From a virus (Duplodnaviria; Caudoviricetes), in IMG/VR virus record IMGVR_UViG_3300011989_000257, positions 256,001-320,000 of that record: a DNA stretch of 64,000 bases; one strand, written 5' to 3'. The position numbers were made by a program, and so were the translations under genes. This document shows, piece by piece, positions 1 to 64,000 of this stretch; position 1 is the stretch's first letter; the number at the start of each line of letters is the position of its first letter. The notes beneath the pieces were generated by a model, which was not told where the DNA came from, did not search any database, and saw only the letters and a program-made list of their open reading frames with translations.

Positions 1-167
1 TCATTATTAGGAAGCGATTCAAATGTCTTTCTACCCATAATTACGACACTGTTTAACGTCTGGCGTTTAAAATTTGCCATATCGTTCCCAATGTGGTATA
101 AAAGTTTACCCTCATTACCTAAAACCCTTTTTTGGTTAATGCAAGCAATAATCTTAAATTTGGCCAT
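1..167 (-). CDS. folA: Dihydrofolate reductase, N-terminal part (runs off window)
   Basis: Manual translation MAKFKIIACINQKRVLGNEGKLLYHIGNDMANFKRQTLNSVVIMGRKTFESLP contains the DHFR VIMGRKTFES motif. Confidence 0.9.
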   Translation of the reverse strand, partial: MAKFKIIACINQKRVLGNEGKLLYHIGNDMANFKRQTLNSVVIMGRKTFESLPNN

Positions 168-191
168 AAAATATTTTTAATTAAATGTTTT

Positions 192-201
192 TGCAAAGAT
201 A
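192..201 (-). promoter_or_regulatory. Bacteroidetes sigma-A-type promoter -7 box TATCTTTGCA (first of >20 copies; others near 2797, 4636, 5511, 11694, 11801, 13989, 15781, 19373, 19719, 22230, 31652, 32026, 34372, 42540, 42858, 47072, 54010, 55558, 57363, 63177)
   Basis: Recurrent intergenic TAnnTTTG, usually with TTTG about 20 nt upstream, in front of minus-strand genes. Confidence 0.85.
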
Positions 202-244
202 TAAAAAAACTCGTAGAAAAACAAATCCTACGAGTTAATTTATG

Positions 245-535
245 TTAAAACTTATACTTAAATAATCTATTCATGAGCAGTTCATTGAAAAGACGATTCG
301 CCACCTCATTGATACCCATTTCCTTAACGTCATCGAACATAATCTTCTCATTATCAAGGAATTTTGGCCTTTTGCCCTTCGGATAAGCAACCACTTTTTC
401 ATAAGAACCTAAATCCTCAACACGCCACTCAACATCAAGTTTGTTATACCATACCAATACTTTTTCGGAAGTATAACCAAACATTTCAAACAATAATGTT
501 ATGTAATTTTCATCGAGTTCAATTTTTATTTCCAT
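245..535 (-). CDS. hypothetical protein
   Basis: ORF in co-directional gene run. Confidence 0.7.
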   Translation of the reverse strand: MEIKIELDENYITLLFEMFGYTSEKVLVWYNKLDVEWRVEDLGSYEKVVAYPKGKRPKFLDNEKIMFDDVKEMGINEVANRLFNELLMNRLFKYKF

Positions 536-1035
536 ATTCCGCTTTTTTTAAGTTCAAACCAATGGTTCACTATTTTTTCATTAGCAAGATTCGCACCACT
601 ATATTTTTGAATTTCAATGCTATCAGAAACAAGTTTAACTACATAATGATATATATTTTTATTGGATGCCAAAACATCCATATATTCTTTTTCATCAAAT
701 AATGCTAGATAAAAGAAAGTCAACTCATATACAGATACTGGCTTGAACCATTTCTTGCTTAAAAACGATTCAAAGTTACAACATCCAAAAACGTCAACAC
801 ATTTTTTTCTATCACACCAATATGTAGTTGTGTTGTTTTTATTGGCATAATGAGTGGCAAAAAAATCGTAGGCATCTGTGTTTGTATATTCAATGAACTC
901 CTTAACAAGATTGCATTCTTTCAATACTCTCATTGCTATACGAGCACATTTATTTGCCCTTTCTATGTCTGAAACTGATTTTTTTGTCAAATCCATGTGA
1001 TTCAATATGTTGTTCGTTTGTTCTTGTATCTTCAA
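526..1035 (-). CDS. hypothetical protein
   Basis: ORF in co-directional run; true start probably downstream. Confidence 0.65.
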   Translation of the reverse strand: MKIQEQTNNILNHMDLTKKSVSDIERANKCARIAMRVLKECNLVKEFIEYTNTDAYDFFATHYANKNNTTTYWCDRKKCVDVFGCCNFESFLSKKWFKPVSVYELTFFYLALFDEKEYMDVLASNKNIYHYVVKLVSDSIEIQKYSGANLANEKIVNHWFELKKSGIWK

Positions 1036-1756
1036 AATCTTTATCCCTCAATGATGAAATGTATTCATAAAGGTTATTCCAAACTTCATATGCGTCAATA
1101 AATTTCGGGATGTATGTAGAATAAAGAATCGGATTGTCAATCTTCTGCTCCATAGTATCATCATTTATTACAAACTCATCGTTTCCGTTACCGTAAAACC
1201 AACTGTGATTCTTATGGATAACTGGAGCTATACAGATTGGCGCATAGGAAATTTTTTCATCTTTCGAAATATCTTTTTTCCTAATTAACCCATAATTAAG
1301 GTGCAGTTTTGTTTCATCATCATCGTCAAGGTATCTTTCAACTTCAAAGTAATAATGATGAAACCCTATTTCAAGAACAAAATGGAATATTCTTCCTTCT
1401 TTAACCTCTTCCCAAGAACTTCTCACTTTAGACCTCTTCTCGAAACTCATCCCTTTAGTTTCTTCATCTTGTTCTTTATAGGTGAGGACTTTACTAGAGT
1501 TCCATCTTTTCACTGATTCCCTTTTCTTATCACCATAGATACAGTTTTTACTGAACCATTTTTCTATATTACTGTTGTGGAAATCTGACAAAGAGCTAGG
1601 ATACGCATGTCTGCAATTACTACAATCATCCCATTTCTTTGTTGGGTCAATTGGGAAACACTCTCTACGGTCATATACAACCAATTCGTCTTGTCCCAAG
1701 ACACCCATTAGATAATCATAAAAATCCTTGATTTTTCCTCGTGTTATAATTTTCAT
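950..1756 (-). CDS. hypothetical phage protein (C-terminal HGFDxKxSFR motif)
   Basis: 268 aa ORF. Confidence 0.75.
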   Translation of the reverse strand: MKIITRGKIKDFYDYLMGVLGQDELVVYDRRECFPIDPTKKWDDCSNCRHAYPSSLSDFHNSNIEKWFSKNCIYGDKKRESVKRWNSSKVLTYKEQDEETKGMSFEKRSKVRSSWEEVKEGRIFHFVLEIGFHHYYFEVERYLDDDDETKLHLNYGLIRKKDISKDEKISYAPICIAPVIHKNHSWFYGNGNDEFVINDDTMEQKIDNPILYSTYIPKFIDAYEVWNNLYEYISSLRDKDFEDTRTNEQHIESHGFDKKISFRHRKGK

Positions 1757-1759
1757 AAG

Positions 1760-2512
1760 TTACCTCCAATAACAATATAGGCAGTTGTGTTCACACCTAT
1801 GTGGTTTAACTTTTAATATTTCTGTCTTGTTGGCTGGGCAACCACAGCTATCCCTCTGTTCTGCTGAACCTTCAAGGATTATTTTATCTGTGAGTCCCAA
1901 TATATCAATATCCCTCTGAGATAGACAAGATATGCTTTCGATTCCAGGTTCCCCACACGCCTCAATACTTTCAAAACCACCATCGTGAGCAACTTCCTCA
2001 ATTTTGGCAGCATATTCTTTTCTCAATTCAAGTGGAGCGTGAAATTCACCACCATATAGTTCCTTGATTCCTTCCTCTTTAAAACGTTTCTTAACGTGTT
2101 TATAGTTGTCTAAGAAAGAAAACCTAAGTCTTTTGATTCCAAGCCCACTAAAGGCTGTTATAACACCTAGAGCAGTCTCTATTCCTTTCTCTGTGGGAAC
2201 TATTGGGTCAACTCTAAGAACAACATGAGAAATAGGAAATCCCTTTTCAAGTAATTCCAAAAGTTTCTTATATGTTTCTTCAGTTTTTGGCACGAATGGC
2301 TCTATACGACTTTGACCCATTCCAGTTACAGTAAGGTGCAAAATTATCTTGTTTTGGTGCTCAATTAACTTTTCGATTAAAGCATCTGTCAATCTTTTAG
2401 TGATTATAATATTCCCATCGTATAATTCATCAAATGCTTCAAGGTGAAAAGCGACCTCACTTGATTCCGTAACCCCGATTCTTTGAGATTTTTCTATTTT
2501 CTTTTTAGCCAT
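1760..2512 (-). CDS. DUF1848-like (radical-SAM-related) protein
   Basis: LRVDPIVP segment and C-terminal CGC...CEHNCLYCYW. Confidence 0.65.
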   Translation of the reverse strand: MAKKKIEKSQRIGVTESSEVAFHLEAFDELYDGNIIITKRLTDALIEKLIEHQNKIILHLTVTGMGQSRIEPFVPKTEETYKKLLELLEKGFPISHVVLRVDPIVPTEKGIETALGVITAFSGLGIKRLRFSFLDNYKHVKKRFKEEGIKELYGGEFHAPLELRKEYAAKIEEVAHDGGFESIEACGEPGIESISCLSQRDIDILGLTDKIILEGSAEQRDSCGCPANKTEILKVKPHRCEHNCLYCYWR

Positions 2513-2596
2513 ATTTCCTAAAACAATTAAACGCTAGTTGATAACATTGTTTACAATATCATCAGCTAGCGTTATTTAGTTGCCTTGTAATCTAAA

Positions 2597-2755
2597 TTAC
2601 TTAACAACCACACTGTCAACAGTAACACTGTCAATAGAATCAACAACTGCAATACTATCAGTATCAGTTGCTGTCTGATTTGATGCAGTCTTACCACCGC
2701 AAGCTGCGAATGACATTGCAACCACCAAGGTTGCTACAAATACTAATTTCTTCAT
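2597..2755 (-). CDS. small Bacteroidetes-type lipoprotein (52 aa, not in ORF track)
   Basis: MKKLVFVATLVVAMSFAACGGK lipobox, DS-rich tail, promoter directly upstream. Confidence 0.75.
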   Translation of the reverse strand: MKKLVFVATLVVAMSFAACGGKTASNQTATDTDSIAVVDSIDSVTVDSVVVK

Positions 2756-2818
2756 TTTCTTTTTTTTTTTATTAAAATAATTATTAATTTATTGAATGCA
2801 AAGATATAGAAAAATTTT

Positions 2819-3238
2819 TTAATTTCCAAATAATTCTACTATTTTTTCTATCCTTTTTTTATAAACACCTTTAAATTTATGGTATCTTTTTCTTTCTTCT
2901 TTTGTTAAAGTATAGTTACTATAACCTATATAGTGATTAAGGGCGCTTATGCAAGACCCATAACCAACCATACTATGTTTTATACATAAATAAGTTATAC
3001 CTAATATCCATCTTAAGTTTAAGATATAATAGTATACATACCCTTCTTTAGTTTTAGCCCATGCTATTCTTTCGTTAAATATATGAATAATAACTCTGAT
3101 GTCAGAAAAATCATATTCGCTTGGATAAATTTTTCTTATTGCCTCAGTATTATGTATTTTAGTGAAATGGGTGAATAATTCTTCCATTTCATTTGCCATT
3201 TCCTTACTTTCCATTACTTGTGGTTTTTTGCAAACCAT
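2819..3238 (-). CDS. hypothetical protein
   Basis: ORF in run. Confidence 0.6.
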   Translation of the reverse strand: MVCKKPQVMESKEMANEMEELFTHFTKIHNTEAIRKIYPSEYDFSDIRVIIHIFNERIAWAKTKEGYVYYYILNLRWILGITYLCIKHSMVGYGSCISALNHYIGYSNYTLTKEERKRYHKFKGVYKKRIEKIVELFGN

Positions 3239-3588
3239 AATTTGTTTTTGAAATCATACCATTTTACGGTTTCCAAGAAAAAAGAATTAAATTCTTCTTT
3301 CCAGTTAATACTTATAACCTTAAAATAATCATTATTACGGCTAAACTTTATCCCCTTTCCGTCCAAATTATGGCATACATTAAATATTTGTTTGTATGTT
3401 TTTGGCTCAATACCAACTGCATCATGAACAGCTAAATAAATCATGTATTCATCAAATAGTTTTTTGTTTTTTAAAAATTTAATCCATTTTCTATTTAATG
3501 AACTAGTTCTAGTGTTGTATCTAGAATTTTTTATAGCTTGTTCTACTATTGCACTTGATGTTAATGCGTTAAAAATTTTCATGAACAC
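3214..3588 (-). CDS. hypothetical protein
   Basis: ORF in run. Confidence 0.6.
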   Translation of the reverse strand: MFMKIFNALTSSAIVEQAIKNSRYNTRTSSLNRKWIKFLKNKKLFDEYMIYLAVHDAVGIEPKTYKQIFNVCHNLDGKGIKFSRNNDYFKVISINWKEEFNSFFLETVKWYDFKNKLWFAKNHK

Positions 3589-4085
3589 TTTTCAAAAATT
3601 TCCTTAATACGTTTATCGTGATTAAATGCCCACATGTAATTGTCCACCTCAGATATTTTAATCCATTTGATTTCCCCCACTTCTTTTCCTTCATTGTGAG
3701 CCTTTGAGAATGTGAAATCATCAGTTACGGCATTATCAATGAAGGCAGCAAAACGGAATGTGACATTCTGCCTATTAGCCTCTGGACTATCCTCATAACC
3801 GACTAGAGTCACAATATCTTCATCTATTAGAACGCCAGTTTCTTCATATAGTTCTCGCATGGCACAATCTTTAGTGGTTTCATTAAAATCCAAATAGCCA
3901 CAGCAACAATTCCAAAAACCTCTGAAATCGGCGGCTTCATCGCCACGTTCTGAAGCTAAAATGCACCAATTGCCTTCTTTATCTTTACAGTAGACAAAGA
4001 TGGCACATGCCATTGAACGACTGAACCACCCTATGAAATTACCTTCTTTGTCGTAACAAGGTTGATTAACTAGTTTACTATCCAT
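3579..4085 (-). CDS. NUDIX hydrolase
   Basis: Nudix box GYLDFNETTKDCAMRELYEETG. Confidence 0.9.
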   Translation of the reverse strand: MDSKLVNQPCYDKEGNFIGWFSRSMACAIFVYCKDKEGNWCILASERGDEAADFRGFWNCCCGYLDFNETTKDCAMRELYEETGVLIDEDIVTLVGYEDSPEANRQNVTFRFAAFIDNAVTDDFTFSKAHNEGKEVGEIKWIKISEVDNYMWAFNHDKRIKEIFEKCS

Positions 4086-4690
4086 TATTTTTCTTTTCTT
4101 TTAATAAAAAATATTTTGTCTATTAACTTATCTATAAAATGTGATGATGGCTTACAACTACCTATATATGAGTGATGCGTTGTTTTTGGCGCATCCATAT
4201 GGTATAGTTTCCTTGCCAATATTTTTTTCCTTACATCAAGGTCTCTTTCCATTTCAAATTCTTGGAATATATTACCCCAATAGTGTTTATTGAGTTGAAT
4301 ATCAATATATTTTGCAACTTCTTTTGTTTGATTAACTGTAACAGGTGTAAATATTACTTGGTCGAAGAATTGATACCGACCTAATTTTGCGTCTATAACC
4401 CATACGTCCTTCAAATCATTTACATATTTGTTGTATATATGTCTCTTTTTAATATATTTCAGCCAATCTATATATGGTTTATTTTTTTGTTTTTCCCTTA
4501 TATCATATCTGAGTTTTTTTAGTTTTAATCTTTTAGTCATATCATCATTATATGCCTTTATTCTAAAATGCCCAAATAAGATAAACAGTAAAGAATCATG
4601 TAACATATTATTTTTAAGCCCCATATAATATTTTATGCAAAGATACAGAAAAAAAATGAGATAAGCAAATATTTTAATAGAGTTTAACAT
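4085..4690 (-). CDS. hypothetical protein (true start likely near 4624, after promoter)
   Basis: ORF; N-terminus of track call overlaps promoter. Confidence 0.55.
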   Translation of the reverse strand: MLNSIKIFAYLIFFLYLCIKYYMGLKNNMLHDSLLFILFGHFRIKAYNDDMTKRLKLKKLRYDIREKQKNKPYIDWLKYIKKRHIYNKYVNDLKDVWVIDAKLGRYQFFDQVIFTPVTVNQTKEVAKYIDIQLNKHYWGNIFQEFEMERDLDVRKKILARKLYHMDAPKTTHHSYIGSCKPSSHFIDKLIDKIFFIKRKEK

Positions 4691-4831
4691 TTAAAATGGT
4701 TAGTGCTTCACAGCACCAACCACCGAAAAGAAATTTTAATATAATCTATAGTACCTATAGCTTTCATTTTTATAAGCCTCTCCAATAGACTTAATGTACC
4801 ATTTAATGCATTTTACAAGTATCCTCATAAC

Positions 4832-5197
4832 TTATTCGATAATGTCAATCTTCCTATTACGTATGGTTGCATTTAAAAGTGTAAGGTACTTATGGTACTG
4901 CTCTTGGTTGAGAATGTACGACATATACTTTATGTTCTTGTCAATTGCATTCTTAGTTACCATAGCACGATTCGTACTGTTGCACTCTACAGCAGCAAAC
5001 ATTAAATCACTTGATAGCTCGTTGACCACTGTTTCAACAGCATCGTACTGGTCACTAGACAACTGCAAACAATCTCCAAGTTTCTTGGCGTTTACCTTAA
5101 CTTCATACTTCTCAATCTCTGCTGCGTTATTGTTCTCTGCATACATGCTAACGCTCATGGTGAACAACATCACCAACATAATTAAATACTTCTTCAT
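4832..5197 (-). CDS. secreted Prevotella-type hypothetical protein
   Basis: Signal peptide MKKYLIMLVMLFTMSVSMYA. Confidence 0.7.
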   Translation of the reverse strand: MKKYLIMLVMLFTMSVSMYAENNNAAEIEKYEVKVNAKKLGDCLQLSSDQYDAVETVVNELSSDLMFAAVECNSTNRAMVTKNAIDKNIKYMSYILNQEQYHKYLTLLNATIRNRKIDIIE

Positions 5198-5608
5198 AAT
5201 AATTTTCCCTTTCTTTAATTTTTACACTTACTTATTTACTTACTTCTTTTTTTTTTTAATGTGGCCGAAATCGGTACACTTACTTCCGATTTTAACCGAT
5301 ATTCAACCACAATGCACTTACTTATAAATTAGCCTAGACTATTAATTTTCCCAAGCCATTGTTCATACATTTGGTCTTGCACTTCACTTAATATATATAA
5401 CCAAATGGCATAATGTTAATCATTTAAAATGCATTTTTTATCGAAAACTATGTACTATTTGACATATGTCAATTTAAACTGTGTGCGAACACATTGTTTT
5501 TATTTAACGATGCAAAGATATGAAAAAAATATGAGAAAACAAAAAACTGCCAAATAAATCGTCATTATTTGGCAGTTATCTTGATATGAATCAAATCATT
5601 GATTTGAA

Positions 5609-7393
5609 TCAATATACCTTATTTTCTATTGGGAATTTATACCATTCATTACTTGTAATACTCATTTTTCCCCATGAGTTGAATTGAGAATAAGCATCTT
5701 TTATACAAACCTTTTCTAATGGGTACTTAAAGTCATATGGTATCATGATTCCATGTGGGTCTTCACCTTTCTTTGATAATCTGATTTCAGTTCCCTTTGT
5801 TTTATTTATAATATAAGGTTGAGTATTCTCATCCAAAAAACTAAAATCGCTTTTAACACTTATAGCTTCAGATATTGGCTTTGCATTTTCACCAACGGTA
5901 TTTATATATTCTAATCCTTTGCCAAATAATGCATGAGCTTCTGTCTTATCATTTATAATGTTGCCGTTTATACCCTTAATGAATAGTTCATCATATGCCC
6001 CACAAGCTACAAGGCTATATTCGACCTTATTACCATTTCGTTTAGCTTTTATAACTATGTCATTCATATCATAATCACCCAATTGCGTATCTTCAAAACA
6101 ATAAGTGTAATAATTGCTTTCTAACTCTGGAATGATTATTATAGGTTCTATTCCACCTTCTACTTCAAGAATTATATCATTAAAATCAGTATCAGTACCA
6201 CTTTCCCAACACATCATAGTCTTACCGTTTATGGTAAGCCAAGCAACACGAGGACCATCAGTTCCAAGTTTAGAACTACTGAAATTAGGCCATTTATTAA
6301 TTTTATTGTTCAACCTTCCGTCTCCATAAAGTTCTCCTTGCTTTTTAGGTGCTTCAAAAGAAGTATTCGCCCTAACCATAAATCCTATCTTATACCCTTT
6401 AGGGAAATGAAATGTTCCTTCTTGAGCACTTACTGGTGCTCCATCACCGAAATAAACAAGAGCATAGGCATTACGTTTTTCAATAATATCGTCTTCGGTT
6501 TCACCGAAGTGCTTATTAAACTTTATTGCTCTATATTTAGGTAAATGACTGATATAATCAATTGGGTCTTTACCCTCTAAATCGGATTCTTTAAAATAGT
6601 AATAATAAAGTTCTGAATTCCATACTTCATTGCCATATTGCTTAGCCTTATCACATTTGTAAATTGGAGAAACAATAATTGGTTCATCACCAGTAGTTAT
6701 AGGATAAGCATTTTCATTGTAAAAACCTGACCTTTTAACTAATGGCAAATTGTTGTAACTTCTTCCATTTTTAAAATAAGAAAAAATAACACTTCTTAAT
6801 ATATCTCTATATTCATCAGAATAATTATTTGCCACCATTTTCCTATAATCATACATTGTATATAAGTATTCTTCATCAATCCACTTCCTTTGCATTGCAT
6901 ATGATTCAATAGGATTAAGAGCTATTTTAGGTGTTTCTGTTGGTAATGCATAATTTGATACACTACTTCTTGTCATTGCTTTATTTGCATATTCAGCAAC
7001 GCCATTTTCAACAACCATAATCTTAAAGTCAGATGACGTAATAAACGAAACAAACAACCCCATGATATCTTTAGGTGCATCATAATATATGGTCATATTT
7101 GTTTCACCATTAATATCATATTCATTTAGAACCTTCATAGAGGTTTCTCCATCCCCTTCCATAATTTTAGCAATAAGCTGAACTTTTTTTGTTCCACTTG
7201 GGATGTTTTTCACTAAAACCTCTCCATTTGCTGTAGTACACCAATCTTGGTCTTCACTAAATTCAGTACCAAACACAGTAACAACGTTATCCCTTATCAA
7301 ACGCTGTTCATAATCATTTTGATTTGGATATTCATGTTTTAAACAACTAGTCAAAATGACACTTACCATTAAAAACAAATATATCTTTCTCAT
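5609..7393 (-). CDS. lipoprotein, DUF4842/LruC-like
   Basis: Lipobox LTSC; motifs ESGTDTDFNDII and FEDTQLGDYDMNDIV. Confidence 0.7.
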   Translation of the reverse strand: MRKIYLFLMVSVILTSCLKHEYPNQNDYEQRLIRDNVVTVFGTEFSEDQDWCTTANGEVLVKNIPSGTKKVQLIAKIMEGDGETSMKVLNEYDINGETNMTIYYDAPKDIMGLFVSFITSSDFKIMVVENGVAEYANKAMTRSSVSNYALPTETPKIALNPIESYAMQRKWIDEEYLYTMYDYRKMVANNYSDEYRDILRSVIFSYFKNGRSYNNLPLVKRSGFYNENAYPITTGDEPIIVSPIYKCDKAKQYGNEVWNSELYYYYFKESDLEGKDPIDYISHLPKYRAIKFNKHFGETEDDIIEKRNAYALVYFGDGAPVSAQEGTFHFPKGYKIGFMVRANTSFEAPKKQGELYGDGRLNNKINKWPNFSSSKLGTDGPRVAWLTINGKTMMCWESGTDTDFNDIILEVEGGIEPIIIIPELESNYYTYCFEDTQLGDYDMNDIVIKAKRNGNKVEYSLVACGAYDELFIKGINGNIINDKTEAHALFGKGLEYINTVGENAKPISEAISVKSDFSFLDENTQPYIINKTKGTEIRLSKKGEDPHGIMIPYDFKYPLEKVCIKDAYSQFNSWGKMSITSNEWYKFPIENKVY

Positions 7394-7438
7394 AATAAAA
7401 AAAAATTAGTTGTTGCGTAAATGGGACTTAAACCCATG

Positions 7439-7885
7439 TTAATATAATCTTTTGTACCAATTAATTTTTGGTATAAAACCACATCCTTTAAAAAGGTATA
7501 TTATTTTGGCATCTTTTTCTCTATACCCACCAAAGAAATGCATGTTTTTATATATTTGTTCAAGTATTGAACAGAAATTATAGAAATGTTCCTCATTTCT
7601 AACCCCATCGCCTTCCAACACAATTCTAACATATACGTCATTGTTCCTATCTAAAAAATTCAATATCTTGTATATTGAAGGTGATTTATATGATATACCA
7701 TTATATGAAAAATATGGCTTACCAGAATGAGTAAAAGCAACATGTAAATCAAATGCTCTGACGTTATATAAATCATATTGAACTTCTATATCAGCAAAAT
7801 GACCTTTCCTAAAAAAAGCTTTGAATTTATCAATAAATCCTTTGGGTTTTAGGTAATTCATTGTGTGTAAAGAACCTTTAATCAT
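7439..7885 (-). CDS. short PLC-like phosphodiesterase-domain protein
   Basis: HT..Y and QYDLYNVRAFDLHV resemble PI-PLC X-domain N-terminus. Confidence 0.45.
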   Translation of the reverse strand: MIKGSLHTMNYLKPKGFIDKFKAFFRKGHFADIEVQYDLYNVRAFDLHVAFTHSGKPYFSYNGISYKSPSIYKILNFLDRNNDVYVRIVLEGDGVRNEEHFYNFCSILEQIYKNMHFFGGYREKDAKIIYLFKGCGFIPKINWYKRLY

Positions 7886-7999
7886 AATCTAAATTCACTA
7901 AATATTTATTATTTCCCTTTCCAATAAATATCTATGAAATAGAAAAAAGCCACACTGAACCATTATGGAACAATGTGACTTTATATTATTCAAATGAAA

Positions 8000-9334
8000 T
8001 TAATCCTTTTTCCACCAGAAATCATCATCAAATTTACCTTGTACGTAATTTGTGAAATTACCATATTCATTTGAGATGTCCTTGTTCTCAGGAATTACTC
8101 CGAATGTATCATCAACGAGAATTTTACATGCTGGCTTACCTTTGGTAGCTGTCAACTCTATACCATTTTCATAGCTAGGCTTGTAGACGATGATTTTGAT
8201 ATCTTTAATCTCAACGGGAGTCTTATATTCACCATCAATCTGGAATTCCTTGGGTTCATACTCTGGTCCTTTGCCAGTATTAATCATTGGATATGTACCG
8301 TCAGCTTTAGCAGCTTCACCAAATACACCGTGAACCTCAACACCACCTACGGTCAACTTGTAAATACCACCGCAAGCAATAAGTTTCAGAGTGGTCTTGC
8401 CACCTTCTGCCTTAACGACATCGAATACAACATCATTGAAGTCGAAATCAGACTTTTCAGAAGCATTCAAGTCCTCAGCAATTACACGATAGAGTGGTTT
8501 CGTATCATTAGTGACTTTGAGAATCCAGTCCTCAGCATACTGTAAACGCTGATAACCAAGAATCTTATCTCCATTGTCATATTTTGCTCCGTAGAGAGAC
8601 AAACCTACATAACATCCAGTTCTAGCTACGCCATCCTCGAAGCAATCTCCAGGAACTTCGATGTCTGCCATCTTGAAATACCAATAATAGCCATCGCCAT
8701 TAGGTGCTTTATTGTCTTCACCCCAAGAAGAATGATAACCCCATTGTAATGCAGAACCATTTTGAACATATGCCACATCCCATGGTCCACCTGTTTTAGC
8801 ATTAAAGTCTAAAATGTGGTCAGTAGCATTTTGGTCTTGAATTGCACCTACATGCAATTTATCCATACCACCATTATCAGTGAATTCTTCATCATAGTAG
8901 TTTGAAGTTGCACCAGGATGGTTGGCCATGTAGTTTTGGTCATACTTGTGCCATATACCCTTTTTATTAGTTTGGTCGCCAGAAACAAACTGGACATAGA
9001 AATTGGTCCAATTTTTACCAACCTCACTCAAACCAGGATTCTCTTGGAACCATTTTGTAACATATTCAGCCTCTTTTGCTGTGATAGGAGCAGGGTTTCC
9101 TGTTTTAGGATAGCTCGTCATATCTGTCTTTATCACAGTACGTGTGTTTGCCTTCGTGCTACCAAAACCCCAATCAACGTCAGAACCAACAGGACCAAAA
9201 GCCTTAACGAATGCAGCATTGTAATCGTTTATAGCTTTAGTCTGAGGGTCTAGAGTGTAAACCTCAGAATCGTGGCTGCAAGATGCAAATGCGAAAATCG
9301 CAACCAAACTTAAAATAATCTTTTTCATTTTCAC
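8000..9334 (-). CDS. lipoprotein, DUF4842/LruC-like
   Basis: Lipobox FASC; AEDL...SDFDFNDVVFDV motif. Confidence 0.7.
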   Translation of the reverse strand: MKMKKIILSLVAIFAFASCSHDSEVYTLDPQTKAINDYNAAFVKAFGPVGSDVDWGFGSTKANTRTVIKTDMTSYPKTGNPAPITAKEAEYVTKWFQENPGLSEVGKNWTNFYVQFVSGDQTNKKGIWHKYDQNYMANHPGATSNYYDEEFTDNGGMDKLHVGAIQDQNATDHILDFNAKTGGPWDVAYVQNGSALQWGYHSSWGEDNKAPNGDGYYWYFKMADIEVPGDCFEDGVARTGCYVGLSLYGAKYDNGDKILGYQRLQYAEDWILKVTNDTKPLYRVIAEDLNASEKSDFDFNDVVFDVVKAEGGKTTLKLIACGGIYKLTVGGVEVHGVFGEAAKADGTYPMINTGKGPEYEPKEFQIDGEYKTPVEIKDIKIIVYKPSYENGIELTATKGKPACKILVDDTFGVIPENKDISNEYGNFTNYVQGKFDDDFWWKKD

Positions 9335-9335
9335 T

Positions 9336-9584
9336 TTACTTTTTTATTTTGTTATTCTCTTTAAATTTCTTAATCATCCTCCATGCAGAAACACCACAAT
9401 TTTTGTAGAACTCAATACTGCCTATTTTATCCATAACATAGTCAATTGCACAACTCATTATAAACAAAATCACAATACCAACAAGATACCAATACTGTGG
9501 GCATCCTTCTGCCCATGAAGCCCCAAATAAGGCTGCAAATATCATTGCAATTGGCAATAATAGTTTTGAAATAATTTTAAGCAT
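9336..9584 (-). CDS. small membrane protein
   Basis: Two hydrophobic segments. Confidence 0.65.
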   Translation of the reverse strand: MLKIISKLLLPIAMIFAALFGASWAEGCPQYWYLVGIVILFIMSCAIDYVMDKIGSIEFYKNCGVSAWRMIKKFKENNKIKK

Positions 9585-9632
9585 ATAAATATTTTTTTAA
9601 TGGTAATAATATAACAGTTGACCTTTAAACAT

Positions 9633-9830
9633 TTAATCAAAAACTTCATTCTCTAACTTAGTACATAACTCGTTGATTTTGTCTTTTGCATTAAGAATGT
9701 TCTTTTTACTTGTAACACCGTTGTAATCAAGCATACAAGTACAATCTGATATTCTTCTTGCTTCTCTTGCCACTTGACTAATTTCTGTCAAAATAGCATG
9801 TATTTTAGTCTTTCTCATATTTTGGGTCAA
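9633..9830 (-). CDS. hypothetical protein
   Basis: ORF in run. Confidence 0.55.
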   Translation of the reverse strand: MTQNMRKTKIHAILTEISQVAREARRISDCTCMLDYNGVTSKKNILNAKDKINELCTKLENEVFD

Positions 9831-10000
9831 TTTCTATGTTATCACCTTTTTAATATGTTGTCCTATCTAGAAATTCATCATCATCTTCGTCTTTCAATGG
9901 TATACCCATGTCAAAGATGCATCTTTGACGGAGATTCTTGCAATCACATCGATTGTAGAGTTGACAAGTTTCATTGCATATAATCATACCATTACCAATA

Positions 10001-10303
10001 TTAATCCAAAGCCTCGTTAATAGCATCTTTGTTGCCCTTCCTTAGCTTTTTTATTCTTATGTGGTCATCTGCATCTTCCCACTTAGAAGACCACCTTGTG
10101 GATGTTTTTTTGAGCATTTTAGCCTCATGGAAGTCATCAGTATCCAATTCTCTCCAATTGTTTGGGTGTCTTAACTTTCTTGGCGCATTTGGGTCAGATA
10201 CATACCAATGCATCCGTTCTTTTAGTTTTGCAACATACTTTGTGAATGTTTTCCACCTTCTATAAGCTTTACCTCTACTCATATAAAAATAAATATAAGT
10301 CAA
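10001..10303 (-). CDS. hypothetical protein
   Basis: ORF in run. Confidence 0.6.
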   Translation of the reverse strand: MTYIYFYMSRGKAYRRWKTFTKYVAKLKERMHWYVSDPNAPRKLRHPNNWRELDTDDFHEAKMLKKTSTRWSSKWEDADDHIRIKKLRKGNKDAINEALD

Positions 10304-10494
10304 TAACGAAATGTTACTTTATGTTCAGTGCCATCATCCAATTTAACTCCACCGTCATAAATTGGCATACCATTCATCACCCACTCATCAAAATTAAATG
10401 GTCTCCAATACTCTGCAAATACATCGCCATTACAGCGCATATGCCATAAGTATTCGTGATAATTTTCTTCTATTGTTCTTATAATATGTTTCAT
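10300..10494 (-). CDS. hypothetical protein
   Basis: ORF in run. Confidence 0.55.
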   Translation of the reverse strand: MKHIIRTIEENYHEYLWHMRCNGDVFAEYWRPFNFDEWVMNGMPIYDGGVKLDDGTEHKVTFRY

Positions 10495-10499
10495 AATAG

Positions 10500-10571
10500 T
10501 AGTCCCACCCAGAATCGAACTGGGAACTAATCTTTAGGAGAGATTTGTTATATCCGTTTAACTATGAGACT
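10500..10571 (-). tRNA. tRNA-Arg(CCT)
   Basis: Cloverleaf; AATCT-CTCCTAA-AGATT; T loop TTCGATT. Confidence 0.9.
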
Positions 10572-10627
10572 AAGAAAAAAAGGTTTATCAACCATTCTCC
10601 AAATTGATAAACCTTTTTGTTTAGATT

Positions 10628-20262: not shown

Positions 20263-20568
20263 TGGACCTGGTGGGATTCGAACCCACGTCCAAACTACCA
20301 TCCCATAAGAGATTATACAAGCTTAAAAATTGGGGGATGACTGAATCAACCCTCTCCACCACCTCATTTTGAGAAAACGAGGAAAACAAAGTTACTAGGA
20401 TGTTCTGTTCCTAAGAGCCTAGTCTCTCGGCTCACGCTTAGGCTGCGATAGCCATTGCATAAGCAGGAGAATCGATGTTCTCGCCGTTTATATTTTTTCG
20501 CTATTTCTAGTGTATGCCCACTGCTTGTCTCTTACCAAATGCATAGCTGTCTATTCCATTTCAAGCCC
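20263..20568 (-). ncRNA. ssrA: tmRNA
   Basis: 5' GGGCTTG pairs with 3' CAGGTCC-A (G3:U), T arm; tag frame 20485-20438 reads GENIDSPAYAMAIAA-stop. Confidence 0.92.
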
Positions 20569-20579
20569 ATTATGTTTTG

Positions 20580-20654
20580 TGTTGATGAAGGGACTTGAAC
20601 CCCTGACCCCTACGGTATCAGCGTAGTGCTCTAAGCCTACTGAGCTACATCAAC
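20580..20654 (-). tRNA. tRNA-Ile(GAT)
   Basis: CTACG-CTGATAC-CGTAG. Confidence 0.88.
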
Positions 20655-20795
20655 ATTAAAAAAGCTAGTTTGTGGATTTCCGATTCTTCACCACACAAGT
20701 TTCTCTGAACCTCCTAATATTCTATGTGTTCGTTATAGGAACAACGCTACTGTATACGCTTGCCAATTTATATATCGTACTACGGAACTAGCTTA

Positions 20796-21017
20796 TTATA
20801 AATATACAATTTTAGAATTTTCTTCAAATTCTTCCATTGTTCCATCGAATCTATACCAATGTGATGAACTATCGCCTCTAGTAAAATACACTTTTACTGC
20901 ACTTATTCCGTTTTCTTTATAGGAATAAATATCAGTTATTAAATTTCGTTTAATTCGTGTTATATTACCATCTTTAAATCTAATTTCCAAAAATGGTTCA
21001 GAATAATCGTAATTCAT
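20796..21017 (-). CDS. hypothetical protein
   Basis: ORF coupled to upstream gene. Confidence 0.6.
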   Translation of the reverse strand: MNYDYSEPFLEIRFKDGNITRIKRNLITDIYSYKENGISAVKVYFTRGDSSSHWYRFDGTMEEFEENSKIVYL

Positions 21018-21574
21018 ACGTCTTGAAATGCTTCAATAAAATGTTTCAAAATAACTGCATTCTCGGCAACACATGTTGGTACTGAGGCTGCTAAAGCCTC
21101 TTCATCGCCTTTAAGAATCATTTGTCTTACCTTTGTAGCTGACAAATTATTATGGATTGCCCCTCTAGCATTTAACTTAAAAGAAACAAAGTCCCTTGTA
21201 ATGAATGGAGGAAACCACTGCATAATTATCTCAAAGCCATCTGAATAATAAATGGTAAATTCAGGTGATTTTGTTATTCCTACAATATGACTATAAAGAT
21301 AAAATCCCCAATCATGAGAATTATCTGATTCATCTGTAAGGTCATTAAGTGGCATTATTTTAATTTTATTAGCATCATCACCAAACTCTTCAGATATTGC
21401 TTTCTTCGCCAAATCCAAACGCATTGCGATAGGAATTGGATTACGTTTGTTCAATTTATCTGCTGAACCAACAAGTATAAGAACCTCATCGTTTTCATTA
21501 ACTGCTTGTCTAACCAACTCAAGATGACCCTTGTGTATTGGCTGAAGCCTTGCTATAATTACACCTACTGCCAT
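21014..21574 (-). CDS. nicotinamide/nicotinate mononucleotide adenylyltransferase (NadM-like)
   Basis: ARLQPIHKGH, GSAD...RNP, SATKVR motifs. Confidence 0.85.
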   Translation of the reverse strand: MAVGVIIARLQPIHKGHLELVRQAVNENDEVLILVGSADKLNKRNPIPIAMRLDLAKKAISEEFGDDANKIKIMPLNDLTDESDNSHDWGFYLYSHIVGITKSPEFTIYYSDGFEIIMQWFPPFITRDFVSFKLNARGAIHNNLSATKVRQMILKGDEEALAASVPTCVAENAVILKHFIEAFQDV

Positions 21575-21604
21575 TATAATTCTTTTCTAAAAGTTAAAAA
21601 AATC

Positions 21605-21738
21605 GGAAACGTTTTTAATATTTTAAGTTGCTCTAAACCAGACTGAGCTACAAGAAGTTTACACCCCTCGATGGGATTCGAACCCATGACCCACTGCTTA
21701 CAAAGCTTATCAGAAAATAGCTGTTGCTGTCTGTTTCC
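21605..21738 (-). ncRNA. CAGCAA-stem RNA 3 (cargo: circularly permuted tRNA opened at anticodon)
   Basis: Order: T arm, acceptor closed by GTAA loop, D arm; enclosed by GGAAAC/GTTTCC. Confidence 0.8.
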
Positions 21739-21741
21739 TTG

Positions 21742-21830
21742 GTGCTTGTGGAGAGGATTTGAACCTTCTGTTTCAGTTCGGCTGTTGTCAGCCTCTATCT
21801 GCGTTTGTACCCATTAAACTTCTCAAGCAT
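21742..21830 (-). ncRNA. tRNA-like RNA with extended anticodon arm
   Basis: Acceptor GCTTG/CAAGC, D arm, GGCTG-ACAA-CAGCC hairpin, T loop TTCAAAT. Confidence 0.55.
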
Positions 21831-22438
21831 ATTCGCACTCTGTACCCATAATCACTTACAAGCCATCGAGCACTTGTCTTGCATTATCGTTGTTAAGACC
21901 AATATACGCCATTCTTTACCTAAAGTATGGTTACGGATGGAAGCACACCTTAATTAATACTATGAAGCTATTTTACTATGAAAAACACATTTTCCTCTAC
22001 TTCCATTTAGAGAACTAAGATAGTTTGTTTTAAGTGTTATTCTACCTCTCAACAAGACCCGAAGGTTTCTTATGACACGACGTTCGTTAATATCAATGAT
22101 TCCTACTATTACGGTTCTCTTGTCCCACTATTTTTGTCCCTATCGGTTAAAATATTTGCAAGCAAACCAACCACCAACGAGACCAACAATCAATTCAATC
22201 ATAATTATTATAGTTTAAAAGTTTAACAATGCAAAGATATATAAAAAAATTGAGATAACCAAATTTTTTAATAATTTTTTGCTAATCATCATACGGATTT
22301 GTTTCAGACTCCAACATGACCAATTCTTGAGTTACATGTGAAAGTTCTAACTTCCTAGCATTTAACCATTCATTCAATGTCCGTATCTCGTTTAACAAAT
22401 TTCCCCTCTTTTTTTGAAGGGAAGAGATTTTTTTCATA

Positions 22439-23056
22439 TTATCCATCTATGCTAATCTTAGATTCTGCCAAAAGTTCTTCGTTCAATTTGTCAAGTTCTG
22501 CCTCTTCACTCTCGTCATATGTAAAATTACGATATTTTTTCTTCTTGATGCTGCAACGTCTCACACATTTCTTGGTGTTATTTTTACTGTCTATGACTGC
22601 ATCCTCTCCGAATTCAACTGAGTTTCTACCATTGCCCCAACGGAACTGAAGCCAACCATCATATTCGCCAACGTCCCATTTGTAACCTTCTGGTACTTCC
22701 CCCTCTTTTCTGAAGAATCTGTCTTTGACCTTTCTTATATCTTCATTCTTGCTAACATACTTAAGTTGGTCATGTCCCCACTTTACAACTCTCTCTTCAT
22801 CAAAGTCTAGAATGACATAACCCCAAAGAGCTTCATCCAAATATGACTCACCCCACTCATGATAATAAGTGCTTCTTCCAGTACGCCAATCGTATCTAGA
22901 TAGTTTCTTCGGACTTGGTGTATCAGCATAGAATTCCTCTAGAAGCTGAGCCTCTTCCATCGCTTCAGCAAGCGTATCGTACTCAGTCTTATCTTCGTGA
23001 AATTCTCTTTTGCCCCATTTCTCGAATATCACCATATATCTTTTTGTATGCTTCAT
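22439..23056 (-). CDS. hypothetical protein
   Basis: 205 aa ORF. Confidence 0.7.
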   Translation of the reverse strand: MKHTKRYMVIFEKWGKREFHEDKTEYDTLAEAMEEAQLLEEFYADTPSPKKLSRYDWRTGRSTYYHEWGESYLDEALWGYVILDFDEERVVKWGHDQLKYVSKNEDIRKVKDRFFRKEGEVPEGYKWDVGEYDGWLQFRWGNGRNSVEFGEDAVIDSKNNTKKCVRRCSIKKKKYRNFTYDESEEAELDKLNEELLAESKISIDG

Positions 23057-23643
23057 TTCTTCTTCTTCTTTTTAACCTTTCTAAAAGATTCCTTTGGGTC
23101 AAATCCATGAGATATGATTTTTATCTCATTATCAACAGTACTATAACCTTTAGTGTTACCGAATACTTCAGTGTATACCTTCTCCTTAGTTCTAGCAATG
23201 CCTTTGATTGGAGTAGCAGACATGAATAATGCATCAAGAATTTTATTAAGTGCCTTTATAAAATTCTCTTTCATTGACATGTCACCAATACATATATCCC
23301 AAGGTCTTGCATCGAAGCCAATCTTAACATCATTACAAGATATAGGATAACTAATTTTATAATACTTGGTATTTAGATATACGCATATCTGATGAAATTG
23401 TATTGAGACACTAAGCGGAGTTTCCTCCTCATACTTTACCTTTTGTATTGACTCATAATAGAATCCTAATGGTGATTCTTTAACCACATCTTCAGTTTTC
23501 TCCTTTATTTCGGTAATAGACATTCCTTTTGGATATACTCTATCGCAAAATGTAGACCAAGCAACTCTGAACTTGCCATCAGCTCCACTAACGCCACCGT
23601 ATGTTATCTTAATATGGTTTTTGTCAAATATTGTTGTTTCCAT
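23053..23643 (-). CDS. hypothetical phage protein (C-terminal HGFDxKxSFR motif)
   Basis: 196 aa ORF. Confidence 0.7.
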   Translation of the reverse strand: METTIFDKNHIKITYGGVSGADGKFRVAWSTFCDRVYPKGMSITEIKEKTEDVVKESPLGFYYESIQKVKYEEETPLSVSIQFHQICVYLNTKYYKISYPISCNDVKIGFDARPWDICIGDMSMKENFIKALNKILDALFMSATPIKGIARTKEKVYTEVFGNTKGYSTVDNEIKIISHGFDPKESFRKVKKKKKK

Positions 23644-23645
23644 AT

Positions 23646-23846
23646 TTAATTTTTTCTAATGAATTCCATAACAAAAACTATCGGCCAAAATGCGCACATT
23701 ATTAGCATGTACAAGCATGCAATACTAGAAATCGCATCATTACCAACAATATTATAGTCTTCCTTGTATTTTTTATGAAACCAATAGAGAGCCAATATTA
23801 CTCCTATTGTGACATATATGATTCCACAAATTATTCCAATATCCAT
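23646..23846 (-). CDS. small membrane protein
   Basis: Two TM segments. Confidence 0.65.
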   Translation of the reverse strand: MDIGIICGIIYVTIGVILALYWFHKKYKEDYNIVGNDAISSIACLYMLIMCAFWPIVFVMEFIRKN

Positions 23847-23971
23847 ATCTTTTTTTTATAAAGGTAGGCTTCCTTTACCTACCATGACTGTTAATGGTTT
23901 TTGCTAGTTCAAGGTACTAGTAGACCAAGCGCAGAGCACAGTTTCACCATAAACTCCGAAAAGGATTATTG

Positions 23972-24057
23972 CTCGCAGGGTGCGATTCGAACACACGGTA
24001 GCGCAAAGCTACGGCAGTTTTGGAGACTGCTGGGTTAAACCACTCCCCCACCTGCGA
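23972..24057 (-). tRNA. tRNA-Trp(CCA) with long variable arm
   Basis: GCAGT-CTCCAAA-ACTGC; variable stem GTAGC/GCTAC; G73. Confidence 0.8.
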
Positions 24058-24065
24058 ATTTATCT

Positions 24066-24728
24066 TTATCTATATTTAAAGCCATTTTTCTCACAACTTG
24101 CCATAAATTCATCAACATTGCCCATTGATATGTCTATTGGCTTTGAATTGTACTCTTTCTCAAGTTCCTTATCTATTTCATTAGCGTCCTCTTGTCCAAA
24201 CTCCCTTGTTTTTGTATCTACAGCCTTAATAATATTTGGTATTCTATAATCGCCATACATAATCTTAATCATATTTGAATAATGTTCTGCAAGGCAAGGC
24301 TCACTGCACGTTACAAACAATGGTTTTGTTGACTCCAAACCACGCTCAATATCATAACAATCTGGAATCTTCACATGATACCTATTCTTAGCAATACCGA
24401 CAATGGTTATTTTCTCACCATATTTCTCAAGTATTGCTTCTTGAAGATGAGCGCCTAGTCCCTTAGTTAAAGTTTTGCCATCCTCAGAGAGCCATACAAA
24501 TCCATCAACTATTATTAATGTGATGTCTTTAATAGGCAATAATTCCAAACATTGCATTATACAAGGCAACTCACGTTTATATAATTCCCCTGATTTATAC
24601 TCGGCATCTATACATGTCCTTCTACTAGTGGCAAAATAAGAAGTTTCTTTGTCATTCCATGATTTAAACACTCCAGCCACAGTATAGGAATAACCATTAT
24701 AATAATATGTATCAAACGCAACTATCAT
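24066..24728 (-). CDS. endonuclease V-like protein
   Basis: AFDTYY, YKSGELYKRELP, IIVDG, GLGAH, GIAK motifs. Confidence 0.8.
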   Translation of the reverse strand: MIVAFDTYYYNGYSYTVAGVFKSWNDKETSYFATSRRTCIDAEYKSGELYKRELPCIMQCLELLPIKDITLIIVDGFVWLSEDGKTLTKGLGAHLQEAILEKYGEKITIVGIAKNRYHVKIPDCYDIERGLESTKPLFVTCSEPCLAEHYSNMIKIMYGDYRIPNIIKAVDTKTREFGQEDANEIDKELEKEYNSKPIDISMGNVDEFMASCEKNGFKYR

Positions 24729-24729
24729 G

Positions 24730-25170
24730 TTAACTCCAATCTACTATAGCATAAAAATTACCCCTATTACAAACTCTATCAAGAATACAATTGCAATAAC
24801 TCCCCTCATTAAGTCTAACGTAAAAACCAAGCGGAGAGAAATATTTACTGACTATAGTATGAACTTCTCGAAAAGCATCATCTCCAATTTTTTTAGGATG
24901 ATATAGCCTTGGTAACGATATCTCAATCGCTTTGCAATTATAATTCTTATCAATTGCGGATTTTATCTTAGTTTCATATCTAGAAGAAATGTATTCAATA
25001 ATGTTTGATGCAATATTGTTAACATTCTCCTTGTATTTCTCTTCTACAGATTTGCTATAAGTTAAAGCAATATCCTTTGTAAATTTATCTATCTGCATAT
25101 CTAAATGGATAGCCACAATGTTCACACTTAAATACTTCACCATTCTCATCAATCGCCTTTGCAATATCAA
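24730..25170 (-). CDS. hypothetical protein
   Basis: ORF; start uncertain. Confidence 0.55.
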   Translation of the reverse strand: MILQRRLMRMVKYLSVNIVAIHLDMQIDKFTKDIALTYSKSVEEKYKENVNNIASNIIEYISSRYETKIKSAIDKNYNCKAIEISLPRLYHPKKIGDDAFREVHTIVSKYFSPLGFYVRLNEGSYCNCILDRVCNRGNFYAIVDWS

Positions 25171-25286
25171 TTTCTGTATCGCAATTGCACTTTGGACATT
25201 TTACTTTCATATTTATTTCAGTTTTAATTATTCATAATGCAAATATACTAAAAAAAAATGAAATAACCAAAATTTTTAAGAATTTT

Positions 25287-25487
25287 TCACTCTTTATCAT
25301 CACTAAACATTATCATAATAACGGCTAGCCAAGACCCCAACGAGAAAATAATCATATAAAATATATCTTCCCAATCTTCAAATACTTGGCCATATACTTT
25401 ATTCTTAATCTTGAATTCGTAATAGTCATTTGTTCCACACATAAATGCGACCAAACAACCTAATGCATAAAATGTCCAAAAATCCAT
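25287..25487 (-). CDS. small membrane protein (start revised to MDFW)
   Basis: Track extension overlaps a tRNA. Confidence 0.6.
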   Translation of the reverse strand: MDFWTFYALGCLVAFMCGTNDYYEFKIKNKVYGQVFEDWEDIFYMIIFSLGSWLAVIMIMFSDDKE

Positions 25488-25513
25488 AATATCATTCTCC
25501 TTTTGAAAAATAG

Positions 25514-25585
25514 TACCACTAGATGATTTCGAAACATCGACCTTGTGGATATGAGCCACATGCTCTGCCTCTGAGCTATAGTGGT
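25514..25585 (-). tRNA. tRNA-CAT (elongator Met or Ile2)
   Basis: TGTGG-CTCATAT-CCACA. Confidence 0.8.
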
Positions 25586-25591
25586 ATTTAA

Positions 25592-25718
25592 GGGAACAAT
25601 TGAACCAACATTTAGACCCACCCAATTAATTATCTATATTTGCGGGTGGGGTAGGAATCGAACCTACGTTATACAAATTGACAGTTTGCTTTATTTTCGA
25701 AACTTGCTGTGTGTTCCC
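25592..25718 (-). ncRNA. CAGCAA-stem RNA 4 (cargo: permuted tRNA-Asp(GTC), D arm replaced)
   Basis: GCAAA-CTGTCAA-TTTGT, T arm, acceptor CCCACCC/GGGTGGG closed by loop. Confidence 0.8.
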
Positions 25719-25854
25719 ACTAATTAAAACCCAAAGTAACCTTCCCTGATATCGAACCTTTGGCACACCATTACAGACTGATGCGTTCTGTTCTAAGCCC
25801 TTCACCATATAGCACTATGTCTGCACATCTACCATATGACTTCGCCTAGTAGTA

Positions 25855-26631
25855 TCATTGTTGGTAGTATTTCTTTCTACCAGTTCTTCCATTTTTATTA
25901 TGCGACTTGTGCGTTTCTGTCAACGAATGACAATTTGGACACAATACTTGAAGATTCTCTTCTTTGTTATTTGTATAATCACCATCTATGTGATGTATTT
26001 CAAGAGGTATCGTTCCTGTAAATTCGTTTTTCTCTCCCCATCCGCATTTCTCACATTTGTAATTATGCTTCTCTAGGAGATAACGTCTGATATACTTGGA
26101 TAGTCCATATTCACCAGACATACCATTTTCTTCACCATTTTTCCAACGTTCAATATATTGTTTGTATCTGTATTCATTCTGACAATGAGTATCACAAAAT
26201 TCTATTTTATTACCATTTAACTCTTTTCCACAATTTTTACAATATCTTTTTCCACCACCAAATTTATTGTTTAGTGAAATTTTTGAACGAGGTGTAAGTG
26301 GTTTAAATTCACCATTAAAATCTGGATTTTTTTTCTGGAGTGAATGTGATATTTTAATTCTTATTTCTTCAGATAATTCCCTCCTAGAGTTATTGTATTT
26401 AGCAGCACAAGAGCTACTACAGAATTTAGTTTGATGTTTCGTATCTAACTCCTTACCACATTGTAAACAATATTTCTTCTCTTTTACTTTTTTACTCTCT
26501 AACCACTCTTTCCAATCAATACCATCTTCTTCAAGTAATTTCTTACATTTCTCTCTATTTGTGTAATTCGCTTTACCGAATTCTTGCCTAGCAATATCAT
26601 TCAGTGTTTTACAATATTTTAAGTCTTTCAT
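25855..26631 (-). CDS. HNH endonuclease with zinc-ribbon repeats
   Basis: LEIHHIDG..NN...NLQVLCPNCH. Confidence 0.9.
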   Translation of the reverse strand: MKDLKYCKTLNDIARQEFGKANYTNREKCKKLLEEDGIDWKEWLESKKVKEKKYCLQCGKELDTKHQTKFCSSSCAAKYNNSRRELSEEIRIKISHSLQKKNPDFNGEFKPLTPRSKISLNNKFGGGKRYCKNCGKELNGNKIEFCDTHCQNEYRYKQYIERWKNGEENGMSGEYGLSKYIRRYLLEKHNYKCEKCGWGEKNEFTGTIPLEIHHIDGDYTNNKEENLQVLCPNCHSLTETHKSHNKNGRTGRKKYYQQ

Positions 26632-26720
26632 ATGTTATATCCTTTTATTATAAATATAACATAAAAAGCCAAAAAATCAAGTCGAACTATATATTTTTTA
26701 TTTTTTTTTTTTCTGCTATG

Positions 26721-26791
26721 AGGCTCGACTCAGAATCGAACTGAGAACTTCTGGTTACAAAGCAGATATTTTACCATTAAACTATCGAGCC
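26721..26791 (-). tRNA. tRNA-Thr(TGT)
   Basis: Cloverleaf, TTTGTAA loop. Confidence 0.85.
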
Positions 26792-26856
26792 ATTAAAAGG
26801 TGCTTTCAGCCACTCTAGCGATTAATAATATTCTGAGCTAACGATGTATGAGTATG

Positions 26857-27330
26857 CTACTCAAATCCCTTTGGGAACTCTTTCGCATATAATTCTTCTA
26901 CGTATTCAGACCACTTTTTATCAGCGTTAATGTCTTTTTCTTTTTCCTTGATGACTTTATTCCAAAGCTTCTCAAGACGGTCATGACCAAGTGACATAAG
27001 CTTGCAAGCATATTCTGGAGTTATCTTATGAACTCCACAGTGTTTTGCTGAACAACAGCTACCACCACAATACTCACCCTTACCATTATCTTTTGTGCTG
27101 AAAGCATAATGTGGATAGAATATCAACACATCATCTTCAAAACAATTGTACTTTGGGTCATCGTTGAAACGAATGTTTATCTTCTGTACAATTCCTGGAA
27201 GGAAGTTACAAGTCTCTACCCAATCACCGACCTTATAATCAACACGTGACCAATACTCTTTCAAAGTTTCCTCTATCTCTTCTTTTGACCACCTTGACTC
27301 AGAGTTTTTTTCTAACTTACAATTTCCCAT
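26857..27330 (-). CDS. hypothetical protein
   Basis: 157 aa ORF. Confidence 0.7.
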   Translation of the reverse strand: MGNCKLEKNSESRWSKEEIEETLKEYWSRVDYKVGDWVETCNFLPGIVQKINIRFNDDPKYNCFEDDVLIFYPHYAFSTKDNGKGEYCGGSCCSAKHCGVHKITPEYACKLMSLGHDRLEKLWNKVIKEKEKDINADKKWSEYVEELYAKEFPKGFE

Positions 27331-27354
27331 TTCGTAACATTATTTAAAAATTTG

Positions 27355-27436
27355 TGCATCGTGTAGGACTCGAACCCACGTTACCGTTTCCAGTACAGAT
27401 TAAGAGTCTGTTGCATAGCCTCTCTGCCAACGATGC
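27355..27436 (-). tRNA. tRNA-Lys(CTT) with long variable arm
   Basis: ACAGA-CTCTTAA-TCTGT; variable stem ACTG-GAAA-CGGT. Confidence 0.8.
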
Positions 27437-27446
27437 ATATGAACTG

Positions 27447-27521
27447 TACGCCTGGTGGGATTCGAACCCACGTAGTCACAGATTAAAAGTCTGGTGCATA
27501 AAGCCTCTCTGCCACAAGCGC
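27447..27521 (-). tRNA. tRNA-Lys(TTT)
   Basis: CAGA-CTTTTAA-TCTG. Confidence 0.85.
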
Positions 27522-27533
27522 ATTTGTAAATTG

Positions 27534-27605
27534 TGCGCCCAGAGGATTCTGCCACCTCGACTCCTAGTTTAAAAGACTAGTGCTCTACTTCTGAGCTATG
27601 AGCGC
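27534..27605 (-). tRNA. tRNA-Lys(TTT), atypical T loop
   Basis: CTAGT-CTTTTAA-ACTAG. Confidence 0.75.
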
Positions 27606-27919
27606 AATTGTTTATATATTTATGCGCTTACATAGACACGTGCTCTACCACTAAGCTACAAGCGCATTTGTTGTATCCTTTAATAACGCTCGTAGTTCAA
27701 CGGAGTTGACACCTAACAGAGCGTTACATCTGTTTCTTACGTTTTATTACCATCACAGTTTTCATATGTTAAACCCAAAATGTTTTAATATTTTTTCTAA
27801 TTCTATTATAACAGTTCCACTATATTCTGTTTCCGAAATAGTTGATTTGGAACTTGACAACTTTTTTTTGTTTATGTTATACCTTTTTAAGATATAATTC
27901 AAAACCTTATTACTATCCG

Positions 27920-28165
27920 TCATTTAATTTCAATTAATGTATCATTCTCGTTTGCCTTTCTAATCCACCTCATAAGAAGGATTGCTTTTTCTATTGGCTT
28001 AAAGGCTGCTGTTTCACCAACATCTTTCTTGTCACTAAGGTCAATCTCAAGCTGATATTTCTTGTCATCAGTTGATGTGATATGATAAACTGCAATTCCT
28101 CCAGACATGATGTACTGAAGCTGTGCAATACCCTTCACGATTGACTTTATATCTTGTACAACCAT
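27920..28165 (-). CDS. hypothetical protein
   Basis: ORF. Confidence 0.7.
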   Translation of the reverse strand: MVVQDIKSIVKGIAQLQYIMSGGIAVYHITSTDDKKYQLEIDLSDKKDVGETAAFKPIEKAILLMRWIRKANENDTLIEIK

Positions 28166-28473
28166 TATTCTATTTTTTTTAACGTCATTATTTCCCTTAA
28201 GAATCTTTCCCTATTGGATAACTTACTTTCTTTGTATTTCCTCTTCCAAAAGAAGAAAAGATATAAATCAAGTATACCTGCACCTATATTAAACAAAGAT
28301 AATATCCATCTTCCCTCAAGAAATATCAGTGCATACGCATTGATAAACATACCTATTGCAAGTAATAGCCATCCAATGTATCGTCCCCTTCTATTCTCCA
28401 TTATTATCATGGACATGGGCATTCCTATGATTATGAATCCCAAAGAGACCATGTTCAACGTGGAACTAACCAT
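28165..28473 (-). CDS. membrane protein
   Basis: Three TM segments. Confidence 0.65.
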   Translation of the reverse strand: MVSSTLNMVSLGFIIIGMPMSMIIMENRRGRYIGWLLLAIGMFINAYALIFLEGRWILSLFNIGAGILDLYLFFFWKRKYKESKLSNRERFLREIMTLKKIE

Positions 28474-28493
28474 AACATTTTTTTTTTAACTTG

Positions 28494-28584
28494 CGGAGGG
28501 TGAGGGACTTGAACCCCCGCTCCGACTCATCGCCGAACTAGCACGTTAGCAGTGTGCCCCCTTCACCAACTTGGGTAACCCTCC
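28494..28584 (-). tRNA. tRNA-Ser(GCT)
   Basis: Class II cloverleaf, G73. Confidence 0.9.
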
Positions 28585-28710
28585 ATTGTCGATACTTTAC
28601 ATTCCACTATCCCGTACAACTGTAACACCTAGCCTTGATGAATGATACTCAGCATTCGTTGCCTACGGTAACTTCTCTAGGTTGCTGTTCCTAGTGTGTC
28701 CTTCAGTATC

Positions 28711-29190
28711 TTATTCCTTTTCAGATTGCTTTTTCAACTCCAAGCATTTATTCATAAGGTAACTGTAGAGTTTTGGCGTTCTGTTACCTGATACATTAGC
28801 AATCTTAGAATTGAAAATTCCGTCAAACGGAAATACTATCCTCTCATATTTATGGATATTATTTTTTATCCATTCAAAATCATCATCAATTACCTTCTTA
28901 AACTCATCAATATCCTCATCATTCCACCTACCAGTCAAACCTTTATGCTCCTTATTATACCAACGTTGTGTTGTAATAGGGTAGGCGTTATCTAGTCCTC
29001 TTATTAATGCAGACGTTACACTAGGATAATGTTTTCCTTTACCATACTTTAGAGAATACCAAGATTCATCTGATATATCACTTTTACCACTATCCCTGTC
29101 AGTGTTGTCCGTGAATATATACATACTAGTGGCATCACTCGCAACTTCTATACGATTGTAGAATTTATCAGCCCTAACTATCTCCTTCAT
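28711..29190 (-). CDS. hypothetical phage protein
   Basis: YIFTDN...IRGLDNAYPITT motif. Confidence 0.7.
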   Translation of the reverse strand: MKEIVRADKFYNRIEVASDATSMYIFTDNTDRDSGKSDISDESWYSLKYGKGKHYPSVTSALIRGLDNAYPITTQRWYNKEHKGLTGRWNDEDIDEFKKVIDDDFEWIKNNIHKYERIVFPFDGIFNSKIANVSGNRTPKLYSYLMNKCLELKKQSEKE

Positions 29191-29464
29191 TTATTTTCCT
29201 TCTGTATCTTAGTTCTCTTATGTTCTTATAATGTATTTTGTACCTAACATGATGCTGGACAAAATTCTTACCATTACATGTATTATACACCCCACTAAAG
29301 ATGAAATACTCACCTCTAATTTCCATTTCATTTGGATGCATCCAATGGTAATCTTTTGGCTCTTTTCCATTATAAGGCATAACGTACCTAACCTCAATTG
29401 GTTGATTTTCTCTTAACCATTCAAATTGTTTTTTAGTCATTTCATAATAACCGCCACCAACCAT
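29174..29464 (-). CDS. hypothetical protein
   Basis: ORF in run. Confidence 0.6.
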   Translation of the reverse strand: MVGGGYYEMTKKQFEWLRENQPIEVRYVMPYNGKEPKDYHWMHPNEMEIRGEYFIFSGVYNTCNGKNFVQHHVRYKIHYKNIRELRYRRKINEGDS

Positions 29465-29469
29465 ATTTA

Positions 29470-29880
29470 TTATTCCCTTGATGTTGGAAGGGATGCTTTT
29501 CTAATCATTGTTGGAAGAAGTTCTCCAGTCTTGCGAAATCCAAATTTGCTATAGAAATTTTTTAAATCACTAACGGTTTTAAGTGTATCAGTGTCCTCCC
29601 AACGATGCTGAGGTTCACACAGTAGCACAATATTGTATTCCTTAAATATTCTAATAGTATAACGAAGTAACTCAGATGCTATGCCATTCCCAACATAGTG
29701 TGGGCTTGTTTCTACCCTAATAATTTTTGCGATTTTCTCGCCATTACATAAATTTTTATACCTAGGATATTCGCCACAATCAAGTTCGATTGACACTGTA
29801 CTTAACCATTTGTCATCTTTGTCAAAAGCATGAACAAAACGATGGTTTTTATGTCCCCAACATGTGATTCTAAATTCCAT
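29470..29880 (-). CDS. GNAT acetyltransferase
   Basis: VETSPHYVGNGIASELL and FYSKFGF motifs. Confidence 0.8.
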   Translation of the reverse strand: MEFRITCWGHKNHRFVHAFDKDDKWLSTVSIELDCGEYPRYKNLCNGEKIAKIIRVETSPHYVGNGIASELLRYTIRIFKEYNIVLLCEPQHRWEDTDTLKTVSDLKNFYSKFGFRKTGELLPTMIRKASLPTSRE

Positions 29881-29909
29881 CTATTCTCAATTTATGAGTT
29901 AATACTAAG

Positions 29910-29996
29910 CGGAGGCAGAGGGACTCGAACCCCCAAGCCGTTATTAGCGACCAGCTGTTTTCAAGACAGCCCGACTACCAATTATCACATACCTCC
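29910..29996 (-). tRNA. tRNA-Ser(TGA)
   Basis: Class II cloverleaf. Confidence 0.9.
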
Positions 29997-30002
29997 AAAA
30001 AG

Positions 30003-30092
30003 ACACCAACTGTGTACACATACAAGCTGAATCGAACAGTTCCTCAGTCTTCACGACCACGTGCTTCCGTCACACCCCTTGTAAGCTGGTGT
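30003..30092 (-). ncRNA. degenerate tRNA-like RNA with extended terminal stem
   Basis: D arm, GGTC-GTGAA-GACT, T loop TTCGATT, enclosed by ACACCAGC/GTTGGTGT. Confidence 0.5.
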
Positions 30093-30095
30093 TTG

Positions 30096-30168
30096 TGGAC
30101 CATATGGGACTCGAACCCCAATTCCAGCTTGCAAAGCTAGCGTGTTAGCCAATTACACTATACAGCCC
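30096..30168 (-). tRNA. tRNA-Ala(TGC), 8-bp acceptor and short T stem
   Basis: GGGCTGTA/TATGGTCC, G3:U. Confidence 0.7.
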
Positions 30169-30350
30169 AAACAATGCACAGCAGCAGTATCGTTGGCTTA
30201 GTGCTTCCTTACGGCTAGATAAAATGACTGCTACCTTGAACGGACGTATGGCTAACGTTGTGGGTTACTTCGTCCCACTTCACAGTCTAACAACTCTAGT
30301 CACTCATATGTACATCTTTGAGTGTTGTTTGAGACCCACGTCTAGGATTG

Positions 30351-30423
30351 CTGGCCCACTCAGATTCGAACTGAGGCTCGAAGATTAACAGTCTTCCGTG
30401 CTGACCACTATCACTATAGGCCA
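30351..30423 (-). tRNA. tRNA-Asn(GTT)
   Basis: GAAGA-CTGTTAA-TCTTC. Confidence 0.9.
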
Positions 30424-30432
30424 ATTTTTTTG

Positions 30433-30504
30433 CTGGAACGGAGAATTACGATATCTCGACCCCTTGCTTAACAGGCAAGCGCTCTGCCTCTGAGCTACGT
30501 TCCA
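30433..30504 (-). tRNA. tRNA-Asn(GTT)
   Basis: CTTGC-CTGTTAA-GCAAG. Confidence 0.85.
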
Positions 30505-30514
30505 ATTTTTTTTG

Positions 30515-30588
30515 TAGGAAGAGTGAGAGTCGAACTCACCATCATCTGCTTGTAAGGCAGAGGTCCATAGCCGATAGACGGTCTTCCT
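30515..30588 (-). tRNA. tRNA-Val(TAC)
   Basis: TCTGC-CTTACAA-GCAGA. Confidence 0.85.
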
Positions 30589-30708
30589 AACTTATAAGAT
30601 GCTTGCGTGAGTCCAAAATCACCTATGCCGTTATCTACTAATCGTCTCAAAACAACCGTAGCAGCTTTTTACGAATTAACAAGCATCTTTTTTATTTTTT
30701 CTACTATG

Positions 30709-30781
30709 AGCCTTGTGTCGGAATCGAACCAACAACCTGCACTTTACTAAAGTGCTGCTCTGCCAATTGAGCTAACGAGGC
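30709..30781 (-). tRNA. tRNA-Thr(AGT)
   Basis: GCACT-TTAGTAA-AGTGC. Confidence 0.85.
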
Positions 30782-30887
30782 ATATGCGCCCAAGCAATTT
30801 ATTTTCACTCTGTACCTTGGACTATACAGAAACCTTTAAGTGTGGCATCTAGTTTCAACCGACGTCAAATCTAGCTAGACAAACTTG

Positions 30888-30963
30888 TGGATGCAATAGG
30901 ATTCGAACCTATGTTTGTTACCAATCACACGGTCACTCCCCAAAGGAGTCCTTACACGCATCC
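30888..30963 (-). ncRNA. tRNA-like RNA lacking a canonical D arm
   Basis: Acceptor GGATGCG/TGCATCC, perfect T arm, two internal hairpins. Confidence 0.55.
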
Positions 30964-30968
30964 ATTTG

Positions 30969-31041
30969 TGTGAGAAGATGGAATCGAACCACCGTTGTCG
31001 TGGGGCTTCAACCCACCGCTAAACCTCTCAGCTACTCCCAC
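30969..31041 (-). tRNA. tRNA-Phe(GAA)
   Basis: GTGGG-TTGAAGC-CCCAC. Confidence 0.8.
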
Positions 31042-31046
31042 ATTTG

Positions 31047-31118
31047 CGGTCTATGGGGGAATCGAACCCCCATCCCCTGATAGACAGTCAGGTATCGTAG
31101 CCGTTGGACCAATAGACC
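31047..31118 (-). tRNA. tRNA-Asp(GTC)
   Basis: CCTGA-CTGTCTA-TCAGG. Confidence 0.9.
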
Positions 31119-31133
31119 ATAATATATGTCTTG

Positions 31134-31216
31134 AGACGAGGGTGGGATTTGAACCCACGTGCCTTGCGGCCAAAGGTTTTGCAGACCTAGGCGATTGACC
31201 ACTCCGCCACCTCGTC
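31134..31216 (-). tRNA. tRNA-Cys(GCA) with long variable arm
   Basis: AGGT-CTGCAAA-ACCT; GCC-GCAA-GGC variable stem; U73. Confidence 0.82.
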
Positions 31217-31225
31217 ATTTTGTTG

Positions 31226-31302
31226 TGGGGCGGGGCAGAATCGAACTGCCGCTAACGACCTGGATTTTCAGTCCAGCGCTCTACCAACTGAGCTACCTCC
31301 CC
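31226..31302 (-). tRNA. tRNA-Phe(GAA)
   Basis: CTGGA-CTGAAAA-TCCAG. Confidence 0.88.
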
Positions 31303-31303
31303 A

Positions 31304-31633
31304 TTATACAAACACATAATTTATGAACTTGTCCCACCAAGTTTCTTTTTCATCTTTATCTTCATTATCTATAAATCCAAATTCCTTGAGGAATTGTTTA
31401 AATTCTTTTTCTTCTTCAGCAAACTTTGGATTAGTAATTGTATTTCCGCTATTGCTATTATCTTCGGCTAATTCATCTATTACTTCGAAATGGAGTATGA
31501 AATCTTCCATATTAACTCCAATTGATTCAATAACCCAATAATTTTCATTCACCGCATTACCAATATATTTTTCCCCTACTTTGAAAGTAAATCCATGCTG
31601 TTCAAATTTTTCTATGCACATTACTATCTTCAT
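31304..31633 (-). CDS. hypothetical protein (start revised to MKIV)
   Basis: Promoter at 31652 lies inside track extension. Confidence 0.65.
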   Translation of the reverse strand: MKIVMCIEKFEQHGFTFKVGEKYIGNAVNENYWVIESIGVNMEDFILHFEVIDELAEDNSNSGNTITNPKFAEEEKEFKQFLKEFGFIDNEDKDEKETWWDKFINYVFV

Positions 31634-31715
31634 ATTGAATGCTTTTTTTTTTGCAAAGATACTAAAAATTTTCTTATTAGCCAAATTATTTCTCCTAATA
31701 AAAGTTAAGCACATA

Positions 31716-31757
31716 AAAAAAGCTGCTAAAGACTTTTTGGAGTTCTTCAACAGCTTG
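31716..31757 (-). terminator. intrinsic terminator
   Basis: AAGCTGTTGAAGA...TCTTTAGCAGCTT followed by T run. Confidence 0.6.
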
Positions 31758-32081
31758 GGAAAATATATAGTGAAGTAAGTGCCTTCTTCTTATATAGATA
31801 TATCATATCTCAGTATCTCCTCTAAGCTGTCCTCCTCCTGCATCAAAATTACACGCAACAGAATCACTCCATTTACTTGATGTAGCAAATGTAGCATTAA
31901 ATTTAGCGATATTAGTAATAACTGTTGTATTCATAATTTTAATGTTTTTAATTTATTAATTTTTTCTATAATTATATACAAGATTTAAAAAATATTGTTT
32001 TTTATCAATTTTTTTTCATTTACAATGCAAAGATATATCTTTTTTTTGTAAATTCCAAATTTTTTGGGAACTTTTTTTCAT

Positions 32082-32441
32082 TTATTCACTTAAAACTGCT
32101 TCCCATTCACTTTCCATTTGGTTTACATACTCATTTTCATCATCTTCACAATCACTATCTGTTATTTTAGATAAATGCTCAATAATCTTTTTTGTGCCAA
32201 TTTTAGATGCATATAACTCACGCACACCTTTCAGTCTAATTCTTCGGTTACAAGTATATCCATCTACAGTACCACTTACCCAACAATCTGAATTTGAAGT
32301 TGTGGATGCACAAAATGTAATTTTATCGCCCTCAATTGCTTCATATTCATTCGTGTTAGTGTTGAACAGTCTTCCATTTTTAATAATAAGACACTTTTCA
32401 AACACATTAAGAACAAGACAATTGTTTATCTCTATTATCAT
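32082..32441 (-). CDS. hypothetical protein
   Basis: ORF. Confidence 0.6.
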   Translation of the reverse strand: MIIEINNCLVLNVFEKCLIIKNGRLFNTNTNEYEAIEGDKITFCASTTSNSDCWVSGTVDGYTCNRRIRLKGVRELYASKIGTKKIIEHLSKITDSDCEDDENEYVNQMESEWEAVLSE

Positions 32442-32465
32442 AACATTTTTCTAAAAATAAAAACA

Positions 32466-32538
32466 GTACTCCCAGAAGGAATTGCACCCTCATCATGACA
32501 TCCGTAGTGTCGCATTCTATCTGTTGAACTATGGGAGC
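32466..32538 (-). tRNA. tRNA-Arg(ACG)
   Basis: GACA-CTACGGA-TGTC. Confidence 0.85.
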
Positions 32539-32545
32539 AAATCAA

Positions 32546-32687
32546 GGAAGCGTAGGTTTATTATGACTATTGTTTCCCTTTAATCACTTTCACTGCTACT
32601 ATACTTCACAATTACAGTGTGGTACTTCAGCCCTTTGCCTAATTTCAAGAAGTAACGTTAATTATTATTCAACTGCTGTACGCTTCC
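32546..32687 (-). ncRNA. CAGCAA-stem RNA 5 (non-tRNA cargo)
   Basis: GGAAGCGTA-CAGCAG...TACGCTTCC. Confidence 0.6.
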
Positions 32688-32711
32688 AAAAGTATTTTTG
32701 TGTCAATTGCG

Positions 32712-32978
32712 TCAACCATAATGTCTAGCAAACTCTATCTCTGCGTCAGCTTCCTCCCTAGGGTTAACTTCTATACCATTATTGCCGTAATATTCACACT
32801 TATTATAAATATTGCTAGCAATATTTGGCGATACATGTAGAGTTCTTGCCATATCAATGATTTTTTCTATTTTAGTTTTTGTGGGTGCTTGTTTTCTTTT
32901 CTTTTTTACACCACTTCCAAACATTTTTTCTGCTCCATCAAAATAATAATACATATGTTGCTTATGTTTTAAATCCAA
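32712..32978 (-). CDS. hypothetical protein
   Basis: ORF between two stem RNAs. Confidence 0.55.
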   Translation of the reverse strand: MDLKHKQHMYYYFDGAEKMFGSGVKKKRKQAPTKTKIEKIIDMARTLHVSPNIASNIYNKCEYYGNNGIEVNPREEADAEIEFARHYG

Positions 32979-32987
32979 AATAAAAAA

Positions 32988-33139
32988 GGAACGGTCAATT
33001 TACTGTCGTGACTAGACATTTGCTCTTTCGAGCGAATGGATAAGTGCCTCGCAATTATGATTTAGTGCTTCGCTTACCCTCATACAAATCTAATTAACAA
33101 AAAGCTTTAATTTAAATTAATAAGACTGCTGTACGTTCC
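32988..33139 (-). ncRNA. CAGCAA-stem RNA 6 (non-tRNA, multi-hairpin cargo)
   Basis: GGAACG-TACAGCAG...CGTTCC; internal GCTC-GAAA-GAGC hairpin. Confidence 0.6.
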
Positions 33140-33294
33140 TAAAAAAAATTCCATACGAAGTTCCACCATATGTGGATTTTCTTAACTTGAATGGAATGAT
33201 ATTTCTCCACATCGTGCTCGGAGTCTAACCTTGCGACAGTGAACTTTGATGTGTGCTCTTCTGTTCCATATATCGATTCCGATGTGGAGATTTG

Positions 33295-33898
33295 TGATGG
33301 GGGTGGGATTCGAACCCACGACCTGAAGCTTCATACCACTCTATGTTACCATAGCCAACAAACGATGTTTTTAAACAGCTTATTACACAGCCTCCGCTTA
33401 CTGAGACGTTTGTTGTTGTAGTCTGGAATACATTTTTACCACATTGAAATTCTTGCAAGATACCAATCAGATTCCTATTCCAAGATGTGTTTTCTACTAA
33501 GTACACGGCATTGATAAATTTCAACTTAGGCATTCTTATCAGATGCATCTGAATAGAATGTGAGGGTATTCAATATATTTCCCTCATAACTCCTATATAC
33601 TCTCTACACGTTTATGAGCCTGTGACATTCCAACCTGAATATTACACGAGGTATTCACAGTATTTCATCTTACTCAATTTAGCACGGTATTATCCTCACA
33701 CATTATTGGTTAGTGCCGAGATAAAGTCGCAGACTCGAACCTTGGTCTTCACTATAAGTGACGTGTTTCCTATTACACCAAAATTATCTCGTACAAGGAT
33801 TTCCACCGTTTTAGGGAGTTTCTACTATGGGATTTCTCGCCATAGCATCCAATTTATTTATAGAAGGCTCCTGCTCTGTCCAACTGAGCTACCCCACC
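33295..33898 (-). tRNA. tRNA-Arg(TCT) split by intron (exons 33898-33862 and 33331-33295)
   Basis: Joined halves give GGAGC-CTTCTAA-GCTTC with acceptor GGTGGGG/CCCCATC. Confidence 0.85.
33332..33861 (-). mobile_element. group I intron (~530 nt, no ORF)
   Basis: Follows exon U, ends in G; core-like segments AAACGGTGGAA, ATAATACCGTGCTAA, GTAGAGAGTATA; P3-like CTCCCTA/TAGGAG. Confidence 0.75.
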
Positions 33899-33905
33899 AT
33901 TTTTT

Positions 33906-34175
33906 TTATTTCGGTTCAAAATAACTTTCTTTTTTGCATTTGCCAATGCTTTCATATGTAATTGCCCCAAAGTTCTTACTTAGCAGACACATATCATAAT
34001 TATCAAAGTATTTGCAATTTGAGCAAAAACTATTTTCATAACTCTTTACATAATCCTCATCAATAAATGAATAAGAATCATCAACTAATGGCGCTTTTTT
34101 AATTTCATATACAATTATAAGAATCGACACAACAAATAATGATATAATAGTGCCAAGTAAAATTGTCCAAATCAT
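33906..34175 (-). CDS. small membrane protein with Cys motif
   Basis: N-terminal TM, CxxC. Confidence 0.6.
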   Translation of the reverse strand: MIWTILLGTIISLFVVSILIIVYEIKKAPLVDDSYSFIDEDYVKSYENSFCSNCKYFDNYDMCLLSKNFGAITYESIGKCKKESYFEPK

Positions 34176-34425
34176 ATCCCTTTTCTCATCTTAATTTTTT
34201 TAGCCACAGCCTCAATATCATTATCGAAAGATTTTCTTCTCTCTTCTTCTGACATTGGCTTACTATCTTTCTTATTAAGATAATTGCTTATCACCACAAG
34301 TACAAGTACCATAATAAAGGCAACAAACAATATAAATAATATCCTTCCCATATACTATAATATTTTCACAATGCAAAGATACTAAAAAAAATTGGAATAA
34401 CCAAATTTTATTAGAACTTTTTTTG

Positions 34426-34513
34426 TGCCCCTAGTAGGACTCAAACCTACACGCTACTATTACTTCACACTAGATTCTAATTCTAGGGTGTCTATCAATT
34501 CCACCATAGGGGC
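34426..34513 (-). tRNA. tRNA-Leu(TAG)
   Basis: CTAGA-ATTAGAA-TCTAG, class II. Confidence 0.85.
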
Positions 34514-34519
34514 AAATAC

Positions 34520-34668
34520 GGAAACAACTTTCGTTTTTAACTGCCGTGTCTACCACTCCACCACCACTTGATATCTAATACTAATAGTGTCAAGTGGGTA
34601 GGATTCGAACCTACGAACCTTTCGGTAGCAGTTCCCTCATAAAAGAAATAATATTGCTGTATGTTTCC
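34520..34668 (-). ncRNA. CAGCAA-stem RNA 7 (cargo: circularly permuted class II, Leu-like tRNA)
   Basis: AACTGC, variable arm, T arm, looped acceptor CCACTTGA/TCAAGTGG, D arm, GCAGTT. Confidence 0.85.
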
Positions 34669-34675
34669 TTAAAGG

Positions 34676-34748
34676 TGGGCCCACCCAGATTCGAACTGGG
34701 GATACAGGATTATGAGTCGTGCGTTTTAACCTATTGAACTACAGGCCC
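34676..34748 (-). tRNA. tRNA-CAT (Ile2 or Met)
   Basis: Cloverleaf with CTCATAA loop. Confidence 0.8.
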
Positions 34749-35309
34749 TTATTCATTTAATTTTCTTAGACGTTGAATGATTTTTCTAGTTATACCAAAA
34801 TGTTTGGCAACTTTTTCCCAAGATTTCAACTCATTATATTTTTCTACTAATTCATTGTATGATGGATATTTTTCATTTATTTCAGCTTCTCTGCACTCTT
34901 TAGAACAATAAAGTTTACCAGCTACATAATCAAATTCCTTTCCACAGTGCTTACATATCGCTTTTCTTTTTATGCTAGAAAATACTGAGGAATGCTTTGA
35001 CTGCATTTCTTCAATTAAATTATCTATGTTATCTTTATCAAACTGAGGGTTGTGTAACTCTCTATGACAATTTGAACATACAATAATACATTTATCAAGT
35101 TCCTCAAGAATTTTTCCTTTGGTTGTATTCGATAAGTGCCTTGAGTCTAACTGAAAACTCTTAATGCTAGGGTCTAAATGGTGAAATTCTAATGCTGCAA
35201 TATTTTTATCATATCCACACCTTTCACATTTCCCCCCTTTTAATCTGATAATTTCTAATTTCCTACTTAATGCTCTTTCTTTTTGTTTCAAATAATCATT
35301 TGGATTCAT
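34749..35309 (-). CDS. HNH homing endonuclease
   Basis: CERCGY...LEFHHLDP...CIIVCSNCHRELH. Confidence 0.88.
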   Translation of the reverse strand: MNPNDYLKQKERALSRKLEIIRLKGGKCERCGYDKNIAALEFHHLDPSIKSFQLDSRHLSNTTKGKILEELDKCIIVCSNCHRELHNPQFDKDNIDNLIEEMQSKHSSVFSSIKRKAICKHCGKEFDYVAGKLYCSKECREAEINEKYPSYNELVEKYNELKSWEKVAKHFGITRKIIQRLRKLNE

Positions 35310-35418
35310 AATACTATTCTTTTTATATATAAATAGTACTTAAACCTCAAAAGTTATTATGATATACATAATTAATTAGTAATATGTTCTAATCATTTTA
35401 TAAATTTAGGCGCTTTAA

Positions 35419-35452
35419 CGTCTGCTGCTCTGACCAACTGAGCTAAAGGCCC
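35419..35452 (-). pseudogene. orphan tRNA 5' half
   Basis: GGGCCTTTAGCTCAGTTGGTCAGAGCAGCAGAC with no 3' half following. Confidence 0.7.
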
Positions 35453-35462
35453 CTTTATAATT

Positions 35463-35666
35463 TTAAATCATATTATTCCAATATGGATAATTTTTTCTTT
35501 CAGATAATGGTGTATCATACAATTCATAACTTGCACCACAATAAGGGCAACTTGCATTTGTCACCATTGCATCGTCTTCTTCTGACAATTCTTCTCCATT
35601 AATTTCACTGAGCATAAAATTACCTCCAATAATGAGGTCATGCCCACAACGCATACATTTTTCCAT
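35463..35666 (-). CDS. small zinc-ribbon protein (start revised to MEKC)
   Basis: CMRC...CPYC; track extension overlaps tRNAs. Confidence 0.65.
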   Translation of the reverse strand: MEKCMRCGHDLIIGGNFMLSEINGEELSEEDDAMVTNASCPYCGASYELYDTPLSERKNYPYWNNMI

Positions 35667-35689
35667 ATTGTTAGTTTTTAGTTTGATAG

Positions 35690-35803
35690 AGCCGTGTGCT
35701 GGATTCGAACCAACGTTTGTACTTAAACACCCCTTGTGCATATGCTGGTACCTATTGGGGTCGCCTCGTTTGCGCTGTGCTGACCGTCTTACACTAACAC
35801 GGC
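35690..35803 (-). ncRNA. tRNA-Thr-like body with ~45 nt structured insertion in anticodon arm
   Basis: GCCGTGT/ACACGGC acceptor, D and T arms intact. Confidence 0.6.
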
Positions 35804-35812
35804 AATTTTTAG

Positions 35813-35886
35813 AGCGTGTGAGGAGGCTCGAACTCCCAGCCTTTGCCTTGGCAAGGCAACTATCTAACCAATTGATATACACACGC
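35813..35886 (-). tRNA. tRNA-Gly(GCC)
   Basis: TTGCC-TTGCCAA-GGCAA. Confidence 0.88.
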
Positions 35887-35892
35887 AAATAA

Positions 35893-36042
35893 GGAAACGT
35901 TTTTTTGTTTATTGATACTGCTCTAGCCAACTGAGCTACCGCCACATATTAGTTGTTGTATTATAGAGTGGCGGGTGGGATTCGAACCCACGACCCGTAG
36001 CTTGGAATGCTTTGTAAACGAATAACCTTGCTGCACGTTTCC
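35893..36042 (-). ncRNA. CAGCAA-stem RNA 8 (cargo: circularly permuted tRNA opened at anticodon)
   Basis: T arm, looped acceptor CCGCCAC/GTGGCGG, D arm, inside GGAAACGT/ACGTTTCC. Confidence 0.85.
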
Positions 36043-36046
36043 ACTG

Positions 36047-36118
36047 AGACGATGAACGGAATCGAACCGTCATCCTTTGCTTGGGAAGCAAATACACTAG
36101 CCACTGTGCTACACCGTC
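36047..36118 (-). tRNA. tRNA-Gly(CCC)
   Basis: TTTGC-TTCCCAA-GCAAA. Confidence 0.88.
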
Positions 36119-36293
36119 AAAATAAGTTCGTTTTTTATAACCGTATAACGAAACCAAAATTCCCACACCTACGATTGGGAAATAGTTTGAAAAGTTTGCA
36201 GATGGATACAACTGGGTATTCCATATACACTTCTCAGGGACTATCCACGTTACGTTGAGCCTCAAATCTCTTTTGAGATTTTTTTTAATTTTG

Positions 36294-36371
36294 AGTGGGA
36301 TAACGGAATCGAACCGTCGCTTGCCTACACCTTGGAAGGGTGTCGTGCGCCTCCAACTACACTAATCCCAC
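36294..36371 (-). tRNA. tRNA-Gly(TCC)
   Basis: ACACC-CTTCCAA-GGTGT. Confidence 0.85.
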
Positions 36372-36566
36372 ATAAGTGAACTAACTTTGTGACATTGCAA
36401 AACCAATGTCTGGTTTGGTATTAGTCCATGAGCTGTTTACCATTATTGCAGCAACCGTTTATCTAACCATTGATGAAGATGAAAGGAGAATGTAGACAAA
36501 ATAAATGGCTGATAAACTTTGGGTTTTAGCATCTACCCACAAGCCTATATTTCTCCTAATTTCGAG

Positions 36567-37586
36567 TTACTGAACAGTAATTACAATGGCTGTTCTACCC
36601 TTCTCAGAGTCAACACCCTTACCTTCTGCACTAGCAACCTTAATACCCCTCTTGGTCAGAAAGTCAGCAACCTTTGCAGCTCTCATTTCAGAAAGCTTCT
36701 GATTGAACTCCTTATTACCTTCTGGTGATGCAGTAGCAGTAACATCTACAATTGAATTCTCGCCAATCTGATTAAGGATAAATACAGCGGCAGGTGTCAA
36801 TGTTGACTTACCGAATTCAAATGGAACAATCCACTTTGCAGTTCCCTCATTTACAGTAACAGTTTTCTCTACTACCTTCTCTACCTCCTTAATCTGAGGC
36901 TCACGACTCTCGCACTCCGCAATCCTACCGTTGAGGTATGAAATCTCATTAAGCATAGCACCTACGTCATAAGTCTTGAAGTGGTGTGTACCATTACCGT
37001 TCTTGAAGTGATAAATAAATGACACATTAACTGCCAACTGTGCGTTGTGCTTGTCGAAATGGATATGACCAGGCTTGTTAAGATTCCAATAAACTGCTGG
37101 AGTTACAACAATTGAAGTTGCCTTATTCTTGCCAAGGTTAAAAGCAAGGTCAAGACCAGTCTTTGCTGTCATGTAGTTCGCTGATGTGTTCCATGTGTGA
37201 AGCCAACCAATACCAGTTACGGTACTAACCTCAAAAACACGTGGCGTACCATTATACCCCCCAAAGATATTGGACAAGTTAAATACCGCATTTGCGCCAA
37301 CATTTGTAGCCTTGATAGCAGTTTTAATGTCACTGAAATGGTTGTCATTCAGTACTGCCAAACCCTCTGCTTGAATACCAAACACAGGAGAAAAATCCTT
37401 CTGTACTTTCAGTCCTACATTAGTGTTGAGTGGGAACATTGAATTGAAGTCAAGAGGTGTAGAAACACCAGCGGTCACTCCAAAACTAATGTTGTCGAAA
37501 ACACGACTGTTCTCAGTCGCAATCTGTGCGTTTGCACTCGTAAATGCACTTACCATGAGTGCAAACATCAAAACAAATTTCTTCAT
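36567..37586 (-). CDS. OmpA-family outer membrane protein
   Basis: Signal peptide, beta-barrel-like region, C-terminal ASPEG..FNQKLSEMRA. Confidence 0.85.
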   Translation of the reverse strand: MKKFVLMFALMVSAFTSANAQIATENSRVFDNISFGVTAGVSTPLDFNSMFPLNTNVGLKVQKDFSPVFGIQAEGLAVLNDNHFSDIKTAIKATNVGANAVFNLSNIFGGYNGTPRVFEVSTVTGIGWLHTWNTSANYMTAKTGLDLAFNLGKNKATSIVVTPAVYWNLNKPGHIHFDKHNAQLAVNVSFIYHFKNGNGTHHFKTYDVGAMLNEISYLNGRIAECESREPQIKEVEKVVEKTVTVNEGTAKWIVPFEFGKSTLTPAAVFILNQIGENSIVDVTATASPEGNKEFNQKLSEMRAAKVADFLTKRGIKVASAEGKGVDSEKGRTAIVITVQ

Positions 37587-37636
37587 AACTTTTCTTTTTT
37601 TTTTGATTTTTGTTTAAATTATTATCACTAGAAAAA

Positions 37637-37746
37637 GGGAACTTTATTTTCGGTGGGATTCGAACCCACAAGTGCATTAAGCACAAAAGATTTCAAGTCT
37701 CTCAAGTCAACCATTCCTTCACGATGAATACTTGCTGTAAGTTCCC
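37637..37746 (-). ncRNA. CAGCAA-stem RNA 9 (cargo: unpermuted Ser(TGA)-like tRNA attached via acceptor)
   Basis: D arm, AGAGA-CTTGAAA-TCTTT, variable arm, T arm inside GGGAACTT/AAGTTCCC. Confidence 0.8.
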
Positions 37747-37755
37747 ACATATTTT

Positions 37756-38079
37756 TTACCAATCTTCAAAAGGGAGGTCATCATAATCTACCTCCTTTCT
37801 AACACCCCACTTATATAAGTAATGTGGTATACCATCAACCAAATCCTTCCTAAAAGTAGGTGTTTGCATTTCAAGTCCTTTTCTAGTAAAGGTCTTTTCT
37901 ATTAATTCAAAAGCCTCAGAACAATATGGATATGTTGTCTCAATTTCAACCTTTAGAAACTGAACATAACTTAAGTCATTCTTTGACTTATCAATCGCCT
38001 CTTGTATCTTCCTTATAAAATAAAGACAATACTTAGGAAAATTAATATCATCCTTTGTTATTTTCTTATATTCGCTCAT
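37756..38079 (-). CDS. hypothetical protein
   Basis: ORF ending DDLPFEDW. Confidence 0.65.
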   Translation of the reverse strand: MSEYKKITKDDINFPKYCLYFIRKIQEAIDKSKNDLSYVQFLKVEIETTYPYCSEAFELIEKTFTRKGLEMQTPTFRKDLVDGIPHYLYKWGVRKEVDYDDLPFEDW

Positions 38080-38240
38080 AACATTATCAAATTAAAAACA
38101 TCAACTATCACGTCTGGGTTGCTACTAGAGACCTCACCTCCACCACTACCTCTCCAGGAAGATAACCTGGTACATTCTTTCGATTTTCACGACCCCACCG
38201 TTTATTGGACTGACATGGTAACGATTATTTGATGTTTATG

Positions 38241-38313
38241 TCGAGGTGACAGGGCTCGAACCTGCGACCTCATGGTCCCAAACCACGTGCTCTACCTACT
38301 GAGCTACGCCTCG
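38241..38313 (-). tRNA. tRNA-Pro(TGG)
   Basis: Cloverleaf, TTTGGGA loop. Confidence 0.9.
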
Positions 38314-38459
38314 ATTAGTTACCTTTAATCATAAGGTACTCCTTCTTCTTCTCCAGCATAGATATAAGGGTCTTCATTATCTTTGATGTAATCCCATTCC
38401 CCATATCTATCATAATAACCATCTGCACAAGCCATAATTCATTAATTTTTAAAAAAGTC

Positions 38460-38575
38460 GGAAACATTTTTTCTTACTTAGCTATCACACCTAATGGCGT
38501 GAGTTGGACTTGAACCAACGACCCTTAAATTATGAATTTAATGCTATACCCATTATAAACTTGCTGTATGTTTCC
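38460..38575 (-). ncRNA. CAGCAA-stem RNA 10 (cargo: tRNA-CAT permuted within the D loop)
   Basis: 3' D strand, TTAAA-TTCATAA-TTTAA, T arm, TCACGCC-ATTA-GGTGTGA, TAGCT. Confidence 0.85.
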
Positions 38576-38643
38576 TTTTATGTTTTAGCTACATTTATTT
38601 TATCTTTGCAAAGATATATATTTTTTTTGTGAATTCCAAATTT

Positions 38644-39030
38644 TTAATCAATTTTTTTCAATGGAACGAACAAATCATACCCATTATCATCTTGAAAATG
38701 ATTTATTTTGGCATCTTGCCATTCACCGAATTTATATCTTTTATATTCAAAGCACTTGCCATTCCAAGTTGCTTTATCCGCATTTCTGCAATCACCTTCA
38801 TAAGTTGTACCAATTTCAAGTTTGTCCTTTGGTATTGCTCCACAACGTATGAGGTTTTTCACAATAACCTCTTCATATATATGAGGGTCATCAACCTTTG
38901 GTATACTTGGTATGTCATCAATTGTTTTGAATGGTTTTAGGTTTTTGAACCTCTCTATTCTTTCGATGTCTTCTTTTGCTTTTCTTTCACGAAGTTTTTG
39001 TTTTATTTTTTCTAATTTCTCACTTTCCAT
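38644..39030 (-). CDS. hypothetical phage protein
   Basis: ORF. Confidence 0.7.
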   Translation of the reverse strand: MESEKLEKIKQKLRERKAKEDIERIERFKNLKPFKTIDDIPSIPKVDDPHIYEEVIVKNLIRCGAIPKDKLEIGTTYEGDCRNADKATWNGKCFEYKRYKFGEWQDAKINHFQDDNGYDLFVPLKKID

Positions 39031-39213
39031 TTATCTAACCTCTATTCTATCTCCACATTGCGGACATGTGATAAACTTTCCCATATACGTTTCACCAGCG
39101 TATGACTGTACACCGTATGAGCATTCCTTCTCCTCAATGTCAGTATCATCATACTTCAGCATTGAGCCACAGCGATAACACTTAACTACATTTCCTTTAA
39201 TCTTCCTTACCAT
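39031..39213 (-). CDS. small zinc-ribbon protein (start revised to MVRK)
   Basis: CYRC...CPQC. Confidence 0.65.
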   Translation of the reverse strand: MVRKIKGNVVKCYRCGSMLKYDDTDIEEKECSYGVQSYAGETYMGKFITCPQCGDRIEVR

Positions 39214-39236
39214 AACACTATATATTTTGTATTTTG

Positions 39237-39310
39237 GGGGCAGTGAGGGATTCAAACCCACGTAAACAAGTGCCACAAACTTGCGCCTAAGTCTCTCGGC
39301 CAACTGTCCC
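39237..39310 (-). tRNA. tRNA-His(GTG)
   Basis: CAAGT-TTGTGGC-ACTTG; G-1:C73. Confidence 0.85.
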
Positions 39311-39498
39311 ATATTTGAACAGTAGTATATACCATTACGAGCAGATACCATTTACAGTTACTTTCAAGTTGAAACCCATCTACTTTTATGCGCACTTATT
39401 ATGTAGTCAACTTCTTCCTTTACTTGTCTGTTCTTCTGAGTGGATTGAATTTTATTCCCTACTTGGGGAAAAACCGTGCCACCATCTAAAAAAGGGTG

Positions 39499-39581
39499 TG
39501 GACTGTATCGGACTCGAACCGATGTTTCGCAGTTTGCTACGCCTTATACCGCATTTGCTCACCTGGTTGCATCAACAGCCC
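39499..39581 (-). ncRNA. tRNA-Ala-acceptor mimic without canonical anticodon arm
   Basis: GGGCTGT/ACAGTCC-A with G3:U70, perfect T arm. Confidence 0.6.
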
Positions 39582-39588
39582 ATAAACA

Positions 39589-39706
39589 GGAATCTTTTTT
39601 AACTTTCGGTAGTGTTGGGCTTGAACCAACGACCTCTTGGTAAAATCCAAGGCTCTAACCAACTGAGCTAACTGTCGTGCGTTATTACCTATTGCTGTAA
39701 GATTCC
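39589..39706 (-). ncRNA. CAGCAA-stem RNA 11 (cargo: unpermuted tRNA body, 6-nt anticodon loop)
   Basis: D arm, CTTGG-ATTTTA-CCAAG, T arm inside GGAATCTT/AAGATTCC. Confidence 0.8.
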
Positions 39707-39710
39707 TTTG

Positions 39711-39791
39711 TCTGGAGGGTTGGATTCAAACCAACGAACTCTGCTATCTCATCACGGCTAGTTTGCAGAACTATGCTGCCGATTCCTCCAG
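39711..39791 (-). ncRNA. tRNA-like RNA with ~20 nt anticodon loop
   Basis: CTGGAGG/CCTCCAG acceptor, TCTGC/GCAGA stem, T arm. Confidence 0.55.
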
Positions 39792-39952
39792 ATTTGTAAA
39801 AACCATTCTACACCCAACACTTCCAGTTGGTTCCTACATCTACGTCTCTCTCCATTATGACCCATAGATTACACGATTCCGTCTCTAACGTCTCATAGGA
39901 TTATAAAGCAGGTCATCTGTCCTATGCCTTTTAGAACCTCGAATGATTTTTG

Positions 39953-40025
39953 TCAGGGAACTTGGACTCGAACCAAGAACAGCTGGTCTCCAAAGCCAGT
40001 CGTCTACCTATTGACGTACACCCTG
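39953..40025 (-). tRNA. tRNA-Pro(TGG)
   Basis: Cloverleaf, TTTGGAG loop, C1:G72. Confidence 0.7.
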
Positions 40026-40154
40026 AGTTAAAATGCCAACACTCTAGAATTCTTGCATTATATCCTCTATAGTCTTATGCTGCTCTTATTGTAATTCCAT
40101 TTATGGATACGATTCAATAATTAGAGGTTGCCTAAAGACTTGTGTTAACATTTG

Positions 40155-40240
40155 TCGGAGGAGAGGGACTCGAACCCCCAGTGTTTCTGATGTGCTGGTT
40201 TTACAGACCAGTGCTAGTCCACCATCCTAGCTGCCCTCCG
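40155..40240 (-). tRNA. tRNA-Tyr(GTA) with C1:G72
   Basis: CTGGT-CTGTAAA-ACCAG, long variable region, acceptor CGGAGGG/TCCTCCG-A. Confidence 0.85.
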
Positions 40241-40277
40241 ATTAAGCATAGGTTTCTCAACCACAATCCTTTCCTTG

Positions 40278-40634
40278 TTACTTAAATTTATATTCTATAA
40301 CATAGACATTTTTATTACCTCTGCGGTATTGTTCAATCTTTACATCATTATACATTTCTTTATGTCTTTCAGTAAAACCGCTTCTGATGAACTCAAAAAA
40401 TTTTTTCTCTTTTTCGTTGTCTGTTACGATGTATATGTCCTTAAATATATTTGTTTCTGGAACTCTACATGTCATACTTCTAACCCCTCTGAACTTGTTA
40501 TTGGTTGCCCAACCACCTTGTTCAATAAGGCCAATCGTAAACTCTTCCCAAATGGGAATATCAACTTTTAAAAATAAATTTTGTCCAAATACATCTTTTT
40601 CATTTAAATACTCTTTTGTAATTGCTTCTCTCAT
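40278..40634 (-). CDS. hypothetical protein
   Basis: ORF. Confidence 0.65.
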   Translation of the reverse strand: MREAITKEYLNEKDVFGQNLFLKVDIPIWEEFTIGLIEQGGWATNNKFRGVRSMTCRVPETNIFKDIYIVTDNEKEKKFFEFIRSGFTERHKEMYNDVKIEQYRRGNKNVYVIEYKFK

Positions 40635-40781
40635 TTGCTTCTTTATTTAGAACTACTAATGTAACTATTAATATCTTCTAATTCACCTTCAAGTTTAGCA
40701 AGCTTTTCTTTATGCCAATTAATCTTGTTTACTATAGTATTTTTTCTGTCGTTTAATATTTTTAAGTCACTATTATTCATT

Positions 40782-41219
40782 CTATTTAAATTTTCCTAGC
40801 CTTATAGCCTCAACAAGATAGTTATATACCGTTTCCCAATCTGTCTCGGCATCGAATCCGAACTTATCGTCTATTCCTACATTAAAATACGTCTTTTCAT
40901 CAAAGCAAGACAATTCGTTATTCTTTGTCTCGCTATTGCTGTTAACCATATCGAAGCTAATGCCATTAGCTTTAAAATATTCCAGATATTCATTTATCGA
41001 TTCCTTATGACTAGATGTCCAGAGTATGAGACTGATGTTCCTAGCATAACTCATTATCTGAAGTGCCTCCTTTGAGAATGGATACCACTTATGGTTTTCC
41101 TTCTCGTGGTAGCAAGCTTCAAATATCGTATCGTGGATGTCCACAAGCACATATATATGCTCCCAATTACGGTCTTTCATACGCTTGAAAGCGTTGTCGA
41201 AACTTTTCTCTATACTCAT
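40782..41219 (-). CDS. HAD-like phage protein
   Basis: LVDIHDTI, LWTSS, GIDDK motifs. Confidence 0.7.
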   Translation of the reverse strand: MSIEKSFDNAFKRMKDRNWEHIYVLVDIHDTIFEACYHEKENHKWYPFSKEALQIMSYARNISLILWTSSHKESINEYLEYFKANGISFDMVNSNSETKNNELSCFDEKTYFNVGIDDKFGFDAETDWETVYNYLVEAIRLGKFK

Positions 41220-41235
41220 AACATTATATTATTTG

Positions 41236-41306
41236 CCACACTAAAATGGACTCGAACCACCTACTTCAGAACGCCGTTCTGCGTGCTACCGTTACACCAT
41301 AGGTGA
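41236..41306 (-). ncRNA. tRNA-Gln-like body with 3-nt anticodon loop
   Basis: D arm GGTGTAACGGTAGCAC, CAGAAC-GGC-GTTCTG, T loop. Confidence 0.5.
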
Positions 41307-41439
41307 ATTGACCTCAACTTAACCATAATCTCCACGAGTTAACATTGGAAACTCATAATGTGAAAATAAGCAAGAATCGAACACTGCTTTGTTGAATTTA
41401 CCACAATCTCGGTCAGCGAACGGAGTCGAACCGTATTCG

Positions 41440-41512
41440 TTGGGATTGAGGGAATCGAACCCCCACAAGCCAAGAGCCAGAATCTTGCGTACTACCTTTA
41501 TACTAAACCCCA
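41440..41512 (-). tRNA. tRNA-Gln(CTG)
   Basis: CAAGA-TTCTGGC-TCTTG. Confidence 0.85.
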
Positions 41513-41628
41513 AAGTAAGCTGAAACTCTAGCTAGTAACGTATCATGGCAGCATCCTTACCTATTCTCTCCACCTCGCAGTGACGTGGGGCAATTTAGCC
41601 AATCAACGTAGTTTCAGCTATGTTGTAA

Positions 41629-41706
41629 GGGAACAATAAAAATTCGTTTATCTAAAACCCAAATCTAGTAACTAATTTTATCAATAATTACTTGCTGTAT
41701 GTTCCC
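41629..41706 (-). ncRNA. CAGCAA-stem RNA 12 (cargo: Pro TGG anticodon stem-loop)
   Basis: GGGAACA-TACAGCAAG...CTAGA-TTTGGGT-TTTAG...TGTTCCC. Confidence 0.7.
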
Positions 41707-41876
41707 ACTATAAGCGTAGCAAGGTTACTAGATTTCACTCAAATGACTTTACACATTAAACGTATCTGCATGCACCGTACACATGGTAACCATACACATG
41801 GACTTAAAGAAACCTAATAGGCTCACACTGATTTAATTCTGTCCGTTTCTTGAGACTGTCCTAGCACTTCTTGCTT

Positions 41877-41950
41877 TGGTAGCGCATAGGGGAGTCGAAC
41901 CCCTCTTCTCACATCGAAAGTGTGGTGTCCTACCGATAGACGAATGCGCC
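41877..41950 (-). tRNA. tRNA-Glu(TTC), CCA encoded
   Basis: CACA-CTTTCGA-TGTG. Confidence 0.88.
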
Positions 41951-42101
41951 ATATAGTAAAAGGTCAGAGCACCATAGATAACTTCGTTTTCACAATTCGG
42001 ACTTACTTACCCTCATAAGAGGTACTATTTCTTCCAAGTAAATGTGCTGTACACACACATCTCTCATGCCTAGCTATCATCATCGAATGATTAACCTTTT
42101 G

Positions 42102-42174
42102 TATTGGGTACGAGGCTCGAACTCGTAGTCTTCACAGTGAGAGTGTGATGCCTTACCAATTTGGCCAACCCAAC
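42102..42174 (-). tRNA. tRNA-Glu(CTC)
   Basis: TCACA-CTCTCAC-TGTGA. Confidence 0.85.
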
Positions 42175-42353
42175 ATATGTAGTGTTTTAAAAGTGGAGGG
42201 TGGGCAGTTTGTACCTGCATTCTATGAGTAGTATAATCTACAAGTGTCCTAACATTTAGATGACCTACAACACACTTGAATTTATAATGCTACTATTTCA
42301 AGCACTGTTCGCATTGGCATTGAACCATCAGTGTGTTATCCCTCCAATTATGT

Positions 42354-42518
42354 TTATGCCCCCATATCACAATCTTCTGCTAGTCCGTTCTCAACCAAAT
42401 CAATATATGTCATATTGTCTAGTTCTTCGTCGGAATAGGAACTCAGCAGTTTGAGATACTTTTGGTGACGTTCTTTCTCTTTATTTTGCAATTCTTTTCT
42501 TTTTGAAATCCCTTCCAT
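42354..42518 (-). CDS. small hypothetical protein (start revised to MEGI)
   Basis: Downstream of promoter at 42540. Confidence 0.55.
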   Translation of the reverse strand: MEGISKRKELQNKEKERHQKYLKLLSSYSDEELDNMTYIDLVENGLAEDCDMGA

Positions 42519-42909
42519 AATATCATTTTTTAATTTCGATGCAAAGATATGAAAAAAAATTGAGATAACCAAATTTTTATCAAGCTTTTAACGTATTTAA
42601 ACAATTTAAGGGTGAACATTCCGTAGATTGTCCACCCAATTTCATTATTATACTTTGTTTAATAAAAAAGCTCAATTATAATAACAGAATGATACAAATC
42701 TACATTAGAATAGGTACATGCCTCCACGTCTTGGATAACCATATCCAAGTTCTCTAGGCTGCTCTTCTATATGTAGACTAAATGTAATCATATTATTAAA
42801 ATATTAAACTGTTTATTATAAATATATGTTATTTTCAAAAAATATCAAGTTTTATAGTGCAAAGATATAAAAAATATTTTTAATTTCCAAATTTTTTAGA
42901 GGAAAAATG

Positions 42910-43341
42910 TTATTCCGCATTATGTTTTGCCATCATTGCTTCAATCATTTCCTCTGTTAGTTCTTGATAGATATCAGTTCCCTTTGCAATACCATAGACT
43001 TCTTTTGTCCAACCAAAGACAGAGGTTCCAGTACTGCCAATCTTAAACCAAAGTTCATTTGTATGACTAGCATCTGAAATTTCCCATACTTGATGTACCA
43101 TAGGCCATGCAACACCATCTTCCCCTTTGAGTATGCAGAACACGCAATCGCCTCTTTTAACATCACGTGGGACACAAGGCATCACCTTACAATACTCCAT
43201 ATCGTTGATTAAAGGGGTTAGACTTTTACCCATTTCCCAATGATAGAATGATTCTCCATTTTTCAATGCTTGTTCCATTTCATAGGGGTCTTGTATTACT
43301 CTAAGTCCCTCTATAGTTTTTGGTTCATTTACAATTTTCAT
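42910..43341 (-). CDS. S24/S26-like domain protein
   Basis: GKSLTPL...GDCVFC...VYG, resembles 17252-17578. Confidence 0.55.
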   Translation of the reverse strand: MKIVNEPKTIEGLRVIQDPYEMEQALKNGESFYHWEMGKSLTPLINDMEYCKVMPCVPRDVKRGDCVFCILKGEDGVAWPMVHQVWEISDASHTNELWFKIGSTGTSVFGWTKEVYGIAKGTDIYQELTEEMIEAMMAKHNAE

Positions 43342-43346
43342 ATTTA

Positions 43347-44915
43347 CTAAAGTTTTAGAATATCAAAAATACTATTATTATTTTTATCTGTTACAGTAAA
43401 GCCATTGCCCATTAACTTGAACATTTTGTTTAAGTCATAGTTAAGCCCTTTAATTGAAGTGTCAAGAGCATCGAAATAAGCATCAAGCCCATCCATATAT
43501 AAGTTAAGTGAACTTATTCCGTTCTCTATTTTAATGTCTGGCATTTTAGGCAGTGATGGGGTTTTAATGTTATATTCCTTCATTTTGTTTATTGTTTCTT
43601 CCACCAAAGCCCTTTTTTCCCTAAGCCTTTTTTCCTCTTCTGCTATTCTTTTTTGCCTCTCTTTTTCTTCTCTTTCAATCCTCTCTTGCCTAGCTTTTTC
43701 TTTTCTAGCCTTTTCAGCCTCATATTCCTCAATGGTATATGCCCCCAATTCATCCCAAGCAATCTTGAAATGGTCATTTGGGTTAAATCCTTCAAGGAAA
43801 TGTCTTTCCACACCATTTTTACCATCTATGGAAAGTGGGTCGTTTATGTTTTTGGCAAACTTTATGAGCAAATATACTGTATCATCTTCTGAAATAAAAT
43901 TACCGTGATTATAATTCAAAATGCTAGGATATGCTATTTGAACATCTAGTCTTGTATTTGCTGGAATCATAAGTCCATTTTTCTTCTCTCCACTAGGCTT
44001 TTCATATACTATTGGTTCATCACTTACAATTCTGAGTGTTTTTACAAATTTTTCCTCTTTGATAAGTTTTCCACTAGGTGTTACAACATAACCATCAGTA
44101 TAATCCTTAAACCCACTTAATTTCAGTAATACATATCTGATAGTATTGTCAATATCACTAGTTGGAGTTGTACCTAAATTAGTTTTATCAAAGGGTATAT
44201 CATCCTTAACTCGTTTCCAATTAAGATGTTTTGGGAATAACTGCAAGCCATTCTCATATTCGATACCCATACATTCGCAATCATGTTTTGACAAAGTAAA
44301 TATTTTATCTTGGTATCCTCCTACTTGTTTAACAATTACAGAATTTATGTTAATGCCATCATATTCATCATGTATGCCAACGAGTTCGTATATCTTTTCA
44401 GGCATTTCAAACCCTTCACAAGAAACGCCACTCAACGCATATTTTTCGCCTTTTATAAATTTAGGCACATAGTTTGCATCCTCATTAACGACACCCATAT
44501 CAGTAAAATCCACTGCTTCAAATAATTCTTTTGGCTGAATGAATAGATTTTCGATATGTTCATTATTTGATGGCATGTTCATTTTCTTTTTGGTTTGCGA
44601 AAAATCAGCATCTACCATTTCAGAAATACCTTTTATTAGGCTGTCAGATAATTTCATAGAGTTCGTTTTTGTATTCCACATAGGGTCATGAATTAATTCG
44701 GATAATTTAACAGTTATCTCTCTATTATCTAATGCATTTTTCAAATGTATAGAATCACTTGTGACATATGCATCAGAAACAATCCAATCGTCACTTAGGA
44801 CGATTGGAACTTGTTCTATATTGTTAACATTATATACTTTAACCATATGCATTTTATATCCTTTTGGTACATTTGCAAATGGTCTACGTACTTTTGGTGG
44901 TGTTGGCTTACCCAT
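43347..44915 (-). CDS. hypothetical protein with charged coiled coil
   Basis: 522 aa ORF. Confidence 0.8.
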   Translation of the reverse strand: MGKPTPPKVRRPFANVPKGYKMHMVKVYNVNNIEQVPIVLSDDWIVSDAYVTSDSIHLKNALDNREITVKLSELIHDPMWNTKTNSMKLSDSLIKGISEMVDADFSQTKKKMNMPSNNEHIENLFIQPKELFEAVDFTDMGVVNEDANYVPKFIKGEKYALSGVSCEGFEMPEKIYELVGIHDEYDGININSVIVKQVGGYQDKIFTLSKHDCECMGIEYENGLQLFPKHLNWKRVKDDIPFDKTNLGTTPTSDIDNTIRYVLLKLSGFKDYTDGYVVTPSGKLIKEEKFVKTLRIVSDEPIVYEKPSGEKKNGLMIPANTRLDVQIAYPSILNYNHGNFISEDDTVYLLIKFAKNINDPLSIDGKNGVERHFLEGFNPNDHFKIAWDELGAYTIEEYEAEKARKEKARQERIEREEKERQKRIAEEEKRLREKRALVEETINKMKEYNIKTPSLPKMPDIKIENGISSLNLYMDGLDAYFDALDTSIKGLNYDLNKMFKLMGNGFTVTDKNNNSIFDILKL

Positions 44916-44917
44916 TA

Positions 44918-46207
44918 TTATTCAATTAACTTTTGGTCTCTCTTACCACGAAGTTCGCTTGAAATAACTTTCTGTGTAGATTCTGCAATGCCAATAGATT
45001 TCATATGCATTTCTTTATCTAGTTTTGCGATTTCAGCCTCAGCAGCAGCACGTTTCTCAGCGCCTTCCTTCTGAGCCTTCTGTACACCCTCCACAGTTGC
45101 TACAAGCTCTTGTGTTGTTTTACGAAGAGTTTCCACATCAAGAACCATACGCTGACTCTGCTTTGCAACCTCGATAGCTTGTACCTTCATCATTTCAGCA
45201 TTCTTACGGAACAACTCATTAGTGGTATCAGTAACCTTTGTACCAATCTCAATAGCTTGTTTCTGGTCATACAATGCAACAGCTAATGACAACTGATTCT
45301 TCCAAAGAGGAATTGTCATAGCAATCTGAGACTCAGTGTTATTAGCATGCATGATGTTTGTACGTTGAATAATACGAATCTGAGTCAATGACTGCTTGAA
45401 CGCATAACGAAGAGCGATAAGGTCAGTGAGTCGCTTATCAAGAGCATTCTTATACTCATCGATGTCACTAATCTGATACTCTTCATATTCTTCTGAGCGT
45501 GACTTCATATCATCGATAAGTGCTCCAAGCTCCTCTGACTTCATCTTGCCTGCTACAATAAGGTCTTCCAATTGGTCTACATAATCACAGTTATTCTCAA
45601 ACTGCTTCTGTAAGAGATTATTATCCCTAATGGCAATCTGACGTGTAGCCTCTAGTTTCTTAACAATACCATCAATATTCTTTTCAATGGTATCATACTT
45701 TGCCTTAATCTGTTCTACAGATACGATGAGTTTTCTCAACCCAGGAATTCTACGCAAGAATCTCTTGACCGCACTTGGGGCTTCAAGGTCGCTAACGTCA
45801 ACCTCATGCAACTCTCCCAAAAGATTTGAAATCAATTGAGCTGACTCAATACCAGCTTTAGAATCAAATGACTGCTTAAGGAAATCACTTGAGTAAGAAC
45901 TCATAGCCCTCTGAAGGTCAGAACCATAACTAGTTATGGTGGACATCTCCTTTTCATTGAGGACTGATGCTATTTCTTTGTAATAAGCCTTACGACTTGG
46001 TGATAGATTAGATGTGTTAATTTCACCCCTATCATCAACACGTTTTAAGGCAGTGCTACCATTTGTGAGTTCTGCTTCAGCCTCTTCAGAGACTTCATCA
46101 ATTGTACGTCTTGTACGAACTGGAGACTTACGAGTACCTTTTTTAGCTGTTGACTTCTTTACTTCTGTCACCTCAGCATCAACCACAGTTCTTGTCTTTT
46201 TTGCCAT
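44918..46207 (-). CDS. toxic anion resistance protein TelA/KlaA family
   Basis: Coiled-coil with QIRIIQ..N and TIPLWKNQL motifs. Confidence 0.85.
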   Translation of the reverse strand: MAKKTRTVVDAEVTEVKKSTAKKGTRKSPVRTRRTIDEVSEEAEAELTNGSTALKRVDDRGEINTSNLSPSRKAYYKEIASVLNEKEMSTITSYGSDLQRAMSSYSSDFLKQSFDSKAGIESAQLISNLLGELHEVDVSDLEAPSAVKRFLRRIPGLRKLIVSVEQIKAKYDTIEKNIDGIVKKLEATRQIAIRDNNLLQKQFENNCDYVDQLEDLIVAGKMKSEELGALIDDMKSRSEEYEEYQISDIDEYKNALDKRLTDLIALRYAFKQSLTQIRIIQRTNIMHANNTESQIAMTIPLWKNQLSLAVALYDQKQAIEIGTKVTDTTNELFRKNAEMMKVQAIEVAKQSQRMVLDVETLRKTTQELVATVEGVQKAQKEGAEKRAAAEAEIAKLDKEMHMKSIGIAESTQKVISSELRGKRDQKLIE

Positions 46208-46344
46208 TATTATTCTATTTTAAGTTATTAATATTTTGATTTTGTGCAAATATATAGTTTTTTTTTGTAATTTCAAAATTTATATTGTTAATAAAAATAA
46301 AAAATTCCACCCAAGTTATTTATTCTTAGGTGGAATCATTTTCT

Positions 46345-46776
46345 TTAGAATGGTAAATCATCCTCAGAACTTGATGCGGCTGTTGCAGCAACGGTTTCTG
46401 CCTCATTAGCCTTTTTCTTAAATGTTCCAGTATCTGCTACAGTTTCACTTGATTGTGTGTCTCCAGACTTACCTAGATTAACAAAATCCACTCTGTCTGC
46501 TATCACATCCCTAGAAACCATAGTTTCGCCATTCTTACTCTGATAAGTTCCAACAGTTTCTACACCAAGAACACTAACTGCGCTTCCTTTCTTCAAGAAT
46601 TCTAGCATCTTAGTGCCTTTCTCAGCGTAATACGAGACATTAATCCATGCTGTCCCTCTTTCACCGTTCTTGAACTCATCAGTTGCTATTCTCATGGAAA
46701 CAAACTGTTTCCCACCTTTGGAAGTCTTGAGTTCTGCATCAGCCCCAAGTCTTCCCATGAAATTGACGTTTATCAT
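46345..46776 (-). CDS. ssb: single-stranded DNA-binding protein
   Basis: GRLGADAEL OB-fold start, acidic tail EDDLPF. Confidence 0.92.
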   Translation of the reverse strand: MINVNFMGRLGADAELKTSKGGKQFVSMRIATDEFKNGERGTAWINVSYYAEKGTKMLEFLKKGSAVSVLGVETVGTYQSKNGETMVSRDVIADRVDFVNLGKSGDTQSSETVADTGTFKKKANEAETVAATAASSSEDDLPF

Positions 46777-46798
46777 TGTTATCTAAGTTTTTAGTTGT

Positions 46799-47053
46799 TT
46801 ATATAAAGATTATAATTTTTTCTCCTTTAACACTCCAACCTTGATTTTTCATTACTTCAAATTCATCTTGTGGCATTTCAGATTCTATTAATTCGTCAAT
46901 ATCCACCTCATAATAGTAATCCAATGTATCACCATCCATCTGTAATGAAACATTGGCAAATTTTGTTATATTCGCCAAAGCTGCTGCTGAAATGTGGTTT
47001 TTAATTTCTGAACTATTATCTTTCAGAAGTTCTATTAATTCACTCTTTGTCAT
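46799..47053 (-). CDS. hypothetical protein (start revised to MTKS)
   Basis: Downstream of promoter at 47072. Confidence 0.6.
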   Translation of the reverse strand: MTKSELIELLKDNSSEIKNHISAAALANITKFANVSLQMDGDTLDYYYEVDIDELIESEMPQDEFEVMKNQGWSVKGEKIIIFI

Positions 47054-47122
47054 GTTAATTAAGTTTAACGATGCAAAGATATAGTTAATTTTCGTAAATT
47101 CCAAATATTTATTAAAAAAAAT

Positions 47123-47617
47123 ATGAAACCAAGTAAGATTAATGTATTAAAAGCTAAGAAAGCACTATTTTTATTCTCAGGATTTAGAGCATTAACTTGG
47201 AAAGGAATTGCTTATTGCAAAGAAAAGTCTGATATCCAATTAATTAGCGCTCAAGATACTATAAACAGTAACTTCGAATCTCATGAAATGACTCATGTAA
47301 AACAAGCTGAAAGCACACACGACTCATGGTTCTGTTTTTATACCTTATATATATGGTATTGGATTCTCAATTTCCCATTATTTATACGTGGAAAGTTTAT
47401 GCCATATTATTTTATTCCATTTGAACTTGAAGCAATGGCACATGAAACAGATTGGAAATATCCAACCAATGGTGCTGTGTTTGAATGGAATAAATTTAAA
47501 AAATTAACACTAAAGGATAAACTTAGTTTAGCTAAAGACTATAATAAAAATTTTAAAAGAAATGGTTTTAAATGGTATGTAAGAAAGGTAATATACCCAA
47601 TGATAAATGAGGACTAG
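47123..47617 (+). CDS. HExxH-motif protein (zincin-like)
   Basis: HEMTHVKQ...PFELEA; one of two plus-strand genes. Confidence 0.7.
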   Translation: MKPSKINVLKAKKALFLFSGFRALTWKGIAYCKEKSDIQLISAQDTINSNFESHEMTHVKQAESTHDSWFCFYTLYIWYWILNFPLFIRGKFMPYYFIPFELEAMAHETDWKYPTNGAVFEWNKFKKLTLKDKLSLAKDYNKNFKRNGFKWYVRKVIYPMINED

Positions 47618-47640
47618 ACAATCTAGCCCTCATTCTTTAT

Positions 47641-49005
47641 TTAGAAGAACTTTTTCTTATCCTCTGCTGCCTTGATGTTCATCTTTGGCTTCATGAAGAA
47701 CTTGATATCAACTGTTGGCTCAATGAGCTTAACAATCTCATCCATTGGTTTGTAGGCATCTGGTGCTTCGTCTAGTGTTTTCTCGTCAGCAGTGGTGGTA
47801 TAGATACCTGCATCTGCCATCTGCTTCTGAAAGTCCTCTACGTTAAGCTGCTGATGGGCTTTCATCCTTGAGAGCGCCCTACCACAGCCATGCGGAGCTG
47901 TACAGTTCCAATCTTCATTTGATTTGCCTTCACATATTGAAATTCCATCCCTCATATTAAATGGTATGATTACTTTCTCTCCCTCATAAGCACGAATAGC
48001 ACCCTTACGAATCATCATATTTGGTGTACCCATCAATGCCTTGAAATCATAATCAATATAATTGTGAGTAGTAGCAATAAAATCGATTGGCTTACCACCA
48101 TCTGACATCTTTCGATAAATCTCAATCAACTGTTCATGAATCACCTCATGATTAAGTTTAGCATAAGTCTGAGCAATTAACACATCTACAAGATAGCCCA
48201 TAAGCTGGTCACCGTTCAAGTATCCTGGAATCTTACGTGATAAGTACTCCTCTCTTGCTGCATCAATCTCAGCCTTAATCTTCTGCTTGTCAGTATTCTT
48301 CTCCTTGACCTTATCCTCAAGCATCTTCATTTCCTCTCTTGAAACTACCATGCTTCTTGCTATCTTGTCCCAATAGTTGAATACTGCCAAACCTAGCTTA
48401 CGTGAGCCACAGTGTACGCACATGCAGTACTTACCCAACTCATCGTTGGCATCGTACTCTACGAAGTGATTACCTCCACCAACTGAGCCTATAGCCTTGA
48501 TAAAATCACCATAACCTATACGTACACGCTTACACCACTTCTCCAAATCCATTTCGTTGTTGAAGTAGATTGCATAATCAGCAAACTTTGGATAAAGAGA
48601 ACACAATCTGTCCATAGCCGAATTAACAGCCTTGGTGATACGCTTCCACTCAATCTTGGACTTATCGTTGATAGAGAAACCAAATGGAATCTCTTTACGA
48701 ATTTTGTGCTCAAACTCCTTCATCTTCTCCTCGACAATTGGTTTATCGAAGAAAGTAGCTGATATGGTACAACCGATATCGCAACCTACGTGCTGTGGAT
48801 TAACGTGGTCTGTCTCAATATTGACAGGACATGAGAATCCAATCACAATACCCTTACCATCGTGGCAGTCAGGCATAATTCTAATCTTCTTATCCTTGAA
48901 TGCCCTACAATCTGCTATACCGTATATGGTTGATATTGCGGTCTCCTCCACGTTATCAGTAAAGACCTTCACATCCTTACAATACTGTCCTTTAATTTCT
49001 AACAT
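47641..49005 (-). CDS. rtcB: RNA ligase RtcB
   Basis: MPDCH, VGCDIGC, GGGNHFVE, HCGSR, HNY, HGCGR, DEAPDAYK motifs. Confidence 0.95.
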   Translation of the reverse strand: MLEIKGQYCKDVKVFTDNVEETAISTIYGIADCRAFKDKKIRIMPDCHDGKGIVIGFSCPVNIETDHVNPQHVGCDIGCTISATFFDKPIVEEKMKEFEHKIRKEIPFGFSINDKSKIEWKRITKAVNSAMDRLCSLYPKFADYAIYFNNEMDLEKWCKRVRIGYGDFIKAIGSVGGGNHFVEYDANDELGKYCMCVHCGSRKLGLAVFNYWDKIARSMVVSREEMKMLEDKVKEKNTDKQKIKAEIDAAREEYLSRKIPGYLNGDQLMGYLVDVLIAQTYAKLNHEVIHEQLIEIYRKMSDGGKPIDFIATTHNYIDYDFKALMGTPNMMIRKGAIRAYEGEKVIIPFNMRDGISICEGKSNEDWNCTAPHGCGRALSRMKAHQQLNVEDFQKQMADAGIYTTTADEKTLDEAPDAYKPMDEIVKLIEPTVDIKFFMKPKMNIKAAEDKKKFF

Positions 49006-49010
49006 AATTT

Positions 49011-49892
49011 TTAAAATAATAAACTACCCTTATCATCCCACTGTGTATACAACTTGCAGTTTGGACGCAGAATAAGATACTTCAATGTTTTCTTTTCCTC
49101 ACTCTTAGCCATACAATCCTCATCAACAACTGTAGGCATACCCATTACTGAATAACGTCTACTGCCATACTCTAGAGTATCAAGATAACGACCATTTTTC
49201 ATGATGTAATCATGTAAGCCTTTAAAATATGGTTCTGTTTTTACACCATATTTCTCAATCCACTTTGACTGAGGCGAATCGTTACCATCGGTATACATTT
49301 TGCGAAATGTAACTTGGTCAGCACCTAATACCTTGCTACAATATTCAAAAATTGCTTCGTAACTACTCTTTGGTTCATCATAAAGAAAAATACACGTTGT
49401 TATATTGAGAGATAAACGAAGATTAAATCCAAATTCTTTAATTTTATCGCAAAGCCATTTCAAATTAATCGGTGTGTGGCTACTATTGATAATATCAGAA
49501 TTAACCCCATCATCATTCAAACAAGACACTGAAAGGCTAATTGTTGTAATACCATTATTGCGAAAACAATTTAGTGTATATTCATCAATTTTGGCTCCAG
49601 TTGTTTGAATCTCAATATTTCTAAAAGGCATAACCAATTCGGAATTCATCTTGGAGAAGTTGGTGATAAACTCAAGATTTTGCTGTGGTTCGCCTTGTCC
49701 AGTGAGCATAACAGTATTACAACCATTATCTCTAGCAAAAGCCATTCGTTTCTTATAATTCTCCCTATGGAAAAAATTATCAGTAGAAACGAGGTCTTCA
49801 TATTCCTCCTTATGCATACGGCTTACACAGAACTTGCACTGATTCATGCAGCCATGTGTTGGTACAACAATTGATAGTGATTGTATATTCAT
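49011..49892 (-). CDS. radical SAM protein
   Basis: CMNQCKFC, TGQGEP. Confidence 0.88.
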   Translation of the reverse strand: MNIQSLSIVVPTHGCMNQCKFCVSRMHKEEYEDLVSTDNFFHRENYKKRMAFARDNGCNTVMLTGQGEPQQNLEFITNFSKMNSELVMPFRNIEIQTTGAKIDEYTLNCFRNNGITTISLSVSCLNDDGVNSDIINSSHTPINLKWLCDKIKEFGFNLRLSLNITTCIFLYDEPKSSYEAIFEYCSKVLGADQVTFRKMYTDGNDSPQSKWIEKYGVKTEPYFKGLHDYIMKNGRYLDTLEYGSRRYSVMGMPTVVDEDCMAKSEEKKTLKYLILRPNCKLYTQWDDKGSLLF

Positions 49893-50323
49893 TATTTCAA
49901 TTTATTTAGTTCGTTCAAAGCAAATTCACAAGCATTATATAACTTATCGTTATTAAAGAGTTTTTCTTCAATACGCTTTCTACCTTCTTCATTGGTTAAT
50001 CTATAACCCTTCAAAAGTCTCAGAATATTGGCAAATGGTCTTGTGTTGACAGTAATAAACTCCTTATTGCCCATCATGCGGTACACCCTATAATTGAACT
50101 GATGCATCCATATTGGACGATTCGTCTTCATCAAGGTAAGACAAGACTTGGCATCATATTCATCATGGAATTCACGAGCCTCCTTGATGTTCTCAGTAAG
50201 TTCATATTCAGTATATGTCATTAGAGTACCATTAATCATTTCTTGCTTATCAAGACCTCTTTTATAGTAGAGAATTTTACCTTCTCCATCTACTAACTCA
50301 ATAAAATATTTAGATTTTGCCAT
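49892..50323 (-). CDS. hypothetical protein
   Basis: ORF in run. Confidence 0.7.
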   Translation of the reverse strand: MAKSKYFIELVDGEGKILYYKRGLDKQEMINGTLMTYTEYELTENIKEAREFHDEYDAKSCLTLMKTNRPIWMHQFNYRVYRMMGNKEFITVNTRPFANILRLLKGYRLTNEEGRKRIEEKLFNNDKLYNACEFALNELNKLK

Positions 50324-50326
50324 ATT

Positions 50327-50827
50327 TTAAACATTAAAATGGTCAATAAGATTCTTACGTGACTGTTCCTCTATCTTCTTCTTGAAAGCAGCCTTGGAAG
50401 CCTCAGTAAGAAACTCGCTCAACTCACTTGCACTAATTGAGTATTTGATACCGAACTTTTTAAATCTATCCGTATTCCTCAACTGATAATAATCAGACCT
50501 AGAATAGTATTTGGTATTGAAAGCAAATAGACGTGGTTCGCCATTTTCACCACCACCAATAAGAACCTTCAAGTAACCAAAATCAGCAACCTCAATAACT
50601 GACATCTTCTTATCAATTGGAGGACAATCGAGCATTTTAAGCATAAGCTCATTAAGCTTCTTAATCGTGCCATCCTTTGTCTCGCAACGTTCTTTCAGCT
50701 CTTGCATTGCATAATTCATTGAGTATGGGTTTGTTGTAAAGTGTACAATACACATAACAGCAAGCACCAAACAACACGCTACAAAAGCCCCCAATCCGAA
50801 TAAAAGTAAATACGTTATCATGCTCAT
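50327..50827 (-). CDS. membrane-anchored hypothetical protein (start revised)
   Basis: N-terminal TM; promoter at 50843. Confidence 0.65.
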   Translation of the reverse strand: MSMITYLLLFGLGAFVACCLVLAVMCIVHFTTNPYSMNYAMQELKERCETKDGTIKKLNELMLKMLDCPPIDKKMSVIEVADFGYLKVLIGGGENGEPRLFAFNTKYYSRSDYYQLRNTDRFKKFGIKYSISASELSEFLTEASKAAFKKKIEEQSRKNLIDHFNV

Positions 50828-50941
50828 AATTTTTATTTCTGCTGCAAAGTTACGAAAAAAATCTGAGGCTACCAAATTTCAGCCTCAGATTTAATATTAT
50901 TTAACAGTTAGGAATAAAGGACATGTTCGAGATGTTGCCAA

Positions 50942-51277
50942 TTAAGCGATTTCGTCCCAAATAAATTCTAGCATTTTCTCAGGTGCCTCTTTTATAAAGA
51001 TGTTGCACCATTGTCCTCTATGATTTTTGGTATTGATTCTAACGTCATCCAAAGAAGGTACACCTTCCATAGAGATTGGTTCATCACTAGTGATGCACAC
51101 CGAGACAATCTCAATCGAATTAGTAGCACTACCAAAGTCTTTGCCAATATTAATTCTCTTAGTATATACCTTATCCTCCATTGGATTTTCGCCTAAGATA
51201 TCAGCCTTTGTACTGTCTATTCCATTGGACATTATAATGCCGAGAATACCGCTTTCCAATTTAAACTTTTTATCCAT
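50942..51277 (-). CDS. hypothetical protein
   Basis: ORF. Confidence 0.65.
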   Translation of the reverse strand: MDKKFKLESGILGIIMSNGIDSTKADILGENPMEDKVYTKRINIGKDFGSATNSIEIVSVCITSDEPISMEGVPSLDDVRINTKNHRGQWCNIFIKEAPEKMLEFIWDEIA

Positions 51278-51292
51278 ATTATTTTTCTTTAA

Positions 51293-52309
51293 TTATTTTG
51301 CCAACTCCATTAAAAGAACATTCACACGTTCCAAAAGATGTAGCCCTTCATTGGGCTGGGTTTCTCTACCTTTTTCCGTGTTATAGTTTTTAATAGTTTG
51401 ATATTCTACTTGGTCAAACACTTTGATTTTCTTTTCAGTGTCACCGACAATAACTCCATAAGATATGTCAGTAGGACCATAGCAATTTTTTCTTACATAA
51501 GCCACTCTATCTCCATAGTGAAGTTTATTGTTTTTATTATCACAATGACGAATTGGTGTACCTTTTGGTATTTTTTGCGTTTCTTCTTTTTCTTTTTTCT
51601 TTTCGGCTGTTTTTCTACTATTAATGTATTCTCTTAATGCTTTATCTGCAACAGCTCTATCCAAGTGAATAGATATCTTTGTGTTATCAAACCACTTAGT
51701 CCCACGCTTCACATAGAAATATGGGTCACTGAATTTAGAAGCATTCTCCTCATATTTCGAATTGTAACAAGTGAATTCGAAATTGGTAGTATTTATTGTG
51801 ATTTTATGAGGATGTCCTTCTTTTGCATTATTTGAAACATTTTCTACAGTTTCTTCGATGACAATCTTATTTATTTTATCTACAACATAAAGTTTATCGC
51901 CATTTTTGAGCGCCCCTAAATAATGTCCTTCATTGATTTTCCCCAATCTCTCAATAGCATCATTCATATTTGTAGCAATGAGACCATATACAGATTTATT
52001 ATACAATGCTTTGGATAATTTCATGCCATTTGGCAAACCTCTTCCATAGAATGTATTGGTACATGGTTTAAAATCATGATTTTTCTTAGCATCACAATAG
52101 CGTATCTCAACCATACCATTGCTACTTCTAACAACATATTTTGCATTACAACTATTAATTTTCTTCTCTATTGGGTCTATCTCGAAAAGAATATCGCCAA
52201 AACTAACTATGGAATATTCTTCTGGATGATTATAATATTTGCAACATTTATTACCCTCATTATCAGATAAAACAACTCCTTTTATACTATCAAATTTTTT
52301 TGTTGCCAT
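51293..52309 (-). CDS. hypothetical protein
   Basis: 338 aa ORF. Confidence 0.75.
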   Translation of the reverse strand: MATKKFDSIKGVVLSDNEGNKCCKYYNHPEEYSIVSFGDILFEIDPIEKKINSCNAKYVVRSSNGMVEIRYCDAKKNHDFKPCTNTFYGRGLPNGMKLSKALYNKSVYGLIATNMNDAIERLGKINEGHYLGALKNGDKLYVVDKINKIVIEETVENVSNNAKEGHPHKITINTTNFEFTCYNSKYEENASKFSDPYFYVKRGTKWFDNTKISIHLDRAVADKALREYINSRKTAEKKKEKEETQKIPKGTPIRHCDNKNNKLHYGDRVAYVRKNCYGPTDISYGVIVGDTEKKIKVFDQVEYQTIKNYNTEKGRETQPNEGLHLLERVNVLLMELAK

Positions 52310-52312
52310 ATT

Positions 52313-52567
52313 TTAGAGCTTAATGGTTTTCACAAATCCTTTATCCTTAAATCTGTTATAGACATCTTGAGTAAGGTCATGTTCCTCTTGTCTCATTTGA
52401 TTCACAACATTCTGCAATTCCTCAATGGATTCCCTAGACTGCTTAAGATGGATAATGGAGAAATCAAAGTCCCCATTATCCTTACCAATCTCATTATTTA
52501 CTATATTGAGGTGCATATTGAAATTATCAATGCATCCTTCAACGTTTTTCTTATCTATCATATTCAA
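52313..52567 (-). CDS. hypothetical protein
   Basis: ORF coupled to nadE. Confidence 0.6.
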   Translation of the reverse strand: MNMIDKKNVEGCIDNFNMHLNIVNNEIGKDNGDFDFSIIHLKQSRESIEELQNVVNQMRQEEHDLTQDVYNRFKDKGFVKTIKL

Positions 52568-53469
52568 CCAAAAATATTACCGTTTTTCTCACAAATCAAA
52601 CCACGATATACATCAATAATGAAAGGACGCTGCTTACGCTTAAATTCAGAACGTACAGAACGCATGATAACAGCCTCTACTGTGTCATACCCATGCTTTT
52701 CACAAAGATTCTTGAAGATGCTATAATCAAAGTGACTCTTGATTACAGTTTCCTTGATTCTCGAATCAAGACCAACCCATGCATGCAGAATTTCGTCAAC
52801 ATCGTCATAGGTTTTACCAGGGGCAATCTGTGCAAGGTCTCCACCCTCTTTGACACCGTTGCCATCGGTTGGCATAAGTGCAATAGAAGCCTCAAGAGCT
52901 TTAGAATTCTTATACACATTCTCCTTCATCCACTTTGCAAGGGCATATACCTCATGTTTCCATAATCCCCCAATTGGATTGAAATCAGACTCATCACCAT
53001 GAAGGGTCCAGAACCCTAAAAAATGTTCTGTTAAGTTATCGGTGTCAAGTACAATACCACCAACTTTTGAAGCGATATCATACAATGTAATCATACGTAG
53101 ACGTGCCTTGATATTACCTTGTGAGATTGGAGTTTTCTCTTTCCCACTAGCTTCAGCACAGAACTTCTCCATCACCTCGTAAGGCTCTTGCAGATTGACA
53201 ACCTTAAAGGTGTCGCAAAACTCCATACCAGCTTCCTTAGCAGCATTGTTTTCATCATCCATATTGGTTGAGCATGGAAGAGAAATACCAATAAGAGGAA
53301 TGCCACTAGCCTTACAAAGTGCGGCAACAACAGTTGAATCAATGCCTCCACTTAGACCAAGAACCAATACTCCAATGTGATTCTCAGTTGCATAACTCTT
53401 AATTCCCTCTGTGAGATTCTTAAATACTTTCTCCATGTCTAATGGAGTTGAACGATAAGTTTCTACCAT
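52564..53469 (-). CDS. nadE: NH3-dependent NAD+ synthetase
   Basis: LGLSGGIDS, GNIKARLRM, TLHGD motifs. Confidence 0.93.
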   Translation of the reverse strand: MVETYRSTPLDMEKVFKNLTEGIKSYATENHIGVLVLGLSGGIDSTVVAALCKASGIPLIGISLPCSTNMDDENNAAKEAGMEFCDTFKVVNLQEPYEVMEKFCAEASGKEKTPISQGNIKARLRMITLYDIASKVGGIVLDTDNLTEHFLGFWTLHGDESDFNPIGGLWKHEVYALAKWMKENVYKNSKALEASIALMPTDGNGVKEGGDLAQIAPGKTYDDVDEILHAWVGLDSRIKETVIKSHFDYSIFKNLCEKHGYDTVEAVIMRSVRSEFKRKQRPFIIDVYRGLICEKNGNIFG

Positions 53470-53472
53470 AGT

Positions 53473-53994
53473 TTATTTGTTATTAATTGCATTACTTACT
53501 TTATCTTTCCTGAATTTTTCAATATCAGCATCCATCTTTATCCTTAAACATTTATTAGCAAGTTCTTTAACTTCTTCAATAGTCAATGCAACCTCCAATT
53601 GTATATCGGCTCTAGATGGTATTGTAGATGGTGATGAAACCATAAACCTTGGTTCAAGATTCTTATTGATAACAATTCTGCCTAACATTGTTCCTAAGCT
53701 ACTAAGCTGATTATGAAGTCGTTGAGTGTTGTAAATGTCATAAGGCTTTAAATCACGTTTAATATCGTCTTTGGTGAGATTTTCCATTTTATTGGCAAAG
53801 TCCATCAATGACTTGTTGTAATCATCGCCAAATCTGTTGGCATATTCAGTAATTTCCTCTAGGTCTTTTTTAACATCATTTTGTATCCCATTAATACGCC
53901 TTCTTTTAACATCTTTTTTATCCATACGGTCAGAAAATATCAATGCTGAAAAGAAAAGACCTAACATCGTAAATATAAGAATAAAAAATATCAT
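53473..53994 (-). CDS. membrane-anchored hypothetical protein (start revised to MIFF)
   Basis: N-terminal TM; promoter at 54010. Confidence 0.65.
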   Translation of the reverse strand: MIFFILIFTMLGLFFSALIFSDRMDKKDVKRRRINGIQNDVKKDLEEITEYANRFGDDYNKSLMDFANKMENLTKDDIKRDLKPYDIYNTQRLHNQLSSLGTMLGRIVINKNLEPRFMVSSPSTIPSRADIQLEVALTIEEVKELANKCLRIKMDADIEKFRKDKVSNAINNK

Positions 53995-54063
53995 ATAATT
54001 TTTTTTTTTTGCAAAGATACGAAAAAAAATTGAGATAGCCAAATAACTATCCCAATTTTAATA

Positions 54064-55353
54064 CTATTTAACACAAATCATCGTATAGTCTTTCTTTCCT
54101 TTAGTTAGAAGTAGATACTTACCATTGATGAGATATTTATCAGAAATTATTTCTTTTTCAACAGTGGTTTTAATCTTGTTGATTGAGAAACCATTACTCT
54201 TTATGAGTTTTCTTGCTTCAGACTTTGAAGGTACTTTGTCGTGCATTGCTGCAAGGTCAATTGCTGTAATACCACTGTCAAACGTATCTTTACTAATCTC
54301 CACAGTAGGAACACCGTTCATCGCAGCAAGAAACGTATTCTCATCGAGTTTTTCCATATCAGCCATAGTTCCCTTACCGAAAAGGATATTTGTGGCTTCC
54401 ATAGCCTTATTGTATTCCTCCTCAGAATGCACAAGACATGTCATATACTTAGCCAATTCTTTCTGCAAATAACGAGAACTAGGATTCTCACGATGTTTTT
54501 CAATCATGGCATTAATTTCATCAAGAGGAATAAGAGTAAATTTCTTGATAAACACTTCTGCATCTACATCAGAAACATTAAGCCAATACTGCATGAACTG
54601 ATAAGGGGAAGTCTTTTTTGGGTCAAGCCATACTGAGTTTCCTTCAGTTTTGCCAAACTTACGACCATCTGCACAAGTAATCAAGTCCCAAGTCAAACCA
54701 CACACATCATCTTTACCAAGCATCTTATGAACGAGGTCTTGACCAGTTACCATATTCCCTAGGTTATCAGTTCCAGCAATTTGAAGAGTACAACCATAAT
54801 TCTGATACAAATGAACGAAATCGTAACCTTGAAGTAAACCATAGCTGAACTCTTGGAAGCTAATACCATTCCCTTCTCTCTCAAGGCGTTTTCTTACATT
54901 TTCCTTTGCCATGAGATAGTTAACAGTAATCTTCTTACCGACATCACGTATGAAATCAAGGAACTTGTAATCCTTATACCAATCCCAATTGTTAACCATA
55001 ATGGCTGCATTTGGTGCATCTGAATCGAAATCAATAATCTTTGAAATTTGTTTCTTAACGCATTCTACATTATGGAATACAGTTTCCATTGAAATGGCTT
55101 TACGCTCCTCACTCTTTCCGCTTGGGTCTCCAATAGCGCAAGTAGCACCTCCAACCAATATGATGGGTTTATGACCATATTGCTGCATAAGTCTCGATAC
55201 CATAAGTCCGACCATATGGTGGATGCCAAGAGAATCAGATGTTGGGTCAAGACCTAGATAAAAGGTTGTTGGTTTACTAAAACACTCTTCTAGATTACCA
55301 AATGTCTGAGACCATAGTCCCCTTTCTTTAAGTTCTTTAATTAATGGATTCAT
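54064..55353 (-). CDS. tyrS: tyrosyl-tRNA synthetase
   Basis: YLGLDPTSDSL, IGDPSGK, LLQGYDF, KFGKT, C-terminal S4 domain. Confidence 0.95.
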   Translation of the reverse strand: MNPLIKELKERGLWSQTFGNLEECFSKPTTFYLGLDPTSDSLGIHHMVGLMVSRLMQQYGHKPIILVGGATCAIGDPSGKSEERKAISMETVFHNVECVKKQISKIIDFDSDAPNAAIMVNNWDWYKDYKFLDFIRDVGKKITVNYLMAKENVRKRLEREGNGISFQEFSYGLLQGYDFVHLYQNYGCTLQIAGTDNLGNMVTGQDLVHKMLGKDDVCGLTWDLITCADGRKFGKTEGNSVWLDPKKTSPYQFMQYWLNVSDVDAEVFIKKFTLIPLDEINAMIEKHRENPSSRYLQKELAKYMTCLVHSEEEYNKAMEATNILFGKGTMADMEKLDENTFLAAMNGVPTVEISKDTFDSGITAIDLAAMHDKVPSKSEARKLIKSNGFSINKIKTTVEKEIISDKYLINGKYLLLTKGKKDYTMICVK

Positions 55354-55653
55354 TTTAATTATATTTTTAAATACTTTCTGAAAAAACTAATAGTCTTTTT
55401 TTACTAAGCACAGCATTAGTTATTCCTACCATTTGAATCTGACTGATAGAATTCTTTTTATAAGAGTTAGCTGTAAACTTTGATTTACCCCCTTTATTTT
55501 TCTTCTTCCTTTTCTTATAGAAAAACATATTTATTCCTAATATTATATTCTTACTTTTGCAAAGATATAATTTTTTTCTGTAAATACAAAATTGTTTAAC
55601 TTAATTTAAGAAAAATGGCCATCAACTCTCGTTAATGACCATCTATCTAATTT

Positions 55654-57336
55654 CTACAACTGAATGTAGTTAAGAATCTCTTGCGTAAGAGCCTTTTCAA
55701 CAAGTTCCTCTGCGGTAAGATTCCTTGCCTTTCCAGTCTTCTCATCAATCACCTTATCCTCTCCAAGCAATGTAGTGATAATACTTCCATCAAATCCACT
55801 AAGGAAAGTACATCCTGGTTCAATGCTCTTACCCTCAAAATGAGTAATTCCATGTCTTGAAACACAATCCCACCAAATGAATTTCATGTTATCCACAAAT
55901 TCCTCTGGGAAAACTGTCTTCAACGACTTCTTGGAGTACTCATAATTGGTTTCTTGGTTACGTGGAGAGTCATACCAACGATTAGTTGGATTAAACTCCA
56001 TATCACTTACCACCAATATAGTAGTAGGATACTGCTCCAATGGAATCTCTGGATGCTGTCGCCTAATCTTAATGATTTCGTCAACGGCAGATTGGAAATT
56101 TGTACCACCACATCCAACACTTGGAAGGTTCATTACCCTTTCACAGAACGACTCACCCTTCATGTCGTATGGATAAGAGGTGTTGTCGAACATAATGAGC
56201 TTATTGTGGAAAGCTCCAGTGTTAAGGCTAGAAAAGAATATTGCCAAAGATGTTGCAATATCTGAACAGTATACGTCCTTCAATCCAGTAACTGGCTGAT
56301 TCATTGAACCACTAGTGTCAAGGCAACACCATACATTCTCTGTAATCTTGCCGCCATCACGAGCCTTATCTACAAGTCCATTAAACTGCGCATCAATGGT
56401 ATGCTTAACCTCAATAGGTAGTTTCTTATTTGAAGTAGTATAATATCTTCTTGAACCAATACCGTATTCACGAAGTTTCTTTGAAAGCTCAAATACATAA
56501 CCAGTAAACTTAGCCACTGGCTGCTGCATTATCCATTGTGTGTAATTATCTTTCAAACCATGATTTGAAAGGAACTTACTAGTGACAAGTAAGTTCAATG
56601 CACGTCCTGGAATGTGATTCCAATTCAGTTCCTTATAATTACGAGAGCAAATCAATTTTTGGAAATCATGCGCCTTACCACTCACTTTCATCTTATTGTA
56701 TTCCTTATAAGAAATACCCATTTGATTTGCAAATGCCTTTGCCAAGTCATTTGTGATAGTAGTCCACTCTGTCTTACACTTACTCTGAGACTTGATACGA
56801 GGCATATACTTCTTAATCAAATCAACATGAGTGTCACAAAGCAAACCTTGTGCAATCACCTCAAACATAGCTTTTTGGTTTAAGCACTTAACATTCTCCT
56901 TAATGTCATAGAACATCAAAGTCCACAAGTCCTTCCAAGAGCCAACAAGTGGCAATGCCCAAATGTTCTTGTAGAATGCATCTGGTTGTTCTTGAGCAAT
57001 CCAAAGCAAACGCTTGAATGACTCATCACGAGCACCTTGTCCATTCTGAACCTTATCAGTCTCATTATCCGTGTTCACCTTAACCTTGCGAGTTACCATA
57101 CGCAAATAGAATGGGAAACGAAGTGCTGCTTCAGCATTCTCACCCCAAATGGTTGCTTGGTCAGCAAATACTTCCGCAAGTGTACGCCCTCTGAAGTTAC
57201 CAGCCTTACCAAATTGGTCAACAATTGCACTTCCAGTCGAAACAAGTGTTTTTGCTCCATTCTCTGTCAATGTTGAACTCTCGAAACCTACTGCATTAAG
57301 GAATGCGTTTGTCTTTGTCGCTGTCTTTGTATTCAT
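55654..57336 (-). CDS. DUF2828-family helical plus vWA protein (TROVE/Ro60-like architecture)
   Basis: TENGA start, GQGAR, GSWKDL; MIDAS DTSGSM, GGTNF, VSDMEF. Confidence 0.75.
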   Translation of the reverse strand: MNTKTATKTNAFLNAVGFESSTLTENGAKTLVSTGSAIVDQFGKAGNFRGRTLAEVFADQATIWGENAEAALRFPFYLRMVTRKVKVNTDNETDKVQNGQGARDESFKRLLWIAQEQPDAFYKNIWALPLVGSWKDLWTLMFYDIKENVKCLNQKAMFEVIAQGLLCDTHVDLIKKYMPRIKSQSKCKTEWTTITNDLAKAFANQMGISYKEYNKMKVSGKAHDFQKLICSRNYKELNWNHIPGRALNLLVTSKFLSNHGLKDNYTQWIMQQPVAKFTGYVFELSKKLREYGIGSRRYYTTSNKKLPIEVKHTIDAQFNGLVDKARDGGKITENVWCCLDTSGSMNQPVTGLKDVYCSDIATSLAIFFSSLNTGAFHNKLIMFDNTSYPYDMKGESFCERVMNLPSVGCGGTNFQSAVDEIIKIRRQHPEIPLEQYPTTILVVSDMEFNPTNRWYDSPRNQETNYEYSKKSLKTVFPEEFVDNMKFIWWDCVSRHGITHFEGKSIEPGCTFLSGFDGSIITTLLGEDKVIDEKTGKARNLTAEELVEKALTQEILNYIQL

Positions 57337-57452
57337 ATTTTTCTCCTATTTTTATTTCTTGTGCAAAGATATGAAAAAAAAATGAGATAACCAAATATTT
57401 TAATACTTTTTTACAATAAAAAGATATTTATAGTATATAATTAAAGAAAATT

Positions 57453-57893
57453 ATGGACGGTAAGAGAGTAAATGCAATTATAACTGAAGAAATTAACAAA
57501 GTTATTAACGAAGACTTCATGGGCGAAAAAAGTAACCATATACAAGACCTTGTTCAGAAATACTTTGGTCATAAAAAGAAAAAGAATGATAAACCAAAGA
57601 AAAAGATGAAAATGCGTAAAATGGTTGGAGGTGGCGAAAAAATGTATGATTATGACGAGTACGAAAGGAAAAACAGAAAGATTTCCAATGGTGATGCGGA
57701 CTCAATACGTAGAACCATTGACACTGAGAAAACCAACATTGCTGCTGTTGCAAGGGAACTGTTTCCAGACCATACAGATGAAGGCGCTCAGTCTCAGTTT
57801 AGAAAAATAATTAATGGTGAGAGACCTATGACAAAAAATATCGCATCTAAAGTTGAGAAAATGATATCAAGTGGGCAAATTGCTGTTAAATAA
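57453..57893 (+). CDS. hypothetical protein, possible HTH at C-terminus
   Basis: Plus-strand ORF in gap between minus-strand genes. Confidence 0.65.
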   Translation: MDGKRVNAIITEEINKVINEDFMGEKSNHIQDLVQKYFGHKKKKNDKPKKKMKMRKMVGGGEKMYDYDEYERKNRKISNGDADSIRRTIDTEKTNIAAVARELFPDHTDEGAQSQFRKIINGERPMTKNIASKVEKMISSGQIAVK

Positions 57894-57935
57894 AATTTAA
57901 AATGGGTAGTACTAGTTGTACTACCCATTCTTTAT

Positions 57936-58841
57936 TCAATCAAGTTTTTTAATCTTCCTCAGATATTCTGCTTTCATTTCATCCATTGCTTCAAGTTCAA
58001 GTTGTCTTACTCGCTCAGAAGTTAATCCAATGATTTGTCCTATTTCCTCACGTTCATATTCTCTTCTAAGACCATTATCACCCTCATACATTCCAAAGCG
58101 CATCTTAATGATTTGCTGTTTACGTGGAGAGAGTTTGCTAAGTAATGATGAGACTACTTTCTTGTTGAACTCTTCCTCTTCCTTTTCCTCATATTCATTG
58201 TATGAAGCGCTTGCTCTATTATAGGCTGCTACATCGCCATAATTAGGAGATTCATCTTCATCATTGGCTGATTCATCGACATAACTAACCTTTAAATCTA
58301 ATATATCATTCTTATCTTTAATATCCTTACCATACTTCACGGTAACAATATCAAATAATTCATCTGGACTTGGAGTTCTTTCGTTTTTCTGCAAGAAATC
58401 ATTTGTTGCCTTTGACAAAACATGAAATGTCTTTGAATAATTTGGCCTCTTAACCACTTGCAAATCACCACAGATATACTTGTTAATTGCACGTTTGATG
58501 AACCACATTGCATAACTTGCAAACTTGACGTTGTGAGTTGTATCGAACCTATCCATTGCTTCGAGCAAACCAAAATTGGCCTCATTGACATAATCCATTA
58601 AAGTATCAGTCTTAGCCCATTTCTTTGCTGCTGCTATAATCATCCTTTGGTTGCATAGCATAATGTAGTCTCTTGCAATTTCCTTCTCTTCCTTAGTGCC
58701 ATGCTTATACTTTGTAAACCACTCTATTTCCTCTTCTCTAGTGAGTGTTGGAAAATCCTTAACATCTTTAAGAAATCTAGTGGTGTTTTCTGAACGGTCT
58801 ACAAGACCAGTGTCTGCTTTAAGATTAATTACTAAACTCAT
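57936..58841 (-). CDS. RNA polymerase sigma-70 family factor (RpoD/RpoH-like)
   Basis: EANFGLLEAMDRFD...KFASYAMWFIK; region 4 LTSERVRQLE. Confidence 0.92.
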   Translation of the reverse strand: MSLVINLKADTGLVDRSENTTRFLKDVKDFPTLTREEEIEWFTKYKHGTKEEKEIARDYIMLCNQRMIIAAAKKWAKTDTLMDYVNEANFGLLEAMDRFDTTHNVKFASYAMWFIKRAINKYICGDLQVVKRPNYSKTFHVLSKATNDFLQKNERTPSPDELFDIVTVKYGKDIKDKNDILDLKVSYVDESANDEDESPNYGDVAAYNRASASYNEYEEKEEEEFNKKVVSSLLSKLSPRKQQIIKMRFGMYEGDNGLRREYEREEIGQIIGLTSERVRQLELEAMDEMKAEYLRKIKKLD

Positions 58842-58851
58842 TAAATTATTT

Positions 58852-59388
58852 TTATTTATTATTGTTTTTCTTTTTTAATGTTACAACTGTCTTATTCCCT
58901 TCATCACGTAGAGCTGCCTCTGGAACTGCAATATCTTCCAACAAGACAATGAACTCAAGAATGGATTTCTTGTTTTCTTCTCTTCTAGATAATTCACGTC
59001 CTTTCATGGAAAGTGTAACTCTAACACGGCTTCCGTCTTCAAGAAACTTACGAGCATTATTAGCTTTAGTTTCAAGGTCATGTTTTGCAATGTTCACACT
59101 TAATTGAATCTCCTTCAGAGGTTTAACTGATTGTTTGCTCTTCTTTGAAGCCTTTTTAAGTTCATACATCATCTTCTCATAGTTACAGATTCGTATGATG
59201 GGCATAACACCATTTCCTTGAATTTCAACTAAGTCTAAATTCATGCCATTTGCAATACTCCTTGCTTCTGACATAGTTACAACTTTACTTTCGATGTCAT
59301 TTCCAACGATTCTAACATTCCCATTGAATCTGATTTCATCGTTCACACGGAACTTTGAAGAAAAATCATTCTTCTTCTGCTTTACCAT
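58852..59388 (-). CDS. infC: translation initiation factor IF-3
   Basis: RVNDEI, LDLVEI, KEIQLS.NIAKHDLETK, KGRE. Confidence 0.93.
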   Translation of the reverse strand: MVKQKKNDFSSKFRVNDEIRFNGNVRIVGNDIESKVVTMSEARSIANGMNLDLVEIQGNGVMPIIRICNYEKMMYELKKASKKSKQSVKPLKEIQLSVNIAKHDLETKANNARKFLEDGSRVRVTLSMKGRELSRREENKKSILEFIVLLEDIAVPEAALRDEGNKTVVTLKKKNNNK

Positions 59389-59734
59389 TCTTTTCCTTTA
59401 AAATTTTGATTTTATCTTTTAACTTGTTTATTCTTTCCTTTCTCACCTCAATGGCTCTAAGGTCATCTTCCAAGAAAAACTCCTCATACATTAATTGTTT
59501 TTCAAGTTCTTCAATAGTTGGAGGGGTATTTCTTCTGCGTTCTGCTGCTTCATCAGCTTCTTTCATCCTTTGTAAAAATCGACAAGCTGATTCACCACTT
59601 AATATTATTGGTTTCCCAACATCAGTTGCAAGTGCAGTAGGCTCACAATCTGATGCAAAGTTACGAAAATTTTCTGTTTTAGCAAAATTTTTTTTGTTAA
59701 ATTTCCTTAAAGATTCTTTTTTTGCTTTATTCAT
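59366..59734 (-). CDS. hypothetical coiled-coil protein (start uncertain)
   Basis: Promoter-like motif at 59654 lies inside 5' part. Confidence 0.5.
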   Translation of the reverse strand: MNKAKKESLRKFNKKNFAKTENFRNFASDCEPTALATDVGKPIILSGESACRFLQRMKEADEAAERRRNTPPTIEELEKQLMYEEFFLEDDLRAIEVRKERINKLKDKIKILKEKNGKAEEE

Positions 59735-60098
59735 CTTTTTCTTTCCATATCATTTCATTATCCTTACATATATATTCAGTGTTTGGCTTTATACCTTCAA
59801 ACACTTTTTGATGCAATAATGACTCAATGAGATAGAGATTATCAGACACATAATGGTATGTATCAAGCATATATTTCTCCACATCATCTGGATATGCACT
59901 TCCATCTGCATCTTCAGTGGTATTCTTAATTGCCTTATCCCTCAATCCTAGAATCATCGCAACATCATCCAAGATATGAGTTTGCATTGTAAGCATCACC
60001 TTTTTATTAATTGTAAGCACATCGTCATCGTTGTCTTCGATGTTTAAAAATCTGACCAATTTCAAATGGTCTTCTGTTAGGTTTAAATGTAATATCAT
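59727..60098 (-). CDS. hypothetical protein
   Basis: ORF in run. Confidence 0.7.
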   Translation of the reverse strand: MILHLNLTEDHLKLVRFLNIEDNDDDVLTINKKVMLTMQTHILDDVAMILGLRDKAIKNTTEDADGSAYPDDVEKYMLDTYHYVSDNLYLIESLLHQKVFEGIKPNTEYICKDNEMIWKEKDE

Positions 60099-60104
60099 AT
60101 TTAA

Positions 60105-60518
60105 TTAAAATTTGAATACATCATAATTATGTTCTACTAAAAAATTATTCCATTTTCGACTTAAATTATTCATGTACTGACAGTCAACGTCTTTTTCACT
60201 CCATGAAAAAGAAAATGGTATATATGTGAATACACTGCCCCACAATCGGTCAATTTTATTTGGCAAATCGTTATTGACTAATACACTACTATAGTTTACT
60301 TTATTAATCAAAGCAAACAAATAAAATGGGTTAATACCTTTATCGAGAAACATTAGTTTCTTGAAAAAAACATATTTTTTTTCAAGTTTAATAAACCATA
60401 CGAACAGCCTATAATTGTGCCAATGTCTCTCAATATCTTCTATGCCCGTTTTTGTTAAATCTTTCATCTGCTTTTCTTTTACGTTCAGATACCATTTCGT
60501 AATAAGCCTTTCTATCAA
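60105..60518 (-). CDS. hypothetical protein
   Basis: ORF in run. Confidence 0.55.
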   Translation of the reverse strand: MIERLITKWYLNVKEKQMKDLTKTGIEDIERHWHNYRLFVWFIKLEKKYVFFKKLMFLDKGINPFYLFALINKVNYSSVLVNNDLPNKIDRLWGSVFTYIPFSFSWSEKDVDCQYMNNLSRKWNNFLVEHNYDVFKF

Positions 60519-61035
60519 CTTTTTTCACTGCTAGCTCATTATCTCTTACTTCCTTCATTTCTTCGGCTCTAGACTTCTGGAAATAGTCATACACTGTAAT
60601 ATCTACATCTGTTAATATATTATTGAACATCTCCATTATCTTATCCCTATCGCCATTCCCATCAAATCTGCTAGACCCTAACAATGTAGTTGCTATTTTC
60701 TTACCCTTATATAAAATATTAACTAATTTAAGGCATTTTTCAAGACTTTCATAAGATAAATAATCTTTTATTATGTCAGGTCTAAAATTACCCTCATATA
60801 TAAAACATAAACAAAATGTAGGCTCATTATCCTTTTTGCATTCAAGTATTGTGCCTAATTTTTCCTTATCGCCATATTTTGTTTCCAAGTTTTTATTAAA
60901 AACATATGGATAATTTAACATGACTTTAAGCTGTATTCCTTGGGACATTGTACAGTAAGTTCCTGTCCCAATTAATACAGCTTCGTATTCTGAAAAATGT
61001 TCAAATAAATCAACATCTTTAATTATCTTTATCAT
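60430..61035 (-). CDS. macro-domain-like protein
   Basis: MIKII..DLF, CTMSQGI, LGSSRFDGNG resemble phage macro domains. Confidence 0.55.
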   Translation of the reverse strand: MIKIIKDVDLFEHFSEYEAVLIGTGTYCTMSQGIQLKVMLNYPYVFNKNLETKYGDKEKLGTILECKKDNEPTFCLCFIYEGNFRPDIIKDYLSYESLEKCLKLVNILYKGKKIATTLLGSSRFDGNGDRDKIMEMFNNILTDVDITVYDYFQKSRAEEMKEVRDNELAVKKVDRKAYYEMVSERKRKADERFNKNGHRRY

Positions 61036-62045
61036 CCTCCAAATCCACTAACCTTTATTTTATTTCTAGCGGGAGTTTGTTCCACCACACGAGCTGCTGA
61101 TTCTTTGCAGTCATTTGATTCAGTAACTCCAGAATTAAAACCAATTTTCTTAGTAGCATCCTCTGTAATCTTTACTTTACCGTCTTTTTTAATTAATTCT
61201 TCGAGTCTTTCAAACAATTCTACTTCAGTAAACCCATCTACATAAATTCCTTGTATCACTTCTTTCAAGAAATCAAAAGTATATCCTTCTGTTTTTTTGA
61301 CATATCTCTCAATATCCTTCTTGACATTAGCATCATTTATATCAATTCCACTATCAGAAAGTTTATTTTCAATATAAGTTTTTCTAACTTCTGCGCTAGG
61401 TTTCTTATATTCAATTACGAGATTGAATCTGCTTGGTCTACATGTAAATCTTTTTTCAAGTATTTCTGGATAATTAGTAGTTGCAATTGTAACCACATTA
61501 TCAAACTGACTATTTCCATCCAATAACTGCAATAGCATGGCTGAATAATAATCGTCTTTTGCCAAACGCTCAAAGTCCTCAATAAGTGTAATCACTCTAC
61601 GGTTAGGCTCTATACTCCTAAGTCTATCCATACAAGGACCATAACTAGTTAACTCATCTGTATTATCAATACAAATAACAACACCATCATAATCATCAAT
61701 AAGTGTTTTACAAATAATATTGATTAGAGAAGTCTTTCCATTACCTGGTAGAGAATATAACAATATATTCCTTTTATATACTTGCCCAAATTGTCTATAA
61801 CGCTCTTCTGATTTCCAAAATCTCTTGATGTCATCAAGAATACTTATCTGTGTATCATTTGGCAACACATATAACTTAGGCATTACTACTTCCTTACTAG
61901 TAAAGAAAAATCTACCATTATATCTATCCCATACTGGTTTATAAAAGCCACTAGGCAATACTTCCTTTGTTACACCTATTGGCTCATATATGTTACCATT
62001 CTTTTCGTAACGTGTGAAGTTTCTTTCTTTTGCTTCTTTCGCCAT
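61032..62045 (-). CDS. AAA+ ATPase
   Basis: LPGNGKTS, IEDFE, ATTNYPE, RPSRF. Confidence 0.88.
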   Translation of the reverse strand: MAKEAKERNFTRYEKNGNIYEPIGVTKEVLPSGFYKPVWDRYNGRFFFTSKEVVMPKLYVLPNDTQISILDDIKRFWKSEERYRQFGQVYKRNILLYSLPGNGKTSLINIICKTLIDDYDGVVICIDNTDELTSYGPCMDRLRSIEPNRRVITLIEDFERLAKDDYYSAMLLQLLDGNSQFDNVVTIATTNYPEILEKRFTCRPSRFNLVIEYKKPSAEVRKTYIENKLSDSGIDINDANVKKDIERYVKKTEGYTFDFLKEVIQGIYVDGFTEVELFERLEELIKKDGKVKITEDATKKIGFNSGVTESNDCKESAARVVEQTPARNKIKVSGFGG

Positions 62046-62056
62046 AACTTATTTTA

Positions 62057-63148
62057 TTAAGTAAAATGTTCTTGTTTTTTTAACTCGTCTATAATTTTTC
62101 TCTCATTTGCGTTAATTGACTGCGGCACTGTTATACTTACAATGCCAATCATATTTCCAGGTGAGCCAATTGTATTACCATATCTAGGCAAACCATATCC
62201 TTTAAACCTTAATGTATGCCCACTACTAGTACCTTGCGGTATCTTGACCTTAATTGTTTTACCATCCAAGGTCTTTATCTCTTTTGTGCATCCAAGAATA
62301 GCTTCTATAACATTAATATTTAAATCAAATACAAGGTCTCTTCCTTGTTTTTCAAATGTATCATGCTCTTCAATCTCAATTGTTACTACCAAACTTCCAT
62401 TAGTGCCTTTTCCATGAGGTGCTGCATTACCAAGTCCAGCATACTCAATCTGCATACCATCTTCAACTCCCCTTGGTATAGCAAATGAGATTTCAGAACT
62501 AGAATTCTGAACAACACCATGTCCATTACAATGACTACATGGATTTTCGATTATATATCCACTACCACCACAAGTAGGACATTTTTGATGCATCATGAAT
62601 CCATTAGGGTCGAAAGCAGTTCCAGTGCCACCACAAGTTTTACAAGTCCTCCTACGAGACTCGGCAGTCATTCCTGTGCCATTACAATGAGGACAAGGCT
62701 CAAATCTCTTAATCCTAATTTTCTTGGTGCATCCAGTCATAACATCTTCAAGTTTCATTTTAATGGTAATCCTAATATTACTACCATTTATTGATTTTTC
62801 TTGCTGTTTATCAAAACCAAAATCACTAAATGGGTTTGCAAATGGATTTCCACGACTCCTGAAATGTCTGAATATCTCTTCCATATTCATATTTCCAAAA
62901 TCTGGACCACCACTAGAATGAAATTCAAACCTTGTTTTTGGGTTATCATACTCCTTTCGTTTGGTTTCATCCCCCAAAACCTCATAAGCTTCAGCAATCT
63001 CCTTAAACTTAGCTTCAGCCTCCTTAGAACCGTTATTACGGTCTGGATGCCACTTCACACTAAGCTTACGGAAAGCTTTCTTAATATCGTCTTGAGAAGC
63101 ACTTTTATCAACACCAAGAATCTTATAATAGTCCTTTCTCTCAGCCAT
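62057..63148 (-). CDS. dnaJ: chaperone DnaJ
   Basis: J domain HPD, four CxxCxGxG repeats. Confidence 0.96.
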   Translation of the reverse strand: MAERKDYYKILGVDKSASQDDIKKAFRKLSVKWHPDRNNGSKEAEAKFKEIAEAYEVLGDETKRKEYDNPKTRFEFHSSGGPDFGNMNMEEIFRHFRSRGNPFANPFSDFGFDKQQEKSINGSNIRITIKMKLEDVMTGCTKKIRIKRFEPCPHCNGTGMTAESRRRTCKTCGGTGTAFDPNGFMMHQKCPTCGGSGYIIENPCSHCNGHGVVQNSSSEISFAIPRGVEDGMQIEYAGLGNAAPHGKGTNGSLVVTIEIEEHDTFEKQGRDLVFDLNINVIEAILGCTKEIKTLDGKTIKVKIPQGTSSGHTLRFKGYGLPRYGNTIGSPGNMIGIVSITVPQSINANERKIIDELKKQEHFT

Positions 63149-63288
63149 TATTCTTATATTAAGTTATAAACCTTTTTGCAAAGATATATTTTTTATTTTT
63201 AAATTCCAAATAAAATACTAAAAATCTGAGGAACTTATTGGGAAAGCCCCTCAGATTTAAAAAATATTTAACAACCTTGCCAAGTCAC

Positions 63289-64000
63289 TTACTTCACTTC
63301 CTCAAAGTCTGCGTCTTGTACATCCTCTGTAGAAGCTGTAGCAGAGTCAAAATCATTTGGCTGCTGTGCAGTGCCATTCTGCTGCTGATTCTGACTGTAA
63401 ACACGCTGCGAAACAGCTTGCCATACCTCATTGATGGCTGTTTCTGTCTCATTAATCTTATCTACGTCTTTTGCACTAACAGCAGACTTCATCTGAGCGA
63501 TAAGGTTCTCAATCTTACCCTTCTCGTCTTCAGTGATGTTGTTCTTCTGCTCCTCAAGCATCTTCTCTTGGGTAAATACAATGGTATCACCCTTATTAAC
63601 AGCCTCGGCAGTCTCACGTTCCTTCTTATCAGATTCAGCATTAGCCTCTGCCTCTGCTTTCATGCGCTCAATCTCTTCTTTTGAAAGACTGCTAGAACCC
63701 TCAACACGGATAGATTGAGCCTTACCAGTACCCTTATCAGTTGCGCTAACCTCAACAACACCATTGGCATTAATTGATATCTTCACACTGATTTGTGGAA
63801 TTCCACGCTTAGCTGGGAGTATTCCCGTTAGATTGAAACGACCAAGTGACCTATTCTGCGCTGCCATTGGACGATTACCTTGCAATAGGTTAATTGTCAC
63901 CTCAGTTTGGTTATCTGCTGCGGTTGAGAAAACTTGTTCCTTATCGCAAGGAATTGTTGTATTTGCGTCAATAAGTGTTGTCATAACTCCACCAAGTGTT
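63289..64000 (-). CDS. dnaK: chaperone DnaK, C-terminal part
   Basis: FSTAADNQ, GIPQI, SLSKEEIERM, tail DADFEEVK. Confidence 0.96.
   Translation of the reverse strand, partial: TLGGVMTTLIDANTTIPCDKEQVFSTAADNQTEVTINLLQGNRPMAAQNRSLGRFNLTGILPAKRGIPQISVKISINANGVVEVSATDKGTGKAQSIRVEGSSSLSKEEIERMKAEAEANAESDKKERETAEAVNKGDTIVFTQEKMLEEQKNNITEDEKGKIENLIAQMKSAVSAKDVDKINETETAINEVWQAVSQRVYSQNQQQNGTAQQPNDFDSATASTEDVQDADFEEVK

Follow-up and report, generated by a model that had tools for sequence, protein, structure and literature searches.

The tRNA-Arg(UCU) gene of this phage lies on the minus strand (33898-33295) and consists of two halves around an insert of 530 nt, which itself contains a tRNA-shaped module. 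The locus raises the questions of what kind of element interrupts the gene, how a tRNA could be made from it, and what a second tRNA-like shape does within the insert. The first-pass annotation had proposed an insert of about 530 nt directly after anticodon base U36 and ending in G, and length, position and last base were all confirmed (530 nt, 33861-33332, G33332). The parts of the gene within the window, i.e., the whole stretch of DNA that was analyzed (64,000 nt), are the following:

33862-33898, minus strand: 5' exon of tRNA-Arg(UCU), 37 nt; acceptor 5' strand, D arm, anticodon stem 5' strand, C32 U33, U34 C35 U36
33332-33861, minus strand: group I intron without ORF, 530 nt; begins directly 3' of U36, and its last base G33332 is omega-G
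33295-33331, minus strand: 3' exon of tRNA-Arg(UCU); A37 A38, anticodon stem 3' strand, variable loop, T arm, acceptor 3' strand, discriminator A

When introns were permitted, ARAGORN reported the gene as tRNA-Arg(tct) i(38,530); default ARAGORN and Rfam did not call it. The exons joined in silico gave a 74-mer that forms a clean tRNA-Arg(tct) cloverleaf, and the predicted spliced anticodon arm was present as one continuous string in intron-less tRNA-Arg(UCU) genes of other phage contigs. The splice junction is ambiguous by one base and could lie after U36 or after A37, and only the U36 register yields both U(-1) and omega-G. An archaeal-type bulge-helix-bulge intron at 37/38 was weighed because of this ambiguity, and it was rejected in view of the group I core described below. 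In the 412-kb phage genome the split gene is the sole tRNA-Arg(UCU) gene, and AGA is the most frequent arginine codon (17.7 per 1000). The insert contained no credible ORF and none with a family match, whether code 11 was used or TAG was read as Q, and no homing endonuclease ORF was found in it. A blastn search of the locus against deposited phages yielded no match.

A search with group I models had been proposed earlier as a check, and its outcome was mixed. Rfam RF00028 gave no match to the insert at E values up to 10, let alone one at gathering score, a whole-genome search likewise gave none near the locus, and Rfam group I searches of the window and of the relatives L001 and L002 were also negative at gathering and permissive thresholds. 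A second model, R1, was built exclusively from 36 bacterial tRNA-Ile2(CAU) introns, which have Rfam group I scores of 50.5-64.5 bits. With default filters R1 matched five members of the family to which the insert belongs (L095, 41.0 bits, 2.5e-11; L066, 34.1 bits, 3.9e-9; L024, 29.2 bits; L116, 24.4 bits; L044, 23.5 bits), the E-values ranging from 2.5e-11 to 8.6e-6, and through these relatives the family is homologous to verified group I introns. L066 interrupts a tRNA-Arg-UCU at an insertion site identical to that of the window copy, and the window copy aligns with the matched members in all core blocks. In the whole window the top R1 match with filters off was weak (33869-33794, minus strand; 11 bits, E 0.027) and comprised only P1 and P2, the 5'-terminal helices of the insert. 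When core segments of the bacterial introns were used as short nhmmer profiles, none was significant in the window; the J6/7-P7 profile ranked the correct place first, but with an E-value of 0.86. A T4 td-like (IA2) subgroup, an idea that arose from strings we presumed to be in common, was dropped in favor of the Azoarcus-type lineage because the bacterial tRNA-intron model matched the family.

Homologous inserts numbered at least about 20 among viral contigs, and metagenome contigs contributed more than 120; these counts are lower bounds, and they mark the family as abundant in large phages. Its members interrupt tRNA genes for Arg-UCU, Ser-UGA, Leu-UAA and Met/Ile-CAU. The element that links each intron to its exon is a short internal guide:

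33848-33850, minus strand: internal guide GGA; pairs with exon UCU (G·U36, G-C35, A-U34)

In the window copy P1 consists of these three standard pairs only, and its exon strand is the anticodon itself (U34 C35 U36, 33864-33862, the 3' end of the 5' exon). Guide and exon covary across about 15 copies and three contexts (GGA/UCU, GAG/CUU and GUG/CAU), and a G·U is found at the splice site in every context. The terminal G was present in 12 of 12 intact relatives residing in tRNA genes, as it is in the window copy. The family evidently retargets by changes of its 3-nt guide. Decay also occurs, because one relative, L006, has lost its guide (AAA), has a broken P9b, and looks dead. In addition, truncated relatives of the L001 type exist (L001, L007, L008 and L247), which adjoin tRNA-like genes and whose exons could not be defined.

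The intron folds into the helices P1 to P9 with a P3/P7 pseudoknot (69 pairs in 12 helices). Its parts, in the order of transcription, are:

33823-33847, minus strand: P2 hairpin UGCUAUGG / CCAUAGUA; 8 pairs, 3 doubly changed, 100% paired
33815-33820, minus strand: P3 5' strand AACUCC; pairs with GGAGUU at 33593-33588
33804-33809, minus strand: P4 5' strand ACGGUG; pairs with UACCGU at 33689-33684; A-U/U-A swap in 6 of 13 copies
33795-33800, minus strand: P5 5' strand AUCCUU; pairs with GAGGAU at 33697-33692
33698-33716, minus strand: P5b, small conserved hairpin GCAC-UAACCAAUAAU-GUGU; 3 of 4 pairs doubly changed
33615-33676, minus strand: P6 (UGAG/CUCA) and variable extension, from the covariation fold
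33596-33614, minus strand: J6/7 (UAAACGUGUAGA) and P7 5' strand GAGUAUA; pairs with UGUAUUC at 33432-33426; 3 pairs doubly changed; segment aligned to the bacterial GUGUAGAGACUA
33531-33586, minus strand: two additional hairpins between P3' and P8, common to L116, L007 and L008 only
33439-33530, minus strand: P8, CCUAAG ... UGUGG, with the invariant 8-bp stem UUGAAAUU/AAUUUCAA and a variable extension
33336-33421, minus strand: three-way P9 domain; P9 CUAC/GUGG, P9a CAACAAACG/CGUUUGUUG with extension, P9b CUAUG-GUAA-CAUAG with a GNRA loop

In this fold 95.0% of the cells are paired, compared to 87.3% in shuffles and 36-45% in slid controls. The number of pairs changed on both sides was 25, versus 13.3 in shuffles and at most 9 in slid controls, and none of 500 shuffles matched the fold on any measure. 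The core helices P3 to P9, including the P3/P7 pseudoknot, follow the canonical order and contain compensatory changes, and all of them are intact in the window copy. A compensatory A-U pair in P3 is found in the window copy only, P9 shows a C-G/U-A swap in 5 copies, and all 9 pairs of P9a are doubly changed. At the outermost position of P7, 12 of 13 copies have a G-C pair, followed by A-U in 11 of 13, and these are candidates for the G-binding pair. An alternative pairing of UGUAG in J6/7 with CUACA after P7' was rejected, since the partner with which CUAC/CCAC covaries is GUAG/GUGG close to the 3' end, and this pairing forms P9. Several motifs of the tetraloop/receptor type were seen, i.e., the P2 loop CGAGAAAUC, which can close as a GAAA tetraloop, CCUAAG/UGUGG in P8, and GUAA in P9b, and docking contacts are predicted for them by comparison with IC3-type introns, in which L2 docks into a P8 receptor and the L9 tetraloop into P5. 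P5 has no 11-nt receptor. The P8 receptor reads UAUGG in 12 of 13 relatives and UGUGG in the window copy, and this exchange may weaken one tertiary contact.

Taken together, the guide/exon covariation, the U(-1)·G pair, omega-G, the covarying P1-P9 fold and the homology that links the family with bacterial tRNA introns verified by Rfam support a group I intron in tRNA-Arg(UCU), as had been claimed at first reading, and the core-like segments noticed then turned out to be real. The position in the anticodon loop and the short P1 that makes use of anticodon nucleotides are as in IC3-type introns. The insert, which interrupts the anticodon loop of the only tRNA-Arg(UCU) of the phage, is very probably a group I intron from the Azoarcus-like (IC3-type) lineage found in bacterial tRNA genes. 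By homology, the guide would form a 3-bp P1 with U34 C35 U36, including the U36·G wobble. P7 would bind an external guanosine, which would attack 3' of U36, the terminal G33332 would then occupy the guanosine site, and ligation of the exons would release a 74-nt tRNA with the anticodon loop CUUCUAA. The catalytic core would be formed by P3-P4-P6 and P7-P3'-P8. The GAAA-type L2 together with the P8 motif, the GUAA loop of P9b and the long extensions of P5, P6, P8 and P9 would serve as outer braces. The intron could also be group I by descent and no longer splice in the window copy, the tRNA-Arg(UCU) being a pseudogene and AGA being read by a host tRNA. The variant P8 receptor and the dead and truncated relatives are compatible with such a loss, but it is improbable for a copy that has kept its core helices, guide, U(-1) and omega-G, that has its own compensatory pair in P3, whose exons form a perfect cloverleaf, and that occupies the sole gene for the tRNA of the commonest arginine codon.

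The next feature to be explained is the tRNA-shaped module. It was found where it had been described, between the two P4 strands (the P- and Q-like segments of the first-pass annotation) in the extension of P5:

33717-33791, minus strand: P5a, nested module with the shape of a tRNA; outer stem of 8 bp, D-like arm, short hairpin resembling an anticodon arm, T-loop-like GGUUCGAGUC

Its elements are the outer stem CGAGAUAA/UUAUCUCG, the D-like arm GUGU-AAUAGGAA-ACAC, the hairpin UCAC-UUAUA-GUGA and the T-loop-like string. The likeness to a tRNA held in part. The minimum free energy structure contains a four-way junction (dG -18.6, z -1.94), and GG in the D-like loop, the T-loop sequence UUCGA(G/A)U and the stems are retained among the six distinct variants known. 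In these variants the outer stem shows a single compensatory exchange of C-G for U-A and the D-like stem one wobble, and the anticodon-like stem is kept. On the other side, the module scored 19.9 bits with Rfam RF00005, below the gathering cut-off of 29, and ARAGORN did not call it. The T stem is the same in all variants, and of its 5 pairs only 3 are standard. The anticodon-like loop UUAUA has 5 nt (9 nt in L339) instead of 7, and the module is internal to the intron and has no free 3' (acceptor) end. It most likely descends from a tRNA sequence.

Conservation and exchangeability of the module were also compared. It is identical at 75 of 75 positions to L001 and at 74 of 76 to L002, compared to 53 of 56 and 49 of 56 for the adjacent P2-P5 core; judged by sequence identity, it is more conserved than the core beside it and appears to be under constraint in the lineage that carries it. 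The P5a slot as such is hypervariable. About 60 unrelated contents were found among relatives, so the ribozyme does not need the module, which is nevertheless the commonest single content (6 of 100 distinct slots). Among viral contigs, metagenome matches and the phage's own genome it was confined to P5a slots within the family, and no free-standing copies were found. T-arm hairpins numbered 7 versus 1.3 expected in 13 whole introns, but strict ones 2 versus 1.6 expected in 100 P5a slots, i.e., the slots were not enriched. The proposal of a peripheral intron domain was thus upheld with regard to the position in the P5 extension, with the addition that the contents of the slot are interchangeable in relatives. 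Within that extension the module would form one arm (P5a) of a three-way junction, an interchangeable outer arm that acts as a structural brace or is a passenger, and that lies outside the catalytic machinery.

Other roles of the module are less probable to differing degrees. It could be a working tRNA mimic instead of a passive arm, which recruits a tRNA-binding folding helper (such as RNase P, a synthetase or a modification enzyme that binds T arms) or, displayed on or freed from the excised intron, is a decoy for tRNA-targeting host factors. The conservation beyond the adjacent catalytic core, the rank as top P5a content and the retained D-like GG, T loop and stems favor a mimic, and tRNA-like pieces have been reported in megaphage tRNA introns of another kind (PMC6784885). 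However, the same slot holds some 60 unrelated contents in relatives, the tRNA score is low, the T stem, the anticodon-like loop and the 3' end deviate from a tRNA, P5a slots show no T-arm enrichment, and the high identity could stem from recent exchange between copies, so that a working mimic is rather unlikely. Even less likely is that a small mobile cassette of tRNA type entered the intron and left the module behind as its scar. The outer stem would be its flanking 8-bp inverted repeat, and slot modules of the intron family do recur in other slots; however, in the viral contigs, metagenome matches and phage genome searched this one is confined to P5a and never stands free, it is an incomplete tRNA, and the intron core around it is intact.

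The first-pass annotation had further speculated that the phage TyrRS might assist splicing, as mitochondrial CYT-18 does in Neurospora. Such an enzyme would help the intron to fold by binding the module or the P4-P6 region. The intron binding of CYT-18 depends on fungal-specific additions. A TyrRS gene is indeed present in the window (54064-55353, minus strand, 429 aa), but it encodes an ordinary bacterial-type enzyme (TIGR00234, 329 bits), and its best solved relatives are bacterial TyrRS (up to 421 bits). Residues 10-324 align to 42-385 of CYT-18 (1y42/2rkj), and by these alignment ranges the N-terminal segment of CYT-18 and about 29 residues of its core length have no counterpart in the phage enzyme. 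Features of a tyrosine tRNA are absent from the module, which has neither a GUA anticodon nor a long variable arm and lacks a free acceptor end. Relatives with other P5a contents are found in many contigs. Help from the TyrRS is thus very improbable, and the preferred reading remains that of an interchangeable outer arm.

A more far-reaching view, which we regard as a long shot, is that the long outer arms and chiefly the P5a slot are cargo bays, and that the intron is a vehicle for small structured RNAs and not only a selfish element. Small RNAs, including tRNA mimics, would then be expressed together with the tRNA cluster and, once splicing is complete, could serve as decoys or baits for host factors of tRNA-directed defense or processing. 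The truncated L001-type relatives beside tRNA-like genes would be domesticated ribozymes, and all of them would belong to one tool kit.

Independent of this view, the family, now more than double the length of its bacterial relatives, has grown without the gain of an ORF, and it evades tRNA finders and Rfam. The tRNA counts of large phages would thus be underestimated; in the present case the sole tRNA for the commonest arginine codon was overlooked. The family also offers natural swap experiments on the outer domains of a small ribozyme and raises the question of which role conserved RNA modules, including the tRNA-shaped one, have in an intron. Among the searchable papers none was found that explicitly describes a phage tRNA gene with a group I intron, and the only phage tRNA introns found to be reported, those of Lak megaphages, are short, unclassified and different in kind (PMC6784885).

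The closest known system is the Azoarcus-type intron in tRNA-Ile2(CAU) (IC3). Both introns lie 3' of position 36 and have a 3-bp P1 with the anticodon and a U·G splice site, and the guide GUG of the Azoarcus type is identical to that of the phage family members in CAU tRNAs. A GAAA-type L2, CCUAAG...UAUGG in P8, the terminal G and the core strings AAAUUCGGUG, CCGAGC and GUGUAGAGACU are also common to the Azoarcus type and the phage family. In contrast to the Azoarcus type, which has about 200-220 nt, the phage intron has 530 nt, a three-way P5 extension (P5a, P5b), two additional hairpins before P8, long P6 and P8 extensions, a three-way P9 and no 11-nt receptor in P5; it is also negative with RF00028, AT-rich and phage-borne, and its host gene is tRNA-Arg(UCU). 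The cyanobacterial/plastid tRNA-Leu(UAA) intron 'Leu.3Ug' resembles the family members L044, L116 and L057, which have the same U34/A35 site and the guide GAG, whereas site and tRNA differ from those of the window copy and the phage introns are about twice as large. The Agrobacterium-type tRNA-Arg(CCU) intron likewise interrupts an arginine tRNA directly 3' of position 36, a U precedes its splice site and its last base is G, but it is bacterial and has a CCU instead of a UCU anticodon, another size and other outer domains. Tetrahymena P5abc is presumably a functional analog of the phage P5 extension, since it is also an outer domain that grows from P5 outside the catalytic core; the two are unrelated in sequence and shape, P5a is interchangeable between copies, and its bracing role is one that we infer. 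The Azoarcus- and Agrobacterium-type introns are named 'Ile2.5Ug' and 'Arg.5Ug', the latter being one of four classical bacterial cases (Williams 2020, bioRxiv 10.1101/2020.01.27.920355).

Among phages, the Lak megaphages have 'enigmatic' tRNA introns, and a tRNA gene is predicted within one of them (Devoto et al. 2019, PMC6784885). Like the present phage they are large gut/rumen phages with many tRNA genes and with anticodon-loop inserts that contain pieces of T arm and acceptor-like stem. However, the Lak inserts have about 75-140 nt and no group I core (supplement file 4, PMC6784885), so they were rejected as members of the same family and represent a separate phenomenon; short Lak-like inserts are also present in other tRNAs of the 412-kb genome. 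Group I introns are known from phage T4 (td, nrdB, sunY) and from Jug/crAss-like gut phages (PMC12880540, PMC7886860), where they reside in protein-coding genes, often with homing endonucleases. In contrast, the intron described here interrupts a tRNA gene, carries no ORF, and in all probability belongs to the bacterial tRNA-intron lineage.

The sole tRNA-Arg(UCU) gene of the phage genome (virus record of 412,514 bp, G+C 34.5%, with the window as its bases 256001-320000) is located at 33898-33295, within an array on the minus strand of the window that comprises about 40 tRNA genes and a tmRNA. The first-pass annotation had described it as split after U36 by a G-ended insert of about 530 nt. 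The parts are as follows:

33898-33862 (-), 5' exon GGUGGGGUAGCUCAGUUGGACAGAGCAGGAGCCUUCU, tRNA 5' part through anticodon U34 C35 U36
33861-33332 (-), insert of 530 nt with G as last base, separating the two tRNA-Arg exons
33331-33295 (-), 3' exon AAGCUUCAGGUCGUGGGUUCGAAUCCCACCCCCAUCA, 3' part matching the 5' exon

These coordinates bear the description out, and so do two further results. The split gene was invisible to default ARAGORN and to Rfam; once introns were allowed, ARAGORN called a tRNA-Arg(tct) with a 530-nt intron. Joining of the exons in silico yielded a clean cloverleaf of 74 nt, and the predicted spliced anticodon arm occurs as an unbroken string where other phage contigs have a tRNA-Arg(UCU) gene without an insert. 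AGA is the top arginine codon (17.7 per 1000, about half of the Arg codons in 180 long ORFs), which, together with the gene being the only one for this tRNA, suggests that the split gene is in use by the phage.

Several neighboring genes were also recorded. Two tRNAs carry short anticodon-loop inserts, Asn-GUU (17738-17862 (-), 51 nt) and Leu-AAG (35689-35803 (-), 34 nt). A tRNA with anticodon CUA at 15506-15597 (-), labeled "Pyl" by ARAGORN, is likely an amber suppressor, and some genes of the phage may use TAG as a sense codon. The tmRNA (20260-20568 (-), 73.7 bits in Rfam) encodes the tag peptide GENIDSPAYAMAIAA. A free-standing 186-aa ORF (34749-35309 (-)) lies in the array, upstream of the split gene by about 850 nt; its paired CxxC motifs and HH motif are HNH-endonuclease-like as judged by eye alone, and it is a possible helper in the spread of ORF-less introns.

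The split locus had no match among deposited phages. Homologous inserts were located by exact core strings in IMG/VR contigs, and they were present in more than 120 metagenome contigs among the matches listed. Intron-aware ARAGORN revealed that inserts of this family interrupt many different tRNA genes (L numbers denote loci on other contigs):

Arg-UCU, splice after U36: window copy, L038, L066, L113 and a decayed copy, L006
Arg-UCU, splice after U34: L035
Met/Ile2-CAU, splice after U36: L020, L024
Ser-UGA, splice after U34: L021, L043, L083
Leu-UAA, splice after U34: L044, L116, L057

In every intact copy a guide, i.e., the three nucleotides immediately 5' of the conserved UGCUAUGG block, wobble-complements the last three exon nucleotides (GGA/UCU, GAG/CUU, GUG/CAU). 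L095 has a GAG guide opposite a CUU-ended exon; its 3' part was not recovered. The splice-site U is opposite a G in all intact copies, and the intron ends in G without exception. Because the guide tracks the exon across three different targets, chance is excluded, and the pairing follows the group I rule for P1 and its internal guide. In the decayed copy (L006:1216-1731 (+), in another tRNA-Arg(UCU)) the guide is mutated to AAA and P9b is broken; G-ended excision would give an 8-nt anticodon loop, and this copy is probably a dead intron with a tRNA pseudogene.

The fold was analyzed on an alignment of 13 tRNA-hosted copies, on which P2, P3, P4, P5, P5b, P6, P7, P8, P9, P9a and P9b were written; P3 and P7 cross each other, as they do in group I introns. 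Standard pairs filled 95.0% of 892 cells, whereas shuffles gave 87.3% and sliding of the 3' partners gave 36-45%. Both sides had changed in 25 of the 69 pairs (13.3 in shuffles, at most 9 when slid), and none of 500 shuffles matched the fold on any measure. The swaps were mostly in P2, P4, P5b, P6, P7, P9 and P9a; P8 is uninformative either way because it never varies. In P3 of the window copy (AACUCC/GGAGUU) one A-U pair is compensated in this copy alone, which we read as a sign of ongoing selection on its fold. The elements of the window copy are:

33850-33848 (-), guide
33847-33823 (-), P2, loop able to close as GAAA
33820-33815 with 33593-33588 (-), P3
33809-33804 with 33689-33684 (-), P4
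33800-33795 with 33697-33692 (-), P5
33791-33717 (-), P5a module
33716-33698 (-), P5b
33676-33615 (-), P6
33614-33596 (-), J6/7 and P7, with P7 partner strand 33432-33426
33586-33531 (-), two extra hairpins
33530-33439 (-), P8, CCUAAG/UGUGG
33421-33336 (-), P9 domain, GUAA loop
33332 (-), omega-G

No insert-contained ORF with a family match was found, either under code 11 or when TAG was translated as Q. In P8, the 3' half of the receptor-type motif (33439-33443 (-)) is UGUGG in the window, compared with UAUGG in 12 of the 13 aligned relatives, and the variant may weaken the presumed L2-P8 contact.

The proposed search with group I models gave a divided answer. Rfam RF00028 found nothing at the locus or its relatives, even with E up to 10. 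The core resembles that of the Azoarcus tRNA-Ile intron. A 21-mer of that type is present in more than 120 bacterial genomes, where it sits in tRNA(CAU) genes; these carry inserts 202-255 nt long that score as group I in Rfam (50.5-64.5 bits). A model (R1) trained on 36 of these bacterial introns, with no phage sequences, matched family members across P1, P2, P3, P4, P6, J6/7-P7, P3' and P8:

L095: 41.0 bits, E 2.5e-11
L066 (tRNA-Arg-UCU, same site as in the window): 34.1 bits, E 3.9e-9
L024: 29.2 bits, E 1.3e-7
L116: 24.4 bits, E 4.5e-6
L044: 23.5 bits, E 8.6e-6

With filters off, its top match on both strands of the window was 33869-33794 (-), i.e., P1 and P2 (11 bits, E 0.027); the score is low because long outer arms interrupt the rest of the alignment. 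Since a bacteria-only model detects the phage inserts, the family is an offshoot of the bacterial tRNA-intron lineage, and the window copy is assigned to it via the family alignment, not via a strong direct score. Guide/exon covariation, terminal G, covarying fold and the R1 matches to the family thus uphold the group I reading, and the insert is, as judged from sequence, a genuine group I intron belonging to that lineage, with splicing predicted. It is oversized, ORF-less and unseen by standard detectors. One weak Rfam match to group I lies beyond the window in the same phage genome (G000:C1:46843-47045 (-), 17.7 bits, E 0.0075) and may mark a further intron of this class, unrelated to the present one.

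The 75-nt P5a module is enclosed by the two P5 strands and adjoins the conserved P5b hairpin, which makes a three-way junction of the P5 extension. The suggestion that it is a tRNA mimic used as a peripheral domain held for position and in part for shape: folded alone, it forms a four-way junction (-18.6 kcal/mol, z just -1.94) made up of an outer stem of 8 bp, a D-like hairpin carrying GG in its loop, one short hairpin and a T-like arm that is weak. Against mimicry, it reached 19.9 bits at an Rfam tRNA cut-off of 29 and was uncalled by ARAGORN; of its 5 T-stem pairs only 3 are standard, and its "anticodon" loop has 5 nt. The slot homologous to window 33794-33717 was surveyed in loci L248-L367 and others. 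In 100 distinct slots of viral and metagenome copies the contents, 25-247 nt long, fell into about 60 unrelated types, and thus the ribozyme does not require the tRNA-shaped module, which was the commonest single type (6 of 100). Some modules recur in other slots, e.g., a P5a module of L306 reappears in the L002 element, within its 5' leader.

The window module is identical to that of L001 at 75/75 positions (neighboring P2-P5 core 53/56) and to that of L002 at 74/76 (core 49/56). Two diverged variants (94% and 88%) retain the outer stem via a C-G to U-A swap and the D-like stem via wobble, and the T-loop stays UUCGA(G/A)U; the sole other variation is the length of the anticodon-like loop. No copy was found outside the P5a slot of the family in viral contigs, metagenome matches or the phage genome. 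A further reading, that the module is the scar of a tRNA-type element that had invaded the intron, was tested and is unlikely. The module is conserved yet degenerate, in a dispensable hypervariable outer slot, and its uniformity is kept by constraint or by recent exchange. A working tRNA mimic is the less probable alternative; the module is best described as an apparently tRNA-derived RNA piece serving as one interchangeable outer arm. Splicing help by the phage TyrRS, as with CYT-18, found no support. The enzyme (54064-55353 (-), 429 aa) is of plain bacterial type (TIGR00234, 329 bits) and aligns with CYT-18 over the shared core only (residues 10-324 versus 42-385), i.e., it is without the extra N-terminal segment and added length of CYT-18, and the module has no tyrosine-specific feature.

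The same tRNA-shaped module also occurs in L001 and L002, which belong to a group of truncated relatives at a conserved phage locus:

L001:12572-12985 (+); likewise L007, L008, L247, L005 and L002

Their layout is an ORF end, a structured leader of about 100 nt, a P2-P8 core and P7', followed within 4-6 nt by a tRNA-like gene whose anticodon loop is oversized. The guide slot has no G and the P9 domain is absent; P3, P4, P6, P7 and P8 are retained with their own compensatory versions. These elements may represent a ribozyme that was domesticated, or else a relic.

The classical four bacterial tRNA group I introns (Leu.3Ug, Arg.5Ug, fMet.2Ug, Ile2.5Ug) are all IC3 (Williams 2020, bioRxiv 10.1101/2020.01.27.920355). 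For Jug/crAss-like phages numerous group I introns are described that interrupt protein genes, with tRNA genes unmentioned (PMC12880540, PMC7886860), and a literature search of incomplete coverage found no paper describing the present family. Lak megaphages have "enigmatic" tRNA introns, one predicted to be tRNA-encoding (Devoto et al., PMC6784885). Those inserts are about 75-140 nt long without a group I core (Devoto supplement, PMC6784885), in contrast to the 530 nt with a group I core found here; the 51-nt and 34-nt inserts in Asn-GUU and Leu-AAG are far below ribozyme size and in the same size class as the Lak introns. The window intron is of a known group I kind, here oversized, ORF-less and with a tRNA-shaped arm.

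Follow-up and report, generated by a model that had tools for sequence, protein, structure and literature searches.

The phage studied here encodes its own tRNA-Tyr and its own tyrosyl-tRNA synthetase (TyrRS), and the two look co-adapted, since the same combination recurs in every relative sampled. Among the 11 genomes in which we could pair a TyrRS of this phage clade with a tRNA-Tyr, each of the 13 tRNA-Tyr genes has either C1:G72 or U1:A72 as the first acceptor pair, never G1:C72, and the enzymes lack a tryptophan at the position that contacts this end of the tRNA. We lean towards reading the two genes as a co-adapted module, in which matching changes at the acceptor end would provide the phage with its own supply of Tyr-tRNA, likely as a response to attack on host tRNA-Tyr.

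The genome is 412,514 bp long and its host is a rumen or gut member of the Bacteroidales. Table 1 lists the relevant features of the window, i.e., the whole stretch of 64,000 nucleotides that was analysed. The phage has no class Ic synthetase besides TyrRS. The genome carries an otherwise near-full set of tRNAs, with the Tyr anticodon on one of them only: ARAGORN finds a single tRNA-Tyr(GTA) in the entire genome, at 40154-40240(-) of the window. The other phage tRNAs mostly follow the bacterial acceptor-end rules (Pro C1:G72/A73, Asn U1:A72/G73, Ser G73, Cys U73), and a search for genome-wide recoding in the phage genome found none. In the phage TyrRS clade, the deepest members likewise have genes for RtcB and TelA close to that for TyrRS.

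Table 1. Features of the window discussed in the text (positions count from the first nucleotide of the window).
Feature	Position	Strand	Remarks
tRNA-Tyr(GUA)	40155..40240	-	C1:G72, A73, C8, 5-bp D stem, 15-nt stemless variable region, no encoded CCA
RtcB RNA ligase	47641..49005	-	between the tRNA-Tyr and TyrRS genes; context only
TyrRS, bacterial-type, 429 aa	54064..55353	-	'type A' of the phage-only clade; PF00579 and PF22421
Amber suppressor tRNA(CUA)	15506-15597		

The acceptor strands of the tRNA-Tyr, counted from the T arm, are CGGAGGG and TCCTCCG, followed by A73 and then CAA. The first pair is therefore C1:G72, as the preliminary description had it, and it stands in place of the G1:C72 that accompanies the GUA anticodon and A73 in bacterial tRNA-Tyr. 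The same description had assigned the tRNA a long variable region of bacterial type; in this copy the region has 15 nt (CACATCAGAAACACT) and forms no stem. The corresponding region folds into a 3-bp stem (CCC/GGG) in the relatives G006 and G007. On this tRNA the Rfam tRNA model stays below threshold, and the best match is to tRNA-Sec with 27.6 bits, under the gathering score. A comparison of eight related sequences revealed two-sided compensatory changes at 14 of the 22 pairs of the cloverleaf, and the anticodon loop (CU-GUA-AA) and A73 are conserved. Pairs 4-7 of the acceptor stem vary among the related tRNAs and pair 1:72 is fixed. The tRNA thus looks functional.

The TyrRS matches the TIGR00234 (tyrS) profile with 329 bits (cut-off 113.8) over positions 6-405 of 406, as well as the Pfam families PF00579 (E = 1.5e-67) and, at its S4-like C-terminus, PF22421 (E = 4.6e-11). 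Its AlphaFold model is confident (mean pLDDT 84). The tyrosine pocket is kept (Y32, D76, Y171, Q175, and D178, equivalent to Y34, D78, Y169, Q173, and D176 of the Bacillus stearothermophilus enzyme, Bst), as are Bst K82 and R86 in type A, and the KMSKS equivalent K232-F-G-K-T236 is intact. This last motif, D76, Y171, Q175, and D178 are invariant in the clade, and Y32 is found in at least 90% of 28 variants. From its sequence, the enzyme looks functional. Two motifs depart from the norm, as the preliminary description had noticed, and both departures are real: G43-I-H-H46 replaces HIGH (H-x-G-H/N/S), and G194-T-D-N-L-G-N200 replaces GSDQWGN. In Bst numbering, this type A enzyme differs by Q195N, W196L, R207H, G191A, and P221D, in addition to GIHH. 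Residues G43, H45, H46, D196, N197, L198, G199, and N200 are invariant in the 28 variants, which have 81-100% identity, and dN/dS between type A genes is 0.06-0.11. Judging by these comparisons, GIHH and GTDNLGN are conserved under strong purifying selection. We assessed their rarity in the 133 nearest 50%-cluster representatives. The position of N197 is a Gln in all 133 and that of L198 a Trp in 124, whereas His occupies position 43 in 116 and Gly position 45 in 130. The combination G..H at 43/45 is found in a single representative, the nearest neighbour P0122. Seven more conserved positions (47, 86, 152, 167, 193, 209, and 223) change together with GIHH and the Gln to Asn replacement.

In the phylogenetic tree, the phage enzymes form a phage-only clade of 21 sequences (support 1.0), whose sister is a group of Bacteroidales TyrRS (support of the parent node 0.95). 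Bst position 196 is L, I, Y, or F in all 21 phage sequences and W in each of the 43 remaining tips of the sister clade, 40 of which are host Bacteroidales genes; an IMG/VR sequence nested among these tips (L097) also has W196. We compared the enzymes position by position across all phage lineages, including three outlying representatives. Position 196 stands alone in one respect: the 40 host enzymes all share its residue, 95% of the representatives have it too, and every phage lineage has replaced it. At positions 53 and 72 all phage lineages differ as well, but conservation across the representatives is lower there, and a few further TyrRS clusters carry Y or L at position 196. The equivalents of Bst W196 are W201 in Eco, R198 in Tth, R193 in Sce, and R174 in Mja; in solved complexes, the residue at this site touches either A73, itself stacked on base 72, or C1 (PMC1934993). 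By this alignment, the leucine of GTDNLGN replaces the Trp of the acceptor-end contact with A73 and the 1:72 pair. An archaeal or eukaryal type of Tyr pair, which C1:G72 would fit, was rejected given the long variable region, the PF22421 domain, and the branching of the TyrRS beside Bacteroidales.

In the relatives sampled, the flipped 1:72 pair accompanies the phage enzyme. The 13 genes divide into seven with C1:G72 (G000, G001, G012, G020, G016, G006, and G007) and six with U1:A72 (G006, G007, G019, G014, G005, and G018). There was no tRNA-Tyr in the stretches read of seven more clade records (G002, G008-G011, G013, and G017), nor in those of G021, whose TyrRS gene looks truncated. As controls, a host-like tRNA body has G1:C72 in six Bacteroidales genomes (8 genes) and in two complete phages devoid of TyrRS (G086 and G087), and the phage-type body, with C8 and a 5-bp D stem, has G1:C72 in another complete phage lacking the enzyme (G054). 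Since both bodies have G1:C72 in the controls and the flipped pair in the clade, the flip arose on two different, unrelated bodies. In two jumbo phages, XbC2 and fHe-Yen9-04, GSDQWGN is found with G1:C72. A background set of 54 phage tRNA-Tyr genes contains five without G1:C72: two are C:G (L022b and L029), one U:A (L070b), one A:U (L028), and one G:U (L027). No TyrRS was found on the contigs of L029, L022, and L070, which are 18-57% complete. Hence, host enzymes may charge such tRNAs. The enzyme lost W196 in a single evolutionary event, and at most two account for the flipped pairs, so the association is strong in counts and weak in independent events.

These results bear on the idea, put forward in the preliminary description, that the flipped pair and the deviant phage TyrRS form a private pair that would bypass the host enzyme. 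In the relatives sampled, the flipped pair does accompany the phage enzyme and its loss of W196, with hosts keeping G1:C72. The association does not extend to GIHH and Q195N. The type B enzymes of the phage clade have canonical HLGH and SDQ[Y/F]GN, and one of them (G012) lies beside a C1:G72 tRNA-Tyr 96% identical to that of the studied phage, while a GxHH-type enzyme (G018) occurs with a U1:A72 tRNA-Tyr. A tie between these two substitutions and the 1:72 pair was thus rejected. Together with G191A and P221D, they probably record how the ATP/adenylate site was remodelled within a single sub-lineage, a change unrelated to 1:72.

We propose that these huge phages descend from an ancestor that acquired its TyrRS gene from a Bacteroidales host, and that the Trp facing A73 and the 1:72 pair was probably lost in the stem lineage leading to the phage clade. 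Thereafter, phage tRNA-Tyr would have been pyrimidine-purine at 1:72 (C1:G72 here, U1:A72 in relatives) as opposed to the host G1:C72. The phage TyrRS would charge these tRNAs, its preference at 1:72 being either relaxed or switched, and could make the supply of Tyr-tRNA independent of host tRNA-Tyr, and perhaps of host TyrRS. The likeliest benefit would be survival once host defences destroy or block tRNA-Tyr. [quoted passage not shown]

It is also conceivable, if rather doubtful, that the two changes are uncoupled. The Bacteroidales TyrRS would then ignore 1:72 and charge the phage tRNA, the phage enzyme would only add capacity for a TAT-rich genome (its long ORFs contain 3416 TAT and 947 TAC codons), and the absence of W196, like the flipped pair, would be neutral or selected for other reasons. 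Bacterial-type TyrRS indifferent to 1:72 are known from human mitochondria and the Plasmodium apicoplast (PMC6310243; Bonnefond 2005 cited there), A73, G34, and U35 are the only experimentally validated bacterial Tyr determinants tabulated by Giege and Eriani (PMC9976931), and the flipped tRNAs on the three contigs where no TyrRS was found point the same way. Yet drift should have left some G1:C72, whereas every gene of the clade is pyrimidine-purine, on two bodies and with pairs 4-7 varying; the same bodies stay G1:C72 in complete phages without TyrRS; and the one host-invariant residue that all lineages of the clade have replaced lies at the acceptor-end contact.

That type A is no longer an ordinary TyrRS seems unlikely. 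It might have altered chemistry (different nucleotide or amino-acid handling, or resistance to an inhibitor or toxin), or its substrate might be a different RNA, for instance the amber suppressor tRNA, whose anticodon stem-loop is that of the tRNA-Tyr except for C34. The change of the first His of HIGH to Gly, that of an otherwise invariant Gln to Asn, and the seven positions that change with them would fit such a shift. It is difficult to reconcile with the retention of the tyrosine pocket, KFGKT, K82, R86, and the S4-like domain, with the low dN/dS, and with the interchange of type A and canonical type B beside the same tRNAs; the suppressor, moreover, has G1:C72 as its first pair, and its anticodon stem differs in the relative G001. 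We give very little credit to the possibility that the C1:G72 RNA is a decoy or a tRNA mimic rather than a translating tRNA. The weak Rfam scores, C8, the 5-bp D stem, and the stemless variable region could be taken that way, but this is the sole tRNA with a Tyr anticodon, its covarying cloverleaf, anticodon loop, and A73 are conserved, and the G1:C72 version of the same body is the tRNA-Tyr of other phages.

Among tRNA identity rules that divide the domains of life, the change from G1:C72 to C1:G72 is the textbook example, and the orthogonal pair in widest use is built on it. In these phages, that flip and the U1:A72 alternative are found within a bacterial-type system with a one-residue change at the matching contact of the enzyme, making the phage pair a small, testable model for how an identity rule moves. 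If it were insulated from the host, it would represent a new kind of counter-defence, with the phage replacing both the tRNA and its charging enzyme, and a new scaffold for code expansion. For enzymology, the GxHH/Q195N enzyme amounts to a natural experiment with the HIGH motif of class I. A stronger version, a natural orthogonal Tyr pair made of bacterial parts, in which the loss of W switched the 1:72 preference, the host TyrRS rejects the tRNA, and the GxHH/Q195N enzyme works, strikes us as somewhat unlikely. Were it true, the phage would have a private tyrosylation channel surviving host attacks on tRNA-Tyr or TyrRS, the scaffold would be bacterial-type and dependent on the variable arm, and the sub-lineage would exemplify a functional form of the class I HIGH active site that had not been described before.

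Several known systems resemble this one in part. CPR bacteria (Mukai et al. 2017, PMC5370408) also have a C1-G72 tRNA-Tyr with a bacterial long variable region and co-encode a matching TyrRS. However, theirs is an imported enzyme of archaeal/eukaryal type, whereas that of the phage is bacterial-type, with an S4-like domain, Bacteroidales descent, and one acceptor-end contact changed; the phage pair also sits in a G1:C72 host, and its relatives use U1:A72 too. The mitochondrial and apicoplast TyrRS are likewise bacterial-type enzymes that take a tRNA-Tyr without G1:C72 (A1:U72 in the apicoplast), but they are organellar and their relaxed specificity is established by kinetics, while the phage tRNAs are consistently pyrimidine-purine and known from sequence. 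T5 facing retron-Eco7 and T6 facing Septu (PMC11555353, PMC13096335) carry a tRNA-Tyr with an unusual variable loop, and they establish this tRNA as a site of phage-host conflict. They have no TyrRS and need the host enzyme, and what changes in them is the variable loop or the gene dosage, not 1:72. The phage operons for TrpRS and tRNA-Trp(UCA), which change the code, also combine a phage synthetase with its own tRNA, and one such pair, AP1, is orthogonal in E. coli (bioRxiv 10.1101/2025.10.30.685624). Those are suppressor systems for stop-codon recoding, unlike the sense-codon tRNA-Tyr described here. Finally, the jumbo phages of Proteobacteria (Eneladusvirus, Mimasvirus) are huge phages with a bacterial-type TyrRS and a tRNA-Tyr, but there the enzyme shows the canonical HIGS and GSDQWGN, and the tRNA begins with G1:C72.

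The window spans bases 256001-320000 of the phage genome (an IMG/VR record of 412,514 bp, complete according to CheckV). In all, the genome encodes 42 tRNA-like genes plus a tmRNA; almost all lie on the minus strand within the window, and exactly one tRNA in the whole genome has a tyrosine anticodon (Table). Counting its parts from the T arm (stem GGGGG/CCCTC, loop TTCGAGT) gives the acceptor strands CGGAGGG on the 5' side and TCCTCCG on the 3' side, which bears out the C1:G72 pair read in the preliminary description. The discriminator is A73, followed by CAA. The variable region, 15 nt long, is stemless in this copy, and the core has C instead of U at position 8 and a D stem of 5 bp. The general tRNA model of Rfam stays below threshold at this gene. 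Its cloverleaf is nevertheless real. When it is aligned with seven related sequences, two-sided compensatory changes appear in 14 of the 22 cloverleaf pairs, and the tRNA-Tyr of a relative with an 81% identical TyrRS has compensatory differences in the D stem and in pair 7:66. Most of the other tRNAs of the phage follow the usual bacterial acceptor-end rules.

Some other tRNAs of the array are unusual in different ways. Those for Trp, Cys, Lys and Met measure 82-87 nt and combine long variable arms with class II-like D arms; the Met one resembles an initiator, given its first-pair mismatch. The amber suppressor has G1:C72, G2.U71 and A73; its D stem is 3 bp long and the stem of its variable arm 8 bp. 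Its anticodon stem-loop is that of tRNA-Tyr(GUA) except for C34; the anticodon stem differs in the suppressor of G001, a relative of the phage. TAG terminates 14 of the 196 long ORFs, and few ORFs seem to be split by it. We rejected a genome-wide recoding of TAG, as readthrough of TAG or TGA brought no gain in long ORFs across the genome.

Table. Position of the tRNA-Tyr and TyrRS genes, of unusual tRNAs and of neighbouring genes in the window.
Feature	Position	Strand	Remark
Amber suppressor tRNA(CUA)	15506-15597	-	92 nt
tRNA-Met(CAU)	19165-19246	-	82 nt, long variable arm, A1/A72 mismatch
tRNA-Trp(CCA)	23971-24057	-	long variable arm, U1:A72, G73
tRNA-Lys(CUU)	27354-27436	-	long variable arm
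tRNA-Cys(GCA)	31133-31216	-	long variable arm
tRNA-Tyr(GUA)	40155-40240	-	C1:G72, A73
TelA	44918-46207	-	
RtcB RNA ligase	47641-49005	-	
Radical SAM protein	49011-49892	-	
NAD synthase-like protein	52564-53469	-	
TyrRS	54064-55353	-	type A rewritten residues 43-47, 152, 167, 193, 197, 209, 223
DUF7788/DUF2828 protein	55654-57336	-	

The TyrRS gene encodes a full-length bacterial-type enzyme (TIGR00234, 329 bits), with a class Ic catalytic domain and an S4-like C-terminal domain, whose closest solved structures are bacterial TyrRSs. No other class Ic synthetase is encoded by the phage. The AlphaFold model is confident (mean pLDDT of 84, with weak loops around residues 71-90 and 144-163) and supports the fold only. 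The deviant motifs noted earlier are indeed present, SLGIHH in place of the usual SLHIGH and GTDNLGN in place of GSDQWGN, while the residues of the tyrosine pocket and KFGKT are intact. These deviations are not sequencing noise, since more than 100 public protein clusters are 81-100% identical to this TyrRS, several of them on contigs of 370-430 kb, and G43, H45, H46, D196, N197, L198, G199 and N200 are invariant in 28 of these clusters. Pairwise dN/dS among three type A genes, the form to which this phage belongs, is 0.06-0.11. To assess rarity, we set the enzyme against the 133 closest full-length representatives of clusters at 50% identity, drawn from 1.8 billion proteins. The Gln of DQW, replaced by Asn in the phage, is present in all 133, and the following Trp, replaced by Leu, in 124. 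The first His of the HIGH motif is seen in 116, and 130 have its Gly. A comparable motif, GVHH, is found in one representative only, P0122, the nearest neighbour (53% identical). The Trp is missing in all three nearest neighbours, P0122, P0126 and P0128.

Related TyrRS genes were found at 19 loci of IMG/VR (50-81% identity), many on records of 300-412 kb. In a maximum-likelihood tree, the phage enzymes form one clade (n=21, support of 1.0), the sister of a Bacteroidales clade (parent support of 0.95). The cluster that follows in identity, P0123 (51%), represents the usual TyrRS of Bacteroidales from rumen and gut, Prevotellaceae and Segatella albensis among them. L097, an IMG/VR locus with the Trp, is placed inside the host Bacteroidales enzymes. 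With numbering carried over from the B. stearothermophilus (Bst) chain, position 196 is L, I, Y or F in every member of the phage clade and W throughout the sister clade. It is the sole site that is invariant in 40 hosts and 95% conserved in the representatives, yet replaced in all phage lineages; positions 53 and 72 likewise differ across the clade, but are less conserved elsewhere. We set aside L291 (G093:C1:157352-158128), an enzyme of 352 aa on a 240-kb IMG/VR record, as irrelevant here because it is of archaeal/eukaryal type; the virus in question is of another kind and probably infects hosts of another domain.

The replaced residue lies at a known contact with the acceptor end. Bst W196 and E. 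coli W201 align with R198 of T. thermophilus, R193 of yeast and R174 of M. jannaschii (Tsunoda et al., PMC1934993). Structures of the complexes show these arginines bonded to A73, itself stacked on base 72, and in the archaeal and eukaryal enzymes the same Arg additionally reads C1; the missing cross-charging between domains has been ascribed to the 1:72 pair (PMC1934993).

We then looked for tRNA-Tyr in the tRNA arrays of related TyrRS-carrying records. Including this phage, the clade provides 13 tRNA-Tyr genes in 11 genomes, and G1:C72 occurs in none of them. C1:G72, on the same body with C8 and a 5-bp D stem, is found with type A enzymes in G001 and with type B enzymes in G012, G020, G016, G006 and G007. 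U1:A72 is found in G006, G007, G019, G014 and G005 (type B) and in G018 (type A), on a body nearly the same as that of the host tRNA-Tyr; its D arm reads TTCCAGAGTGGTCAAATGGG. The lower pairs of the acceptor stem vary with compensation both in the C1 genes (CGGAGGG, CGGAAGG, CGGGAGG) and in the U1 genes (TGTGGAG, TGTGTGG, TGGTGGA), while pair 1:72 is constantly pyrimidine-purine. tRNA-Tyr was not found in the stretches read of G002, G008-G011, G013, G015, G017 and G021, which are mostly fragments (G021 is rated complete), nor in the tRNA arrays of the P0126 and P0128 contigs, the deepest members of the clade, read in fragments of 38 and 54 kb. The proposed association between the flipped first pair and the phage TyrRS holds, and it extends to a clade as a whole.

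The Leu of GTDNLGN belongs to this association; GIHH and the Asn do not. In G012, a type B TyrRS (59% identical, with HLGH and DQY) adjoins a tRNA-Tyr 96% identical to that of this phage, and in G018 a type A enzyme accompanies a U1:A72 tRNA-Tyr. Type B, with 14 records, shows the canonical HLGH together with SDQ[Y/F]GN. Type A, comprising this phage, G001, G002, G018 and partly P0122, is defined by GxHH (H45G and G47H in Bst numbering) with coordinated changes S153N, T165Q, G191A, Q195N, R207H and P221D. The residues concerned belong to the known lining of the ATP/adenylate site, and the type A changes look like a separate remodelling of this site, independent of the first pair of the tRNA. 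Bedouelle's mutagenesis reportedly identified Bst R207 and K208 as residues that bind the acceptor arm.

For comparison, the Bacteroidales hosts have G1:C72 and A73 in 8 of 8 tRNA-Tyr genes (6 genomes). A strict D-arm pattern matched 3 of 121 Bacteroidales genomes, which is no broad baseline, and these matches hint that the hosts may be Segatella-like. Among unrelated phages, 49 of 54 distinct tRNA-Tyr genes, gathered with a neutral pattern, have G1:C72, and a TyrRS was absent from all 49 background records searched, 24 of which are at least 90% complete. Two complete phages without TyrRS, G086 (34 kb) and G087 (307 kb), have the host-like body with G1:C72, and a third, G054, also complete and TyrRS-less, has G1:C72 on the body with C8 and a 5-bp D stem. 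The flip has thus been seen twice, on two bodies, and for these bodies only together with this TyrRS clade. The jumbo phages XbC2 and fHe-Yen9-04, whose TyrRSs have the canonical GSDQWGN, have G1:C72, the reading being less clean in fHe-Yen9-04. In the latter (locus L245, LT960551.1, about 318.9 kb; TyrRS with HIGS and GSDQWGN), the tRNA-Tyr can be read with G1:C72 and A73, which leaves A7/C66 mismatched and CCCA as the tail, or with U1:A72, C73 and an exact CCA. A further 392-kb record (G089, locus L283) has the 5' half of a host-like tRNA-Tyr (GGGAAGG, a Bacteroidales-type D arm, CTGTAA) followed by unrelated sequence, and may hold an intron-containing, broken or split gene.

These counts suggest more independent cases than there are, because the loss of the Trp is a single event and the flips are at most two. 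Host enzymes may tolerate phage tRNA-Tyr without G1:C72. Bacterial-type TyrRSs indifferent to 1:72 exist (PMC6310243), and the tested bacterial Tyr determinants in a review table are A73, G34 and U35 only (PMC9976931). Five of the 54 background genes lack G1:C72, two of them adjoining a canonical copy, and a search of three of their contigs (18-57% complete) turned up no TyrRS. Together with the single-event counts, these points keep host tolerance viable. On incomplete contigs of unrelated phages (L022 of G004, L070 of G069, L028, L029 of G003), non-canonical tRNA-Tyr occur as a second C1:G72 or U1:A72 gene beside a canonical one, or as a lone C1:G72 or A1:U72 gene, and may reflect a wider theme. 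We considered G003 and G004, with C1:G72 and no TyrRS, as counter-examples; they decide nothing, since they are unrelated to this phage (two and four shared ORFs, respectively) and 57% and 18% complete.

A co-adapted pair would have a likely use, as tRNA-Tyr is a proven target of defence. Septu and the PtuAB of retron-Eco7 cut its variable loop; the tRNA-Tyr of T5 owes its resistance to a distinctive loop, and amplification of its tRNA-Tyr gene lets T6 escape (PMC13096335, PMC11555353). A module made of the phage tRNA-Tyr and its putatively adapted TyrRS would keep tyrosylation going once the host tRNA-Tyr is destroyed. A tRNA-Tyr unlike that of the host in variable region, core and first pair, accompanied by an adapted enzyme, fits such a module. 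The RtcB ligase gene sits between the tRNA array and tyrS. The neighbourhood of TyrRS, SSB and TelA recurs on the P0126 and P0128 phage contigs (loci L081 and L082), with RtcB on the P0126 contig.

In the literature searched, we found neither a bacterial-type phage TyrRS clade lacking the acceptor-end Trp and paired with C1:G72 or U1:A72 tRNA-Tyr, nor a description of a GxHH TyrRS. There are near precedents for the phage pair. CPR bacteria have C1:G72 tRNA-Tyr with an archaeal-type TyrRS (PMC5370408), organellar TyrRSs have relaxed 1:72 specificity, and phage tRNA-Tyr are used in counter-defence. Phages also encode TrpRS:tRNA(UCA) pairs, one of which is orthogonal in E. coli (bioRxiv 10.1101/2025.10.30.685624).
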